A stretch of DNA of 64,000 bases from contig NC_052153.1 in assembly GCF_902713615.1 (NCBI RefSeq), forward strand, positions 191,060,826-191,124,825. The letters run 5' to 3'. Under the pieces are notes generated by a model. The model had not been told where the DNA came from, ran no database searches, and saw nothing but the letters and a program-made list of their open reading frames with translations. Source of the DNA: Scyliorhinus canicula. Taxonomy: Eukaryota. The translations under genes were made by a program, and so were the position numbers. Below, one piece after another: positions 1 to 64,000 of the stretch. The stretch's first letter is position 1; every line of letters begins with the position of its first letter.

Positions 1-5
1 CAAAA

Positions 6-329
6 TTGGGTATTGGCCTCACTGAAGGGGGAATTGTTAAAACAGTAGAGGTCTTAAAGAGGGAATGTCAAGAATATAAAGAATGTAAGAATGCTATTCC
101 TACCCCGGCGCCGGTCAGCAATGCGAAGCAAGGTTGGGAGGAGGGGGACGATGGGGATGAGGAACCTCTGTTCAATTGCGGGGGACGTCAGAAGCCCCCA
201 CAGCCTCCACAGCCCCCACAGCCCCCAAAGCCCCCACAGCCCCCAAAGCCTCCACAGCCCCCACAGCCTCCACAGCCTCCATGGCCACCTCCACCACCGC
301 CCCTGGAATGTGATCAGTATTATGAGTAA
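6..329 (+). pseudogene. ERV gag N-terminal fragment with PQP/PPP repeat
   Basis: 9-bp repeat ccacagcc(c/t) at about 196-290 encodes (PQP)n. It lies upstream of pol; no CA or NC follows. Confidence 0.55.
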
Positions 330-480
330 CTCAGTATGTTCAGAACTACATTGGTCTCAGAATAAACAGATAAAGAATTTGTGCTGGGCAGTTTCGAAAC
401 TGCTGCGTTGAAATTGACACTGCATGGCTCCGCAGGGTCCTAGTGCCCGCTGATCACAAACAGTCACTAGCAGAACCGCC

Positions 481-1351
481 TCAAGGAGGCACTCCTCCAG
501 GTCCCTGCCCTTGGTCGACCCTTATATGATCGCCCTTTTCAGCTCTATTGCACAGTCCTTGCCGACTGCGACACAGCTGTCCTGACCCAACGCCACGGCG
601 ACCGCTGTCGCCCGGTTGCATACTACTCCTCTAAACTCGATCCGGTAGCCCTTGGCTATCCTATCTGTACCCAAATTCTTGCAGCTATCTACCACAGCCT
701 GCAATCGGCTGCTAATATTACCCTCCAACAAGATATCACTGTCTATAGTTCCCATTCTGTTACGGCCCTTTTGGGACAGCTACAGACTCAGCATCTCACG
801 ATGGCTCATCAGAATAGATATGAGATTGCTCTCCTTAATAACCCGAAGGTCCGGTTTGCCCACTGCACCACTATCAACCCTGCTAACTTTTTGACGCATC
901 CTCCCACAGACATGCTCGACCCAACTCATGACTGTCTGCAACTGTTGCAGGAAGTCTCCTCGGTTCGAGACGACCTCTCCGATATACCCCTCCCAAGTGC
1001 AGATTGTTCCTTTTTCACCGATGGAAGTTCTTCCGTCGGCGAAAGGGGGGATAGACAATCTGGCTATGCAATCATCGATCAAGACGGTGATGGAAAAACA
1101 GAGGATTTCTAACCTCCGCTGGTACACCCATCTCACACCAGCAGTTACTAACACAGTTATTGCAGGCCCTTATGCTCCCAGACAAGATAGCGGTGATAAA
1201 ATGCGCAGCGCATACAAAAGGCACGGGACTGGTGGAAACGGGCAACAGGAGAGCGGACGAGAAGGCAAAAGAAATTTCTAAATCTGGCAAACTAATGGTG
1301 CCTAGAATGATGAGGCAGACTAAAACCCCCCCCGGAAAAGTCTCCCTCTGA
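481..1351 (+). pseudogene. ERV pol remnant: RT connection domain and RNase H, frameshifted
   Basis: Frame from 481 reads LKEALLQVPALG..RPVAYYSSKLDPVALG, then FFTDGSS and VIKCAAHTKG..GNRRADEKAK. Frame breaks near 1110-1160 and in the C run at about 1326-1333. Confidence 0.9.
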
Positions 1352-1358
1352 AAAACCT

Positions 1359-2501
1359 ATGCCAACCATTGCTGACATAATCCAAATGCAGGAGGACGCT
1401 CCTGCAACTGCTGTAAATATGTGGAAAAACTTAGGATGTATATATGATATCGAAAATAAGCTGTGGGTCACCCCGGTAGGACAAACATGTATGACCGATG
1501 CATTAGCAGCCTGGGTGACCGAATGTGTACACTTTGCAACTCACTGTGGAGCTCGTGCCACAGGGGACATATTGTTAAAAAGCTGGTGGCACCCACGACT
1601 GCAAGAAATGGCCCAACAAATTAGCAGTCGGTGCCTAATCTGTCAACAGCACAACCCCGGTAAGGCCGTCCCCTGTGATCCTGGCACAACCCCCTTACCT
1701 GAGGATCCATTTGAGACCCTACAAATGGATTACATTGAGTTGGAAAGATGTCAATGCTATAAATATGTGTTAGTCATTGTGGACACTTTTAGCAAATGGA
1801 TCGAGGCCTACCCGACTACGGATAACAAGGCCTCGACAGTAGTTAAGGTGTTAATGCGAGAAATTGTTCCGCGATTTGGAATTCCAGCCCGGCTGAGCTC
1901 TGACAATGGTCCCCACTTCATAGGTCAAATCAATAAGGAATTCTGTGCTCTGCTTGGAATAAAGCAACAGTTTCATTGTGCCTACAGACCACAAGCCGCT
2001 GGAGTGGTGGAAAGGGCTAATCAGACTCTAAAGACTAAACTCGCTAAACTACAAGCAGACACTGGGGCCACTTGGCTCAAACTCCTGCCTTTAGCACTCT
2101 TCCAGCTACGTGCCACCCCCGCAGGAAAAACTCGCCTAAGCCCAGCGGAAATACTATATGGCAGACCCTTTCGAACGCCTTGGGACAGCAGTGTTCCACG
2201 GAATGTTCAATTCCATTACATGACTACCGAGATGGCTAATTATATATTAACACTAACTAGAATTTTGAAAGGATTACACTCCCGAGTTCGTGCCACCCAG
2301 GAAGAAGTCCCCTCCATTACTCATGACGTCTCCATCAACCCTGGGGATTATGTCCTAATTCGAAATTGGACACGTAAAGGTTTGGAACCTCGATGGGAGG
2401 GTCCCCTACAGGTTCTTCTCACTACCCCCACTGCAGTAAAAGTGGAGGGCCGGAACGCATGGGTACATATGCACCATTGTAAGTTAATTAAGTATCCATG
2501 A
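1359..2501 (+). CDS. ERV integrase (uninterrupted 380-aa reading frame)
   Basis: HHCC motif (HFATHCG..CLIC), D-D-E triad (QMDY, SSDNG, VERAN) and C-terminal RWEGP motif. Confidence 0.92.
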   Translation: MPTIADIIQMQEDAPATAVNMWKNLGCIYDIENKLWVTPVGQTCMTDALAAWVTECVHFATHCGARATGDILLKSWWHPRLQEMAQQISSRCLICQQHNPGKAVPCDPGTTPLPEDPFETLQMDYIELERCQCYKYVLVIVDTFSKWIEAYPTTDNKASTVVKVLMREIVPRFGIPARLSSDNGPHFIGQINKEFCALLGIKQQFHCAYRPQAAGVVERANQTLKTKLAKLQADTGATWLKLLPLALFQLRATPAGKTRLSPAEILYGRPFRTPWDSSVPRNVQFHYMTTEMANYILTLTRILKGLHSRVRATQEEVPSITHDVSINPGDYVLIRNWTRKGLEPRWEGPLQVLLTTPTAVKVEGRNAWVHMHHCKLIKYP

Positions 2502-2545
2502 TGTTCTAAACTTTTCCTTTAAGTCCTAGGAACACGAGTACCAGG

Positions 2546-3423
2546 ATGAGGCCCCTCTTCGCCGTCACAATACTCGCCACCCTGCTCTCTCTCGCTGCAT
2601 CCGAAAGAAGGAGATGCCTGTACGGAAGCCGACACCCACCCATGTGCCGGGAAGGAACCCCACGATGTGGAACAACGACAGATCTCCGATGGATCACCAC
2701 CGCTATCAGAAACTGCCCGACCCCCGTTCCTCCCGACGACCAGAAGCGCCGATTCCTGATTACGTACATGGTTCTAATGTACGATCGCCGCACATGCCGG
2801 TGGAACCACCGGTGCATTGATAAGGACAGGGTACAAATTTTACCATCAAGGACTACTCACCCCTACTCGCCTTCCAGAAGGAAGCGGGCAACGCACCATG
2901 TAACGGCGAATTCATTTCTGTTTATGTCCTATGTCTATGCTAAGAAAGTGGGTGTCTCCTCTTGCTGGGTATGTACACAGGTCCCGACCCATGCCCATGG
3001 AGGCGTTCCCTTGATATCTGTTCCTTTCTCGATCGAACAGACGGCTGCATGGGTTATATTCCAGACAGTTCAGAGAATATCACGCGTCTGGTAACCCATA
3101 TCAGAGATGGAGTACAGCGCTTGCGACTCGCCGGTCAGGCTGACTGGTGGAGCTGGATGTGGTCCAATTCTTGGGCCACTTACCTATTCCATGGGCTCAT
3201 TATCTTCGTTACCATCTGTTTGTTGCTCTGTATCATAGCTACTGGTGTGAAATGCCTATGCAACCGTTTGGGTGCCACTGCATTACCACAGATGCTTCAG
3301 AGATCCGCCCTAGACGAAAAAGAAAAACTGGTTCCACATACCCCTGACCTATATGAGGAAGTGGCATCCTGCCGGAGCCTAGTAGAGGAGGAGTACCTCC
3401 GCCTCGCTCTCATTTCCATCTAA
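2546..3423 (+). pseudogene. ERV env remnant: signal peptide and SU N-terminus joined out of frame to the TM C-terminus
   Basis: ORF 2546-3094 has a hydrophobic leader, RRKR and CWVC. ORF 2962-3423 has YIPDSSENIT, a membrane anchor and a cytoplasmic tail. Junction near 3045-3056. Confidence 0.85.
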
Positions 3424-3468
3424 AGTATCCTGAGTGTTATGTGATCAAGGAATGATCAAAGGGGGGAA

Positions 3469-4167
3469 TGTAGAAGTGGATTTCATTTGGAACTTCGCTG
3501 ATAGGGTTAATATAACAGTTCTGAAAAGCTCTGTGAAAGAGATGTCAACAGGTCAAGGGATGAAATAAAGGGAGTGTGTTCTGACCGGCATCTGTGAAAG
3601 CAGAGATGTCAGAAGGTTATGGGATGGAATAAAGGGAGTGTGGCTTTGGTACTATTTAATGTTCTGACCCGCATCTGTGAAAGCAGAGAGGTCAAAAAGT
3701 CAAAGAATGGAATGAATGGGAAGCTTACTTTATTGCAGAGATAACGCACTTAAGCTCGTTTGACCAGTTGAAACAAATAAACATTGAGATGTAAGAGGAA
3801 TGGGCTTTGGAATGAGATAAGCCAGATGGCCATGGGATACAAAAACCTTTGTATTAATATTAATAGTGACTTGTGCTAATGATTATGTCAAAAATAACCT
3901 CCCGACCTCGAAGAATAATTCCATATATGTACATGTTCTGGATCCTTGCCAAATCATAGGTGTATCTAGGAATTTAAGGGGACCACCCCTAAGCTGTAAA
4001 ATGTATAAAAATACAGTCCTTATTCTGGGATTTTGGCACTTCTCGAAGGTAGTTACCCGACTGCTTAGAGATTTGTCCCGGCCGTAAATAAACGAATATT
4101 CGTTACTGACGTGTTCGAGTGTTTTACTTCTGGACTGACGATCAGATACGTGAAAGCGCAATTCACA
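3469..4167 (+). mobile_element. ERV 3' LTR
   Basis: Follows the PPT; TG...CA ends (TGTAG..TTCACA); TATAAAA 4004-4010; AATAAA 4087-4092; three imperfect U3 repeats at about 3529-3720. Confidence 0.85.
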
Positions 4168-4169
4168 AG

Positions 4170-5714
4170 AGGAGAGGGGAGGGGTAAATATATTATTTTC
4201 TCTCTTTTTACACTCTCTCCCATCCAAAGTAAGCCCACCTGAGAGGAGTTGCATAAAAGGGGGGGGGGGGGGGGGGAATAATAAATAAACAAATAAAATA
4301 AAGTGGGAAAGGAAAGAAGGGCAGAGAGGGGGGAAAAAAAGGGAAGAGACAACAAAAATAAATTTAAAAAATAAAAATAGGGTGCGGAAAAGGGGGGAAA
4401 AGAAAAACAAGGGGAGAAGAAAAGATGAAAGGGAAGAGGGAGGGAAAAATGCCAGAAGGGAGCCAAGGGAGAGGGGGCACCAGAAGTAGACGGGACAAGG
4501 GGCAAGCCAGCTCAGGCGAGCGAATCAGCGCACGAAGCGGCAGGACGGATGTATCGCTGCATCAAAAAGAGCCCAACAGACAGGTACCCTCTCCCCCGGG
4601 GCTAGAGGGGGGGCTGGGATTGGAAGGCAGCCTTTATCGAGGTGGTGAGGGAGCAGCTGCAGGCAATCAAGGCAGAGGGGAAAGCAGACGCAGAGGCCGC
4701 AGTACAGGCAACAGTGGCCAGGGCCATGTCAGGGGTACAGCAGGCTCTGACCAGATTGGAGGAGAAATTGGATGCCCAAGGGGAGAAACTGGAAGCACAG
4801 GAGGCGACTATTAAGGAGCTGGAGAAAGCAGCAACCGACATGAGCGACCGGGTCACGGCCCTGGAGAGGGAAGTGGCGAGACTGGGCGCAACACGGGAGC
4901 CTGAAGGGCAGGGTAGACGACCAGGAAAACCACTCGAGAAGGCAAAATGTCAAGATAGTGGGCCTGCCAGAGGGGATCGAGGGTAGAAACCCCACAGCAT
5001 ACGTGGCTGCGATGCTGGGCAACTTAGTGGGGAGGAAAGCTTTCTTCACCCCACCGGATTGGGACAGAGCACATCGGGCGCTGCGCCCGAAGCCCAAGGC
5101 AGGGGAACAACCGAGAGCAGCCATAGCCAAACTGCACCGGTACCAGGACAGGGAGACAATCCTGCGCTGGGCCAGGGAAAATAGAGCCTGCAAATGGGGA
5201 GGGCACGCCATCCGAATCTATGAGGATCTTGGGGCAGATATATCTAAGAGACGGGCTGAGTTCAACAAGGCGAAAGCAGCTCTCTACAGGAGCAGAGTGC
5301 GTTTTGGTATGCTGTACCCAGCAAAACTTTGGGTCACATACCAAAACAGGGAATATTTCTTTACAGCCCCCGCTGAGGCGAATAGGTTCGTCGAGGAGCA
5401 CGGGCTGGAAAACAACCGGGGGGGGTAGGGACGAGGGGCCCCTGGCAAGGGGAAACGGCACGCCGACGGGGGGGGGGGGGAGGGGCAAGGCAATGCCAGC
5501 CCCCCCACCCCGGCAGGAACACCCAGAACAAAAAACAAACCACCGCCCAAGGGACCGCTCTAGGTGGGAGGCCAGGCCCCAGCACGAGGGAACGAGTGTA
5601 TTGGAGAAGGGAGAGCAGGCGAGAGGGGTGCAGGGTAGGATGGGGGAAGAGCGGGCAGAAAACCGTAGAGGCCAGGCAGGGGAGAAGCGAGACAACAAGC
5701 GAGAAGCGCTGATT
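4170..5714 (+). mobile_element. L1-type LINE 5' fragment (5' region and ORF1p, frameshift near 4895), truncated at a SINE
   Basis: Coiled-coil ORF 4642-4986, then L1 ORF1 RRM/CTD motifs (RALRPKP..PRAAIAKL..IRIYEDL..FGMLYPAKLWVT) ending at 5428. Confidence 0.85.
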
Positions 5715-6084
5715 GGGCAGCACGGTAGCATGGGGGCAGCACGGTAGCATGGTGGTTAGCATAAATGCTTCACAGCTCCAGGGTCCCAGGTTCGATTCCC
5801 GGCTGGGTCACTGTCTGTGCGGAGTCTGCACGTCCTCCCCGTGTGTGCGTGGGTTTCCTCCGGGTGCTCCGGTTTCCTCCCACAGTCCAAAGATGTGCGG
5901 GTTAGGTGGATTGGCCATGCTAAATTGCCCGTAGTGTCCTAAAAAGTAAGGTTAAGGGGGGGGGGTTGTTGGGTTACGGGTATAGGGTGGATACGTGGGT
6001 TTGAGTAGGGTGATCATTGCTCGGCACAACATCGAGGGCCGAAGGGCCTGTTCTGTGCTGTACTGTTCTATGTTCTATGTTCTA
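5715..6084 (+). mobile_element. V-SINE (HE1-like) with CR1-type tail; head duplicated
   Basis: tRNA-like head gggcagcacggtagc..ggttcgattccc, V core (gggtttcctccgggtgctccggtttcctcccacagtccaaag), tail (ttctatg)n. Confidence 0.9.
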
Positions 6085-6217
6085 AGGCAGGCCAGCAGCA
6101 CGGTTCAATTCCCGTACCAGCCTCCCCGAACAGGCGCCGGAATGTGGCGACTAGGGGCTTTTCACAGTAACTTCATTAGTTACCAAGTTAAATAAGTGAT
6201 TTTAATTTTTCATTTCA
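6085..6217 (+). mobile_element. tRNA-derived SINE family B, 5'-truncated
   Basis: Matches the 3' part of the full copies at 12771 and 43685. Confidence 0.8.
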
Positions 6218-7478
6218 AACCTGCGCCTGTCTAAACTAACACCTTCTGCACTTCCGGGGTCCGTATCCTTCTATTCCCATCCTATTCATGTATTTGTCAA
6301 GATGCCCCTTGAATGTCACGATCGTCCCTGTTTCCACCACCTCCTCCGGCAGCGAGTTCCAGGCACCCACTACCCTCTGTGTAAAATACCTGCCTCGGAC
6401 ATCTCCTCTAAACCTTGCCCCTCACACCTTAAACCTAGTAATTGACCCCTCTACCCTGGGGAAAAGTCTCTGACTATCCACTCGGTTCAGGCCACTCAAT
6501 TTTGTAAAGCTCGAGCAAGTTGCCCCTCAACCTCCGTTGTTCCAGTGAAAACAATCTGAGTTTATCCAATCCCTCCTCACAACTAATGCTCTCCAGACCA
6601 GGTAACATCCTGATATACCTCTTCTGTAGCACGGTAGCATAGTGGTTAGCACAATTGCCACACAGCTCCAGGGTCCCGGCTTGGGTCACTGTCTGTGTGG
6701 AGTCTGCACATTCTCCCCGTGTCTGCGTGGGTTTCCTCCGGGTGCGTCAGTTTCCTCCCACAGTCCAAAGATGTGCAGGTTAGGTGGATTGGCCATGATA
6801 AATTGCCCTTAGTGTTCAGAATTGCCCTTAGTGTTGGGTGGGGTAACTGGGTTATGGGGTGGAGGTGTGGGTTTGGGTAAGGTGCTCTTTCCAAGAGCCG
6901 GTGCAGACTCGATGGGCCGAATGGCCTCCTTCTGCACTGTAAATTCTATGATTCTATGTATCCTCTCCAAAGCCTCCACATCTTCCTGGTAGTGTGGGAC
7001 CGGAATTGTTTGCATTATCCCAATTGTGGCCTAACTAATAATCTGTACAGCTGCAACATGACTTGCCAATTTTTATACTCAATGCCCCGGCTGATGAAGG
7101 CAATCATGCCATATGCCTTCTTGACCACCTTATCCATCTGCTTTGCCACTTTCAGCACCTGTGGACCTGTACACCCAGATCCCTCTGCCTGTCAATGCTC
7201 CAAAGGGTTTGGCCATTTGTTGTATAATTCCCACCTGTATTAGACCTTCCAAAATGCATTATCTCACATTTGTCCGGATTAAACTCCATCTGCCATCTCT
7301 CCGCCCAAGTCTCCAACTGATCTATATCCTGCTGTATCCTCTGACAGTTCTTATCTCTATCGGCAACTGCAACAACCTTTCTCTTGTCCATAACTTACTA
7401 ATCAGACCAACTATATTTTCCTCCAAATCATTTATACATACTACGAACAACAAAGATCCCAGCACTGATCTTTGCCGA
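6218..7478 (-). mobile_element. CR1 LINE 3' fragment (RT C-terminus), split by a V-SINE
   Basis: Minus-strand ORFs QQDIDQLETWAERWQMEFN and RMLPGLESISCEEGLDKLRLFSLEQRRLRG. Confidence 0.85.
6627..6957 (+). mobile_element. V-SINE (HE1-like)
   Basis: Head, V core and gggccgaatggcct..ttctatg tail. Confidence 0.9.
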
Positions 7479-7486
7479 TCCATAGT

Positions 7487-7575
7487 GGCCGCGTGGCCTA
7501 ATGGATACAGCGTCTAACTTCGGTGAATCGAGAAATGGCATCAGAAGATTGCAGGGTCGACTCCAGTCGCAGGCG
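7487..7575 (+). pseudogene. tRNA-Arg(TCG)-like gene with a 16-nt insert at the canonical 37/38 intron site; probably a pseudogene
   Basis: GGCCGCGTGGCCTAATGGATA..CTTCGG[tgaatcgagaaatggc]ATCAGAAGATTGCAGG.. gives 73+16 nt. Anticodon TCG at 7520-7522. T loop reads GGGTCGA and the acceptor stem has two mismatches. Confidence 0.8.
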
Positions 7576-7714
7576 TTTCATACAGAAATCTAGTGGAACT
7601 TCCTGAATGGTTTACAGCTTGCGGGAGTGTGGGCCTAGATAGAGTTCAATTTCAGAGGAGCTGAATGACCTCCTTGTACACTGTCGGGATTCTGCGAGTG
7701 AAAAATTGATTTTT

Positions 7715-8032
7715 ACTGTGGCACAGTGGTTAGCACTGCTGCCTCACACCACCAGGGTCCCAGGATCAATTCCAGCCTTGGGTCATTGTATTTGTGGAGT
7801 TTGCACTTTCTCTCCGTGTCTGTGTGGGCTTCTTCTGGGTGCTCCAGTTTCCTCCCACAGTCCAAATATGTGCGGGTTAGGTGGATTGGCCATGCTAAAT
7901 TGCCCTTTAGTGTCGAGGGATGTGCAGGTTACAGTACGGTGTCATGAAGATAAGGCAGGGTGGGCATGGGCAGAGTGCCCATTCGAAGGGTTGGGTACAG
8001 ACTCAATAAGCCAAATTGCATTGTAGGGATTC
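7715..8032 (+). mobile_element. V-SINE, diverged
   Basis: Recognisable head and V core with many substitutions. Confidence 0.8.
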
Positions 8033-8034
8033 AA

Positions 8035-8752
8035 TAATCACCACTAGTTATAGCCCTCCATTCAGAAAAGCACCCTTCCACTGCTGCCCTCTTGTCTTCT
8101 ATGGCCTAGCCAGTTCTGTATCCATCTTGCCAGCTCACCTCTGATCCGGTGTGACTTCACTTTCTGTACCAGTCTGCCATGAGGGGCCTTGACAAAGGCC
8201 TTACTGAAGTCCATGTAGCCAACATCCACTGCCCTACCCTCATCAATCATCTTCGTCACTTCCACTTTCTCACCCCAACCCAAAAAGATGTGCAGGGTGG
8301 GTGAATTGGCCACACTAAATTACCCCTTATTTGGAGAAAAGAATTGAGTACTCTAAATTTTAAAAAAAAACTTTAGTCACTTCCTCGAAAAACTCGGTCA
8401 AGTTAGTGAGACACAACCTCCCTATCACAAACCCATGCTGCCTCTCGCTAATATGTCGACTTGCTTCCAAATGGGAGGAAATCCTCAGCGGGATTCTCCG
8501 TTTTGCTGGGATTCTCCGTTTTGCCGGCGTCCAGGGGTTTCCCCGACAGCGTAGGGCTGCCCCACAATGGGAAACCCCATTGACCGGCCAGCGTAACGGA
8601 GAATCCTGCCGGCGGGTCGGTGCAGAAAGGTGGCGCGGCGGGGCGGAGAATCCCGCCCACAGCTCTTAAGAATCTTTTCCAATAATTTCCCTACCACTGA
8701 TGAAAGGCTCACCAGCCTGGATTTCCTGGATTCCTCCTTTCCAGGTTTTAAC
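8035..8752 (-). mobile_element. CR1 RT fragment with nested SINE piece and MITE
   Basis: ORF 8062-8313: DVGYMDFSKAFVKAPHGRLVQKV. Confidence 0.8.
8486..8659. mobile_element. MITE of the GGGCGGGATTCTCC-TIR family (PIF/Harbinger-like)
   Basis: cgggattctcc ... ggagaatcccgccc ends, same family as 28541 and 34459. Confidence 0.65.
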
Positions 8753-10059
8753 ACTGGGATTGATGCAGTAATGCGCCTGATGTTTTACTGGTGATTCAGT
8801 GATGGATGTGAAAAAACTTAGCAAATGCCCCAAAAGTTTTAAATTACCATTTATTCGACCATTTTATGTACAATATAATTAAACTATCTGAATAATATAT
8901 AGTGATTCCACAGTGACGTGTTGGACTGTGAAGAGAGACTCCGCTTTATGCATTGTTTGCTGCAAGGCCGTTTAATGACACCTTAAAACAGTGATTATTT
9001 CTTCCAATCTAGACTTTCACAAAAGATAAATAAGTAATGTTAAAGATGTATAAGTAATTAACCTTAGTCCACAAAGGGCTATCGGTATTGCTCTTTCCAA
9101 TAGACACTTCTTGTGTAGGGTGGGCGTGTGGGTACATCTCTATGAATGAACACAGCCAGAATAGGGATTGAACCCACACTTTGGTCAATATCCTGTATTA
9201 CCGACAGCCAACGGAACTAACTGTTCCCCAAACAGATCAATAAATAAATACTAATTAAGCTTCTTTCAGCTGAATCGCCAAATACAGATGCAACCTATTG
9301 GAAATATATTCTTCATTCCAATAGTCGCAAAGGGAGACAGATTCTATCAGTGCATTGTTATTACATAATCCATCCATTATTTTGCGACAATGATGGGGGG
9401 GGTGGCAAGATGGGTGGCTACACAGAGAGCAGAGGTATATGGACCAGCCACGGTCTGACTGGATGACAGGACAGGCTCAAGGAGCTGAATGGCCTAACTC
9501 CTGTTCCTCTAATGCACGTCCCTGGTGTGACGGGCATTCGATATCACTTCATCCAGGGGGAGCTGGAGGACAGAATGCTTCACCAGCAATGTGGGGCTTG
9601 TGTTGAGACCAGATGAGCCTGAGTGGGTATGAACCTGGCAACAGCCGGGAACGCAGGAACAGAAGGAACGCCATTCAGCCCCTCGCGCATTCAATCATAA
9701 CATGGCTGATCTCCTTTGCCCCAGACCCCTTGATCCCCTTACCCACCATAAACAAACACTGTCTTGGTAGTACAATTGTGTGCACCCGATTTCTGGCTAT
9801 GATCCTCCCTGGGAGATAGTCAGATTCAGTTAGAGACCGCGCCCATGTTACTTCTGGTTATTTCTAGAACCTGGAGCCAAGTCGAGACTCTGTGGTAAAT
9901 TCCGCTAAACCCATCGTGGTTCTCCTAGATAGACCTTGGCACTGGAGCAGGGTTTTATCCCACTTTTCTCAGTTAACTAAAAAAAAGACTAGACCTAGCG
10001 GATTGTCTGGTTCCAGCGATCCAGCAGCTTACTATTTCTCTATACTGAAAATCTCCGAA

Positions 10060-10330
10060 GGTTGGATAGTGGTGTAGTGGTTATGTTCCCGCACTAATAA
10101 TCCAGAGATCGACGTTCAAAGGCAAGTATCTGAATCCAGTTCAATCGAGAAATTAAAAGTTATCAGTGAAAGTGACTGCAAAGATGCCACATTGTAGTAA
10201 AAACCCAACTGGTTCTCGAATTTGCTTCACAAACGGGGATCAGCTTCCCAGGCTGCAATCCCATACCAACGTGGGTCATTCAAATGGTTCAGTCAGACAC
10301 TCAAATATATCATCAAATTGCCGTGAAAGG
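10060..10330 (+). mobile_element. Deu-domain SINE (SacSINE1-like), degenerate
   Basis: tRNA-like head followed by gtaaaaacccaactggttc, shared with the copy at 16690. Confidence 0.55.
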
Positions 10331-10372
10331 TCTTCAAAGGTTCGTGAAAGTGGCCCCCAACCATCATCACAA

Positions 10373-10481
10373 GCAATGGGGGAATCGATGTCAGCGATGG
10401 GGAATCTATGTCAGCAATGGGGAATCGATGTCAGCGATGGGGAATCGATGTCAGCAATGGGGAATCGATGTCAGCGATGGG
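10373..10481. repeat. 20-bp minisatellite, about 5.4 copies
   Basis: Unit gc(a/g)atggggaatcgatgtca, with a and g alternating between units. Confidence 0.95.
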
Positions 10482-10521
10482 CACGTCCCAAAACTGAAAT
10501 TTTTGAAAATGGAAATGAAAG

Positions 10522-10850
10522 GGTGGCACAGCAGCACAGTGGTTAGCACTGTTGCTTCACAGCGCCAGGGTCCCAGGTTCGATTCCCGGCTTGGGTCACT
10601 GTCTGTGCGGAGTCTGCACGTTCTCCCCGTGTCGGCGTGGGTTTCCTCCGGGTGCTCCGGTTTCCCCCCACAGTCCAAAGACGTGCAGGTTAGGTGGATT
10701 GGCCATGATAAATTACCCCTTAGTGTCCAAAAAGGTTGGGTGGGGTTGCTGGGTTACGGGGATAGGGTGGAGGCGCGGGCTTAAGTAGGGTGCTCTTTCA
10801 AAGGGCCGGTGCAGACTCAATGGGCTGAATGGCCTCCTTCTGCACTGGAA
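10522..10850 (+). mobile_element. V-SINE (HE1-like)
   Basis: Head, V core and CR1-type tail. Confidence 0.9.
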
Positions 10851-12770
10851 AGCCTATGAATTCTGCAGACGGTGAAGCTATGAGCAGAACCTCGACACGC
10901 ACACTCTCCCAAATCATCGCTTCTTGCCAGTCTTCACGTAGGGGTTCGTACGGATAACTGCGATGTTCTGCCTCGAGGAATGCGACTGGAGGTCCCGCAT
11001 TGGACAGTCGATTGCTTGGGTGGTTGAATGCGTGTGTGGATCTGGCCAATCTCCAACTCTGTAGCGTCCTCAGCTCACCCAACCGCGCACAGATTGCGTG
11101 GATGCACGAAGCAGGGATATCACGTTACGGTGACCACTTCACATGAAATCTGACTCCTTTCAGGCGAAGCGTGTTTTTTTTCTGTTGGTGTATTTTGGGT
11201 TAAGCTCGATCCTGCAATGTCTGGTCCCGGGGTGTAGTCAAAAGCGTCACAACCAATAGGAACCCGTCAGCTATTCTTTGTTGACGTCAGGCGGGGATTC
11301 TGGGACAGTGCCAGCTGTTTCTGTAAAAGAGAAGGAATTGACTTCAGAATTGGAGAAGTTCTCGTTGTCTGTCTGTGTGAGTGACAGCATTTTAAACCTG
11401 CCAGGTTAACACATATTTAATTCTTTCCAGTACATCCTGCTCCGAGGTTTTTTTCTAGAACATTCTGTTTCTACCAGCTTTTCAGGTTGATCCCAAATTA
11501 GAACAATTTTCTTAGGTAAAAAAAGTGTCTCATGTCCCAATTGACTCCTCTGTTTAAATAGGTGTCCTCTGGTTGCCAACCCTGGGAAGTATCTCCTTAT
11601 TTACCATACATTTCGCATAAATGTCAACCCTATGGTTTTTGGCCCAAGAAAGCCTAATTTTTCATGTACCGCACGTAAAAGTTGACCCTAGTTTTTCAGG
11701 GGTGAAGGCCCCCAAAAATCTCAGAACTACAGGCCAGGATTGTGGTGTTGGGAAGAAAGAAGCTATTGTGTTAAATACAATTGGAAAGGCAAGAGTGAAA
11801 CCAGCCAAATACTTCTCAACATAGGTAAAGGTAGCAAAAAAATGAATCCAACTTTTCATAAAAGTGACAAAGGGATAATTAGTGATGGGTTAGCTGCTCC
11901 AGGATTTGGCGGGAATCTTGTGAAGGTGACAGGGGTCTTGGGGACCTGCTGGAGATCCAGTAAGGCCTCCACGCCGCCTCTTTTCATGAAGGCCCACTGT
12001 ACCTTGTTCACTCAGGCACTTGAGAGGCCAACCGCAGGCCTTCCCTCCCCTGGGTCCAAGGACCCCAGGGGCAGATGCCCCACCCACCAAGAGCTAATAG
12101 CCAATCAGAAGCCGGTGGCTCTTCTGTACTCAATAGCACCACCAGGGAGGCAGTGGCTGCTGCTGGCACTACACCAACCTGGGGCCTCAGATCAAAGACA
12201 GAGGCAGGCACAGGTTAATGATGGTGGCGTGGGGAGGGGAGGAGAGGGAGAGGGGGAGGGGGGGGGAGGGGAGCAAGGGCATGGTACGTGGTTCTCAGTG
12301 GTTCCCCCTGTCCGCTCGATCAGGCACGGAGTGTCTTTGAATGAGGGACCCCTGCTGGGGTGCCCACGAGCTTAATACCAGTGCTGGCAGGATGAGGCAT
12401 GTATTGGCTACTAAAAGGCCCCAATGGTGCCGGGCTGCGAGGGCCGTCCATGGGTCTTCCTGCCATGGATGTAATGTGAAACAGAGGTGGGCAGGTGCCA
12501 GGGTCCCTACCCTTCACACTCCCACCTGAATAAATATCCCCCAACCGCCAAATGTGCCTTGGTGGAGGACGCACAAGATTCCACCCCCAGCAACACTGTT
12601 TGATTTTCTATTTAAAAGCCAGAGACTATGGTCTGGAACTTTGCACAGAAGGTGAACTCACTCAACTATCACTCAAACACTGCAGCAATAGAACATAGAA
12701 CATAGAACAGTACAGCACAGAACAGGCCCTTCGGCTCTCGATGGAAAGGTATTTATTGTTAAACGAAAAT

Positions 12771-12950
12771 GAAAATGAAAATCGCTTATTGTCACAAGTA
12801 GGCTTCAATGAAGTTACTGTGAAAAGCCCCTCGTCGCCACATTCCGGCGCCTGTCCGGGGAGGCTGGTACGGGAATCGAACCTTGCTGCTGACCTGCCTT
12901 GGTCTGCTTTAAAAGCCAGCGATTTAGCTGAGTGAGCTAAACCAGCCCCT
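12771..12950 (-). mobile_element. tRNA-derived SINE family B, full length
   Basis: Minus strand ggggctggtttagctcactc..cttttaa..ggttcgattccc..tail gcctacttgtgacaataagcg(attttc)n. Confidence 0.88.
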
Positions 12951-13120
12951 GCAGTAGAAATGCAGTAGAAATATAATTAAATGCTAGGGTCTTTCTTGCA
13001 GTCATCAATGGTTAAGAATATTGACCGGAGATCAGGTTTGAACAGTTATGCAAGACATTTAATTTCCCTTTTTGAGTGGGCGAAAGCCGATTTTAATTAA
13101 CCTCTCAATAAATCAACTTG

Positions 13121-13330
13121 TCGGGCAGCACGGTGGGGCAGAGGGTTAGCTCTGCTGCCTCACGGCGCCGAGGTCCCAGGTTCAATTCTGGGTCACTGTC
13201 CGTGTGGAGTTTGCACATTCTCCCATGTCTCCCCACAACCCAAAGATGTGCAGGTTAGGTGGATTGAACAGACTAAATTGCCCCTTAATTGGAAAAAAAT
13301 TAATTGGGTACTCTAAATTTAAAAACATTT
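13121..13330 (+). mobile_element. V-SINE, short A-rich-tail variant
   Basis: V core ending aattgggtactctaaatttaaaaa. Confidence 0.85.
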
Positions 13331-13842
13331 AAATCAACTTGTTAGCCATGAGGGGTCAGCTTGTCCATTCAACGTGGGCCCAAACCAAACACACGTCAAC
13401 TCGTTGAAAAACCATTAAATTCAGTGCGGATCTCTCTCTATCCTTTTTGAATGACTCCCACTGCTCTGATGTGGATTTTTCTGCCATTAGCTGCTCCCTG
13501 TCCACTTTGGCCAGATCCTGTCTTATCGACCTTCCCCAGTTCACAAACCTAATTTCCTGTCCATCATTGTCCTTTCCCGTAACTACCTTAAATCTTCCCG
13601 AGTTATGGTCACTATCACCGAAATACTCCCCCACTGACATCTCTCCCACCTGCCCGGCTTTGTTTGCTAAAATTAGGTTAAGTGCCACCTCCTCTCTTTA
13701 AGACCTTCCACGTGCATGCTCTAGAAGGTCTCCTGGATGCACTTTTACAAATTCTGCCCTCTCTAAGCCTGTCACACAATTACAGGTTGAGCACTCCTTA
13801 CTCAAAATTCCACAATTCGGGCAGCACAGTGGCGCAGTGGTT

Positions 13843-14465
13843 TTAAAAAAAATATTTTTATTCTCCTCCTTTTTCACAATTTTTCTCCCGGATTTACACC
13901 CAACAACAATCAATAACTAACAACGAATATCTCAAACCCCATAACAGTAACAACGATCCCATCCTCCCACCATGCCCCAGACATCAGCCCGCATGTTAAC
14001 ATAAACAAATGACAAAGATGTCATCTTTGTCTGGTTTGGCTCACTGGGCTAAATCGCTGGCTTTTAAAGCAGGCCAGCAGCATGGTTTGATTCCCGTAAC
14101 AGCCTCCCCGGACAGGCGCTGGAATGTGGCGACTAGGGGCTTTTCACAGTAACTTCATTGAAGCCTACTCGTGACAATAAGCGATTTTCATTTTTCATTT
14201 TCAAGAAAGAAAAAAGAAGAAATCAGGGATTACCCATAGCCATCTTCAACATACATAGCCCCCTTCCCCCCGCACCCCACCCCCCCAACTAATGTTCGAT
14301 GTTATCCAGTTCTTGAAAGTGCATAATAAATAGTGCCCATGACTTGTAGAACCCCTCCGGCTTCCCCTCAGTTCGAACTTAACTTTCTCAAGGGTCAAGT
14401 ATTCCAACAGGTGCCCTCCGCCACGCCAGGGCACAGGGTGGAGAGGCCGCTCTCCATCCCAGCAG
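13843..14465 (-). mobile_element. L1 3' end fragment, split by SINE B at about 14028-14205
   Basis: Minus-strand A-rich end with AATAAA and a G-rich 3' UTR like the one at about 52100-52350. Confidence 0.55.
14028..14205 (+). mobile_element. tRNA-derived SINE family B
   Basis: Same head and tail as 12771-12950. Confidence 0.85.
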
Positions 14466-14467
14466 GA

Positions 14468-14645
14468 TCGTGGCGCAGTGGTTAGCACTGCAGCCTCACG
14501 GCGCCGAGGTCCCAGGTTCGATCCCGGCTCTGCGTCACCGTCCGTGTGGAGTTTGCACATTCTCCCCATCTTTGCGTGGGTTTTGCCCCACAACCCAAAA
14601 TATGTGCAGGGTAGGTGGATTGGCCACGCTCTAAATTTTAAGAAA
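14468..14645 (+). mobile_element. V-SINE, short-tail variant
   Basis: Head and V core. Confidence 0.85.
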
Positions 14646-14793
14646 AAAAAATTCCGAAATTCAAAAAGCTCTGAAATCCGGACTTTTTCGCGAACACCGA
14701 CGTGACAACGACGCGAGTGGAAAATTCCACGAGGCCCTAGGAAGGTTCCATGGGGATGCGCAGGTCCCAACGCGTCACAGACAGTTATAGCCT

Positions 14794-15082
14794 CCAGATG
14801 GGGCTGTTGTAGATGTGGCTGTTCCAGGTGGAGCTGTTCCAGGTGGAGCTGTTCCAGGTGGAGCTGTTCCAGGTGGGGCTGTTCTAGGTGGAACTGTTCC
14901 AGGTGTGGCTGTTCCAGGTGGGACTCTTGTAGGTGGGACTCTTGTAGGTGGGGCTGTTCTAGGTGGGACTGTTCCAGGTGGGGCTGTTCTAGGTGGGGCT
15001 GTTCTAGGTGGGGCTGTTCTAGGTGGGACTGTTCCAGGTGGGGCTGTTCTAGGTGGGGCTGTTCTAGGTGGGGCTGTTCTGG
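14794..15082. repeat. 15-bp minisatellite, about 19 copies
   Basis: Unit ggtgg(g/a)gctgtt(c/g)(c/t)a; reads (LEQPH)n on the minus strand. Confidence 0.95.
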
Positions 15083-15164
15083 CGCCAAAACGGGAGTTTC
15101 TTTCCAGCAGTCATCATAGTCAGACATTACTGTAGACTCAACGTGATTATCGTGTGTGAAACCC

Positions 15165-15285
15165 ACGCAAACACGGGGAGAATGTGCAAACTCCACACGG
15201 ACAGTGACCCAGAGCCGGGATCGAACCTGGGACCTCGACGCCGTGAGGCAGTAATGCTGACCACTGCGCCACCGTGCTGCCCCTT
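15165..15285 (-). mobile_element. V-SINE 5' half
   Basis: Reverse complement of head and part of the V core. Confidence 0.8.
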
Positions 15286-16032
15286 CATTATATAATTTTA
15301 CAGGTACTCCAACATTAAAAACATTCCGGAATCCGGGACACTTTCGGCCACAAGCATTCCGAATAAGGGATGGTCAACCTGTAACAGGTTTTTATGCTCC
15401 TGAGATTTATCTACGTATCTGCTGTTCTATCTCTCCCCGACTGTTTGGGAGCCTGTAACACTCTCCCAGCAACATGATTGCCCCCTTTTTTTGTTTTAAA
15501 GTTCCACCCCTATGGCCTTAATTGAGGAGCCCATGGAAACTCCTTGATCAATACTGAAACACCACCTCGTCTTATATACCCCCCTCAATCCCGCCTAAGA
15601 CTCTAGAACCCAGAATATTGAGCTGCCAATCCTGTCCTTCACCCAACCATGTCTCTATGATAGCAATAATATCACACTCCCATGTGTTCATCAAGCCCTC
15701 AGTTCATCTGCCTTACCTGTCAGACTCCTTGCATTAAAAAAAGGCATTCAGCTGCACCATATTCCCTTGTGCCTTAACAAGTCTCTCGTCACACGGCCTT
15801 CCAGACTGACTTAGGTCTTCTCTACAGTTGACTATGCACCATCCCCTACTCTACCTTCACACTGTGATGAGTACATACAGTATCTTCTCAAAACCCCCAG
15901 TTATTTTGAACACCGACCACCAAATCTCTCCTAAAACTTCTCCGCCCTAAATAGACCAATCTCAGCTTCTCGAGTGAAAGAATTGAATCATTATTTAATT
16001 GTTGGACATCACTATAATGGACCCATAGTTAC

Positions 16033-16081
16033 CTGCTGTCGTATTCTTCAATAGACATATTTGGATGAGTCCGGCTGGTTT
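16033..16081 (-). CDS. SIGLEC15: SIGLEC15-like cytoplasmic exon (49 nt; phase-2 entry reads R-NQPDSSKYVY-stop, TGA at 16050-16048)
   Basis: Acceptor tctttttctcattgcttAG and donor GTAACT at 16032. Aligns with the human tail RSQAQESNYENL as recalled. Confidence 0.55.
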
Positions 16082-16258
16082 CTAAGCAATGAGAAAAAGA
16101 TTTGCATTTACAAGTAAGAAAATCCAACCACAACGGTAATTGTTAGCTTGTATTTAAGCGCATTGTCACACGCAGACATTTTTCCCCCTTTGGGAAGGGC
16201 GGGGAGAGGATTCACAAGCTGATTATCAACCCGCTGAACCACTTTGTGAATGCTCCTT

Positions 16259-16490
16259 CCGGGCAGCACGGTGGCGCAGTGGTTAGCACTGCTGCCTCAT
16301 GGCGCCGAGGTCCCAGGTTCGATCCCGGCTCTGGGTCACTGTCCGTGTGGAGTTTGCACATTCTCCCCATGTTTGCGTGGGTTTCACCCCCACAACCCAA
16401 AGGTGTGCAGGGTAGGTGGATTGACCACGCTAAATTATCCCTTCATTGGAAAAAATGAATTGGGTACTCTAAATTTATTTTAAAATGTGA
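16259..16490 (+). mobile_element. V-SINE, short-tail variant
   Basis: Head, V core and gggtactctaaattt tail. Confidence 0.88.
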
Positions 16491-16689
16491 ATGCTCCTTC
16501 CGTGGCCAACACATTCTGGTGTTGGACTCAAACCTCACTACCCCTATGCCACGAGAACTCGATGACGGATGGCATAATATTCACAGTAAAGTTCTAATTA
16601 ACCCATAACCATATGGGGCAGCCACCCAGAGGCACATTCAGCTGCCCAATTGGGTCAAAGGCGATGACACAAAACTTCTGTTTCTAAAA

Positions 16690-17055
16690 TGCAGTGGTAA
16701 TGTCACTGGACTGATAACCCAGAGGCCCAGCCTCAATGGTTCAAATGGTTCAAATCCCACCACAGCAGCTGGTGAATTTAAAAATTCAATTACTAACTCT
16801 GGAACATAAAACTAGTCTTGGTCATGGTCACCATTGGCAACCATCATCCCCTCGTCTAGTTCACTAATGTCCTTCAGGGGAGGAAATCTACCACCTTTAC
16901 CTGTCCTGGCCGCTATGTGACTCCAGACCCACGGCAATGTGGCTGACTCTTAACTGCCTTTGGAAATGGCTTCGCAAATCACTCAATTCAGGGGAATTAG
17001 GGACGGGCAACAAATTTGGGCCCTGCCAGCGAGACCCACATCTCATGTAAGAATT
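16690..17055 (+). mobile_element. Deu-domain SINE (SacSINE1-like)
   Basis: tRNA-like head, then ttcactaatgtccttcagggg..gtgactccagacccacggcaatgtgg core and a CR1-type tail. Confidence 0.75.
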
Positions 17056-17199
17056 TCATGGAAAGATTCTTTATGTGGCCACAACTAAAAAATGGCTCGC
17101 AAATTAAACATTAATTTGACATAGATCGCCAGAATGATGACACTTTAAGAAAACATGTCAACACTTTCAACAGAAAAAAACTGAATGGTGGACTCGTAC

Positions 17200-17227
17200 C
17201 TCGTCTCTCGCACAAACGTGATTGATC
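17200..17227 (-). CDS. SIGLEC15: SIGLEC15-like cytoplasmic micro-exon (28 nt, phase 1 to 2; GSITFVRETR)
   Basis: Long pyrimidine tract tttttcctttctttcccattcAG; donor GTACGA at 17199; open in the frame set by the TM exon. Confidence 0.6.
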
Positions 17228-17359
17228 CTGAATGGGAAAGAAAGGAAAAAATGTTTGAAGCGTTTCAGCTACCAAGCTTGCACTGTGGTCAAATATCTCA
17301 GTTGAATGTTTATCAATGAATCAGCCAGTTATTATCCTATAAATACTGTGACTAAGATT

Positions 17360-17622
17360 AGGTCAGAGGCTGGGAATCCTGCGGAGAGCAACTCACCTCC
17401 TGACCCCCTCCAGAGCCTGTCCACCATCTACAAGGCACAAGTCAGGAGTGTGATGGAATACTCTCCACTTGCCTGGATGATTGCAGCTCCATCAACACTC
17501 AAGAAGCTCAACGCCATCCAGGACAAAACAGCAGCCCCGCTTGACTGGCACCCCATCCCCCACCTTCAACCTCCATCACTGATGCAGAGTGGCAGCACTG
17601 GATACCATCTACAAGATACACT
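17360..17622 (+). mobile_element. CR1-like RT 3' fragment
   Basis: LSTIYKAQVRSVMEYSPLAW motif in ORF 17306-17806. Confidence 0.75.
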
Positions 17623-18145
17623 GCAGCACGGTAGCACAGGGGTTAGCACAGTGGCTCCACAGCTCCAGGGTCCCAGGTTCGATTCCCGGCTTGGGTCACT
17701 GTCTGTGCGGAGTCTGCACGTTCTCCCCGTGTCGGCGTGGGTTTCCTCCGGGTGCTCCGGTTTCCTGCCACAAGTCCAAAGATGGGACTGTTTAACACGG
17801 GGCTAAATCGCTGGCTTTGAAAGCAGACCAAGGCAGGCCAGCAGCACGGTTCAATTCCCGTAACAGCCTCCCCAAACAGACGCCGGAACGTGGCGACTAG
17901 GGGCTTTTCACAGTAATTTCATTTGAAGCCTACTTGTGGCAATAAGCGATTTTAATTTCAAGATTCGCAGGCTAGGTTGATTGGCCACGATAAAGTGCCC
18001 TTAGGTGTCCAAAAAGAGTAGGCGGGGTTGCTGGGTTACGGGGGATAGGGTGGATGCATGGGCTTAAGTGGGGTGCTCTTTCCAAGTGCCGGTGCAGACT
18101 CGATGGGCCGAATGGCCTCCTTCTGCACTGTAAATTCTAGGATTC
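17623..18145 (+). mobile_element. V-SINE interrupted by SINE B (about 17790-17960)
   Basis: V-SINE 5' half, a SINE B copy, then the V-SINE 3' half and tail. Confidence 0.8.
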
Positions 18146-18467
18146 TGTGACCAAGGCACCTTCGACAGCACATTCTGAATGGTTAACCTGTACCATCTAG
18201 ATTGACGAGAGCAGCAGATGCAGAGGGACACCTCCACGCCACACACCATCCTGACTTGCCCACCCCCCTCCCCCCATCTCATTCCTTTTCCCCTTTCAGT
18301 TCCCTCACCTTTTGATTTTTAGATTCTGGTGTAGCTTTGTGGGTGGGGACCGCCTGTCCTTTGTAATGTTAAGTGACACGCAAATCACACACTTCAAAAA
18401 AAAAAAATTCAACCCAATGTAAGATGACTCCAATGACATCATCATCTCTGAAGTTATAATAACCTAC

Positions 18468-18851
18468 CGCTCTTTCTCCTCCACATCACGAGACCAACAA
18501 CAATCGCGATAATCAAAAGGAGACTTCCACACAAAGCCCCGATGATAACTTTGAGCAGAGCCCGGTCCTCTGTGACGCCGGCGAAGTAGATTTTGTGGGT
18601 GACGTCGCCTCGGCTGTTGGTGGCCTTGCAGGTGTAGTTCCCGCCGAGCTTCGGCCCATGTAGTTCCCCCACCACCTGATACTTCCCTGGGCCTCGCATC
18701 ACTGGCGTGTTGCTGCCGTTGACGGGGAGGCTCTGGTTCTGGGGGTCGATCCACGCGATGTTTGGGGCGGGTTCCCCTCCGACGAGGCACACGAGGGTAA
18801 ACTGGGTGGCGTTAATGGCTTGGATGTACATGTTGAGGATGGTAGGCGGGC
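18468..18851 (-). CDS. SIGLEC15: SIGLEC15-like exon: C2-set Ig domain plus transmembrane helix (384 nt, phase 1-1)
   Basis: Acceptor ttgatctcAG and donor GTAGGT at 18467. Reads GPPTILN..LVCLVGGEPAPNIAW..GNYTCKATNSRG..KVIIGALCGSLLLIIAIVVGLVMWRRKS. Confidence 0.88.
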
Positions 18852-19879
18852 CTGAGATCAAAGAGGATAGACAAGCAGTTAAAGCAGTTGAATCATGGAG
18901 CAGCCCGTCTTTCGCGCAGACTAGAAAGAGGAAAGTATAAAAATGATACTTCTGTCCCACTTCGAATCCAGGCTGGCGCAGTACTGAGGGCGTGCTGCAC
19001 TGTTGGCGGTGCCACCTATCCAACCAGACGTTAAACCCTGCCAGCCTTCTTGGACAGACTAAAGAATCTCACTCCACCATTTTGAAGAGCGGGCAAGTTC
19101 TTCCTGCTCCACGTGTCCTCAAATCAACACCACCCAAAGAGATTGTCTGACCATGACCTGATTTCCGGGATATTGCTGTGCGTGAATTGGCTGCCGTGCT
19201 GTCCGACAGCAGCGGCTACATTTCAGACATCAATGGCTGGAAAAGAGAATCTTAAGCGGGAGGCAGAGGGAATGCCAGAGTACAAGGTCCGAAGTGTGAG
19301 ACATGGCGCCAAAATGGTTCCCAGGAAGGAGCACAGGAAAAGCCCAAGGCTCTTCAGCCCCTCTAGCCCATTCTATTAACCAACTAGATCATTGCTGGTT
19401 TTACGTTTTAACTCCCCCTACCAACCTAGGTCCCATAAACTTTAACAGCATTGTGTTAATGACAGAACAGTACACAAGAGGCTGGCCACTGGAGGGTTTG
19501 GTGCAGGTGTGTTGTACAATGTCAGATAGTGAAGGATAGAATTGGAGCCAATCTTTGTACACTTTTATTAGCGGTTATGAACCGTGGTTATATGGTCTCT
19601 ATACGCCTCATTTAGCTCCAGTGGAAGGTTGCCTTTACAAAGGAACTATGCCACATTTGAAAGAGGCACAACTAAGTTCAAAATATTATTGTTAAAGGTA
19701 TCCAATTGAATTTAGGTGATATGTCCTGGGTTCAACCCCTGTCCTCCTGGTGAAAGCCTCAGGTGACCAGTGGACACCAATTGCTCCATCTCCAGGGACA
19801 CCCAGGTTGAGGAAATGGGTGGTGCTCCATCAGCACAATGTCAGAAGGGGCTGTCGACAATACCACCCCGGCATATTTT

Positions 19880-20225
19880 GGGCAGCACGGTAGCATTGTG
19901 GATAGCACAATGGCTTCACAGCTCCAGGGTCCCAGGTTCGATTCCGGCTTGGGTCACTGTCTGTGCGGAGTCTGCACATCCTCCCCGTGTGTGCGTGGGT
20001 TTCCTCCGGGTGCTCCGGTTTCCTCCCACAGTCTACAGATGTGCTGGTTAGGTGGATTGGCCATGATAAATTGCCCTCAGTGTCCAAAATTGCCCTTAGT
20101 GTTGGGTGGGGTTACTGGGTTATTGGGATAGGGGGAGGTGTTGACCTTGGGTAGGGTGCTCTTTCCAAGAGCCAGTGCAGACTCGATGGGCCGAATGGCC
20201 TCCTTCTGCACTGTAAATTCTATGA
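19880..20225 (+). mobile_element. V-SINE (HE1-like)
   Basis: Head, V core and CR1-type tail. Confidence 0.9.
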
Positions 20226-20659
20226 TTTCAGGATAAGGGGGTCAACTGTGTGGGGTTCAGATGAGGAGAAATCGCTTCAAAGAGTTGTGAATCTTTGAAA
20301 TTCGCCACCTCAGATGGTTCTGGATGCACCACTGCTGAATATATTTCAAGCTGGCATAGGCTGCGGACAACCTCCACACCTTCTAGTGCCCGTCAAGCAA
20401 TCCATCTGAGACCACAGAGGCAATGGAGTGGAGGAGTGGACGGATGGCAAGGTGGAGCTGTGTGTGTGCAGCCTGCAAGTGACTGTGCCACCTAAAGGTA
20501 GTGTGTACATGAGTAGGTGGAGGAGAATTGTTTTTTTTTGTTCATGGGATGTGAGGCTAGCTGGGCCAGCATTTAAAACATCGCTCTGACCGCATGGGCT
20601 ATGACGGAGTCCCTGGACGAGCACTCAGAGCCTGTAGGCACCTTTGATGCTCGTGTAGC

Positions 20660-21205
20660 AGTGGTCCAGGATGTTTGCACCTCTGGTGGGGTAGAGAGGC
20701 TATCATTAAACTAGAAAGAGTGCAGGGAAGATTTACTAGGATGCTACCAGGACTTGATGGTCTGAGTTATACGGCGATGCTGAATAGACTGAGACTTTTT
20801 TCCCTGGGGCGTAGGAGGCTTCAGGGTGAACTTACAGAGATAGAAAAAATAATGAGGGGCACAGATAAGGTAGATAGTCAACATCTTTTCCCAAAGGTAG
20901 AGGAGTCTAGACCTAGAGGGCATAGGTTTACGGTGAGCGGGGAGAGATATAAAAGGGTCCGAGGGGCAATTCTTTCACACAGAGGGTGGTGAGTGTCTGG
21001 AACGAGCTGCCAGAGGCAGAAGTAGAGGTGAGTACAATTCTGTCCTTTAAAAAGCATTTAGACAGTTATATGGGTAAGATGGGTATAGAGGGATATGGGC
21101 CAGATGGGGGCAATTGGGACTAGCTTAGTGGTAAAAACTGGGCGGCATGGACAAGTTGGGCCGAAGGGCCTGTTTTCATGCTGTAAACATCCATGACTCT
21201 ATGAC
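20660..21205 (+). mobile_element. CR1 3' fragment with 3' UTR
   Basis: LERVQGRFTRMLPGLDGLSY..RPRGHRF; tail gggccgaagggcctg. Confidence 0.85.
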
Positions 21206-21404
21206 TGTAACAACTGGCATTTACTGAGCGCCATCAATGTAGTAAAACATCTTCATAGTGTAGCGCGTCACAAGAAGGTCACAAGAGCAAGAGAGAGACA
21301 ACTTTTTCACCCGTCGGTCAAACTCTGGGCTGTTTTAACTCTCTCCACTATCCCCCCCCCCCCCCCCCCCCATACCCAGCAATTTAGAATCATGTTTAAT
21401 TTAC

Positions 21405-21800
21405 CTGTTATTTTCAGGATGATTCCAGGGTTGGTTTCCTTCATGTAAGGAGATAATCCCTGACGTTTGACCTCCACCCGGCAGAAGTACTGACTGGTGT
21501 CCTCCAACGTGGCACTTCTCAGCTCTAACGAAGCATCACTTTGCCTGGGGTCCCCGGCCAGTCTGTAACGGCCGTTGACGTTTGAGTGGACCACATTCTC
21601 AAATCCCTCTTCGTTTATGGCTCTGCTCGTCACGTTGAAGAGAACTGGCCCTCTATAGAACTCCTTCACCTTCCAAATAACGGTAATCTTAAAGGTGGTG
21701 TACCCCGTATAGGGGGAGGTGAAATTGCAAGGCAAAACAACAGGGCTTCCGACTGTTCCATTCACCATCCGCGGCACTTCCACGGACACTCCCTCACCTC
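21405..21800 (-). CDS. SIGLEC15: SIGLEC15-like exon: V-set Ig domain (396 nt, phase 1-1)
   Basis: Acceptor attgctgtAG and donor GTAAAT at 21404. Reads VVLPCNFTSP..VIWK..YRGPVLF..RYRLAGDPRQSDASLEL..YFCRVEV, matching the Siglec-15 pattern (LPCTFTHP..RFRLLGNPRRNDLSL..YFCRVEF) as recalled. Confidence 0.88.
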
Positions 21801-22724
21801 CTACAGCAATTCCAAGAGGCAAAGTGTCAATAAATTGCATGTCTAATGGCCCCTCACACAAATAACATCACTCTGGTTTCCCCAAGAGACCCAGAAGGAG
21901 GCCAAAATTCCCTAACACTGGTTCTCCTTAGAGAAGAGAAGATTGAGAGGTGACTTTCTCGAGGTGTTCAATCATGAGGGGTCTGTACAGAGTAGACAGG
22001 GAGTAACTGTTCCCATTGGTGGAAGGGTTAAGGACCAGACGAACCTCGTCGGCGACTGGGGGCTGGCGATGAGGGCCGGCGAAGGAGGTGTGGACCAGGG
22101 CTTGAGAGGCCATGACTGGAGGGCAACCTGGAGGGGGTTATACCTTAGTGGGAGGATGTGGGCCCAGGGGGCCAAATAAGGAGGGATTCTCTCCCCTCCC
22201 GCCCCCAAACCACCACCAGCCTACGCAGGCCCAACCACCTGGCATGGGGTTCTCCCGGCACCAGTTAAAAGCCAGCGTGGCACTGGGATGAAGCCCTTAA
22301 GGGGGTAGAGGTGAGTACTAGTTACCCACTTAAGGGCCTCAATTGGCCCACTGCCAGGTGTGGCTGCCAGCTGCGATCTTATAGAATATTGCGGCAGCCT
22401 TACAGGGCTGACTGACCTAACCCAGCTCCTATTTCTGATGTTCCTGTGCAGGCAAACATGTGAACGCAGCTGGGAAAGTCCCCCAGACTCCAGCAGACAC
22501 GTGATAAAAACCTGGGCAGTTTACTTTACGGATAACTTCAATTCCATTGAATTCTCACAAATGTTCTCAGGGTTTTTAAATGCTCTAATTTTAACCTCTC
22601 GGAAACCACACGGAGGGCGGAGTTTTAATGTAATTGGTGGGCGAACCAAAGGCAACAGGAGGAAATGTATTTCTAACACAGAGAGGATCTGGAATGCATT
22701 GAGAGGGTGGTGGAGCAGGGGCGG

Positions 22725-23005
22725 CAGGGCGGCACAGTGGTTAGCCCTGCTACCTCACAGCGCCACGAACCCGGGTTCACTTCCAGCCTCGGGTGACAGT
22801 CTGTGCGGAGTCTGCACGTTCTCCCCGTGTCTGCGTGGGTTTCCTCCGGGTGCTCCAGTTTCCTCCCACTGTCCAAAGATGTGTAGGTTAGGTGGGCTTA
22901 CCATGATAAATTCCGGGTTATGGCGATAGGGTGGAGGTGTGGCCCCAATAAGGTGCTCTTTCCAAGGGCCATTGCAGACGCGATGGGCCGAATGGCCTCC
23001 TTCTG
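22725..23005 (+). mobile_element. V-SINE
   Basis: Head, V core and tail. Confidence 0.85.
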
Positions 23006-23009
23006 GGGG

Positions 23010-26000
23010 TGTTTTCTAGAGCTGTTGGGGAGGGTTTAAACTAATGTGGCAGGGGGATGGGAACCAATGCAGGAAGTTGGAAGGTAGTAAAACAGGGACA
23101 GAAACAAAAGGAAGTAAGGGGAAAAGTGCAAGGCAGAGAAGACATAGTCAGAAATCCATAAGGGCGACAGTACAAGGTACAGTGACTGAGGGGAGCACAG
23201 TGAATAGGCCCAGTAATAACAAAAGGAATAAAACTGGAGATGTTAAGATTCAAAACAGAGGTTAAAAAAACCAACATAAGTGTACTTTACCTGAATGCTC
23301 GTAGTATTCGGAATAAAGTAAATGAGTTGGTGGCACAAATCATCGTGAATGACTATGATTTAGTGGCCATTACTGAAACATGGTTAAAGGATGGTCACGA
23401 CTGGGAGTTAAATATCCGAGGGTATCAAACTATTCGGAAGGACAGAGTGGATGGTAAAGGAGGTGGTGTTGCTCTGTTATTTAAGGATGACATCCGGGCA
23501 ATAGTAAGGGATGACATCGGTGCTATGGAGGATAAGGTTGAATCCATTTGGGTGGAAATCAGGAATAGTAAGGCGAAAAAGTCACTGATAGGAGTAGTCT
23601 ATCGGCCACCAAGGGGATGGGACGTTTCGGCGTGGCCAGTTCGGCGTGGCCGATTCGGCGGAGGAGTTTTTCGGCGGAGGGACGGAAATTTATTTAAAAA
23701 TCTATGCTAGCGCTTCCCATTGAGAGTCATAGGCATAGATTTTTAAATAAATTTAAAACCCCCTAAATTTCAGCGGCCGGAGAGGGAAGCTACTCTCTCA
23801 CTGAAGCAATCAGCGGCCGCTGAAATTGACACTGCTGGCTGCTCTCTCCCTCCAATCCAACTTTTAAGTTTTAATGTTTCTGATTGGAGGGAGAGAGCAG
23901 CGGGCAGTGTCAATTTCAGCGGCCGGCTGATTATTTCAGTGAGAGCAGCTTCCCTCTCCGGATCAAAGTGAGCCGGCCGCTGAAATTGACACAACTGACA
24001 GTTGGGGTCCAAAAGCTCCCCCGCGGAGCACCAAACCGGGTCTGACTTTATACAGCCGGTGTTACTGAAGATATTGTGACTTTACACAACGTGTTAAGTC
24101 AGACAGCAGTGTAGATCACCGGGCAGCTGCTTCAATACTTTCAGTAACACCGGCTTTCTTTAAGAGTTTAATGTTGGTGCCTTTCTTTAAGAGACCCGGT
24201 TTGGTGCACAAACACGATATCTGAGGCGGCTGGAAGGAAAAGATACAAGAAATGGGCTGCACAAACATTTTGCGACTATAACTAATTTGACGCCGAAACG
24301 TCCCTCCGCCAAAAAATTCCTCCGTCGAATCGGCTACGCCGAACTGGCCACGCCGAATCAGCCACGCCGAACTGGCCATGCCGAAACGTACCAAACCCGG
24401 CCACCAAATAGTAACGTTATGGTGGGGCAGGCAATAAACAAAGAAATAACTGATGCATGTCGAAATGGTACAGCAGTTATCATGGGGGATTTTAATCTAC
24501 ATGTCGATTGGTTTAACCAGGTCGGTCAAGGCAACCTTGAGGAGGAGTTTATAGAATGTATCCGCGATAGTTTCCTAGAACAGTATGTAATGGAACCTAC
24601 GAGGGAACAAGCGGTCCTAGATCTTGTCCTGTGTAATGAGACAGGATTGATTCATGATCTCATAGTTAGGGATCCTCTCGGAAGGAGCGATCACAATATG
24701 GTGGAATTTAAAATACAGATGGAGGGTGAGAAAGTAAAATCAAATACTAGTGTTTTGTGTTTAAACAAAGGAGATTACAAGGGGATGAGAGAAGAACTAG
24801 CTAAGGTAGACTGGGAGCTAAGACTTTATGGTGGAACAGTTGAGGAACAGTGGAGAACCTTCCAAGCAATTTTTCACAGTGCTCAGCAAAGGTTTATACC
24901 AACAAAAAGGAAGGACGGAAGAAAGAGGGAAAATCGACCGTGGATATCTAAGGAAATAAGGGAGAGTATCAAATTGAAGGAAAAAGCATATAAAGTGGCA
25001 AAGATTGCTGGGAGATTAGAGGACTGGGAAATCTTTAGGGGGCAACAGAAAGCTACTAAAAAAGCTATAAAGAAGAGTAAGATAGAGTATGAGAGTAAAC
25101 TTGCTCAGAATATAAAAACAGACAGTAAAAGTTTTTACAAATATATAAGACAAAAAAGAGTGACTAAGGTAAACATTGGTCCTTTAGAGGATGAGAAGGG
25201 AGTTTTAATAATGGGAAATGAGGAAATGGCTGAGGAACTGAACAGGTTTTTTGGGTCGGTCTTCACAGTGGAAGACACAAATAACATGCCAGCGACTGAT
25301 AGAAACGAGGCTATGACAGGTGAGGACCTTGAGAGGATTGTTATCACTAAGGAGGGAGTGATGGGCAAGCTAATGGGGCTAAAGGTAGACAAGTCTCCTG
25401 GCCCTGATGGAATGCATCCCAGAGTGCTAAAAGAGATGGCTAGGGAAATTGCAGATGCACTAGTGATAATTTACCGAAATTCACTAGACTCTGGGGTGGT
25501 CCTGGTGGATTGGAAATTAGCAAACGTGACGCCACTGTTTAAAAAAGGAGGTAGGCAGAAAGCAGGAAATTATAGGCCAGTGAGCTTAACTTCGGTAATA
25601 GGGAAGATGCTGGAATCTATCATCAAGGAAGAAATAGCGAGGCATCTGGATAGAAATTGTCCCATTGGGCAGACGCAGCATGGGTTCGTAAAAGGCAGGT
25701 CATGCCTAACTAATTTAGTGGAATTTTTTGAGGACATTACCAGTGCAGTAGATAACGGGGAGCTGATGGATGTGGTATATCTGGATTTCCAGAAAGCCTT
25801 TGACAAGGTGCCACACAAAAGGTTGCTGCATAAGATAAAGATGCATGGCATTAAGGGTAAAGTAGTAGCATGGATAGAGGATTGGTTAATTAATAGAAAG
25901 CAAAGAGTTGGGATAAATGGGTGTTTCTCTGGTTGGCAATCAGTAGCTAGTGGTGTCCCTCAGGGATCCGTGTTGGGCCCACAATTGTTCACAATTTACA

Positions 26001-26972
26001 TAGATGATTTGGAGTTGGGGACCAAGGGCAATGTGTCCAAGTTTGCAGATGACACTAAGATGAGTGGTAAAGCGAAAAGTGCAGAGGATACTGGAAGTCT
26101 GCAGAGGGATTTGGATAGGTTAAGTGAATGGGCTAGGGTCTGGCAGATGGAATACAATGTTGACAAATGTGAGGTTATCCATTTTGGTAGGAATAACAGC
26201 AAACGGGATTATTATTTAAACGATAAAATATTAAAGCATGCCGCTGTTCAGAGAGACTTGGGTGTGCTAGTGCATGAGTCACAGAAGGTTGGTTTACAAG
26301 TGCAACAGGTGATTAAGAAGGCAAATGGAATTTTGTCCTTCATTGCTAGAGGGATGGAGTTTAAGACTAGGGAGGTTATGTTGCAATTGTATAAGGTGTT
26401 AGTGCGGCCACACCTGGAGTATTGTGTTCAGTTTTGGTCTCCTTACTTGAGAAAGGACGTACTGGCGCTGGAGGGTGTGCAGAGGAGATTCACTAGGTTA
26501 ATCCCAGAGCTGAAGGGATTGGATTATGAGGAGAGGTTGAGTAGACTGGGACTGTACTCGTTGGAATTTAGAAGGATGAGGGGGGATCTTATAGAAACAT
26601 TTAAAATTATGAAGGGAATAGATAGGATAGATGCGGGCAGGTTGTTTCCACTGGCGGGTGACAGCAGAACTAGGGGACATAGCCTCAAAATAAGGGGAAG
26701 TAGATTTAGGACTGAATTTAGGAGGAACTTCTTCACCCAAAGGGTTGTGAATCTATGGAATTCCTTGCCCAGTGAAGCAGTTGAGGCTCCTTCATTACAT
26801 GTTTTTAAGGTAAAGATAGATAGTTTTTTGAAGAATAAAGGGATTAAGGGTTATGGTGTTCGGGCCGGAAAGTGGAGCTGAGTCCACAAAAGATCAGCCA
26901 TGATCTAATTGAATGGCGGAGCAGGCTCGAGGGGCCAGATGGCCTACTTCTGCTCCTAGTTCTTATGTTCTT
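23010..26972 (+). mobile_element. CR1 LINE, 5'-truncated; ORF2 (EN+RT) broken only by a MITE
   Basis: EN motifs NARSI, TETW, GDFN, RSDH; RT motifs [12 protein letters not shown]. ORFs 23240-23710 and 24287-26881 share one frame; (ttctt)-type tail. Confidence 0.95.
23613..24398. mobile_element. Foldback MITE, Mutator-like
   Basis: 9-bp TSD ggccaccaa (23604-23612 and 24399-24407); imperfect TIRs of about 70-95 bp built from ttcggcgtggcc repeats; several internal inverted repeats. Confidence 0.85.
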
Positions 26973-27046
26973 CTGCACTGTAGGGATTCTATCATTCTAT
27001 GGAGGCGGATTCAGTCAGAACTTTCAAAAGAGAAATGGATAATGAA

Positions 27047-27228
27047 TGAAAAATGAAAATCGCTTATTGTCACGAGTAGGCTTCAATGAAGTTACTGTGA
27101 AAAGCCCCTAGTCGCCACATTCCGGCGCCTGTCCGGGGAGGCTGGTATGGGAATCGAACCGTGCTGCTGGCCTGCTTGGTCTGCTTTAAAAGCCAGCAAT
27201 TTAGCCCAGTGAGCTAAACCAGCCCCTA
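27047..27228 (-). mobile_element. tRNA-derived SINE family B
   Basis: Full head and tail on the minus strand. Confidence 0.88.
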
Positions 27229-27819
27229 AATACTTGAAGTAAAAATCAACAGGACTATCGGGAAAGGAGGAGGGGAGGCGGGGAGTGGGAACTAGGCGAA
27301 TTATACTGGGAGATAGATCTGGCATGGACATGACAGGCTGAATGGACCCCTGCCCTGCTGTGACCATTCTATGATTCCCAGGGCTGGCACTGCCACGGTG
27401 GGCAGAATGGCCCCCTGCATAAGCTGCATGATTCACACACTGCTGAGAAACCGAGAAATCACAAGGCGAGAATAAATTTAGCCTTAAATGTTCAGCTGAA
27501 CAACACTGGAGTGGAACGCGAGAGGCTTCCTTCATTGTGGTTAGGCCATAGCTCATTTCCATATCCCTCACCAGGGCCGGGTTCTGTGAGAAAAACGTTA
27601 CGACGGGAAGTAGCTGGTTGGGATGCAGTCATGCGCTACATGCAGATCTTATGCAATGCTCAACATGTTTGACGTACTATCAAAGCTTGGCACGTGACTA
27701 GACCTCTGTGATTCACAAGAAGGTGGAAGTACAGACTTAAAAACCCTGAAATTCAGAATATTTATGGATTCCCATGGAATTTAATTAATTCCACCACCGT
27801 AAAGAAATGCTGCATCTTT

Positions 27820-28065
27820 TTGACGGAAGGTAGTAGGGGTAACTCCTACTCTGAATCTGTGGAACTATTTGCCGCAGAGGTCTATGGAGGCCAAAGTCAC
27901 AGAGTGTTTAAGACAGAGATAGATAGGTTCTCAATTAATAAGGGGATCAGGGGCTTTGGAGAGAAGGCAGGAGAATGGGGATGAGAAATATATCAGCCAT
28001 GATTAAAAGGCAGAGCAGACTTGATGGGCCGAGTGGCCTAATTCTGCTCCTATGTCTTATGCTCC
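27820..28065 (+). mobile_element. CR1 3' end fragment
   Basis: gaatctgtggaac..gatagataggttc..gggccgagtggcct..tatgtcttatg tail. Confidence 0.75.
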
Positions 28066-28540
28066 CATTGGCCATAATCTCCTGCTCTTCGAACATAAGC
28101 GCAAATCATGACCATGTCTGGGTTCCGATCCCCGCTCTCACCGCCAATTAGGAGGCAGCCTCCATGCCTGCCGTCCAATTAGAGGTGGAGGCAGTTCCCC
28201 GAGGTTCCGGGCCCAATCAGAGGAACTGTATCTCATACCTATCTTTATTGTCACAAGTGGGCTTACATTAACACTGCGATGAAGTTACTGTAGCCTTGGT
28301 AATATGGTAGATCTCTCGGAACATGTGGGCAGTGCCACTCCGGTGGGGCAAACACCTCGAGGTGACCTCGACCAGGTGAAAATTCACATCCCTTTGGAAT
28401 TCCAAACAAAAATCGCAACCCTCTGAATAAAGTTCTCCTCATTTCAGTCTTCAATGCGGACCCCTTCTTCATTGTTGTACATTCCACCATGGGATAAACA
28501 TTCTCAGCAGCTACCTTATCAAGCCCCTCCAGAATCTTAT

Positions 28541-29163
28541 GGGCGGGATTCTCCTATAATGGGGCTGTGTCCCCACGCCTGCGTGAAAAGCGACGCCACC
28601 CACTCCGGCGTCAATGGTCCCCGATGATGGGGAATGTTCCCCTTCCTAGGGGGCTAGGTCGGCGCCGGAGTGGTCCCGGCAGCCAGCCGGCGCGGAGCAG
28701 ACGGCTGGCGTCATTCCGCGCATGCGAGGGGGTTCCCTTCTTGCGCGGCCCTTGGGCAATATGGCGCCTGGCGCGGAGGAACGCAGGCCCCCACAGAACC
28801 AGCCCGCCCGCCGATCGGTAGGCCCCGATCGCGGGCCAGGCCACCGTTCCCCCCCCCCCCCCCCCCCCGGGGTCAGATTCCCCTGCACCCCCAGGACGGC
28901 CCCTGCAGACGGACCTGAGTAAACCACACCGACGGTACTCGGCCGAACTCGGCGGCCACTCAGCCCATCGGGCCCCGGAGAACCGCCGGCTTTGGGGGGG
29001 GCGTATTCAACAGACTCCGACCAGCGCGGCGGGAATCCCGCCAGTGCCCGAGAATCGGCGGGGGAGAATGGGGAAGCCGGCGTCAGGGCAGCGGGCTACG
29101 ATTCCCGCATCCCCCCACCTCCGGGGATTCTCCGAGCTGGCGCGGGGTCGGAGAATCCCGACC
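28541..29163. mobile_element. PIF/Harbinger-like MITE
   Basis: TIR gggcgggattctcc ... ggagaatcccgacc with a GC-rich interior; the TSD is imperfect. Confidence 0.7.
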
Positions 29164-29924
29164 TTTATGTTTCAAGGAGATAACTTGTCTCAACTTTAAA
29201 AAATATGGGTGTTGACTATAATCCATCATCCCTTGTGTGTTTATCTAGTTTGACGAAGACTATAGATGCTAAAATTTGAAGTAACTTCAGGAAATGCTGT
29301 TAAATACTCAGCAAGTCTGCAGACCGTGGCGTTGTTTCAGGTCAAGGTTTATCTGCCTTCCTTGGCTGATTCTCCCACATTCTACCCTCTGTAAACTTGG
29401 GTTCAACTCCGCTCTAACTCGCCACCAAGTCCTGTTCCCCCATCACCCTCCCCCCCCCCCCCCCCCCCCCCGTGCCCGGGTGACCCACATTAGCCCTTGG
29501 TCAAGCCATGTCTTGACTTTATCATTTTTATCCTTCTTTCCAAATCCCCTCATGGCCTCATCCACCCCTCCCACCCCATCCCCCCCCCACCCCATCTCCC
29601 CCCCCCCCCCCCCCCCCCCCCCCGCCCCGACCCACCCGACAATCCCTGTAATTTCTTCCAGCCCCACAACCCTCCGAAATATTTGCGTTCCTCCTATTCT
29701 GGCCTCTAATGCACCCCCCCCCCAGTTTTAATCGCTCCATCCCTCAAACTTTAGTATTCCCTCCCCAAATCTCTCCACCTCTTTACTTCACATTACGACA
29801 CACCTTACAACCTCCCAATATGATTGGTGATTTCACCCAATATCTGCTATTATGGCTAAGTGTCATATCTTGTTTTATAATGCTATTCTTTTTTATTATT
29901 TCCTGGGATTTGGGTGCCATTGGC

Positions 29925-30285
29925 AAGGCCACCGATTGCTGCCCACCCCTAATTGCCCTTTAATTGGGTGCTTGGCTAGGCAGAGGGCAGTTAAGAATCA
30001 ATCCCTTTGCTGCAGGTCTGGAGTCACATGTAGGCCAGACTGGGTAAGGACGGCAGATTCCCCTCCCTGAAGGTCATTAGTGAACCAGATAGGGTTTTAA
30101 CAACAATGAACGATAGTTTAATGGTCACCATTACTGAAACTAGCTTTCCTTGTCACATTATTAATTGTATTGACATTCCACCAGCTGCCATGGTGGGATT
30201 TTAATCTATAATCCCAGAGCATTAACCTGGGGCCTCTGCATTACCAGTCCAGCGACATTACCGCTTAGCCACCATCTCCCCTATC
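29925..30285 (-). mobile_element. Deu-domain SINE (SacSINE1-like)
   Basis: Reverse complement of the 16690 family (ggtctggagtcacat..attagtgaacc). Confidence 0.7.
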
Positions 30286-30894
30286 GATCCCTGATCGCAT
30301 TGGGCGATCAGAATCGACTTGCCAACCAATCAGCATGTATTTTTCCTGTAGTATAAATTGTTGCGATAGTCTGAAATTTGCCATTCTTGCATTTGTCCCG
30401 ATGAATACTCGCCGACACGTGTCTCTCTTTTCAGCAATATACCCAATTACTTAACCTCGCCCACTCCACGGTCAGTGTGCTAATTATCTGTGTTCCTCAG
30501 TTAACCATCCATCTGCCGGTGGAAATCATTTCGCCCTATTCAGCCTCTAAAACCCGGCATCATTTTGGACAATTCTATTCAATCACACATTAAACCGCTC
30601 TGCTGTAAGGAGAACAATCCTAATTTCTCTGCGTAACTGAACTTCCCTCAAACCTTCTACCGTCCCAGTAAATCAGTTCCCTCTGTAACCCTCTCCAAGG
30701 CACTGAAATGCTTTCTATGGTTGCTCTTGGCCAGATTGGTTGTTCAGTGGGGTTGTCACCAGCCTAGCTAGGCCCAATCTGATTCAATGCCCAAACATCA
30801 GGGTACTAAGGAAACTGTGCCTGGCTGTATAACTGAAGCAATAGTTAAAGGTTGGAGGACAGGAGAGAGGGATGAGGTCCAGAGGCAGACAAAG

Positions 30895-31165
30895 CCTTGA
30901 AGCAGACCCATGGGAGCCCCACCACCTGGAGGTTCCCCTCCAAGTCACCCACCACCCTGACTTGGAAATATATCGCCGTTCCCTCACTGTCGCTGGGTCA
31001 AAATCAAGGAACTCTCTCCCTAACAGCACTGTGGGTGTGCCTACACCACATGGACAGCAGCGGCTCAAGAAGGCAGCTCACCACCACCTTTTGAAGGGTA
31101 AATAGGGAAGGACAATAAATGCTGGCCTAACCAGCAAAGCTCGCATCCCGTAAATGAATAAAGGA
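30895..31165 (+). mobile_element. CR1-like 3' end whose tail is shared with the Deu SINE
   Basis: cagcagcggctcaagaaggcagctcaccaccac..ggacaataaatgctggcc. Confidence 0.7.
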
Positions 31166-31590
31166 AAAGATAGACAGAAGGTGGGGCTCAACAAGTAGCT
31201 GGAAATGAGGTAAAAACAAGGGTTTTCAATGAGTGCTAGTGTTCAAACCTTTGAGGGATTTTCCCTGCACATTCCATTGGTGGGACAGTGAGCAGCCACT
31301 TCTAACTTTGCTATGAGGAAGGAGCTGAAGGCCGAGAATCAATAGTTCTGCCCTGCACCTCTGTATACAGACGACTGAGTTAGCCCCCACCTCTCTCCCT
31401 ATTCCCCTTACAGAAGGAGTCACATTCGACTCCCAACATTAACTCCCTCTCCCCAGGATGCTGCCAGACTTCTCCAGCAATTTCTATCTGGATCACCCCC
31501 TCAGTTCCCTGTCCCAGTCCCTTGTCCTGTGGAGGTTACAATCATCAGCTCGCCAGCGAGTGACAGAGAGGCAGTGATCAGAGTACATAC

Positions 31591-31630
31591 CTGGGAGAGA
31601 CAACAGCAGCATCAGCCACACAGCCCTCAT
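31591..31630 (-). CDS. SIGLEC15: SIGLEC15-like exon 1: signal peptide MRAVWLMLLLSLP(G) (40 nt, phase 1)
   Basis: ATG at 31630 and donor GTATGT at 31590. The phase matches the V exon and gives MRAVWLMLLLSLPGGEG/VSVEV, a plausible cleavage site. Confidence 0.78.
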
Positions 31631-31659
31631 GTTCACTCTGCACAGGCACCTTCTCAAAA

Positions 31660-32590
31660 GCCCTCTCTCTCTCTCTCTCTCACTCCAACCAGGAAGTCAG
31701 TTCGCTTCCTCAGAGAGAGACAAAGAAACGTATGACTGGCAAAACCGAAAGTAGAAATTCCAAATTGCTGTCCAGTGACTCAGCTAGCAAAAAAAAACCC
31801 TCCTCAAACTCGTCTCAGTCTCGGGGCTAAAGTCATCTTTATCATGTTACTCATTCATCATGGATGAAATCATTAAATCCTGTGACTGACCAGCCCCCCT
31901 CCTCTCCTCCCCATAAGTCTGGCTGAAGGTAGGAGGGGGAAGGAGGGGGAGGGCAGCTTGTTTTATATTTACAGAAGTGAGAATCCTCAAGTTCCTCAGA
32001 ATAAAACCCCAAAAACTGACAAATGTTGGCAATATCAGGCAGAATTAGTACTAACACAGGAAGTCCCGGAAATGCATGAGGATATGTTCCCTCAACACCC
32101 AACCTGACTTGATCCTGTGGGTTTTTTAATTGAACTACAATTTGTTTTTTTCCTTGTTCTGCGAGGAGAAGTTGCTTCTTGATGAACCACACTCCTCATA
32201 CCCTCTGCTGCAGGGGAGAATTTGCTTGGGAGGTGAGATAGGCGAAGTGACCATTGATTTTTGTTTTCCCTTTGGTCTTCTCATTCCTGATTATTTTCAG
32301 TCTGTGCGTCAGGAAGGGTGGACAAATGAAGGAAGGGATTTTTTTTCTCAAACAGGGATTGACCGCCCCCTCGTGGGAAAATCCCTCAGGAAATGTCACT
32401 TGAAGAATCCCAGCAATTCGGGCCTGAGGACAACACTCCTTTCTGACTTGGAGTCAGGGGGTTGTACTGTCAGCTCTGTCACATGCTCTGTGTGAATTTT
32501 GGGTGCATTTCTTTTTAAATCTCTAGGGGGAGGATTGGAAAACCCAAATTCAGACACCTGCCCGGTCAAACACGCCAGAGGGAATCCCCA
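31660..32590 (-). promoter_or_regulatory. Putative promoter of the SIGLEC15-like gene with immune transcription-factor motifs
   Basis: (CT)n at about 31663-31681; ETS GGAAG 31692-31696; GAGGAAGCGAA (minus, about 31701-31711); AAACCGAAAGT about 31742-31752; TGACTCA 31776-31782; kB-like GGGAAAATCCC 32375-32385 and GGGAATCCCC 32580-32589. Confidence 0.55.
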
Positions 32591-32894
32591 AGCTAGTGGT
32601 TCCCGGAGCTGTATGTCGCAGAAATCTTGCATCTTGCTTCTCCTGGCCCACAAGGATAAAAACAGTAACAGGCCGGTCACCAACTGTGCTTTGGGCACTG
32701 GTTGTTCTGGTTAACAGCTGGTTAACTATGGGCGGATGGAAGCTGGTTGACCGCGATCAAGGGAGGAGATGATCTCAGCTGGCAATATAGATGGTGGTGA
32801 TGTCACCACTCCAGTGAACCAGGTTAGTGCTCTGGTGACATGGATCCAAATCCCACCCGTTACAGCCGCTGGAATTTAAGTCGCCCCCTGCGCC

Positions 32895-33228
32895 GCTGCA
32901 TGGTGGTTAGCATAAATGCTTCACAGCTCCAGGGTCCCAGGTTCGGTTCCCGGCTGGGTCACTGTCTGTGCGGAGTCTGCACATCCTCCCTGTGTGTGCG
33001 TGGGTTTCCTCCGGGTGCTCCGGTTTCCTCCCACAGTCCAAAGATGTGCGGGTTAGGTGGATTGGCCATGATAAATTGCCCGTAGTGTCCTAAAAAGTAA
33101 GGTTAGGGGGGGGGGGGGATTGTTGGGTTACGGGTATAGGGTGGGTTTGAGTAGGGTGATCATTGCTCGGCACAACATCGAGGGCCGAAGGGCCTGTTCT
33201 GTGCTGTACTGTTCTATGTTCTATGTTC
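32895..33228 (+). mobile_element. V-SINE (HE1-like)
   Basis: Near-identical to 5734-6084. Confidence 0.9.
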
Positions 33229-33769
33229 TCCCATCTGGAGTAGCGGCTATGGTCAGGGAGCCGCTGCTCAGGAATCTGAACCTCCGCCAATACCGTTCCG
33301 AGTGGCTGGCGGAGGGATGGGCTGTGGCTGCCGGGGTGGGGGACGTGCTGGGTGGCAGGGGAGTGGGCTGAATGACACCCCAGGGGTTGGTGCAATGCTC
33401 GACGGTGAGTGTCTGGCTCACAGCCAATGGCAACCCAGACCACAAAATGGTCGTGCGCGAACCCGCGGCACTCGTGGCCTTGAGGATGCGCAGGTGTGCG
33501 GTGGACGCCCGTCTGAGCGCACCCCCGCTCCAAGGACCGAACCACTTCCCCCCCCTCGGGATCCAGAGCCCCACAGCCTGAACGGCCTTGCGGAAATGCC
33601 CTCCGTGCCCATTCGCATGGCGCGGAGCGGTTTCCTGTATGTTCTGATGATTCACACCTTTCACTTCCTCGCCCATCGCCCGGACACGCCTTGGAGTGCC
33701 CTGTTGCCTGCTGGCAGCGGAGGTCCCTCTGCAGAGGAATCCTCCCCCTTAAAAACCTTTTTAAAATTT

Positions 33770-34070
33770 AAATTAATATTCTTTATTGTCACAAGTAGGC
33801 TCACATTAACACTGCTATGAAGTTACTGTGAAAAGCCCCTAGTCGCCACACTCCAGCCCATGTTCGGGCACACACAGAGCAAATTCAGAATGTCCAATTC
33901 ACCTAACAACACATCTTTCGGGACCTGTGGGAGGAAACCGGAGCACCCGGAGGAAACTCACGCAGACACTGGGAGAACGTGCAGACACTGGGAGAACGTG
34001 CAGACTCCGCACAGACAGTGACGCAAGCCGGGAATCGAACCCGGGACTCTGGCGCTGTTCCTCAGCACGG
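33770..34070 (-). mobile_element. V-SINE with cttgtgacaataaa-type tail
   Basis: Minus-strand V core; tail gtaacttcat..gcctacttgtgacaataaag; internal 19-bp duplication at about 33962-34000. Confidence 0.85.
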
Positions 34071-34458
34071 TAGCATGTGCTACCACGCTGCCCTGGGGTG
34101 GAGGGTGTTGCATCAGGTCACGGACTCCCAAGATACCTGCCCCTTTTTGCAGCCATGTGGAGTCCGTTGTCCATGTTAACCGTGGACCACGTTTATATAG
34201 GTTGCTACATACTGCACTCCTCGGCTACAATCGCGGCCAGGTGTCCCTGGAGATGGAGCGCAGAGTGTCCACTGGCACAATTGATCCCATCTGTGTCCGC
34301 TGGGTGCTGGAGGGGCTGGGTGTATTATTGACCCCGTTAATCACATTTTGGTTTGATGGTTTTAGTCTCATTTGTGATTAGTTTTGTGTTTGAGGCAGTT
34401 TCCCCCAAGGGACTGTCCCTTTAATTTGTCCCTCACTTTATTTGATTTCTTTTACTTG

Positions 34459-35147
34459 GGGCGCGATTCTCCGCAAATGCGGAGAGTCGTAAAGGCTGCC
34501 GTGAAACTGGCCGTGTTTCACGGCAGCCTCCGCGCCCCCTCCCGGGACCCGATTCTCCCCCCCGGGCGGGGCTAGCAGCGGGGCCCCGTGAACCACGGCA
34601 TCGCGGCCTTAGCGACCGTCGCTAAGTCCGCGTGCCAAGCGTCATGCCGGCTGACACGCACAATGACGTCAGCCGCGCATGCGCAGATTGGACGGCTCCA
34701 ACCCGCGCATGCGCGGGGCTGTCATCTCCCTCGGCCGCCCCGCGGACTGATCCTGCGGGGCGGCGGAGGGAGAAAGAGTGCATCCGTTACGGGCGCACTG
34801 CCCGCGATCGGTTCCCACCGATCGCGGGCCCATGCCCCCCTTGGCACGGCCGTGGTACTGCCGTGCCAATCGGGGCCCTGGGTGCCCAGAACGGGCATGT
34901 TGCGGCTGTTTTTACGACGGCAGCAAGCAGGTGTGTTTGCTGCCATAAAAACGGCCGTAAAGGCCTGGGAACTCGGCCCATCGGCCTGGGGAGAATCGCT
35001 GTTCGCCGTAAAAATGGCGAGCAGCAATTCGTGTCGTGGGGCGGCAGTGGGGGGGGGGGGGGGGGGAATAGCGGGAGGGCGTGAAAAATGTCAGGGACGC
35101 CCTCCCGCTATTCTCCGACCCGTCATGGGCAGCAGAGAATCGCACCC
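34459..35147. mobile_element. PIF/Harbinger-like MITE
   Basis: TIR gggcgcgattctcc ... agagaatcgcaccc; 3-bp TSD ttg (34456-34458 and 35148-35150). Confidence 0.82.
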
Positions 35148-35454
35148 TTGGTTCTTGGTGTTAATTAAAATAATTGAAATCTGGCTGATCCCACTTAAAG
35201 AGCAGTTCACTTGAAATTAATAAGGGCACCACTACCCGACCCATGATGACATTTTGTGCTTCACCATGACACTGATGTGCGTTATTCTGAAAATCCAGTT
35301 TGGATGAGTTTGGTTTCACACTGGGAAAAATTGAATCAATACAAGACTTCCCAATCTCCCAGAAGACTCACCCCGCATACAGTAAGGCTTATAAGTGCGT
35401 AGATGTGTGGAATATTGACTAAACTGTTGATCAAGAATGTCAAGGAGACAGTAG

Positions 35455-36292
35455 TTGATTTTAAACTTTAATAATAATCTTTATTAGTGTCACAAAAGTA
35501 GGCTTACATTTACACTGCAATGCACTGCAATGCCCGGAGACTCTGTCGCCGCACCTCTCTCACACTCCTCAACCACCTCGTACGCCAGCTCTACAACAGC
35601 CGACGCGACCTGGAAACCAAGATAGAGGCCATATTCTCAACTTGCGCTCAGAACACAGCAGACCAGCTGCGGAACACCGCCAAACAGGTGAGACAACGAT
35701 ACTGTGCCACCTATCTGCACACCAAGAACAGGAAGCTTGAGAAACTTGGCATAACCACCAGCAGCAACCAAGCCTCCCCCGGTACCACAGTGGAAAACAA
35801 TACAGGGAATTCTATTGTCAACTTGTCGGACGACACCCTTCAACCAGATGAAATCGAAGTCCTCAGCAGAGGGCTCAATTTCTGCACCACCACCAAAATG
35901 GACCCCATCAGTCTCGCGGCAGACACGGAGGAATTCATCAGGCGAATGAGGCTCCGGGAATTCTTCCACAGACCCCAAGAGGCTGACAGCGAACCCAAGG
36001 AGACGACACCCAGTCCAACGCTGGCATCTCCACATCACTGCAATGAGGTTACTGTGAAAATCCCTAGTTGCCACAGTCGGGCGCCTGTTCAGGTACACAG
36101 AGGGAGAATTCAGAATGTCCAGTTCACCTAACAGGACTTGTGGGAGGAAACCGGAGCACCCGGAGGAAACCCACGCCGACACAGGGAGAACGTGTAGACT
36201 CCACACAGACAGTGACCCAAGCCGGGAATCGAACCCGGGTCGCTGGTGCTGTGAAGCAACAGTGCTAACCACTGTGCTACCGTGCTGCCCAT
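35455..36292 (-). mobile_element. V-SINE (cttgtgac tail) split by a Penelope fragment
   Basis: Tail at about 35455-35527; body at about 36030-36292. Confidence 0.8.
35528..36010 (+). mobile_element. Penelope-like element, N-terminal ORF fragment
   Basis: IVNLSDDTLQPDEIEVLSRGLNFC..FIRRMRLREFF is the typical pre-RT segment of Penelope ORFs. Confidence 0.75.
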
Positions 36293-36664
36293 TTAATGGC
36301 AATAGCAGGAGTTAAACAATGCAAAACTCAGCTGAACAACACAATATAATACAACGCAACTACATATTCCAAAAATTCAGGCACAAATAGCTATCTGTTA
36401 CACGTGGCTTCTTACTGAGCTGGTGGATCTTGTCAGAGATGTAATTGTTAATTTTCCGCCTTTCCTTTGACGCGTCTTCGTCTCTGTGATCCTGGGTACA
36501 GAGTATAAAGGAGGCTGGCGGCCAAAGAAGTCAGGGATTATCATCAAGGGAGGACACCACAGACCGTGAGTTAACATGTCCCCTGTCCACAGGCCTGTCC
36601 CACAAGGCATCCTTGATTGCGACCCCGCCAGGCAATTGGACATGTAGGTGATTGGACACACCGT

Positions 36665-38692
36665 TAGTATGTACCTGTTAGGCAGGGAGGAAGTGGTCGA
36701 GCGAGGGAACCATGGGTTACTAAAGCAGTTGAAACACTTGTAAAGAGGAAGAAGGAGGCTTATGTAAAGATGAGACGTGATGGTTCAGTTAGGGCGCTTG
36801 AGAGTTACAAGTTAGCTAGGAAGGCTCTAAAGAGAGAACTAAGAAGAGCCAGGCGAGGACATGAGAAGTCTTTGGCAAGTAGGATCAAGGATAACCCTAA
36901 AGCTTTCTAAAGATATGTCAGGAATAAAAGAATGACTTGGATAAGAGTAGGGCCAGTCAAGGACAATAGTGAGAAGTTGTGCGTGGAGTCGAGGAGATAG
37001 GAGAGGTGCTAAATGATTATTTTTCGTCTGTATTCACACAGGAAAAAGACAAAGTTGTCGAGGAGAATACTGAGATACAGGCTACTAGACTAGAAGGGCT
37101 TGAGGTTCATAAGGAGGAGGTGTTAGCGATTCTGGAAAGTGTGAAAATAGATAAGTCCCCTGGGCCGGATGGGATTTATCCTAGGATTCTCTGGGAAGCT
37201 AGGGAGGAGATTGCTGAGCCTTTGACTTTGATCTTTAAGTCATCTTAGTCTACAGGAATAGTGCCAGAAGACTGGAAGATAGCAAATGTTGTCCCATTGT
37301 TCAAGAAGGGGAGTAGAGATAACCCCGGTAACTATAGGCCAGTGAGCCTTACTTCTGTTGTGGGAAAAGTCTTGGAAAGGTTTATAAGAGATAGGATGTA
37401 TAATCATCTGGAAAGGAATAATTTGATTAGAGATAGTCAACATGATTTTGTGAAGGTAGGTCGTGCCTCACAAACCTCACTGAGTTCTTCGAGAAGGTGA
37501 CCAAACAGGTGGATGAGGGGAAAGCAGTTGATGTGGTGTATATGGATTTCAGTAAAGCGTTTGATCGGGTTCCCCACGGTAGGCTATTTCAGAAAATACA
37601 GAGGCATGGGATTCAGGATGATTTAGCAGTTTGGATAAGAAATTGGCTAGCTGATAGAAGACAAAGGGTGGTGGTTGATGGGGAATGTTCTGACTGGTGT
37701 CCAGTTACTAGTGGTGTACCACAAGGATCTGTTTTGGGGCCGCTGTTGTTTGTCATTTTTATAAATGACCTGGAGGAGGGCGCAGAAGGATGGGTGAGTA
37801 ACTTTGCAGATGACACTAAAGTCGGTGGAGTTGTGGACAGTGCAGAAGGATGTTACAAGTTACAGAGGGACATAGATAAGCTGCAGAGCTGGGCTGACAG
37901 GTGGCAAATGGAGTTTAATGCAGAAAATTGTGATGTGATTAATTTTGGAAGGAATAACAGGAAGACAGAGTACTGGGCTAATGGTAAGATGCTTGGTAGT
38001 GTGGACGAGCAGAGAGATCTCGGTGTCCCTGTCCATAGATCCCTGAAAGTTGCCACCCAGGTTGAGAGGGTTGTTAAGAAAGCGTATGGTGTGTTAGCTT
38101 TTATTGATAGAGGAATTGAGTTTCGGAGCCATGAGGTCATGTTGCAGTTGTACAAAACTCTGGTGCGGCCGCATTTGGAGTATTGTGTGCAGTTCTGGTC
38201 GCCACATTATAGGAAGGATGTGGAAGCATTGGAAAGGGTACAGAGGAGATTTACAAGGATGTTGCCTGGTATGGAGGGAAGATCGTATGAGGAAAAGCTG
38301 AGGGACTTGAGGCTGTTTTCGTTAGAGAGAAGAAGGTTAAGAGATGACTTAATTGAGGCATACAAGATGATCAGAGGATTAGATAGAGTGGACATTGAGA
38401 GCCTTTTTCCTCGGATGGTGATGTCCAGCACGAGGGGACATAGCTTTAAATTGAGGGGAGATAGATATAGGACAGATGTCAGAGGTAGGTTCTTTACTCA
38501 GAGAGTAGTAAGGGCGTGCAATGCCCTGCCTGCAACAGTAGTGGACTCGCCAACACTAAACGCATTCAAATGGTCATTGGATAGGCATATGGACGATAAG
38601 GGAATAGTGTAGAGGGACTTTAGAAGGGTTTCACAGGACGGTGCGATATCGAGGGCCGAAGGGCATGTATTGTGCTGTAATGTTCTATATTC
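36665..38692 (+). mobile_element. CR1 LINE, 5'-truncated, ORF2 with stops and frameshifts
   Basis: RT fragments 36979-37248, 37261-37500 and 37497-38612; same family as 46390-49935. Confidence 0.93.
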
Positions 38693-38908
38693 TAGTACAG
38701 TTCAAAAGAGAAAATCATGTATTCCATCGCAGCTCACATATTGGTGTCTTATGCATCCCCACCCCCTACAAATAGGAGGACAACGTAAATCACTTTAAGA
38801 CCCACTCAGAAACAGTATTCACTTTGCACCCAAACGAAGCTCACATGGCCAGGCAAAGGGAACATTAATTCAGAGCAAATAATTAAAAATTCTGTCTGGC
38901 CCCCTAAT

Positions 38909-39123
38909 AGACAAGATGTTTCCCCAGTAGCTCAGGTACAGAAAGGAAGCTGTGGGGAGCACACGGGCTCTTATACCCCGCCTTACAGGGCGGAGCTACC
39001 TTACAGCTCTAACCAATGGGTGACTAGTGTCACATATCATTGGGCCAATGTGCAGCGAGGCTTCTCCACCAATGGTGTCTCGGCATTGCTAGTTACCGTA
39101 ATGCCTCTAGTCATACTACCACA
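38909..39123 (-). repeat. Gypsy 3' LTR (last about 59 bp missing)
   Basis: Starts TGTGGTAGTATGA at 39123; 7 substitutions and 1 indel versus 45964-46177 over 215 bp. Confidence 0.92.
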
Positions 39124-39344
39124 TCCACCCCCTGTTGAAAACAGAATCCGGCGGGGGGGGGGGGGGGGGCGGGGGCGGCTTGGTCGCCCGACCATAACTG
39201 GTGGTCCGCACGGGTTGAATAGCATAACTGGTAGTATGACTAGTGTTGAGGTACTGCGCTACTCTCGTACTGCGTCTGCCCACTGGCCCATAACTATTAA
39301 CTATTTATAATACAGTTTCGCAATTTCACAATTGGCCATGTACA

Positions 39345-39715
39345 TAGAACATAGAACATAGAACAGTACAGCACAGAACAGGCCCTTCAGCCCTCAATGT
39401 TGTGCCGAGCCATGATCACCCTACTCAAACCCACGTATCCACCCTATACCCGTAACCCAACAACCCCCCCCTTAACCTTACTTTTTATTAGGACACTATG
39501 GGCAATTTAGCATGGCCAATCCACCTAACCCGCACATCTTTGGCCTGTGGGAGGAAACCGGAGCACCCGGAGAAAACCCACGCACACAGGGGGAGGACGT
39601 GCAGACTCCACACAGACAGTGACCCAGCCGGGAACCGAACCTGGGACCCTGGAGCTGTGAAGCATTTATGCTAACCACCATGCTACCCTGCTGCCCCCTG
39701 CTACCCTGCTGCCCC
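39345..39715 (-). mobile_element. V-SINE inserted in the Gypsy 3' untranslated region
   Basis: Minus-strand head, V core and (ttctatg)n tail. Confidence 0.9.
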
Positions 39716-39745
39716 CAATGTCACATTAAAAGGTCTATATACAGT

Positions 39746-40045
39746 TCACAGCGACACAATCAGGCGGTCGGGGGCCTTGGTCGTCCTTTGCGATCGATGG
39801 AGCTTCGGCGGAGACGTCGGTGGAGGTGCCGGCGTCTGTGACTCCGGGAGCGTGGATCCAGTCCCCGTAGCGGCTTCAACACCCCTAGATGGCGCTGGTG
39901 AGGGTGGCCAACCAGGGGACGGGGCGTCCAGACCTCTAGATGGCGCTGGTGAGGGTGGCCAACCAGGGGACGGGGCGTCCAGACCACTAGATGGCGCTGG
40001 TGGGGAGGTTGACTGACCTGTGAAGGAAGCGTCTGTAGAGTGCCG

Positions 40046-40079
<34 letters not shown>

Positions 40080-43000
40080 GAGGGGGGGGGGGGGGGGTGG
40101 TCCAGGCAGGGCCGGTGGGAAAAACGGTTGTCCAGGACAGGGGGCGACAGTGAGGTGCGCCAGTGAGGGGGAGGGTGGGGCTGGTGGCGAGGGTGAGGGA
40201 GGGGATCCGGCGGGCGCCAGGTCCCGTAGGGAGGCCGTGTCCTGTCGGCCGTCGGGGTATCCACGTACACGTACTGCGGGTTAGCATGGAGTAGATGGAC
40301 CCTCTGGACCAACGGGTCCGACTTGTGCGCCCGCACGTGTTTCCGGAGCAGGATGGGCCCTGGGACTGCCAGCCAGGTCAGGAGCGAGGTCCCTGAGGAG
40401 GACTTCCTAGGGAAGACAAGGAGATGTTCATGAGGTGTTTGGTTAGTTGCAGTGCAGAGCAGGGACCAGATGGAGTGGAGGGCGTCTGGGATAACCTCCT
40501 GCCAGGGGGGACCGGGAGATTCCTGGACCGTAGGGCCAGTAGGACGGTCTCCCAGTCCGTTCTGTTCTCCCTCTCGAACTGTCCGTTACCCCCGGGGTTG
40601 TAACTGGTCGTCCTGCTGGAGGCGATGCCCCTGCTGAGCAGGAATTGACGTAGTTCGTCACTCATAAAGGAGGACCCCCTATCGCTGTGAATGTAGGCGG
40701 GGGATCCGAACAGGGAAAAAATGCTGTGGAGGGCTTTGATGATGGTGGTTGTGGTCATGTCGGGGCAGGGGATAGCGAACGGGAAGCGGGAGTACTCGTC
40801 AATCATGTTGAGGAAGTACGTGTTGCGGTTGGTAGAGGGGAGGGGACCTTTGAAGTCCATGCTGAGGCGTTCAAAGGGACGGTAGAAGTACGGCTTGCAC
40901 TCTGCGCAGATGTGGCATTCCCTAGTTACTGTCCTGACCTCCTCGATGGAGTAGGGCAGGTTGCGGGTCTTTACGAAATGGAAAAAACGAGTGACCCCCC
41001 GGGTGGCAGAGGTCCTCGTGAAGGGCTCGGAGGCGGTCCACTTGTGCTTTGGCACAGGTGCCACGGGACAGGGCATCAGGAGGCTCGTTTAGCTTCCCAG
41101 GACGATACAAGATATCGTAGTTATAGGTGGATAATTTGATCCTCCACCGCAAGATCTTATCGTTCTTTATCTCGCCCCGCTGTGCATTGTCGAACATGAA
41201 AGCCATTGACCGTTGGTCTGTGAGGAGGGTAAACCTCCTGCCGGCCAGGTAGTGCCTCCAGTGTCACACAGCTTCTACTATGGCCTGGGCTGCCTTCTCG
41301 ACCGAGGAGTAGCGGATTTCGGAAGCATGGAGGGTGCGTGAGCAGAAGGTCACGGGTCTGCCCGCTTGGTTGAGGGTGGCCACCAGAGCTCTCGACTTGG
41401 AAGGGGAGGGACTCATCGATGGCGCGTATCGTGGCCTTTGCAATGTCTGCTTTGATGCGGCTGAAGGCCTGATGTGCCTCCGTCGACAGGGGGAAAGTAG
41501 TTGCTTGGATGAGGGGACGGGCTTTGTCGGCGTAGTTGGGGACCCACTGAGCTTAGTAAGAGAAGAACCCGAGGCAGCGCTTCAGGGCCTTGGAGCAGTG
41601 AGGGAGGGGGAACTCCATAAGGGGGCGCATGCGTTCCGGGTCGGGGCCTATCACTCCATTTTGCACTACGTAGCCGAGGATGGCTAGGTGGTCGGTGCTA
41701 AACACGCATTTATCCTTGTTATACGTTAGGTTCAGGAGTTTTGCAGTCTGGAGGAATTTGCGGAGGTTGGCGTCGTGATCCTGCTGATCGTGGCCGCAGA
41801 TGGTGACATTATCGAGATACGGGAATGTTGCCCGTAAACCGTATCGGTCGACCATTCGGTCTATCTCTTGCTGGAAGACCAAGACCCCGTTTGTGACACC
41901 GAAGGGAACCCTTAAGAAGTGGTAGAGTCGCCCATCTGCCTCGAACGCAGTGTACTTGCGATCACTCACACGGATAGAGAGCTGGTGGTAGGCGGACTTT
42001 AAGTCTACCGTGGAGAAGACCTTGTACTGCGCGGTCCTGTTGACCAGGTCGGATATACCGGGGTGGGTGGGGTACGCATCCAGTTGCGTAAACCTGTTGA
42101 TGGTCTGGCTGTAGTCGATGACCATCCTGTTCTTGTCCCCGGTCTTTACCACCACAACTTGAGCTCTCCAGGGGCTGTTGCTGGCCTCTATGACCCCTTC
42201 CCTCAGAGGCCACTGGACCTCGGACCTGATGAACGTCCGGTCCTGGGCGCTGTACCGTCTGCTCCTAGTGGCGACGGGTTTGCAATCCGGAGTGAGGTTT
42301 GCAATCAGGGAGGGGGGGTCGACCTTTAGGGTCGCGAGGCTGCAGACAGTGAGGGGGGTATAGGGCCACTGAATTTAAACGTTAGACTCTGAAGATTGCA
42401 TTGAAAATCCAACACTAGGAGTGTGGCCGTGCAGAGGTGGCGGAGGAGATAGAGCCTGTAATTCTTGAACTCCCTTACCTGGACCATGAGGTTTGCTACT
42501 CAATACCCTTTCATTTCAACTGAATGGGAGCCAGAGGCCAGGAAGATTTTTTGATCGACGGGGTGGACAGGAAGAGAACAGCGCCTTACCGTCTCAGGGA
42601 GTATGAAGCTCTCCGTGCTCTCAGAGTCGAGCAGACAGGACCAATACCATCGTCGTCGCTGTGGAAAGAGTGCGGGGTCGAAACTGGTTCAGGGTCACCG
42701 ATGCCAACCGTGGCAGGAGTTCAGAATCATCATCGGGCGGTGTGTGGTCACCCGTGCTGGGGACCTTGGAGCCGTTCCAAGATGGTGGCGCCCACTGATC
42801 GCACATGGCTGAGGGTGGAGAAAATGGCGGCGCCCATCCCCCGCATGTGACGTCGGTAGAGTATGATGGCGGCGTCCAGAGGCCCCACGTGGCGCTGGGG
42901 AAGGAAGCTGGCGATGTTCGTGGGCCGCACGGGGCCCGTGGAGAGAGTTGGAGCAGCGATCCGAACTCGCCGCCCGGGACCGCAGCGACTGCCCAGCCAT

Positions 43001-43173
43001 GGCAGACCGCCATGAAATGGCCCTTTTTGCCGCACCCCTTACACATTGCCGAACGGGCTGGGCAGCGCTGTCGGGGGTGTTTCGCCTGTCCGCAGAAATA
43101 ACAACGGGGCCCAGCGGGGTTGCCGGGGCGTCTCGCAGCGCAGGCCTGAGGCGATTCAGAGTCCGCTGAGGGG
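39746..43173 (-). pseudogene. Gypsy gag C-terminal half and pol (PR, RT, RNase H, IN), multiply frameshifted
   Basis: CYFCGQAKHPRQRC and CKGCGKKGHFMAVC; LLDSESTESFI; FSTVDLKSAYHQL..PFG..YLDN; MDFKGPLP..HSDRGSSF..ERENRT. Confidence 0.9.
39884..40005. repeat. 51-bp tandem repeat (about 2.3 copies) in the Gypsy pol C-terminal tail
   Basis: ctagatggcgctggtgagggtggccaaccaggggacggggcgtccagacc repeated; encodes a 17-aa Pro/Ser unit. Confidence 0.9.
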
Positions 43174-43684
43174 CAGGGCCGGCTCAAGGTACCGGCAACT
43201 CGGGCAGTCGCCCGGGGCGCCATGTGCTAGGGGGCGCTAGGAACCCTTTACAAATGTTCAGTCATTGCTGGTACAGTGAGATTTCTTTAGTGACTTTTGA
43301 TCAAGTCCTCAACGGGAAGGGAAGACGCATATTTGCTTTGATGTCTGCCGAGAGAGTGAAGCAAGCCCGGTTCTACATTTGGGTTCACATATGGAGGGGG
43401 GGGGGGGGGGATTGGTAAACACAACCAGCGGGCCTGCTGCTGGGGCCACAGGGCTGCCCCGCCGCCTATAAATGTCAATAACGTCTTGTTAGAATCAAAT
43501 ACCTGCAGCACTCCACCACCTCTTAGATCAAAGCAAATCACTGAGGATGCCGGAGACAGAGACAATCCCCCCCTCCCATCCCCCCACCCCACCCCACCCA
43601 GAACAGACAGAACAATCTCAGCAGGTCTGACAGCCTCTGTGGAGACAGAGATCTGCAGATGGCGATGGGATTAGCTTTGTATTT

Positions 43685-43863
43685 GAAATGAAAATCGCTT
43701 ATTGTCACGAGTAGGCTTCAATGAAGTTACTGTGAAAAGCCCCTAGTCGCCACATTCCGGCGCCTGTCCGGGAAGGCTGGTACGGGAATCGAACCGTGCT
43801 GCTGGCCTGCCTTGGTCTGCTTTAAAAGCCAGCGATTTAGCCGAGTGAGCTAAACCAGCCCCT
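43685..43863 (-). mobile_element. tRNA-derived SINE family B inside the hAT cargo
   Basis: Full head and tail on the minus strand. Confidence 0.88.
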
Positions 43864-44065
43864 CCACCACCACCCTCCACCAGAATTTGCAATTCTGCTT
43901 CCCGTTCACTGGATGAAGAATGATCCAGACTCCAAACCTTAGCTCCGAGGTTCTCTCTCCACTTCGTGTGACCACCCATGAAAAAAAAGTTGAGTTCCAG
44001 TCGCCTGAATCAACAGAAAATTCCGTTTTGTCATTGGGAGGAGAAGGTAACAATGTTGTCAACTT

Positions 44066-44202
44066 TCAGCCTCTCTCTCTCTCTCTCCTCTCTCTCTCCT
44101 CTTTCTCAGTGCCCAGTAGTGACATCATCAGGCAGTGTTAATAAGGTGGGGTGTGCGGGCAGAGTCTGTCCTCAGGTACTCCCAACCCTCCACTGGACAA
44201 CA
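44066..44202 (+). promoter_or_regulatory. CFTR proximal promoter / 5' UTR
   Basis: Pyrimidine tract about 44069-44108; variant CRE TGACATCA 44120-44127; GT/GC box ggtggggtgtgcggg about 44145-44159; no TATA box. Confidence 0.65.
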
Positions 44203-44255
44203 ATGCAGAGATCACCCATTGAAAAAGCCAATGCCTTCTCCAAACTCTTCTTCAG
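44203..44255 (+). CDS. CFTR: CFTR coding exon 1 (MQRSPIEKANAFSKLFF + AG, 53 nt, phase 2)
   Basis: ATGCAGAGATCACCCATTGAAAAAGCCAATGCCTTCTCCAAACTCTTCTTCAG|gtaag. Matches the CFTR N-terminus as recalled (human MQRSPLEKASVVSKLFFS, dogfish MQRSPIEKANAFSKLFFR), with the same 53-nt coding length and phase. Confidence 0.93.
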
Positions 44256-45295
44256 GTAAGCTCCTTCCGCATTCCGAGCCACCCCTCTCTTCCTCTCTCT
44301 CTCTCTATCTCACTCCTCTTGTTCTCACCGCAGGGAGGGGGTGAAATGAATCGTTCCCACACTTTTCCCGGAATCACTGCAGGGTTGGTATTGATTAACC
44401 TGCCCCTTGCTCACAGTCCCGCACGCCCAGCCTGAAATGCCACGGCCATGTCCATTTCACACGAGCGGCGTTGCTGCACTTCGGGCATTTCAAGGTCCAG
44501 GGCAACGACTCCCACCAAGTGGCAACTGACCTCACCCCGGTCTTGCTGTTTGCCAATCAGCTCCCTAACTCGCCGGAGAAACCAGAGCTTCACCGGAGCG
44601 CCGGCAGCGCTTCAGCTGTCTGTCCTTTGAAGTCTCAAAACTCTTGCGAAACTTTGCTCCAACTTTTTTTTCCCCCCTTGACCACACGCCTGAGACCGTT
44701 TGACGGTGCAGAGGCCAACAATCACGAGTTCGCTTCAGACGTCCTTTTGCAGCCGCGAAAAGGGAAAAGTCTGACATCTGGTTAAAGTTACTGAATGTGC
44801 AGCACATGCATCTGAGGGAGAAAGTTTCGCGGATTGTCGCTCGGGTGATTCAGAAACATTTCATTTGTTATCAATTGGACAGCGTTCGGGTCCTGTCCTG
44901 ACCTTCATGGTATGTTTTGAGGGGCAGACAGATTTTGTTTTTTAAATGAGAGACAGGTTAGTTGTGTACACAGTGAATTGAAGATTGGTCCTGGACAGAA
45001 TATAGAAACGAAACAATTTCTACCCATTAAAAGCTGTGAGGCGAAATGAGAACTATTTGCCAAATGGCTATGGGGTGACTCGTGTGTCCAGCAGTGGGTC
45101 CGGGAAGCGGTTTGTGTTACTGTACAGAGTGGCTGAGCTGTGAACGCCGCCAAGTTGTATTGTAACTGCTGAATTTTGAAACTCTTTATTCTACATTTTC
45201 AGTTTTTCTCCTTGTGAAAATTTTTTAAAATTATACTTGTAAGGGCGCCGAAGTTCAGCTTGCCCGGGGCGCCAGCAACCCTAGGGCCGGCGCTG

Positions 45296-45880
45296 CTGAG
45301 AGGGAATTCCACGCTGCCCAGAGGGGCCGCGCGCGGTCGGGGGGGGGGGCGTAAGCGTGGGCATTTCGGGAGGCCACGTCCAGTGAGTCGGTGAGGGCCC
45401 GTGCCTCCTTGAGGCCCAGAGTGTCTTTCTCAAGCAGTCTCTGGCGGATTTGTGGGGACTGCATACCCGCAACAAAAGCGTCCCGAAACAATAGTTCAGT
45501 ATGTCCGTTAGCCGAAACTTGTGGGCAGCTGCAGTTCCTCCCTAGCACGAGGAGCGCACGATAGAATCGTCTAGTGACTCACCAGGGCTCTGCCACCTCG
45601 TTGCCAGTAGGTGCCGGACGTAGACTTGGTTTACTGGGCGGATATAATGTCCTTTGAGTAGATCCATTGCGGAATCGTAGTCCGTAGCGTCCTCGATGAG
45701 TGTGTAGATGTCCAGGCCCACTCTCGAGTGCAAGATCTGTAGTTTCTGCTCCCTCGTAGGTGTGCTTTCTGCCGTGCCAAGGTAGCCGTTGAAACATGCG
45801 AACCAGTGCATAAAGGTTGCTGCTGTGTTAGCCACGTGGATGCTGAGTTGTAGACACTCTGGCTTGATGCGGAGCTCCAT
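45296..45880 (-). pseudogene. Gypsy gag N-terminal half
   Basis: MELRIKPECL..QKLQILHSRVG..RDAFVAGMQSPQIRQRLLE; one frameshift near 45545. Confidence 0.85.
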
Positions 45881-45904
45881 CCTTTAAAATCTTGTCCATT
45901 AAAT

Positions 45905-46177
45905 TGATGCATTATCAATTGACCACAGAAGCGAGGTTGTTGTCCGAAACTGAAGGCTTTAAGAGACAAGATGTTTCCCCAGCAGCTCAGGTACAGAAAG
46001 GAAGCTGTGGGGAACACACGGGCTCTTATACCCCGCCTTACAGGGCGGAGCTACCTTACAGCTCTAACCAATGGGTGACTAGTGTTACATACCATTGGGC
46101 CAATGAGCAGCGAGCTTCTCCACCAATGGTATCTCGGCATTGCTAGTTACCGTAATACCTCTAGTCATACTACCACA
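45905..46177 (-). repeat. Gypsy 5' LTR (273 bp)
   Basis: TG..CA ends; minus-strand TATAAGA about 46024-46030; pairs with 38909-39123. Confidence 0.92.
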
Positions 46178-46389
46178 CCCCTCATCTTTGAGATTTACCT
46201 GCCATCATGAGAATCTGCACTTTGTCGTATTCATCAGACACGCCTCGCTGTAGCCCACTCTCTCCCCGATCGTCACACTGGCTCAGGTGCCAATGGCCAA
46301 GATCTTTGCAATTTGTCCACTTGGCGTGGACTGACTTAGATAACTGCTCCCGGATCCTGACCCCCCACGCTGCATTTAAACCTCTAAGT

Positions 46390-49300
46390 GATAGTTATAG
46401 GGGACTGCACAGTAAGGGGCACAGATAGGCGCCTCTGTGGATGTGAAAGAGACTCCAGTATGGTGTGTTGCCTTCCTGGTGCCAGGGTCAAGGATGTCTC
46501 TGAACGAACACAGGGCATCCTGAAGGGGGAGGGTGAACAGCCAGAGGTCACAACATATGCAGGAAGAGTGATGAGGTCCTGCAGAAGGAGTTTAGGGAGT
46601 TAGGCAGTAAGTTCAAAAGTAGGACCTCTAGGGTTGTAATCTCAGGATTACTCCCTGTGCCACGTGCCAGTGAGGTTAGAAATAGGAGGATAGAGCAGCT
46701 AAACACGTGGCTAAACTGGTGGTGTAGGAGGGAGGGTTTCAGATCTCTGGAACACTGGGATCTCTTCTGGGGCAGGTGCGACCCCAAGAAGGACGGGTTG
46801 CATCTAAACTGGAGGGACACTGATATCCTGGCTGGGAGGTTTGCTTGAGTCACTCGGGAGGATTTAAACTAGTCTGGCAGGGGGGTGGGTACCAGAGCGT
46901 TAGCTTAGAAGGTGGAATAACTGAAGGGGAAATAGAGAACAAAAATAAGAGAACAACAGGGGCAGGGGCATGGGAACCTGGATTTTAGTTTTGGGGTACG
47001 GGAGATTGAGAGTATAGAGGTCAGGAGCACAGATTTGACTTCGCAGGAGGGTGCCAGTGTTCAGGTAGGTGGTTTGAAGTGTGTCTACTTTAATGCCGGG
47101 AGTATACGAAATAAGGTAGGGGAACTGGCAGCATGGGTTGGTACCTGGGACTTCGATGTTGTCGCCATTTCAGAGACATGGATAGAGCAGGGACAGGAAT
47201 GGTTGTTGCAGGTTCCGGGGTTTAGGTGTTTTAGTAAGCTCAGAGAAGGGGGCAAAAGAGGGGGAGGTGTGGCGCTGCTAGTCAAGGACAGTATTACGGT
47301 GGCGGAAAGGATGCTAGATGGGCACTCTTCTTCCGAGGTAGTATGGGCTGAGGTTAGAAACAGGAAAGGAGAGGTCACCCTGTTGGGAGTTTTCTATAGG
47401 CCACCTAATAGTTCTAGGGATGTAGAGGAAAGGATGGCGAAGATGATTCTGGAAAAGAGCGAAAGTAACAGGGTAGTTGTTATGGGAGACTTTAACTTTC
47501 CAAATATTGACTGGAAAAGATATAGTTTGAGTACATTAGATGGGTCGTTCTTTGTACAATGTGTGCAGGAGGGTTTCCTGACACAATATGTTGACAGGCC
47601 AACAAGAGGCGAGGCCACATTGGATTTGGTTTTGGGTAATGAACCAGGCCAGGTGTTAGATCTGGAGGTAGGTGAGCACTTTGGAAACAGTGACCACAAT
47701 TCGGTGACCTTTACGTTAGTGATGGAAAGGGATAAGTATACCCCGCAGGGCAAGAGTTATAGCTGGGGGAAGGGCAATTATGATGCCATTAGACATGACT
47801 TAGGATGTGTATGCTGGAGAAGTAGGCTGCAAGGGTTGGGCACACTGGATATGTGGAGCTTGTTCAGGGAACAGCTATTGCATGTTCTTGATAAGTACGT
47901 ACCAGTCAGGCAGGGAGGAAGGGGTCGAGCGAGGGAACCATGGTTTACCAAAGAAGTGGAATCTCTTGTTAAGAGGAAGAAGGAGGCCTATGTGAAGATG
48001 AGGCGTGAAGTTTCAGTTGGGGTGCTTGATAGTTACAAGGAAGCGAGGAAGGATCTAAAGAGAGAGCTAAGACAAGCAAGGAGGGGACATGAGAAGTCTT
48101 TGGCAGGTAGGATCAAGGAAAACCCAAAAGCTTTCTATAGGTATGTCAGGAATAAAAGAATGACTAGGGTAAGAGTAGGGCCAGTCAAGGACAGTGGTGG
48201 GAAGTTGTGTGTGGAGGCTGAGGAGATAAGCGAGATACTAAATGAATACTTTTCGTCAGTATTCACTCAGGAAAAAGATAATATTGTGGAGGAGAATGCT
48301 GAGACCCAGGCTATTAGAATAGATGGCATTGAGGTGCGTAGGGAAGAAGTGTTGGCAATTCTGGAAAAGGTGAAAATAGATAAGTCTCCGGGGCCTGATG
48401 GGATTTATCCTAGGATTCTCTGGGAAGCCAGGGAAGAGATTGCTGAGCCTTTGGCTTTGATTTTTAGGTCATCATTGTCTACAGGAATAGTGCCAGAGGA
48501 CTGGAGGATAGCAAATGTGGTCCCTTTGTTCAAGAAGGGGAGTAGAGATAACCCCGGTAACTATAGGCCGGTGAGCCTAACATCTGTGGTGGGTAAAGTC
48601 TTGGAGAGGATTATAAAAGATACGATTTATAATCATCTAGATAGGAATAATATGATTAGGGATTGTCAGCATGGTTTTGTGAAGGGTAGGTCATGCCTCA
48701 CAAACCTTATCGAGTTCTTTGAGAAGGTGACTGAACAGGTAGACGAGGGTAGAGCAGTTGATGTGGTGTATATGGATTTTAGTAAAGCGTTTGATAAGGT
48801 TCCCCATGGTCGGCTATTGCAGAAAATACGGAGGCTGGGGATTGAGGGTGATTTAGAGATGTGGATCAGAAATTGGCTAGTTGAAAGAAGACAGAGAGTG
48901 GTAGTTGATGGGAAATGTTCAGAATGGAGTTCAGTTACGAGTGGCGTACCACAAGGATCTGTTCTGGGGCCGTTGCTGTTTGTCATTTTTATAAATGACC
49001 TAGAGGAGGGCGCAGAAGGATGGGTGAGTAAATTTGCAGACGACACTAAAGTCGGTGGAGTTGTAGACAGTGCGGAAGGATGTTGCAGGTTACAGAGGGA
49101 CATAGATAAGCTGCAGAGCTGGGCTGAGAGGTGGCAAATGGAGTTTAATGTGGAGAAGTGTGAGGTGATTCACTTTGGAAAGAATAACAGGAATGCGGAA
49201 TATTTGGCTAATGGTAAAATTCTTGGTAGTGTGGATGAGCAGAGGGATCTCGGTGTCCATGTACATAGATCCCTGAAAGTTGCCACCCAGGTTGATAGGG

Positions 49301-49935
49301 TTGTGAAGAAGGCCTATGGTGTGTTGGCCTTTATTGGTAGAGGGATTGAGTTCCGGAGCCATGAGGTCATGTTGCAGTTGTACAAAACTCTAGTACGGCC
49401 GCATTTGGAGTATTGCGTACAGTTCTGGTCGCCTCATTATAGGAAGGACGTGGAAGCTTTGGAACGGGTGCAGAGGAGATTTACCAGGATGTTGCCTGGT
49501 ATGGAGGGAAAATCTTATGAGGAAAGGCTGATGGACTTGAGGTTGTTTTCGTTAGAGAGAAGAAGGTTAAGAGGTGACTTAATAGAGGCATACAAAATGA
49601 TCAGAGGGTTAGATAGGGTGGACAGCGAGAGCCTTCTCCCGCGGATGGAGGTGGCTAGCACGAGGGGACATAGCCTTAAATTGAGGGGTAATAGATGTAG
49701 GACAGAGGTCAGAGGTGGGTTTTTTACGCAAAGAGTGGTGAGGCCGTGGAATGCCCTACCTGCAACAGTAGTGAACTCGCCAACATTGAGGGCATTTAAA
49801 AGTTTATTGGATAAGCATATGGATGATAAGGGCATAGTGTAGGTTAGATGGCCTTTAGTTTTTTTCCATGTCGGTGCAACATCGAGGGCCGAAGGGCCTG
49901 TACTGCGCTGTATCGTTCTATGTTCTATGTTCTAT
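46390..49935 (+). mobile_element. CR1 LINE: broken ORF1 C-terminus (SGNH-esterase-like) plus intact ORF2
   Basis: VIGDCTVRG..LPGARVKDV..DGLHLN; ORF2 at 47035-49842; (ttctatg)n tail. Confidence 0.95.
47035..49842 (+). CDS. CR1 ORF2p, APE endonuclease and reverse transcriptase, 935 codons uninterrupted (start codon uncertain)
   Basis: SETW, GDFN, NSDH; [27 protein letters not shown]. Confidence 0.93.
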   Translation: MTSQEGASVQVGGLKCVYFNAGSIRNKVGELAAWVGTWDFDVVAISETWIEQGQEWLLQVPGFRCFSKLREGGKRGGGVALLVKDSITVAERMLDGHSSSEVVWAEVRNRKGEVTLLGVFYRPPNSSRDVEERMAKMILEKSESNRVVVMGDFNFPNIDWKRYSLSTLDGSFFVQCVQEGFLTQYVDRPTRGEATLDLVLGNEPGQVLDLEVGEHFGNSDHNSVTFTLVMERDKYTPQGKSYSWGKGNYDAIRHDLGCVCWRSRLQGLGTLDMWSLFREQLLHVLDKYVPVRQGGRGRAREPWFTKEVESLVKRKKEAYVKMRREVSVGVLDSYKEARKDLKRELRQARRGHEKSLAGRIKENPKAFYRYVRNKRMTRVRVGPVKDSGGKLCVEAEEISEILNEYFSSVFTQEKDNIVEENAETQAIRIDGIEVRREEVLAILEKVKIDKSPGPDGIYPRILWEAREEIAEPLALIFRSSLSTGIVPEDWRIANVVPLFKKGSRDNPGNYRPVSLTSVVGKVLERIIKDTIYNHLDRNNMIRDCQHGFVKGRSCLTNLIEFFEKVTEQVDEGRAVDVVYMDFSKAFDKVPHGRLLQKIRRLGIEGDLEMWIRNWLVERRQRVVVDGKCSEWSSVTSGVPQGSVLGPLLFVIFINDLEEGAEGWVSKFADDTKVGGVVDSAEGCCRLQRDIDKLQSWAERWQMEFNVEKCEVIHFGKNNRNAEYLANGKILGSVDEQRDLGVHVHRSLKVATQVDRVVKKAYGVLAFIGRGIEFRSHEVMLQLYKTLVRPHLEYCVQFWSPHYRKDVEALERVQRRFTRMLPGMEGKSYEERLMDLRLFSLERRRLRGDLIEAYKMIRGLDRVDSESLLPRMEVASTRGHSLKLRGNRCRTEVRGGFFTQRVVRPWNALPATVVNSPTLRAFKSLLDKHMDDKGIV

Positions 49936-50019
49936 GTAACACCACCCTGTCTGCTGAAACACAGTGGTTTGAAGTATTTGTTTCAATACCAGAAGTATAG
50001 CGGGTAAGGCAGATGAACT

Positions 50020-52090
50020 TAGAACACTTATCAGTACTTGGAATTACGATGCTGTGGCTATCACATAAACGTGGTGAAAGGAAGGGCAGGATTGGCAGCT
50101 GTACATTGGAGGAGACAGATGCTTCAGGAGAGATAGAGGGGGATGTAAAAAGGGTGGGGGAGTAGCATTGCTGGTTAAGGAGAATATTATAGCCGTACTG
50201 TGGGAGGAGACCTCGGAGGGTTCATACAATGAGGCAATCTGGGTAGAGTTTAGGAACAGGAAGGGGGCAATCACAATGTTGGGGGTTTGTTACAGACCCC
50301 CCAACTGCCAGCGAGAGATAGAGGAGCAGATAGGAAGAGAGATTTTGGATAGGTGCAAAAGTAACAGGGTTGTTGTGGTAGGAGATTTTAATTTCCCCGA
50401 TATTGACTGGGACTCACTTGGTGCCAGGGGATTGGATGGGGCAGGGTTTGGAATGTGTATGCACGAAGCCTTCTTGATGGAATATGTCGATAGTCCAACG
50501 AGGGAATGGGGCAGTACTGGACCTGGTATTGGGGAATGAGCCTGGATAGGTGGTTGAGGTTTCAGTAGGGGAACATTTTGGGAGTAGTGACCACAATTCT
50601 GTAGGTTTTAGGGTACTTTTGGATAGGGATGAGGGTAACCCTCACATTAACGTGCTAAACTAGGGAAAGGCAAATTCCGATAACATTAGACAGGAATTGA
50701 AGAATTTGGATTGGGTACGCCTGCTGGAGGGTAAATCAACATCGGACATGTGGGAGTCTTTCAAGCGACAGTTGATTAGGATTCAGGAAAGTCACGTTCC
50801 TGAGAGAACAAAGGATAGCTATGGGAAGTTTAGGGTGCCTTGGAGAACGAGGGATATTGTGAACCTCGTCAAAAAGAAACAGGAGACTGTTGTACGGGTC
50901 TAGCAGGGTGGGGACAGTCGAAACCCTTGAGGAATAGAAAAAAAGTAGGAAGGTACCGAAGCGGAATATTAGGGGGGCTCGGAGGGGTCATGAAAAGTCC
51001 TTGGCTAGGAGGATTAAGGTGAATCCCAAAGCTTTTTATTCATATGTAAAAAAGGACAAGGAATCTATGTGTTGAGCCAGAGGAAATTGGCAAGGTACTA
51101 AATGAATACTTTGCATCAGTGTTCATCAAAGAAAGGGACTTTGTGGAAGATTCTTGGGTAGGGTGTATGGACAGTCTGGATCATGTTAACATCAAAAAGG
51201 AGGAGGTATTGGGCCTTTTAAAAGATATTAAGGTTGATGCACAATCAATGGACACGAAACGTAGATGAAGTCCGAACGATAGGCTTTAATGCACAAGAAG
51301 TGTACCCGGCAGCAGACGTACAGAAGAAAGGCCGACTGCCGGGAAGCACGGGTTCTTATATCCCGCCTCGTAGGCGGAGCTACCTACCTCTCAGCCAATC
51401 GGCTGAGAGGCACATGACTTACCCGGGCCAATGGGCAGCAGGTCCTCTGCACCAATAGCAGCTCACTTCCAGGTACCGTAATACCCCTAGTCATACTACC
51501 ACAAAGGTAGATAAGTCTCCTGGGCCGGGTGGGATTTACCCCAGAATACTGAGAGAAGCAAGGGGGGAAATTGCTGGGGCCTTGACTGACATCTTTGTAT
51601 CCTCATTGGCTACAGGTGAGATCCCAGAGGACTGGAGAATAGCTAATGTGGTGCCGCTGTTTAGCAGGGATAATCTTCGAAACTATAGGCAGGTGAGCCT
51701 CACGTCGGTAGTTGGTAAATCTCCTCGGGGACAGGATTATACACATTTGGAAACAAATGGACTCATTAGCGATAGACAGCATTGTTTTGTGAAGGGGAGG
51801 TCGTGCCTCACTAACATGATTGAGTTTTTTGAGGAGGTGACAAAGATGATTGATGAGGGGAGGGTGGTGGATGTTGTTTACATGGACTTCAGTAAAGCCT
51901 TTGTCAAGGTGCCTCATGGTAGACTGGTACAAAAGGTGAAGTCACACGGGATCAGAGGTGAGGTGGCAAGGTGGATACAGAACTGGCTCGGTCACAGAAG
52001 GCAAAGGGTAGCAGTAGAAGGGTGTTTTTCTGAATGGGAGGTTGAGACTAGTGGTGTTCCACACGGCTCTGGGCTGGGGCCTCTGTTGTT
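50020..52090 (+). mobile_element. Degraded CR1 ORF2 with a solo-LTR insertion
   Basis: Fragmented EN (YRPPNCQRE..GDFN) and RT (DFSKAFVKVPHG). Confidence 0.85.
51235..51503 (-). mobile_element. Gypsy solo LTR, related to but distinct from the 45905 LTR
   Basis: tgatgc...tcatactaccaca ends; 5-bp TSD aaggt (51230-51234 and 51504-51508). Confidence 0.88.
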
Positions 52091-52094
52091 GTTT

Positions 52095-53815
52095 TTTTAA
52101 AGTATTTCAATAAAACAGTAGTAACCATGATAACAAAACAAACTAGAGTGAACATTAACATAGTGCAAAAAGAGAATATACAATAACAATTGAATAGACA
52201 TTACCCCACGTGACCCGGTCTTCCCACACCATCCCAATGAAGCGCTCACACGCCCCCCCCCCCCCAACTCCAACTCCCCCCACGGATTGCTGCTGCTGCT
52301 GACATTTTAATGTTCCCTGAGAAAGTTGACGAACGGCTGCCACCTCCGAGAGAACCCTAGCGTAGACCCTCTTAAGGCAAACTGTATTTTCTCGAGGCTG
52401 AGAAACCCAGCCATGTCGGTAACTCAAGTCTCTATAATCAGGGGCTTCGAGTCCCTCCACATTAATAAAATCCGTCTCCAGGCTACTAGGGAGGCAAAGG
52501 CCAAGTCGGCCTCTTTCGCCCCCTGAACTCCCGGGTCTTCTGACACTCCAAAGATCGCTATCTCTGGACTCGGCACCACCCGTGTGTTAAGCACCTTGGA
52601 CATTGCCCTCGTGAACCCTTGCCAGAACTCTCTAAGCTCCGGGCAAGCAGACATAGTTTGCAGGGCTGCCCTTGCACCTCATACAACTGTCTTCTACCCC
52701 CAAAAACTTGCTCATTCTCTCTGCCGTCATGTGTGCCCGGTGGACCACCTAAAATTGAATTAGACTGAGCCTGGCACATGATGAGGAGGACCTGCCCAGG
52801 ACCTCTGCCCACAGACCCGCTTCCAACTCCTCACCTAGCTCCTCCTCCCACTTGCCCTTGAGCTCCTCCACCGGGGTTTCCTCCGCCTCCTGTAGTTCCT
52901 GGTAGATATCCCACACCTTCCCCTCCCCCACCCAGGTGCCGGAGACCACCCTGCCCTGTATCCTCAGTGGCGGCAGCGTCAGAAAGGCCACTACCTGTTT
53001 TCTTTCAGGAAGTCTCGTACTTGCAGATAATTAAAGGCGTTTCCTGGCAGCAGATTAAATTTGTCCTCTAGTGCCTTCAAACTGGGAAAGCTTCCGTCTA
53101 TGAAGAGATCTCCCATCTTTCTGATGCCTGCCCTCTGCCAGCTCTGGAACCCACCATCCATCCTACCCGGGACAAACCTGTGGTTGTTACATATCGGGGT
53201 CCAGACCGACGCTCCCTCCACCTTCTTGTACCTCCTCCACTGTCCCCAGATCCGCAGCGTCACCACCACCACCGGACTTGTGGAGTAACGGGTCGGCGAG
53301 AATGGCAAAAGAGCCGTTATCAACGCTCCCAGACTAGTACCTTTACATGAGGCCACCTCCAGCTGCTCCCATGCCACCCCATCACCCATGGGCCACTTCC
53401 TAATCATAGATATATTGGCTGCCCAGTAGTAGTTGAACCCCCCCCCCCCCCCGATTGCGCTCCAACAGCGATCTCCTTACTCGCGGGGTATATTCGCCCA
53501 CACAAAGCCCGTAATGATCCTACTCACCCGCTTAAAAAAGGCCTTGGAGATGAAGATGGGGAGGCACTGAAAGACAAACAAAAATCTGGCGAGGACAGTC
53601 ATTTTCACAGTCTGCACCCTCCCCGCCAGTGACAGCGGGAGCATGTCCCACCTTTTAAAGTCCCCTTCCATTTGTTCTCCCAACCGGGTCAGGTTGAGCC
53701 TATGCAAGGCATCCCATTTCCTGGCCACCTGTATACCCAGGTAACAAAAACATTTCTGTACCATCCTGAGCAGCAGCTCTTTCAGTCTCTCTTCCTGCCC
53801 CTTGGCCTGGATGGG
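52095..53815 (-). mobile_element. L1 ORF2 3' portion and 3' UTR, degraded
   Basis: YLGIQV..LSLAGRVQTVKMTVLARFLFVFQCLPI; similar to the L1 at 59436. Confidence 0.85.
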
Positions 53816-54782
53816 GCCTTTGTTGTTTGTAGTGTACATAAACGATTTGGAGAAAAATGTAGCCGGTCTGATTAGTAAGTTCACAGATGACACCAAGGTT
53901 GGTGGAGGGGCTGATAGTGTTGAGGATTGTCGGAGGATACAGCAGGACATAGATAGGTTGAAGACTTGGGCAGAGAAATGACAAATGTGAGGTAATGCGT
54001 TTTGGTAGGGCTAACATCGAGAGGAAATATACCGTAAATGGCAAAACTCTTAGCAATATAGAAAGTCAGAGAGATCTGGGCGTGCAGGTCCACAGATCGT
54101 TGAAGGTGGCAACACAAGTGGACAAGGTGGTCAAGAAAGCAAACGGAATGCTTGCCTTCATTGGACGGGGCAATTGAGTATAAAATGTGGCAAGTCATGT
54201 TACAGTTGTATAGAACCTTGGTAAGGCCGCACTTGAAATGTTGCGCAAAATTCTGGTCACCACACTACCAGAAGGATGTGGAAGCTTTGGAGAGGGTGCA
54301 GAGGAGGTTTCCCAGGATGTTGCCTGGTCTGGAGGGTGTTAGCTATGTGGAGAAGCTGAATAGACTCAGACTGTTTTCATTAGAAAGATAGAGGCTGAGG
54401 GGTGACCTGATAGAGGTCTACAAGATTATTAGGGACATGGATAGAGTGGATGGGCAGGCACTCTTTCCCAGGGTGGAGGGGTCAGTCACCAGGAGGCATA
54501 GGTTTAAGATCTCTGGGCCAAAGTTTAGAGGAGATGTGCGAGGCAGGTTTTTTAACACAGAGGGTGGTGAGTGGCTGGAACGCGTTGCCAGGGTAGGGTG
54601 TGGAAGCAGATACATTAATGACATTCAAAAGTCATCTTGACAAACACATGGATGGGTTGGGTATAGAGGGATACGGCACAAGGAAGTGCTGAGGGTTCTG
54701 GCCAAGGTTGGTATCATGACTGGTACAGGCTTGGAGGGCCGAAGGGCCTGTTCCTCTGCTGTATTGTTCTTTGTTCTTTGCA
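53816..54782 (+). mobile_element. CR1 3' fragment
   Basis: DLGVQVHRSLKVATQVDKVVKKA; tail gggccgaagggcctg. Confidence 0.88.
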
Positions 54783-55199
54783 TCACCTGTTCCTTGTTTC
54801 ACAAAAGGTTTAAGTTATTAAGTTACAAACTATAGCAGAACAGGTTTCACAAATCGGGTTGAAATTGGAGGAAATCTCCCTGTACTTTATCAGGAAACGT
54901 GACCTCTGGCCGCTTGAGAAACATGAATAATAAACAACGACACAGAGGAAAGGAATGTTCATAAAGGGATTGCTGCTACCTCCATATATGAGAGACACTG
55001 AGCTGAGCTTCCTATTGCAAAGCCATGCTGGCACTATGACTCTGTATTTCCACTTCTGTCGTGGCTAATCTGCTGCTGAAACCCCCCCAGTCACGCCTTT
55101 CTTATCTCTACACTCGACTATTCCAGTGCACTCCTGTCTGGCTTACCACCTTCTCTAAATTTAAGATACCATGTGCTGACTCATGCCACGTTCTGTTCA

Positions 55200-55231
<32 letters not shown>

Positions 55232-55351
55232 ACGCGCAGTAACCTACTTGGGTTACCGGTTAAGCAATGCCTCGATTTTGAAAGTCTCATCCATGCTTTC
55301 AAATCCCTCTGTGGCCTTGTCCATCCCGATTGCTGTAACCTGTTCTTGTAG

Positions 55352-55692
55352 CAGAGTGGCGCAGTGGTAACGTCTTTGGACCAGTAAACCAGAGGCCCAG
55401 GCTGAAGTCCACGGGACGTGGGTTCAAATCCCACCACGACAGCCGGGGGAATTGAAATTCAATTGATAAAATCTGGAATTAAAAATAACAGGGTGGCACT
55501 GTGGCGCAGCGGTTAGCACTGCTGACTGCCGACTCTGGGTCACTGACCGTCTGGAGTTTTCACATTCTCCCCGTGTTTACGTGGGTTTTTCCCCCACAAT
55601 CCAAAGATGTGCAGGGTAGGTGGATTGGCCATGCTAAATTGCCCCTTATTTGGAAAAAAAAAAGAATTGGGCACTCTAAATTAGAAAAGAAA
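55352..55692 (+). mobile_element. Deu-SINE head followed by a short-tail V-SINE
   Basis: tRNA-like head at about 55352-55490, then a V core with gggcactctaaatt tail. Confidence 0.7.
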
Positions 55693-55887
55693 TAGCTAGA
55701 CGAAGTAATTGCAACCACAATTGTCCCCCGCCCCTCCATTCATCCTCTGGGATCAGTAAACCATCCGCGCCTGAAACGTGTCACACTCTTTATTTAACTT
55801 ATACATCATATTTAAACTATTGTTTCTGGTGAATCTGGTGGATGAGGTGTTGCTCCAGCATATTAATTTATCCTCGATGGTGTTGAG

Positions 55888-56280
55888 TGATGTGTTGGGT
55901 CTGCGAGGACTGCGTTTCCTGCAGTAGTGAGAGAGACAGGCTTCCAACACTTGAAGAAATGCAACTCCATTTTATTGAACTCTTAACTATCATACATACT
56001 TTAACTGTGGGTTGACACTATGCTGAGTTGCCTGGAGACCTGAGGCTAACCTGACCAGACTATCTTACTACCACATGGTGTATGTTCTAGTTGCTGCTCA
56101 CGGGCTCTGACTGTCTCAGTAGCTGGATCCCGAGAGAGCGGGAACACTAGTGCCCTCTGGCTTTATAGTGGCCATGTCCTGTCTGATGATTGGCTGCTGT
56201 GTTCTGTGTGTTCATTGGTCATCCTGTGTGTCAATCAATGTCTGTCTGTGCACCATCATACACCTGTGTGTATATTGTAG
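55888..56280 (-). mobile_element. Possible solo LTR
   Basis: Minus-strand CCAAT (about 56190), TATAAA (about 56161-56166) and AATAAA (about 55971-55976) in LTR order; termini and TSD not resolved. Confidence 0.4.
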
Positions 56281-56389
56281 CTTCTTTATTATTGTTGGAG
56301 CTGCACTCATCCAGTCATGTGGGAGTATTTCATCACACTTCTCACTTGTGCCTTGTAGATGGTGAACAGACTTTGGGGACACAGGAGAT

Positions 56390-57085
56390 GAATTATTTGC
56401 TGTAGAATTCCCAGTCGTTGACCTGCTCTGGTAGCCACAGTATTTATATGGCCAGTCCAGTTCTGTTTCTGGTCAATGGTAGCCCCCAGGATGTTGATAA
56501 TTGAATCATAGAACGGCCATTTGGCCCATCAAGTCTGCACCAACCCTCTAAAGAGAACCCTACCTTGGCCCACTCCCCTGCCCTATCCCTGTAACCCCAC
56601 GCAGTGGCCAATCCACTTATCCTACACATCTTGGGACATGAAGGGGCAATTTAGCATGGCTGTTCCACCTAATCTGCGAATCCTTGGTGGGAATTCAACG
56701 ATGGTAATGGCATTGAATGTCAAGGGATGGTGGTTAGATCCTCTCTTATAAGGGCTGGTCATTGCCTGGTCCTTGTGTGGCTCAAATGTAACCTGCTACT
56801 TAGCAGCAAGAGTCTGGATATTGTCCAGGTCTTGCTGCATTTGGACATGGACTGCTTCATTATCTGAGGAGTCGCGAATGGTGCTGAACATTGTGCAGTC
56901 ATCCGCAAACATCCCCACTTCTGAGCTTGTGATGGAAGGAAGGTCATTGATGAAGCAGCTGAAGATGGTTGGGCCGAGGACACTACCCTGAGGAACTCCT
57001 GCAGTGATGTCATGGGACTGAGATGATTGAACTCCAACCACCACAACCATCTTCCTTTGTGTTCAGCATGACTCGAATCAGACTC
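56390..57085 (-). mobile_element. CR1-like RT fragment interrupted by a SINE or tail piece
   Basis: [27 protein letters not shown]. Confidence 0.8.
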
Positions 57086-57469
57086 TCTGGGATATCACCT
57101 GGTCTCTCACCTCCCCACCCACCCCAACCCACTCACAATGCGCCGTTCCACCCTCCCCTGTTTCCGTGTAAAATTCCTGGGACTTTGCTTTCTGATGTTT
57201 AAAGGGGGCTATCCAAATATCGAATGTGGCTCATTCAGCAGCAGCCTGCTGGGGGTTTGTGAGGGGTGCGGGCTGGTGGCACTGGAGAAATTAGTTCCCT
57301 CAATGCAGGGAAATACACCACTTAGTGAGGACGTAAGATTAGTGAGGCCCAGATTTCCCCAGGTTCAGATCCTGACTTGCGCTGAATAAACAGATCCTAG
57401 TCCATATAACATTGGTGGACCACACGTAGACTCTGTACTCCCCCACTTAGCAATAAGGGAAGAGAAGAT

Positions 57470-57664
57470 GAAAAAATGAAATGAAATGTAATGAAAATCG
57501 CTTATTGTCACAAGTAGGCTTCAAATGAAGTTACTGTGAAAAGCCCCTAGTCGCCACATTCCAGCGCCTGTTCGGGGAGGCTGTTACGGGAATTGAACCG
57601 TGCTGCTGGCCTGCCTTGGTCTGCTTTAAAAGCCAGCGATTTAGCCCTGTGCTAAACAGCCCCT
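57470..57664 (-). mobile_element. tRNA-derived SINE family B
   Basis: Full head and tail on the minus strand. Confidence 0.88.
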
Positions 57665-57669
57665 TAATG

Positions 57670-59435
57670 AGTGCGAGAACATGAGTGCAAGCTAGTTGGT
57701 AACATAAATGAAGATAAGAAGAGTTTTTTTCAATATATAAAAGGTAAGAGAGAGGCAAAAATAGACATTGGACCACTAGAAAATGTGGCTGGAAAAGTAA
57801 TAATAGGAAACAAAGAAATGGCAGAGGAACTGAATAGTCTTCATGGTGGAAGACACCAGTGGGATGCCAGAGCTCCAGGAGAACCAGGGGGAAGAGGTGA
57901 GTGACCATTACTAAAGAGAAGGTTCTATGGAAACTGAAAGGTCTGAATAAATCACCTGGACCGGATGGACTACTACCCAGGGTTCTAAAAGAGATAGCTG
58001 AGGAAATTGTGGGGGCATTGGTGATGATCTTTCAGGAATCACTGGAGGCAGGAAGGGTGCCGGGGCACTGGAAAGTGGCTAATGTAACACCGCTGTTTAA
58101 GAAGGGAAGGAGGCAGAAGGTGGGAAATGATAGGCCGGTTAGCCTGACTGTTATTAAAGATGAGATCGCGGAGTACTTGGAAGTGCATGGTAAAATAGGA
58201 CTGAGTTAGCACGGCTTTGTCAAAGGGAGGTTGTATCTGACAAATTTGTTAGAGTTCTTTGAGGAGGTAACAAAGAAGTTAGACAAAGGAGAACCAGTGG
58301 ACGTGATTTATTTAGATTTCCAGAAGGCCTTTGACAAGATGCCGCCTAGCAGACTTAAATAAGTTAAGAGCCCATGGTGTTAAGGGTAAGATCCTAGCAT
58401 GGATAGAGGATTGGCTGACTGGCAGAAGGCAGAGAGTGGGGATAAAAGGATCTTTTTCAGGATGGCAGCCGGTGACTAGTGGTGTGCCTCAGGGGTCTGT
58501 GCTGGGACCACAACTTTTCACAAATCTAATTAATGATCTGGAAGAAGGAACTGAAGGCACTGTTGCTAAGTCTGCAGATGATACCAAGATCAGTAGCGGG
58601 GCAGATAGTATTGAGGAAGCAAGGGGGCTGCAGAAGGATTTGGACAGGCTAGGAGAGTGAAAAAATGAAAATTGCTTATTGTCACGAGTAGGCTTCAATG
58701 AAGTTACTGTGAAAAGCCCCTAGTCGCCACATTCCGGCGCCTGTCCGGGGAGGCTGGGCAATGAAGTGGGAAATGAAATACAATGTGGAAAAGTGTGAGG
58801 TTATGCACTTTGGAAGGAGAAATGGAGGCATAGACTAGTTTCTAAATGGGGAAATGCTTAGGAAATCAGAAGCACAAAGGGCCTTGGGAGTCCTTATTCA
58901 CGATTCTCTTAAGGTTAATGTGCAGGTTCAGTCGGCAGTTAGGAAGGCAAATGCAAAGTTCGCATTCATGTCGAGAGGGCTAGAATACAAGACCAGGGAT
59001 GTACTTCTGAGGCTGTATCAGGCTCTGGTCAGACCCCATTTGGAGCATTGTGAGCAGTTTTGGGCCCTGTATCTAAGGAAGGACGTGCTGGCCTTGGAAA
59101 GGGTCCAGAGGAGGTTCACAAGAATGATCCCTGGAATGAAGAACTTGTCGTATGAGCAACGGTCGACAACTCTGGGTCTGTACTCGTTGGAGTTTAGAAG
59201 GATGAGGGGGAGAATCTTATTGAAACTTACAGGATATTGAGAGGCCTGGATAGAGTGGACATGGAGAGGATGTTTCCACTTATAGGAAAAACTAGAAGCA
59301 GAGGACACTATCTCAGACTTTAAAACAGAGATGAGGAGGAATTTCTTCAGCCAGAGGGTGGTGAATCTGTGGAACTCTTTCCCACAGAAGGCTGTGGAGG
59401 CCAAATTACTGAGTGTCTTTAAGACAGAGATAGAT
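57670..59435 (+). mobile_element. Degraded CR1 ORF2, with a SINE B piece at 58660-58757, cut at the 3' end by an L1
   Basis: Several RT fragments ([25 protein letters not shown]). Confidence 0.88.
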
Positions 59436-59585
59436 GGACTTCCGGTTGCGGCTATGACCAGCTAAGTCGCACATTTGGCAGCTCCTGCGACAAAGGTGTT
59501 TAAGGGCCGATTGGAGGGCCCCGACGGTACTGTAAAGACGAATCCCGGTGGGGGAAGGCTCCCTGAGGAGAACCAGACCAACTTT

Positions 59586-60431
59586 ATGGTCGGTACTCGG
59601 AGAGGGGCGACAAAAAAAGCGGCAGCAGCTCCCCAAAAAAAGCGGGGGAAGAGGACCAAAATGGCGGCCGGTGGCGCACTAGAAGATTGGAGAAAATGGG
59701 CGGAGGAGCAGCAGGCCGCTCTCCTCCGGTGTTTTACGGAGCTGAAAGTGGAACTCTTAGAGTCCATGAATGCGACGACCACAAGGCTGATGGGGGCCCA
59801 GACGACCCAAGAGGCGTCGATAAGAGAGCTGCAGCAGGAGATGGCGGTGAGGGAGGAGGAAGCCACGGTCCTCGTGGGAAAGGTGGAGGTGCACGAGGCA
59901 CTCCACCTGAAATGGCAGAGCCGCTTTGAGGAGCTGGACACGCGAATGAGGCGGAAGAACTTGAGGATCCTGGGCCTAGCAGAAGGCCTGGAGGGGCCTG
60001 ATCTCCCGAAATATGTAGCGAAGATGTTGAGCTCCCTGATGGGAGAGGGGGCCGGTCCATCGCCCCTGGAGCTGGAAGAAGCATATCGGGTCATGGCTAG
60101 GCGGCCTAGGGCAAACGAGCCCCCGAGGGCGGTGCTGGTGCGGTTCCAGCGTCTCTGCGATCGGGAGAAAGTGCTGAGGTGGGCCAAGAGGGAGAAAAGC
60201 AGCAAATGGGAGAATTCGACGGTGCGGATATATCAGGACTGGAGTGCGGAGGTGGCAAAGCGGCGGGCCCGGTTTAACCGAACGAAGGCGGTGCTGCACG
60301 CAAAAAGGATCAAGTTTGGAATGCTGCAGCCAGCGCGCTTGTGGGTCACCTACAAGGACCAGCACCATTACTTTGAGACCCCAGAGGAGGCATGGACTTT
60401 TGTTCGGGAGGAAAAGCTGGACCTGAACTAG
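59586..60431 (+). CDS. L1 ORF1p (coiled coil, RRM, CTD); first in-frame ATG at 59586
   Basis: RRKNLRILGLAEG..PRAVLVRF..IYQDWSAEV..FGMLQPARLWVT. Confidence 0.9.
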   Translation: MVGTRRGATKKAAAAPQKKRGKRTKMAAGGALEDWRKWAEEQQAALLRCFTELKVELLESMNATTTRLMGAQTTQEASIRELQQEMAVREEEATVLVGKVEVHEALHLKWQSRFEELDTRMRRKNLRILGLAEGLEGPDLPKYVAKMLSSLMGEGAGPSPLELEEAYRVMARRPRANEPPRAVLVRFQRLCDREKVLRWAKREKSSKWENSTVRIYQDWSAEVAKRRARFNRTKAVLHAKRIKFGMLQPARLWVTYKDQHHYFETPEEAWTFVREEKLDLN

Positions 60432-61363
60432 AACTTGGGAACGCCGGCGGTCGAGGCCGCCCGAGTACCCTTGACTGATCAAGTGGCCCATGTCTTTCTT
60501 AGGCCAGGTCGGAACTTGGTTAAAGTTGATGGATCGTTTGGTTTCTTTGAAAGTTGTGTTATGGGGGGTTTCTTTGTTCCTTTTTGTGTGTCTCTTCCCG
60601 TTGCCAACTTCCCTTAATTGTTGTTGTTGTAGGGGGGGCTTTTTTACTGTTTTTTGATCTGTTCTTTAAGGGTTATGGTTACTGTTGGTTAAGTACGTTA
60701 TTATTGGGTAGTTATTTAGTTATTTAGTTATGCAGGCATAGTTATGTATTTATGTATTTATTTGCGATTTGTTATTTATATTGTTATATTGTTAAGTTGG
60801 GGAGGCGGGACGGGGGGGGAGCAAGTGGGTTATGCGTGTTTTCTTTTTCTCTTTTTTCTTCCTCTCGTTTTAAGGGGGCTTTGTTATCGGTGTGGATGGG
60901 GACGGGGATGGAATTGAAGATGGCGGGGTAGGGTGTGGCCGGGCGAAAGCGCGGGCTCTCCCCTGTTTCCCGCGCGCGGGACGGAGGAAGGGGGAGGAGA
61001 GAAGAGTGGGGTGTGGCCAGCAATGGCGGCTTTTCCCGCGCTGAAGCGGGGTCAGAGAGGGATGGCAAGGGGGGGGAGGCCCCTCCCCCCCCCCACATCG
61101 GGAGGAGTCGGAGTGTGGCAGGGGCAGCCGGGTCAGCGAAAACCAGCTGACTCTCGGGAGTACGATGGTGGATACACTGCGGCTAGGAGGGGTCCTAGCC
61201 AGGGGGGGGGGGGGGGAAGGGGGGTTAGGAGGGGATACCGGGTTGCTGCTGGAAAGGCTGAGGACGGGAAGGGAAGAACGGGAGGAGAGAGGGGGGGGGG
61301 GCCATCGCCATGGGGAACGGGTCAGAAGGGGAGGGTCGACCCGGGGCGGACAGGGGACAGGAC

Positions 61364-64000
61364 ATGGCTAATAGACAGGGGAAAGGGACGGGTCGCTCCG
61401 CGACCCGGTTGATTACTTGGAATGTGAGGGGGCTGAACGGACCGGTCAAGAGATCAAGGGTTTTTTCACACCTAAAGGGACTGCTGGCGGATGTGGCAAT
61501 GTTGCAGGAGACTCACTTGAGAGTAGTAGACCAGGTGCGCCTGAGAAGGGGGTGGGTGGGACAGGTGTTCCACTCAGGCTTGGACGCAAAGAACCGGGGG
61601 GTGGCGATTTTGGTGGGAAAGAGGGTGTTGTTCGTGGCGGCGCAGGTGGTAGCAGATAAGGAGGGTAGGTACGTGATGGTGAAGGGTAGGCTGCAGGGAG
61701 AGAATGTGGTGCTGGTAAATGTATATGCCCCGAATTGGGATGACGCGGGTTTTATGAGGCGCCTGTTGGGCCTCATTCCGGGTCTGGAGGCAGGAGGCCT
61801 GATCATGGGGGGGGACTTCAACACAGTGCTCGACCCTGGGCTGGACAGATCGAGTTCCAGGACGAATAGGAGGCCGGCAGCGGCGGAGGTGCTAAGGGGG
61901 TTCATGGAGCAGATGGGGGGGGGTAGACCCTTGGAGATTTGGCAGGCCAAGGGCGAGGGAGTATTCTTTTTTCTCCCACGTCCACAGGGTGTACTCCAGA
62001 ATAGACTTTTTTGTACTGAGCAGGGGGCTGATTTCGAGAGTGCAGGACACGGAGTACTCGGCCATTGCGATTTCGAACCATGCACCACACTGGGTAGAGG
62101 TAGAACTGGGGGAAGCACGGGACCAGCGCCCGCTGTGGCGCCTGGATGTGGGGCTGCTGGCGGACGATGAGGTGTGCGGAAGGGTCCGGAAGGGCATTGA
62201 GAGATATCTGGGCACGAACGACACGGGCGAGGTGAAGGTGGGGGTAGTCTGGGAGGCCCTGAAAGCAGTGATCAGAGGAGAGCTGATCTCCATAAGGGCA
62301 CACAGAGAAAGGAAGGAGAGGCAGGAGAGGGAGAGACTGGTGGGGGAACTTATAGAAGTGGACAGGAGATATGCGGAGACACCAGAGGAGGGGCTGTTGA
62401 GGGAGCGGCGCAGTTTACAGGCCCAGTTTGACCTACTGACCACTAGGAAGGCGGAGACGCAATGGAGAAGGGCACAGGGTGCGGTCTATGAGTACGGGGA
62501 AAAGGCGAGCAGGATGCTAGCACACCAGCTGCGCAAGCGAGATGCAGCCAGAGAGATTGGGGGAGTGAGAGAGAAGGGAGGGAACGTAGTGCAGAAGGGG
62601 CAAGAGGTGAACGGGGTCTTCAGGGATTTCTACAGGGAATTGTACCGGTCTGAGCCGCCCAGGAGGAGGGGGGGAATGGAGAACTTCCTTGATAGATTGA
62701 GGTTCCCAAAGGTCCAGGAGGAACGGGTGGAGGGGCTGGGGGCGCCGATAGAGCTGCAGGAACTAGTTAAAGGGATAGGCCAGATGCAGGCGGGGAAGGC
62801 GCCGGGGCCGGATGGGTTCCCGGTGGAATTTTATAAGAAGTATGTGGACTTGGTGGGTCCAGTGCTGGTGCGAGCCTTCAATGAGGCGCGAGAGGGGGGG
62901 GCTCTGCCCCCGACAATGTCACAGGCCCTGATCTCCTTGATCCTGAAGCGGGACAAAGACCCTGTACAGTGCGGGTCCTACAGGCCTATCTCCCTCTTGA
63001 ATGTAGATGCCAAACTGTTGGCAAAGGTCCTGGCAACCAGAATAGAGGATTGTGTGCCAGGGGTAATCCATGAGGACCAGACGGGTTTCGTAAAGGGACG
63101 ACAACTTAATACAAATGTCCGGAGGCTGTTGAATGTAATTATGATGCCAGCAGTGGAGGGGGAGGCTGAGATAGTGGTAGCACTGGATGCGGAGAAGGCA
63201 TTCGATAGGGTGGAGTGGGAATACCTGTGGGAGACGCTGGAACGGTTTGGGTTTGGGGAGGGATTTATCAAGTGGGTGAAGCTGCTGTATTCGGCCCCGA
63301 TGGCGAGTGTGGTTACAAACGGGAGGAGGTCGGAGTATTTTGGGCTCCATCGAGGTACCAGGCAGGGATGCCCCCTATCCCCCTTACTATTTGCATTAGC
63401 GATCGAACCGTTGGCGATGGCACTGAGGGGTTCAGGGGGTTGGAGAGGACTGACAAGGGGAGGGGAGGAGCATCGGGTATCACTCTATGCGGATGATTTG
63501 TTGTTGTATGTGGCGGATCCGGAAGGGGGAATGCCGGAGGTAATGGAAATACTAGCGGAGTTTGGGGACTTTTCGGGATATAAATTAAATGTGGGTAAAA
63601 GTGAGGTCTTTGTGATACACCCGGGAGATCAGGGGGAGGGAATTGGGCGGCTCCCCTTTAGGAGAGCAGTAAAGAGCTTCAGGTACTTGGGGGTGCAGGT
63701 GGCAAGGAACTGGGGGACCCTCCACAAGCTGAACTTTTCAAGGCTGGTGGAGCAGATGGAGGAGGAGTTCAAGAGGTGGGACATGGTACCGCTGTCGCTA
63801 GCAGGGAGGGTGCAGTCAGTCAAAATGACGGTCCTCCCGAGGTTCTTGTTTCTGTTCCAGTGCTTGCCCATCTTCCTCCCCAGGGCCTTCTTCAAGAAGG
63901 TAACTAGCAGCATTATGGGCTATGTGTGGGCGCATGGCACCCCTAGAGTGAGAAGGATTTTCTTGGAACGGAGTAGGGACAGTGGAGGATTAGCGCTACC
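61364..64000 (+). CDS. L1 ORF2p (EN+RT) with a single +1 shift in the G9 run at 61915-61923; runs off the window
   Basis: ITWNVRGLN, LQETH, GGDFN; after the shift YSRID, GPDGF, DAEKAFD, RQGCPLSP, YADD. Confidence 0.88.

Follow-up and report, generated by a model that had tools for sequence, protein, structure and literature searches.

A transposase-less hAT-type element carrying a CFTR promoter and first exon within a Gypsy gag of Scyliorhinus canicula

A survey of 100 animal genomes found 370 Pack-TIRs, of which 208 are hAT elements and only four are multicopy (Tan et al., 2021; PMC8277862). At four in 370, multicopy Pack-TIRs are rare in animals, but the statement in a preliminary description of the present locus, to the effect that documented cases of Pack-type capture in vertebrates are few, is too strong in view of these numbers (PMC8277862). 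The locus lies in a 64,000-nucleotide stretch of Scyliorhinus canicula contig NC_052153.1 (hereafter the window), and is compared here with the closest described systems. Pack-hAT-N8_XT of Xenopus tropicalis, which carries the 5′ UTR of CAPSL, resembles the shark element in being a non-autonomous hAT that has host 5′ sequence and an 8-bp target site duplication (TSD) and encodes no transposase; it exists in several copies (PMC8277862), as the shark element probably does as well. The two differ in the extent of the cargo, which amounts to ~2 kb in the shark element and 291 bp in Pack-hAT-N8_XT (PMC8277862). Furthermore, the shark cargo is a complete module of promoter, first coding exon, and donor, probably chimeric, unlike that of Pack-hAT-N8_XT, and among the Pack-TIR cases considered from this survey none contains such a whole module (PMC8277862). 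The host is also different, being a cartilaginous fish, and the main text of the survey does not use the word "shark" (PMC8277862). Under the definition used there, a Pack-TIR has sequence derived from a host gene between the two ends of a single TIR element, together with a parental copy unlinked to the TE, and multicopy cases have distinct TSDs at different loci (PMC8277862). The shark CFTR exon 1 does lie between two such ends, and for the parental copy there are candidates, described below.

The same kind of cargo is found in HelibatN3 of vespertilionid bats, which carries the promoter of NUBPL together with six codons and a donor, and acts as a mobile exon trap (PMC4778049). However, HelibatN3 is a Helitron with rolling-circle read-through capture (PMC4778049), whereas the shark element is of the cut-and-paste type, with capture that was probably repair-based. 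HelibatN3 also occurs in thousands of copies in bats (PMC4778049), as opposed to perhaps tens in the shark family, and the chimeric transcripts of the HelibatN3 exon trap have no counterpart in the shark RNA data described below. Rice Pack-MULEs and other plant Pack-TYPE elements are likewise TIR elements, often with chimeric host fragments, that use a transposase in trans, but Pack-MULEs are Mutator elements of plants with a 9-11 bp TSD, while the shark element is an animal hAT with an 8-bp TSD. Finally, the shark copy shares with the native CFTR exon 1 an ATG, 53 coding nucleotides, a split codon, and a GT donor, and it matches chicken CFTR at 16/18 residues. It differs from the native exon in that it is bounded by hAT ends within a Gypsy gag and is apparently multicopy, with sister copies that appear to be decaying.

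The element and its insertion site

The host of the element is a degenerate Gypsy-type LTR retrotransposon (Table 1). Its two LTRs show ~9-10 differences, including one indel, in ~221 nt (~4%), in rough agreement with the 8 of 215 positions counted previously, and its gag is already damaged by a stop or frameshift near 45545. The flanking minus-strand gag ORFs share their codon phase relative to the TSD, with codon starts at 45296 and 43166, a register judged from ORF coordinates. Contigs assembled from public read sets (Logan) join 43165 directly to 45304 in three runs, namely X1 (4 contigs), X14, and X15, and therefore represent related Gypsy copies without the inserted segment. This empty-site joint skips both copies of the TSD, with one case of 17 intervening letters among the matches listed. 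The earlier claim that gag rejoins in frame is thus borne out locally, and the data support the segment as a hAT-type insertion into an older, already resident Gypsy.

hAT elements have short inverted repeats beginning with (C/T)A(G/A)NG. The TIRs of the present element start with CAGGG at the left end and with CAGCG at the right end (reverse complement); 9/10 terminal positions match, and the pairing, although imperfect, extends to ~50 nt. The TSD copies match at 7/8 positions; at a fixed offset, agreement this good or better would arise by chance with a probability of ~4e-4. Set against nTnnnnAn, which is a preference and not a rule, there is a T at position 2 and a G at position 7 in both copies. 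The hAT-like termini and the 8-bp TSD with one mismatch recognized in the preliminary description are therefore upheld.

The ends of the element are those of a huge, abundant mobile hAT family. Bins within the ends reach word depths of ~5e4 (5′ end, X1) and ~2e4 (3′ end), as compared to ~50 for the cargo. At the 3′ side, depth rises from 98 to 733 at ~45173, and contigs from both X3 and X16 stop in loose ends short of 45179, while at the 5′ side unique contigs start at 43208-43211 in all four runs; Logan contigs break inside the high-copy ends. Consistent with the earlier reading, no transposase domain was found in any interior ORF of the element. No match came from a protein homology search with the 104-aa interior ORF or from an Rfam search of 43100-45400. 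In the window, blastn of the hAT ends and interior returned self-matches only, so that it contains neither another copy nor an autonomous partner with these ends.

Table 1. Features of the Gypsy host and of the inserted element, in positions of the window
Feature	Position	Strand	Remarks
Degenerate Gypsy-type LTR retrotransposon (host)	38905-46180	-	LTRs, IN, RT, gag
Gypsy LTRs	38905-39126 and 45960-46180	-	
Gypsy IN	40378-41076	-	
Gypsy RT	41553-42155	-	
Gypsy gag with zinc knuckles	45880 down to ~42621	-	interrupted by the hAT-type element
Left TSD copy, 8 bp	43166-43173	.	CTGAGGGG; 7/8 match to 45296-45303
hAT-type element, 2,122 bp	43174-45295		starts CAGGGCCGGC, ends GCCGGCGCTG
5′ hAT end	43174-43237	+	TIR (CAGGGCCGGC) and subterminal sequence common to a very abundant family
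Distal upstream cargo	43238-43680	+	joined to the promoter part in SINE-less copies
tRNA-derived SINE	43681-43884	-	private to the window's copy; tRNA-like head 43771-43861 (-)
CFTR-type promoter-proximal region and 5′ UTR	43885-44202	+	without ~309 nt at 44015 found in other copies
CFTR exon 1, coding part	44203-44255	+	ATG, 17 codons and 2 nt, intact; reads MQRSPIEKANAFSKLFFR
Splice donor gtaagc	44256-44261	+	
Remaining cargo: exon 1 downstream sequence, then MAD2L1BP-like block	44262-45178	+	contigs link both parts
Putative MAD2L1BP (p31comet) coding fragment	44941-45081	-	~ human residues 32-78
3′ hAT end	45179-45295	+	also in cargo-less relatives (ends GCCGGCGCTG); depth jump, TIR
Right TSD copy	45296-45303	.	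CTGAGAGG; sequence reading

The CFTR exon 1 module and the remaining cargo

From CFTR, the element carries the 53 coding nucleotides of exon 1 with a GT donor and, ahead of them, the 5′ UTR and probably 0.7 kb or more of upstream sequence. When the exon 1 peptide was searched against the PDB, every chain retrieved was a CFTR chain that aligned from residue 1, with chicken CFTR at the top (16/18 identical, E 0.01), and the exon previously reported with ATG, frame, and gtaag donor is thereby verified. Within the promoter-proximal region, the motif TGACATCA is present at 44121-44128, and presumably resembles the CRE of human CFTR.

The exon in the window is very unlikely to serve as the functional start of the CFTR gene. 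Conserved synteny is lacking, as ASZ1, CFTR exon 2, and CTTNBP2 are not found in the window, and the copy signals are multiple. A motif scan of the six frames of the window detected no exon-2-like CFTR motif, as had been noted before. This absence is weak evidence, given that an intron in sharks can be longer than the 19 kb that the window covers downstream. Among the joints and loose ends listed for the Logan contigs of the read sets, none falls at 44255, where splicing from the donor would show. Split reads from this position, which the preliminary description had proposed to seek in rectal-gland or gill RNA, were not seen in the RNA data covered here, which were uninformative on splicing: the RNA-labelled contigs of X15 and X16 cross the donor unspliced, and the raw RNA run X22 (one run, unspecified tissue) has no reads on the exon. 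A chimeric transcript starting from the CFTR exon was likewise not seen in these RNA data.

Upstream of the exon, the window's copy departs from the others at two points. The SINE has a depth in the millions, and cargo contigs of X1 and X4 bypass it with a joint from 43662 to 43885. Between 44014 and 44016, a contig of X16 contains an additional 309 letters, loose ends occur at both of these positions in X3, and contigs of X15 and X1 diverge from the window sequence at ~44015. Relative to the ATG, the SINE lies 320 bp upstream, and the ~309-bp loss begins 188 bp upstream. On this basis the consensus element would be ~2,220-2,230 bp long, a figure obtained from 2,122 by subtracting 210 (the SINE) and adding ~309, with some leeway for small indels.

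Downstream of the exon, contigs of X14, X15, X16, and X4 link the exon 1 downstream sequence to the MAD2L1BP-like block, and the border between the CFTR-derived and the MAD2L1BP-like source falls somewhere from ~44260 to ~44430. The putative MAD2L1BP fragment, which sits 0.7 kb downstream of exon 1 on the other strand, matches Pfam PF06581 with E 0.005 and 16.5 bits, below the curated cutoff of 24.1. Its sole PDB matches are to MAD2L1-binding protein (E 0.023 and 0.056), while the representative library yielded low-complexity matches only and Atlas no usable match. These scores suggest that the cargo is probably chimeric, with a MAD2L1BP-like fragment on the strand opposite the CFTR exon. The SINE, the ~309-bp deletion, and the probable MAD2L1BP fragment do not appear in the preliminary description.

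Copies and haplotypes in public read sets

Judged from the word depths of Logan contigs, which are no copy number, the cargo is ~10-25 times as deep as single Gypsy-variant contigs. Depths of the cargo are 47-50 in X1 and 58-98 in X3, compared to 3.4-4.8 for Gypsy-variant contigs and 4.2 for a minor variant of the exon region. Within X3, depth is 97 over 44262-45178 as opposed to ~60 upstream. Contigs of this run that cover 44161-44226 have depths of 62.9 and 4.2 (a ratio of up to 15:1), and at 44227 an A occurs on two distinct contigs (36.6), with G making up the remaining 11.5 of 48.1. The contig variants at 44161-44227 therefore amount to at least three exon-1 haplotypes in one individual. 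More than one copy or haplotype of the CFTR cargo is present, and the copy number may be in the tens.

Three versions of the element occur under one species label: the consensus (X1, X3), an X16 contig that has lost 20 nt (at 44501) and 9 nt, and the window's copy, which is ~2% from the family consensus. Each run contains only about half of the window's words, which is the share expected at ~2% private differences. The distal cargo (43208-43645) is represented by one contig per run, ~1-2% different from the window, and in every run cargo contigs reach hAT subterminal sequence, at 43208 on the left and up to 45265 on the right.

Exon variants in other copies are 44227 G>A and 44246 T>C, which lead to Ala9Thr in most and to Leu15Pro in X16. 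Both Ala9 and Leu15 are conserved in chicken and human CFTR chains, and the changes are non-conservative. By these substitutions, the exon is apparently under no constraint in the family copies and is decaying. For the parental CFTR, the X3 variant contig of depth 4.2 and low-depth contigs from organism D that are 93% identical are only candidates. The preliminary description had offered either a dispersing Pack-hAT family or a local move of the functional CFTR 5′ end, and the high depth, the more than two haplotypes per individual, and the decaying exon copies in the reads favor the family.

Origin of the element and alternative explanations

The best explanation, with a probability of about 0.7, is that the locus is a non-autonomous Pack-hAT with host-derived cargo, and that the copy in the window represents a multicopy family of which it is an old and decaying member. 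An abundant hAT MITE-like element would have gained the host fragments through gap repair or a switch of template, and an autonomous hAT transposase acting in trans may have moved the cargo-bearing form to several loci. One cargo-bearing insertion would then have hit the gag of a resident Gypsy copy and left the 8-bp duplication. Afterwards, the window's copy would have decayed, diverging by ~2%, receiving its private SINE, and losing ~309 bp upstream of the exon. We infer the direction and the unity of the capture, as neither the parental CFTR locus nor that of MAD2L1BP was found in the window.

Several features of the locus might also be accounted for in other ways. A single hAT insertion into Gypsy could have been followed by composite amplification, through either Gypsy retrotransposition or segmental duplication. 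The LTR-LTR divergence of ~4% is twice the copy-to-consensus value of ~2%, as one shared event would give, and in X14 (organism C) the flanking Gypsy piece 43053-43164, which is 99% identical, has a depth of 7.55, equal to that of the cargo (5-9). Such amplification is nonetheless unlikely, since the hAT ends come from a huge mobile family, a Gypsy with a disrupted gag and 2 kb of foreign DNA could have moved only if mobilized in trans, and empty-site Gypsy contigs are many. The cargo could instead have been acquired in place, if a hAT MITE already within Gypsy suffered a break whose repair used the CFTR 5′ region as a template, in a gap filling independent of transposition, which would yield a single copy besides the parent. 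Most animal Pack-TIRs are single-copy and were made in this manner (PMC8277862), and word depths could mislead. However, at least three haplotypes of unequal depth were observed in one individual, and the cargo contigs enter hAT subterminal sequence in every run and differ by the SINE and the 309-nt indel, which renders in-place repair decidedly improbable.

That a composite hAT transposon relocated the working first exon of CFTR and its promoter would fit the ATG, frame, conserved Ala9, and strong donor kept in the window's copy, as well as the capacity of shark introns to extend beyond the 19 kb downstream. This relocation, the second option of the preliminary description, is very unlikely given the multicopy signals, the private SINE and promoter-proximal deletion upstream of the ATG, the probable MAD2L1BP fragment on the opposite strand, and surroundings that consist of transposable elements and an Ig-domain gene. 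The donor is also read through in the X15 and X16 contigs, and X22 is without exon reads. A still smaller probability attaches to a misjoin of a hAT/CFTR contig into Gypsy during assembly. Both junctions do lie in high-copy sequence, and no spanning read was seen in the Logan contigs, to which this observation is confined. Yet a misjoin would not create an 8-bp repeat exactly where related Gypsy copies are continuous, and the gag frames are in register across the element.

If the Pack-hAT family is confirmed, it would provide a clean vertebrate case in which a tissue-specific promoter and a spliceable first exon are spread by a DNA transposon, and its copies would be liable to be annotated falsely as CFTR 5′ ends. 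Knowledge of CFTR itself is unchanged by it. It is doubtful, though conceivable, that the family acts as a mobile cassette of promoter, first exon, and donor that still fires, with sense copies in or near genes driving CFTR-leader chimeric transcripts. In that event, CFTR-like regulation (salt-secreting epithelia) would be spread to new shark genes, and the family would form a cut-and-paste counterpart of HelibatN3.

Otherwise, the window consists of transposable elements and Ig-domain exons only. The neighbor named previously as a Siglec gene corresponds to V-set and I-set exons on the minus strand at 21307-21861 and 18454-19023; its Ig character is confirmed, while the name Siglec goes beyond the Ig evidence.

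Element ends and target site

The hAT-type element spans 43174-45295 (2,122 bp), starting with CAGGGCCGGC and ending with GCCGGCGCTG, and is bordered by the 8-mers CTGAGGGG (43166-43173) and CTGAGAGG (45296-45303), so that the ends and target site duplication proposed in the preliminary description are confirmed. Aligning the left end with the reverse complement of the right reveals an imperfect inverted symmetry of ~50 nt. In the public sequencing run X1, word depth is ~54,000 and ~19,000 in the end bins vs 47-52 in the interior. In X3, depth rises from 98 to 733 at ~45173, and contigs that are common from 45179 onward differ in letters before that position. Unique cargo contigs start on the left at 43208-43211 in 4/4 runs and extend as far as 45265 on the right, indicating that one and the same hAT subterminal sequence adjoins the interior in all of them. 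The depth jumps and contig limits place the cargo at ~43238-45178; the element ends are part of a large family, and the interior is cargo.

The gag ORF pieces abutting the insertion have codon starts at 45296 on one side and 43166 on the other. Since both correspond to one position within the repeated 8-mer, frame is kept if the element and one 8-mer are removed, which bears out the claim that deleting the segment rejoins gag. The gag is already disrupted near 45545. Furthermore, Logan contigs of three runs (X1, n = 4; X14, from organism C, n = 1; X15, n = 1) join 43165 directly to 45304, a joint that as reported skips 2,138 nt and thus includes both 8-mers. This indicates that related Gypsy copies are continuous at the interruption site.

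Features in and around the element (window positions)
Feature	Position	Strand	Remarks
ERV-type integrase ORF	1359-2501	+	integrase core and MLV-type integrase C-terminal domain
Ig V-set and I-set exons	21307-21861 and 18454-19023	-	~22 kb from element
LINE ORFs	24287-26881 and 47035-49842
LINE copies (endonuclease and RT)	36666-38694 and 47894-49927	+	86-88% identical; weaker copy 51060-52094
Gypsy LTRs	38905-39126 and 45960-46180		direct repeats; ~9-10 differences in ~221 nt
Gypsy integrase	40378-41076	-	between LTRs
Gypsy reverse transcriptase	41553-42155	-	between LTRs
Gypsy gag with zinc knuckles		-	between LTRs
tRNA-derived SINE	43681-43884	-	inserted in window's copy only; tRNA-like head 43771-43861
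p31comet (MAD2L1BP)-like coding fragment	44941-45081	-	inside cargo; weak but consistent Pfam and PDB matches

The cargo and its copies

Each run contains only ~50% of the 31-mers in the window. Cargo contigs differ from the window by ~2% (28/1,354 in X1, 24/1,229 in X3) and lack the SINE, with 43662 joined to 43885 in X1 and X4; the SINE family itself is extremely abundant, its word depth being in the millions in all runs. At 44015, a contig of X16 (RNA-labelled, with the same species label as X1 and X3) carries ~309 additional letters, and loose ends occur there in X3, X1, and X15. The family consensus length derived from the reads is ~2,220-2,230 (2,122 - 210 + ~309, +/- small indels). The cargo has a depth of 47-50 in X1 and of 58-98 in X3, as against 3.4-4.8 for individual Gypsy-variant contigs and 4.2 for a minor exon-region variant. 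In X3, two versions of 44161-44226 occur at depths of 62.9 and 4.2, and at 44227 an A is found in two distinct contigs (36.6), G making up the remaining 11.5 of 48.1. A single sample thus contains three or more haplotypes in unequal proportions, a result that needs no depth baseline. X16 contributes a further version with 20-nt and 9-nt deletions and its own substitutions. The window's element appears not to be the sole copy.

The CFTR exon 1 reported previously, with intact ATG, frame, and donor, is read at 44203-44255 as an ATG, 17 codons, and 2 nt followed by gtaagc. A PDB sequence search with its peptide, MQRSPIEKANAFSKLFFR, returned CFTR chains only, all aligned from residue 1, with chicken CFTR as the top match (16/18 identical, E 0.01). 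The peptide is altered at two positions that chicken and human CFTR chains in PDB conserve: Ala9 becomes Thr through 44227 G>A in the majority of copies, and Leu15 becomes Pro through 44246 T>C in the X16 copy. The exon 1 copies are not under constraint, and the window's copy happens to retain the ancestral peptide. Also in agreement with the preliminary description, no transposase or other above-threshold domain was found in any interior ORF of the element, and no exon-2-like motif in the window. Neither a joint nor a loose end at 44255 occurs among the matches listed, the donor is read through unspliced in contigs from X15 and X16, and the raw RNA run X22 gave zero reads on exon 1. Coming from runs of unspecified tissue, these RNA results are weak evidence against splicing.

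A chimeric origin of the cargo is probable. An ORF at 44905-45153 on the minus strand matches Pfam p31comet with E 0.005 and 16.5 bits, under the cutoff of 24.1; correction for the ten ORFs tested gives a significance of ~0.05. In PDB this ORF matches MAD2L1-binding protein only (E 0.023 and 0.056), its residues 25-71 aligning with chain residues 32-78; representative library and Atlas searches gave no added support. These matches make a p31comet/MAD2L1BP identity reasonably probable. Provided that the match is genuine, MAD2L1BP coding sequence lying 0.7 kb downstream of CFTR exon 1 and on the opposite strand would have a Pack-type look and would be unlike CFTR intron 1. In X26, a run from the more distantly related organism D, 93%-identical contigs cover 44432-45150 at an ordinary depth of 5.7-8.2, one having 203 nt unlike the window past 45150, near the cargo border, and none lies over the CFTR exon among the matches listed. 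These contigs may be a candidate parental locus of the MAD2L1BP-like block. Past the p31comet match, the reading frame breaks off close to an A-run at ~44935-44945, and a possible minus-strand donor, AAG|gtcagg, lies at ~44911/44910.

Origin of the element

The element is best read as a Pack-hAT, a hAT transposon with host-gene sequence between its ends. A hAT MITE-like element would have taken up the CFTR 5′ module, probably together with the MAD2L1BP piece, and been mobilised in trans; one copy would have landed in the Gypsy gag after the Gypsy insertion and decayed since. Across 100 animal genomes, 370 Pack-TIRs (the equivalent in TIR transposons generally) are described; hAT elements account for 208, and only four are multicopy, of which frog has three and alligator one (PMC8277862). 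HelibatN3 of bats, a demonstrated exon trap, resembles the shark element in cargo type (promoter, N-terminal codons, donor), its load consisting of the NUBPL promoter with six codons and a donor (PMC4778049). A literature search yielded no publication on a comparable element in sharks, nor on one involving CFTR.

The preliminary description had left a dispersing Pack-hAT family beside local relocation of the functional CFTR 5′ end. The signs of multiple copies and the haplotypes in the reads favour the former. Relocation of a working 5′ end is unlikely given these multicopy signals, a private SINE 320 bp before the ATG, a loss of ~309 bp that begins 188 bp before it, and the foreign fragment downstream. 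The main rival to a Pack-hAT is instead amplification of the whole Gypsy and hAT composite rather than hAT transposition. LTR divergence of ~4% corresponds to ~2% per lineage, and the window's copy is ~2% from the family consensus. This timing agrees with the nesting, and since the two distances match, it does not separate hAT transposition from composite amplification.

Surrounding sequence

The window consists mostly of transposable elements, and the Ig exons are the only non-TE coding sequence found in it. Of the Siglec neighbour proposed previously, the Ig V-set and I-set exons are present, and their gene is Siglec-like or another Ig-superfamily member. The ERV-type integrase is part of a retrovirus-like element that has no relation to the Gypsy at 38.9-46.2 kb. 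In the 3′ part of the Gypsy, 39872-40110 features three 51-nt tandem units and then a G-run of ~80 nt, with GC up to 0.71 and strong G skew. The LINE pair brackets the Gypsy; its members share one orientation, are offset by a constant ~11,229 nt, and could stem either from two separate insertion events or from an old duplication of local sequence.
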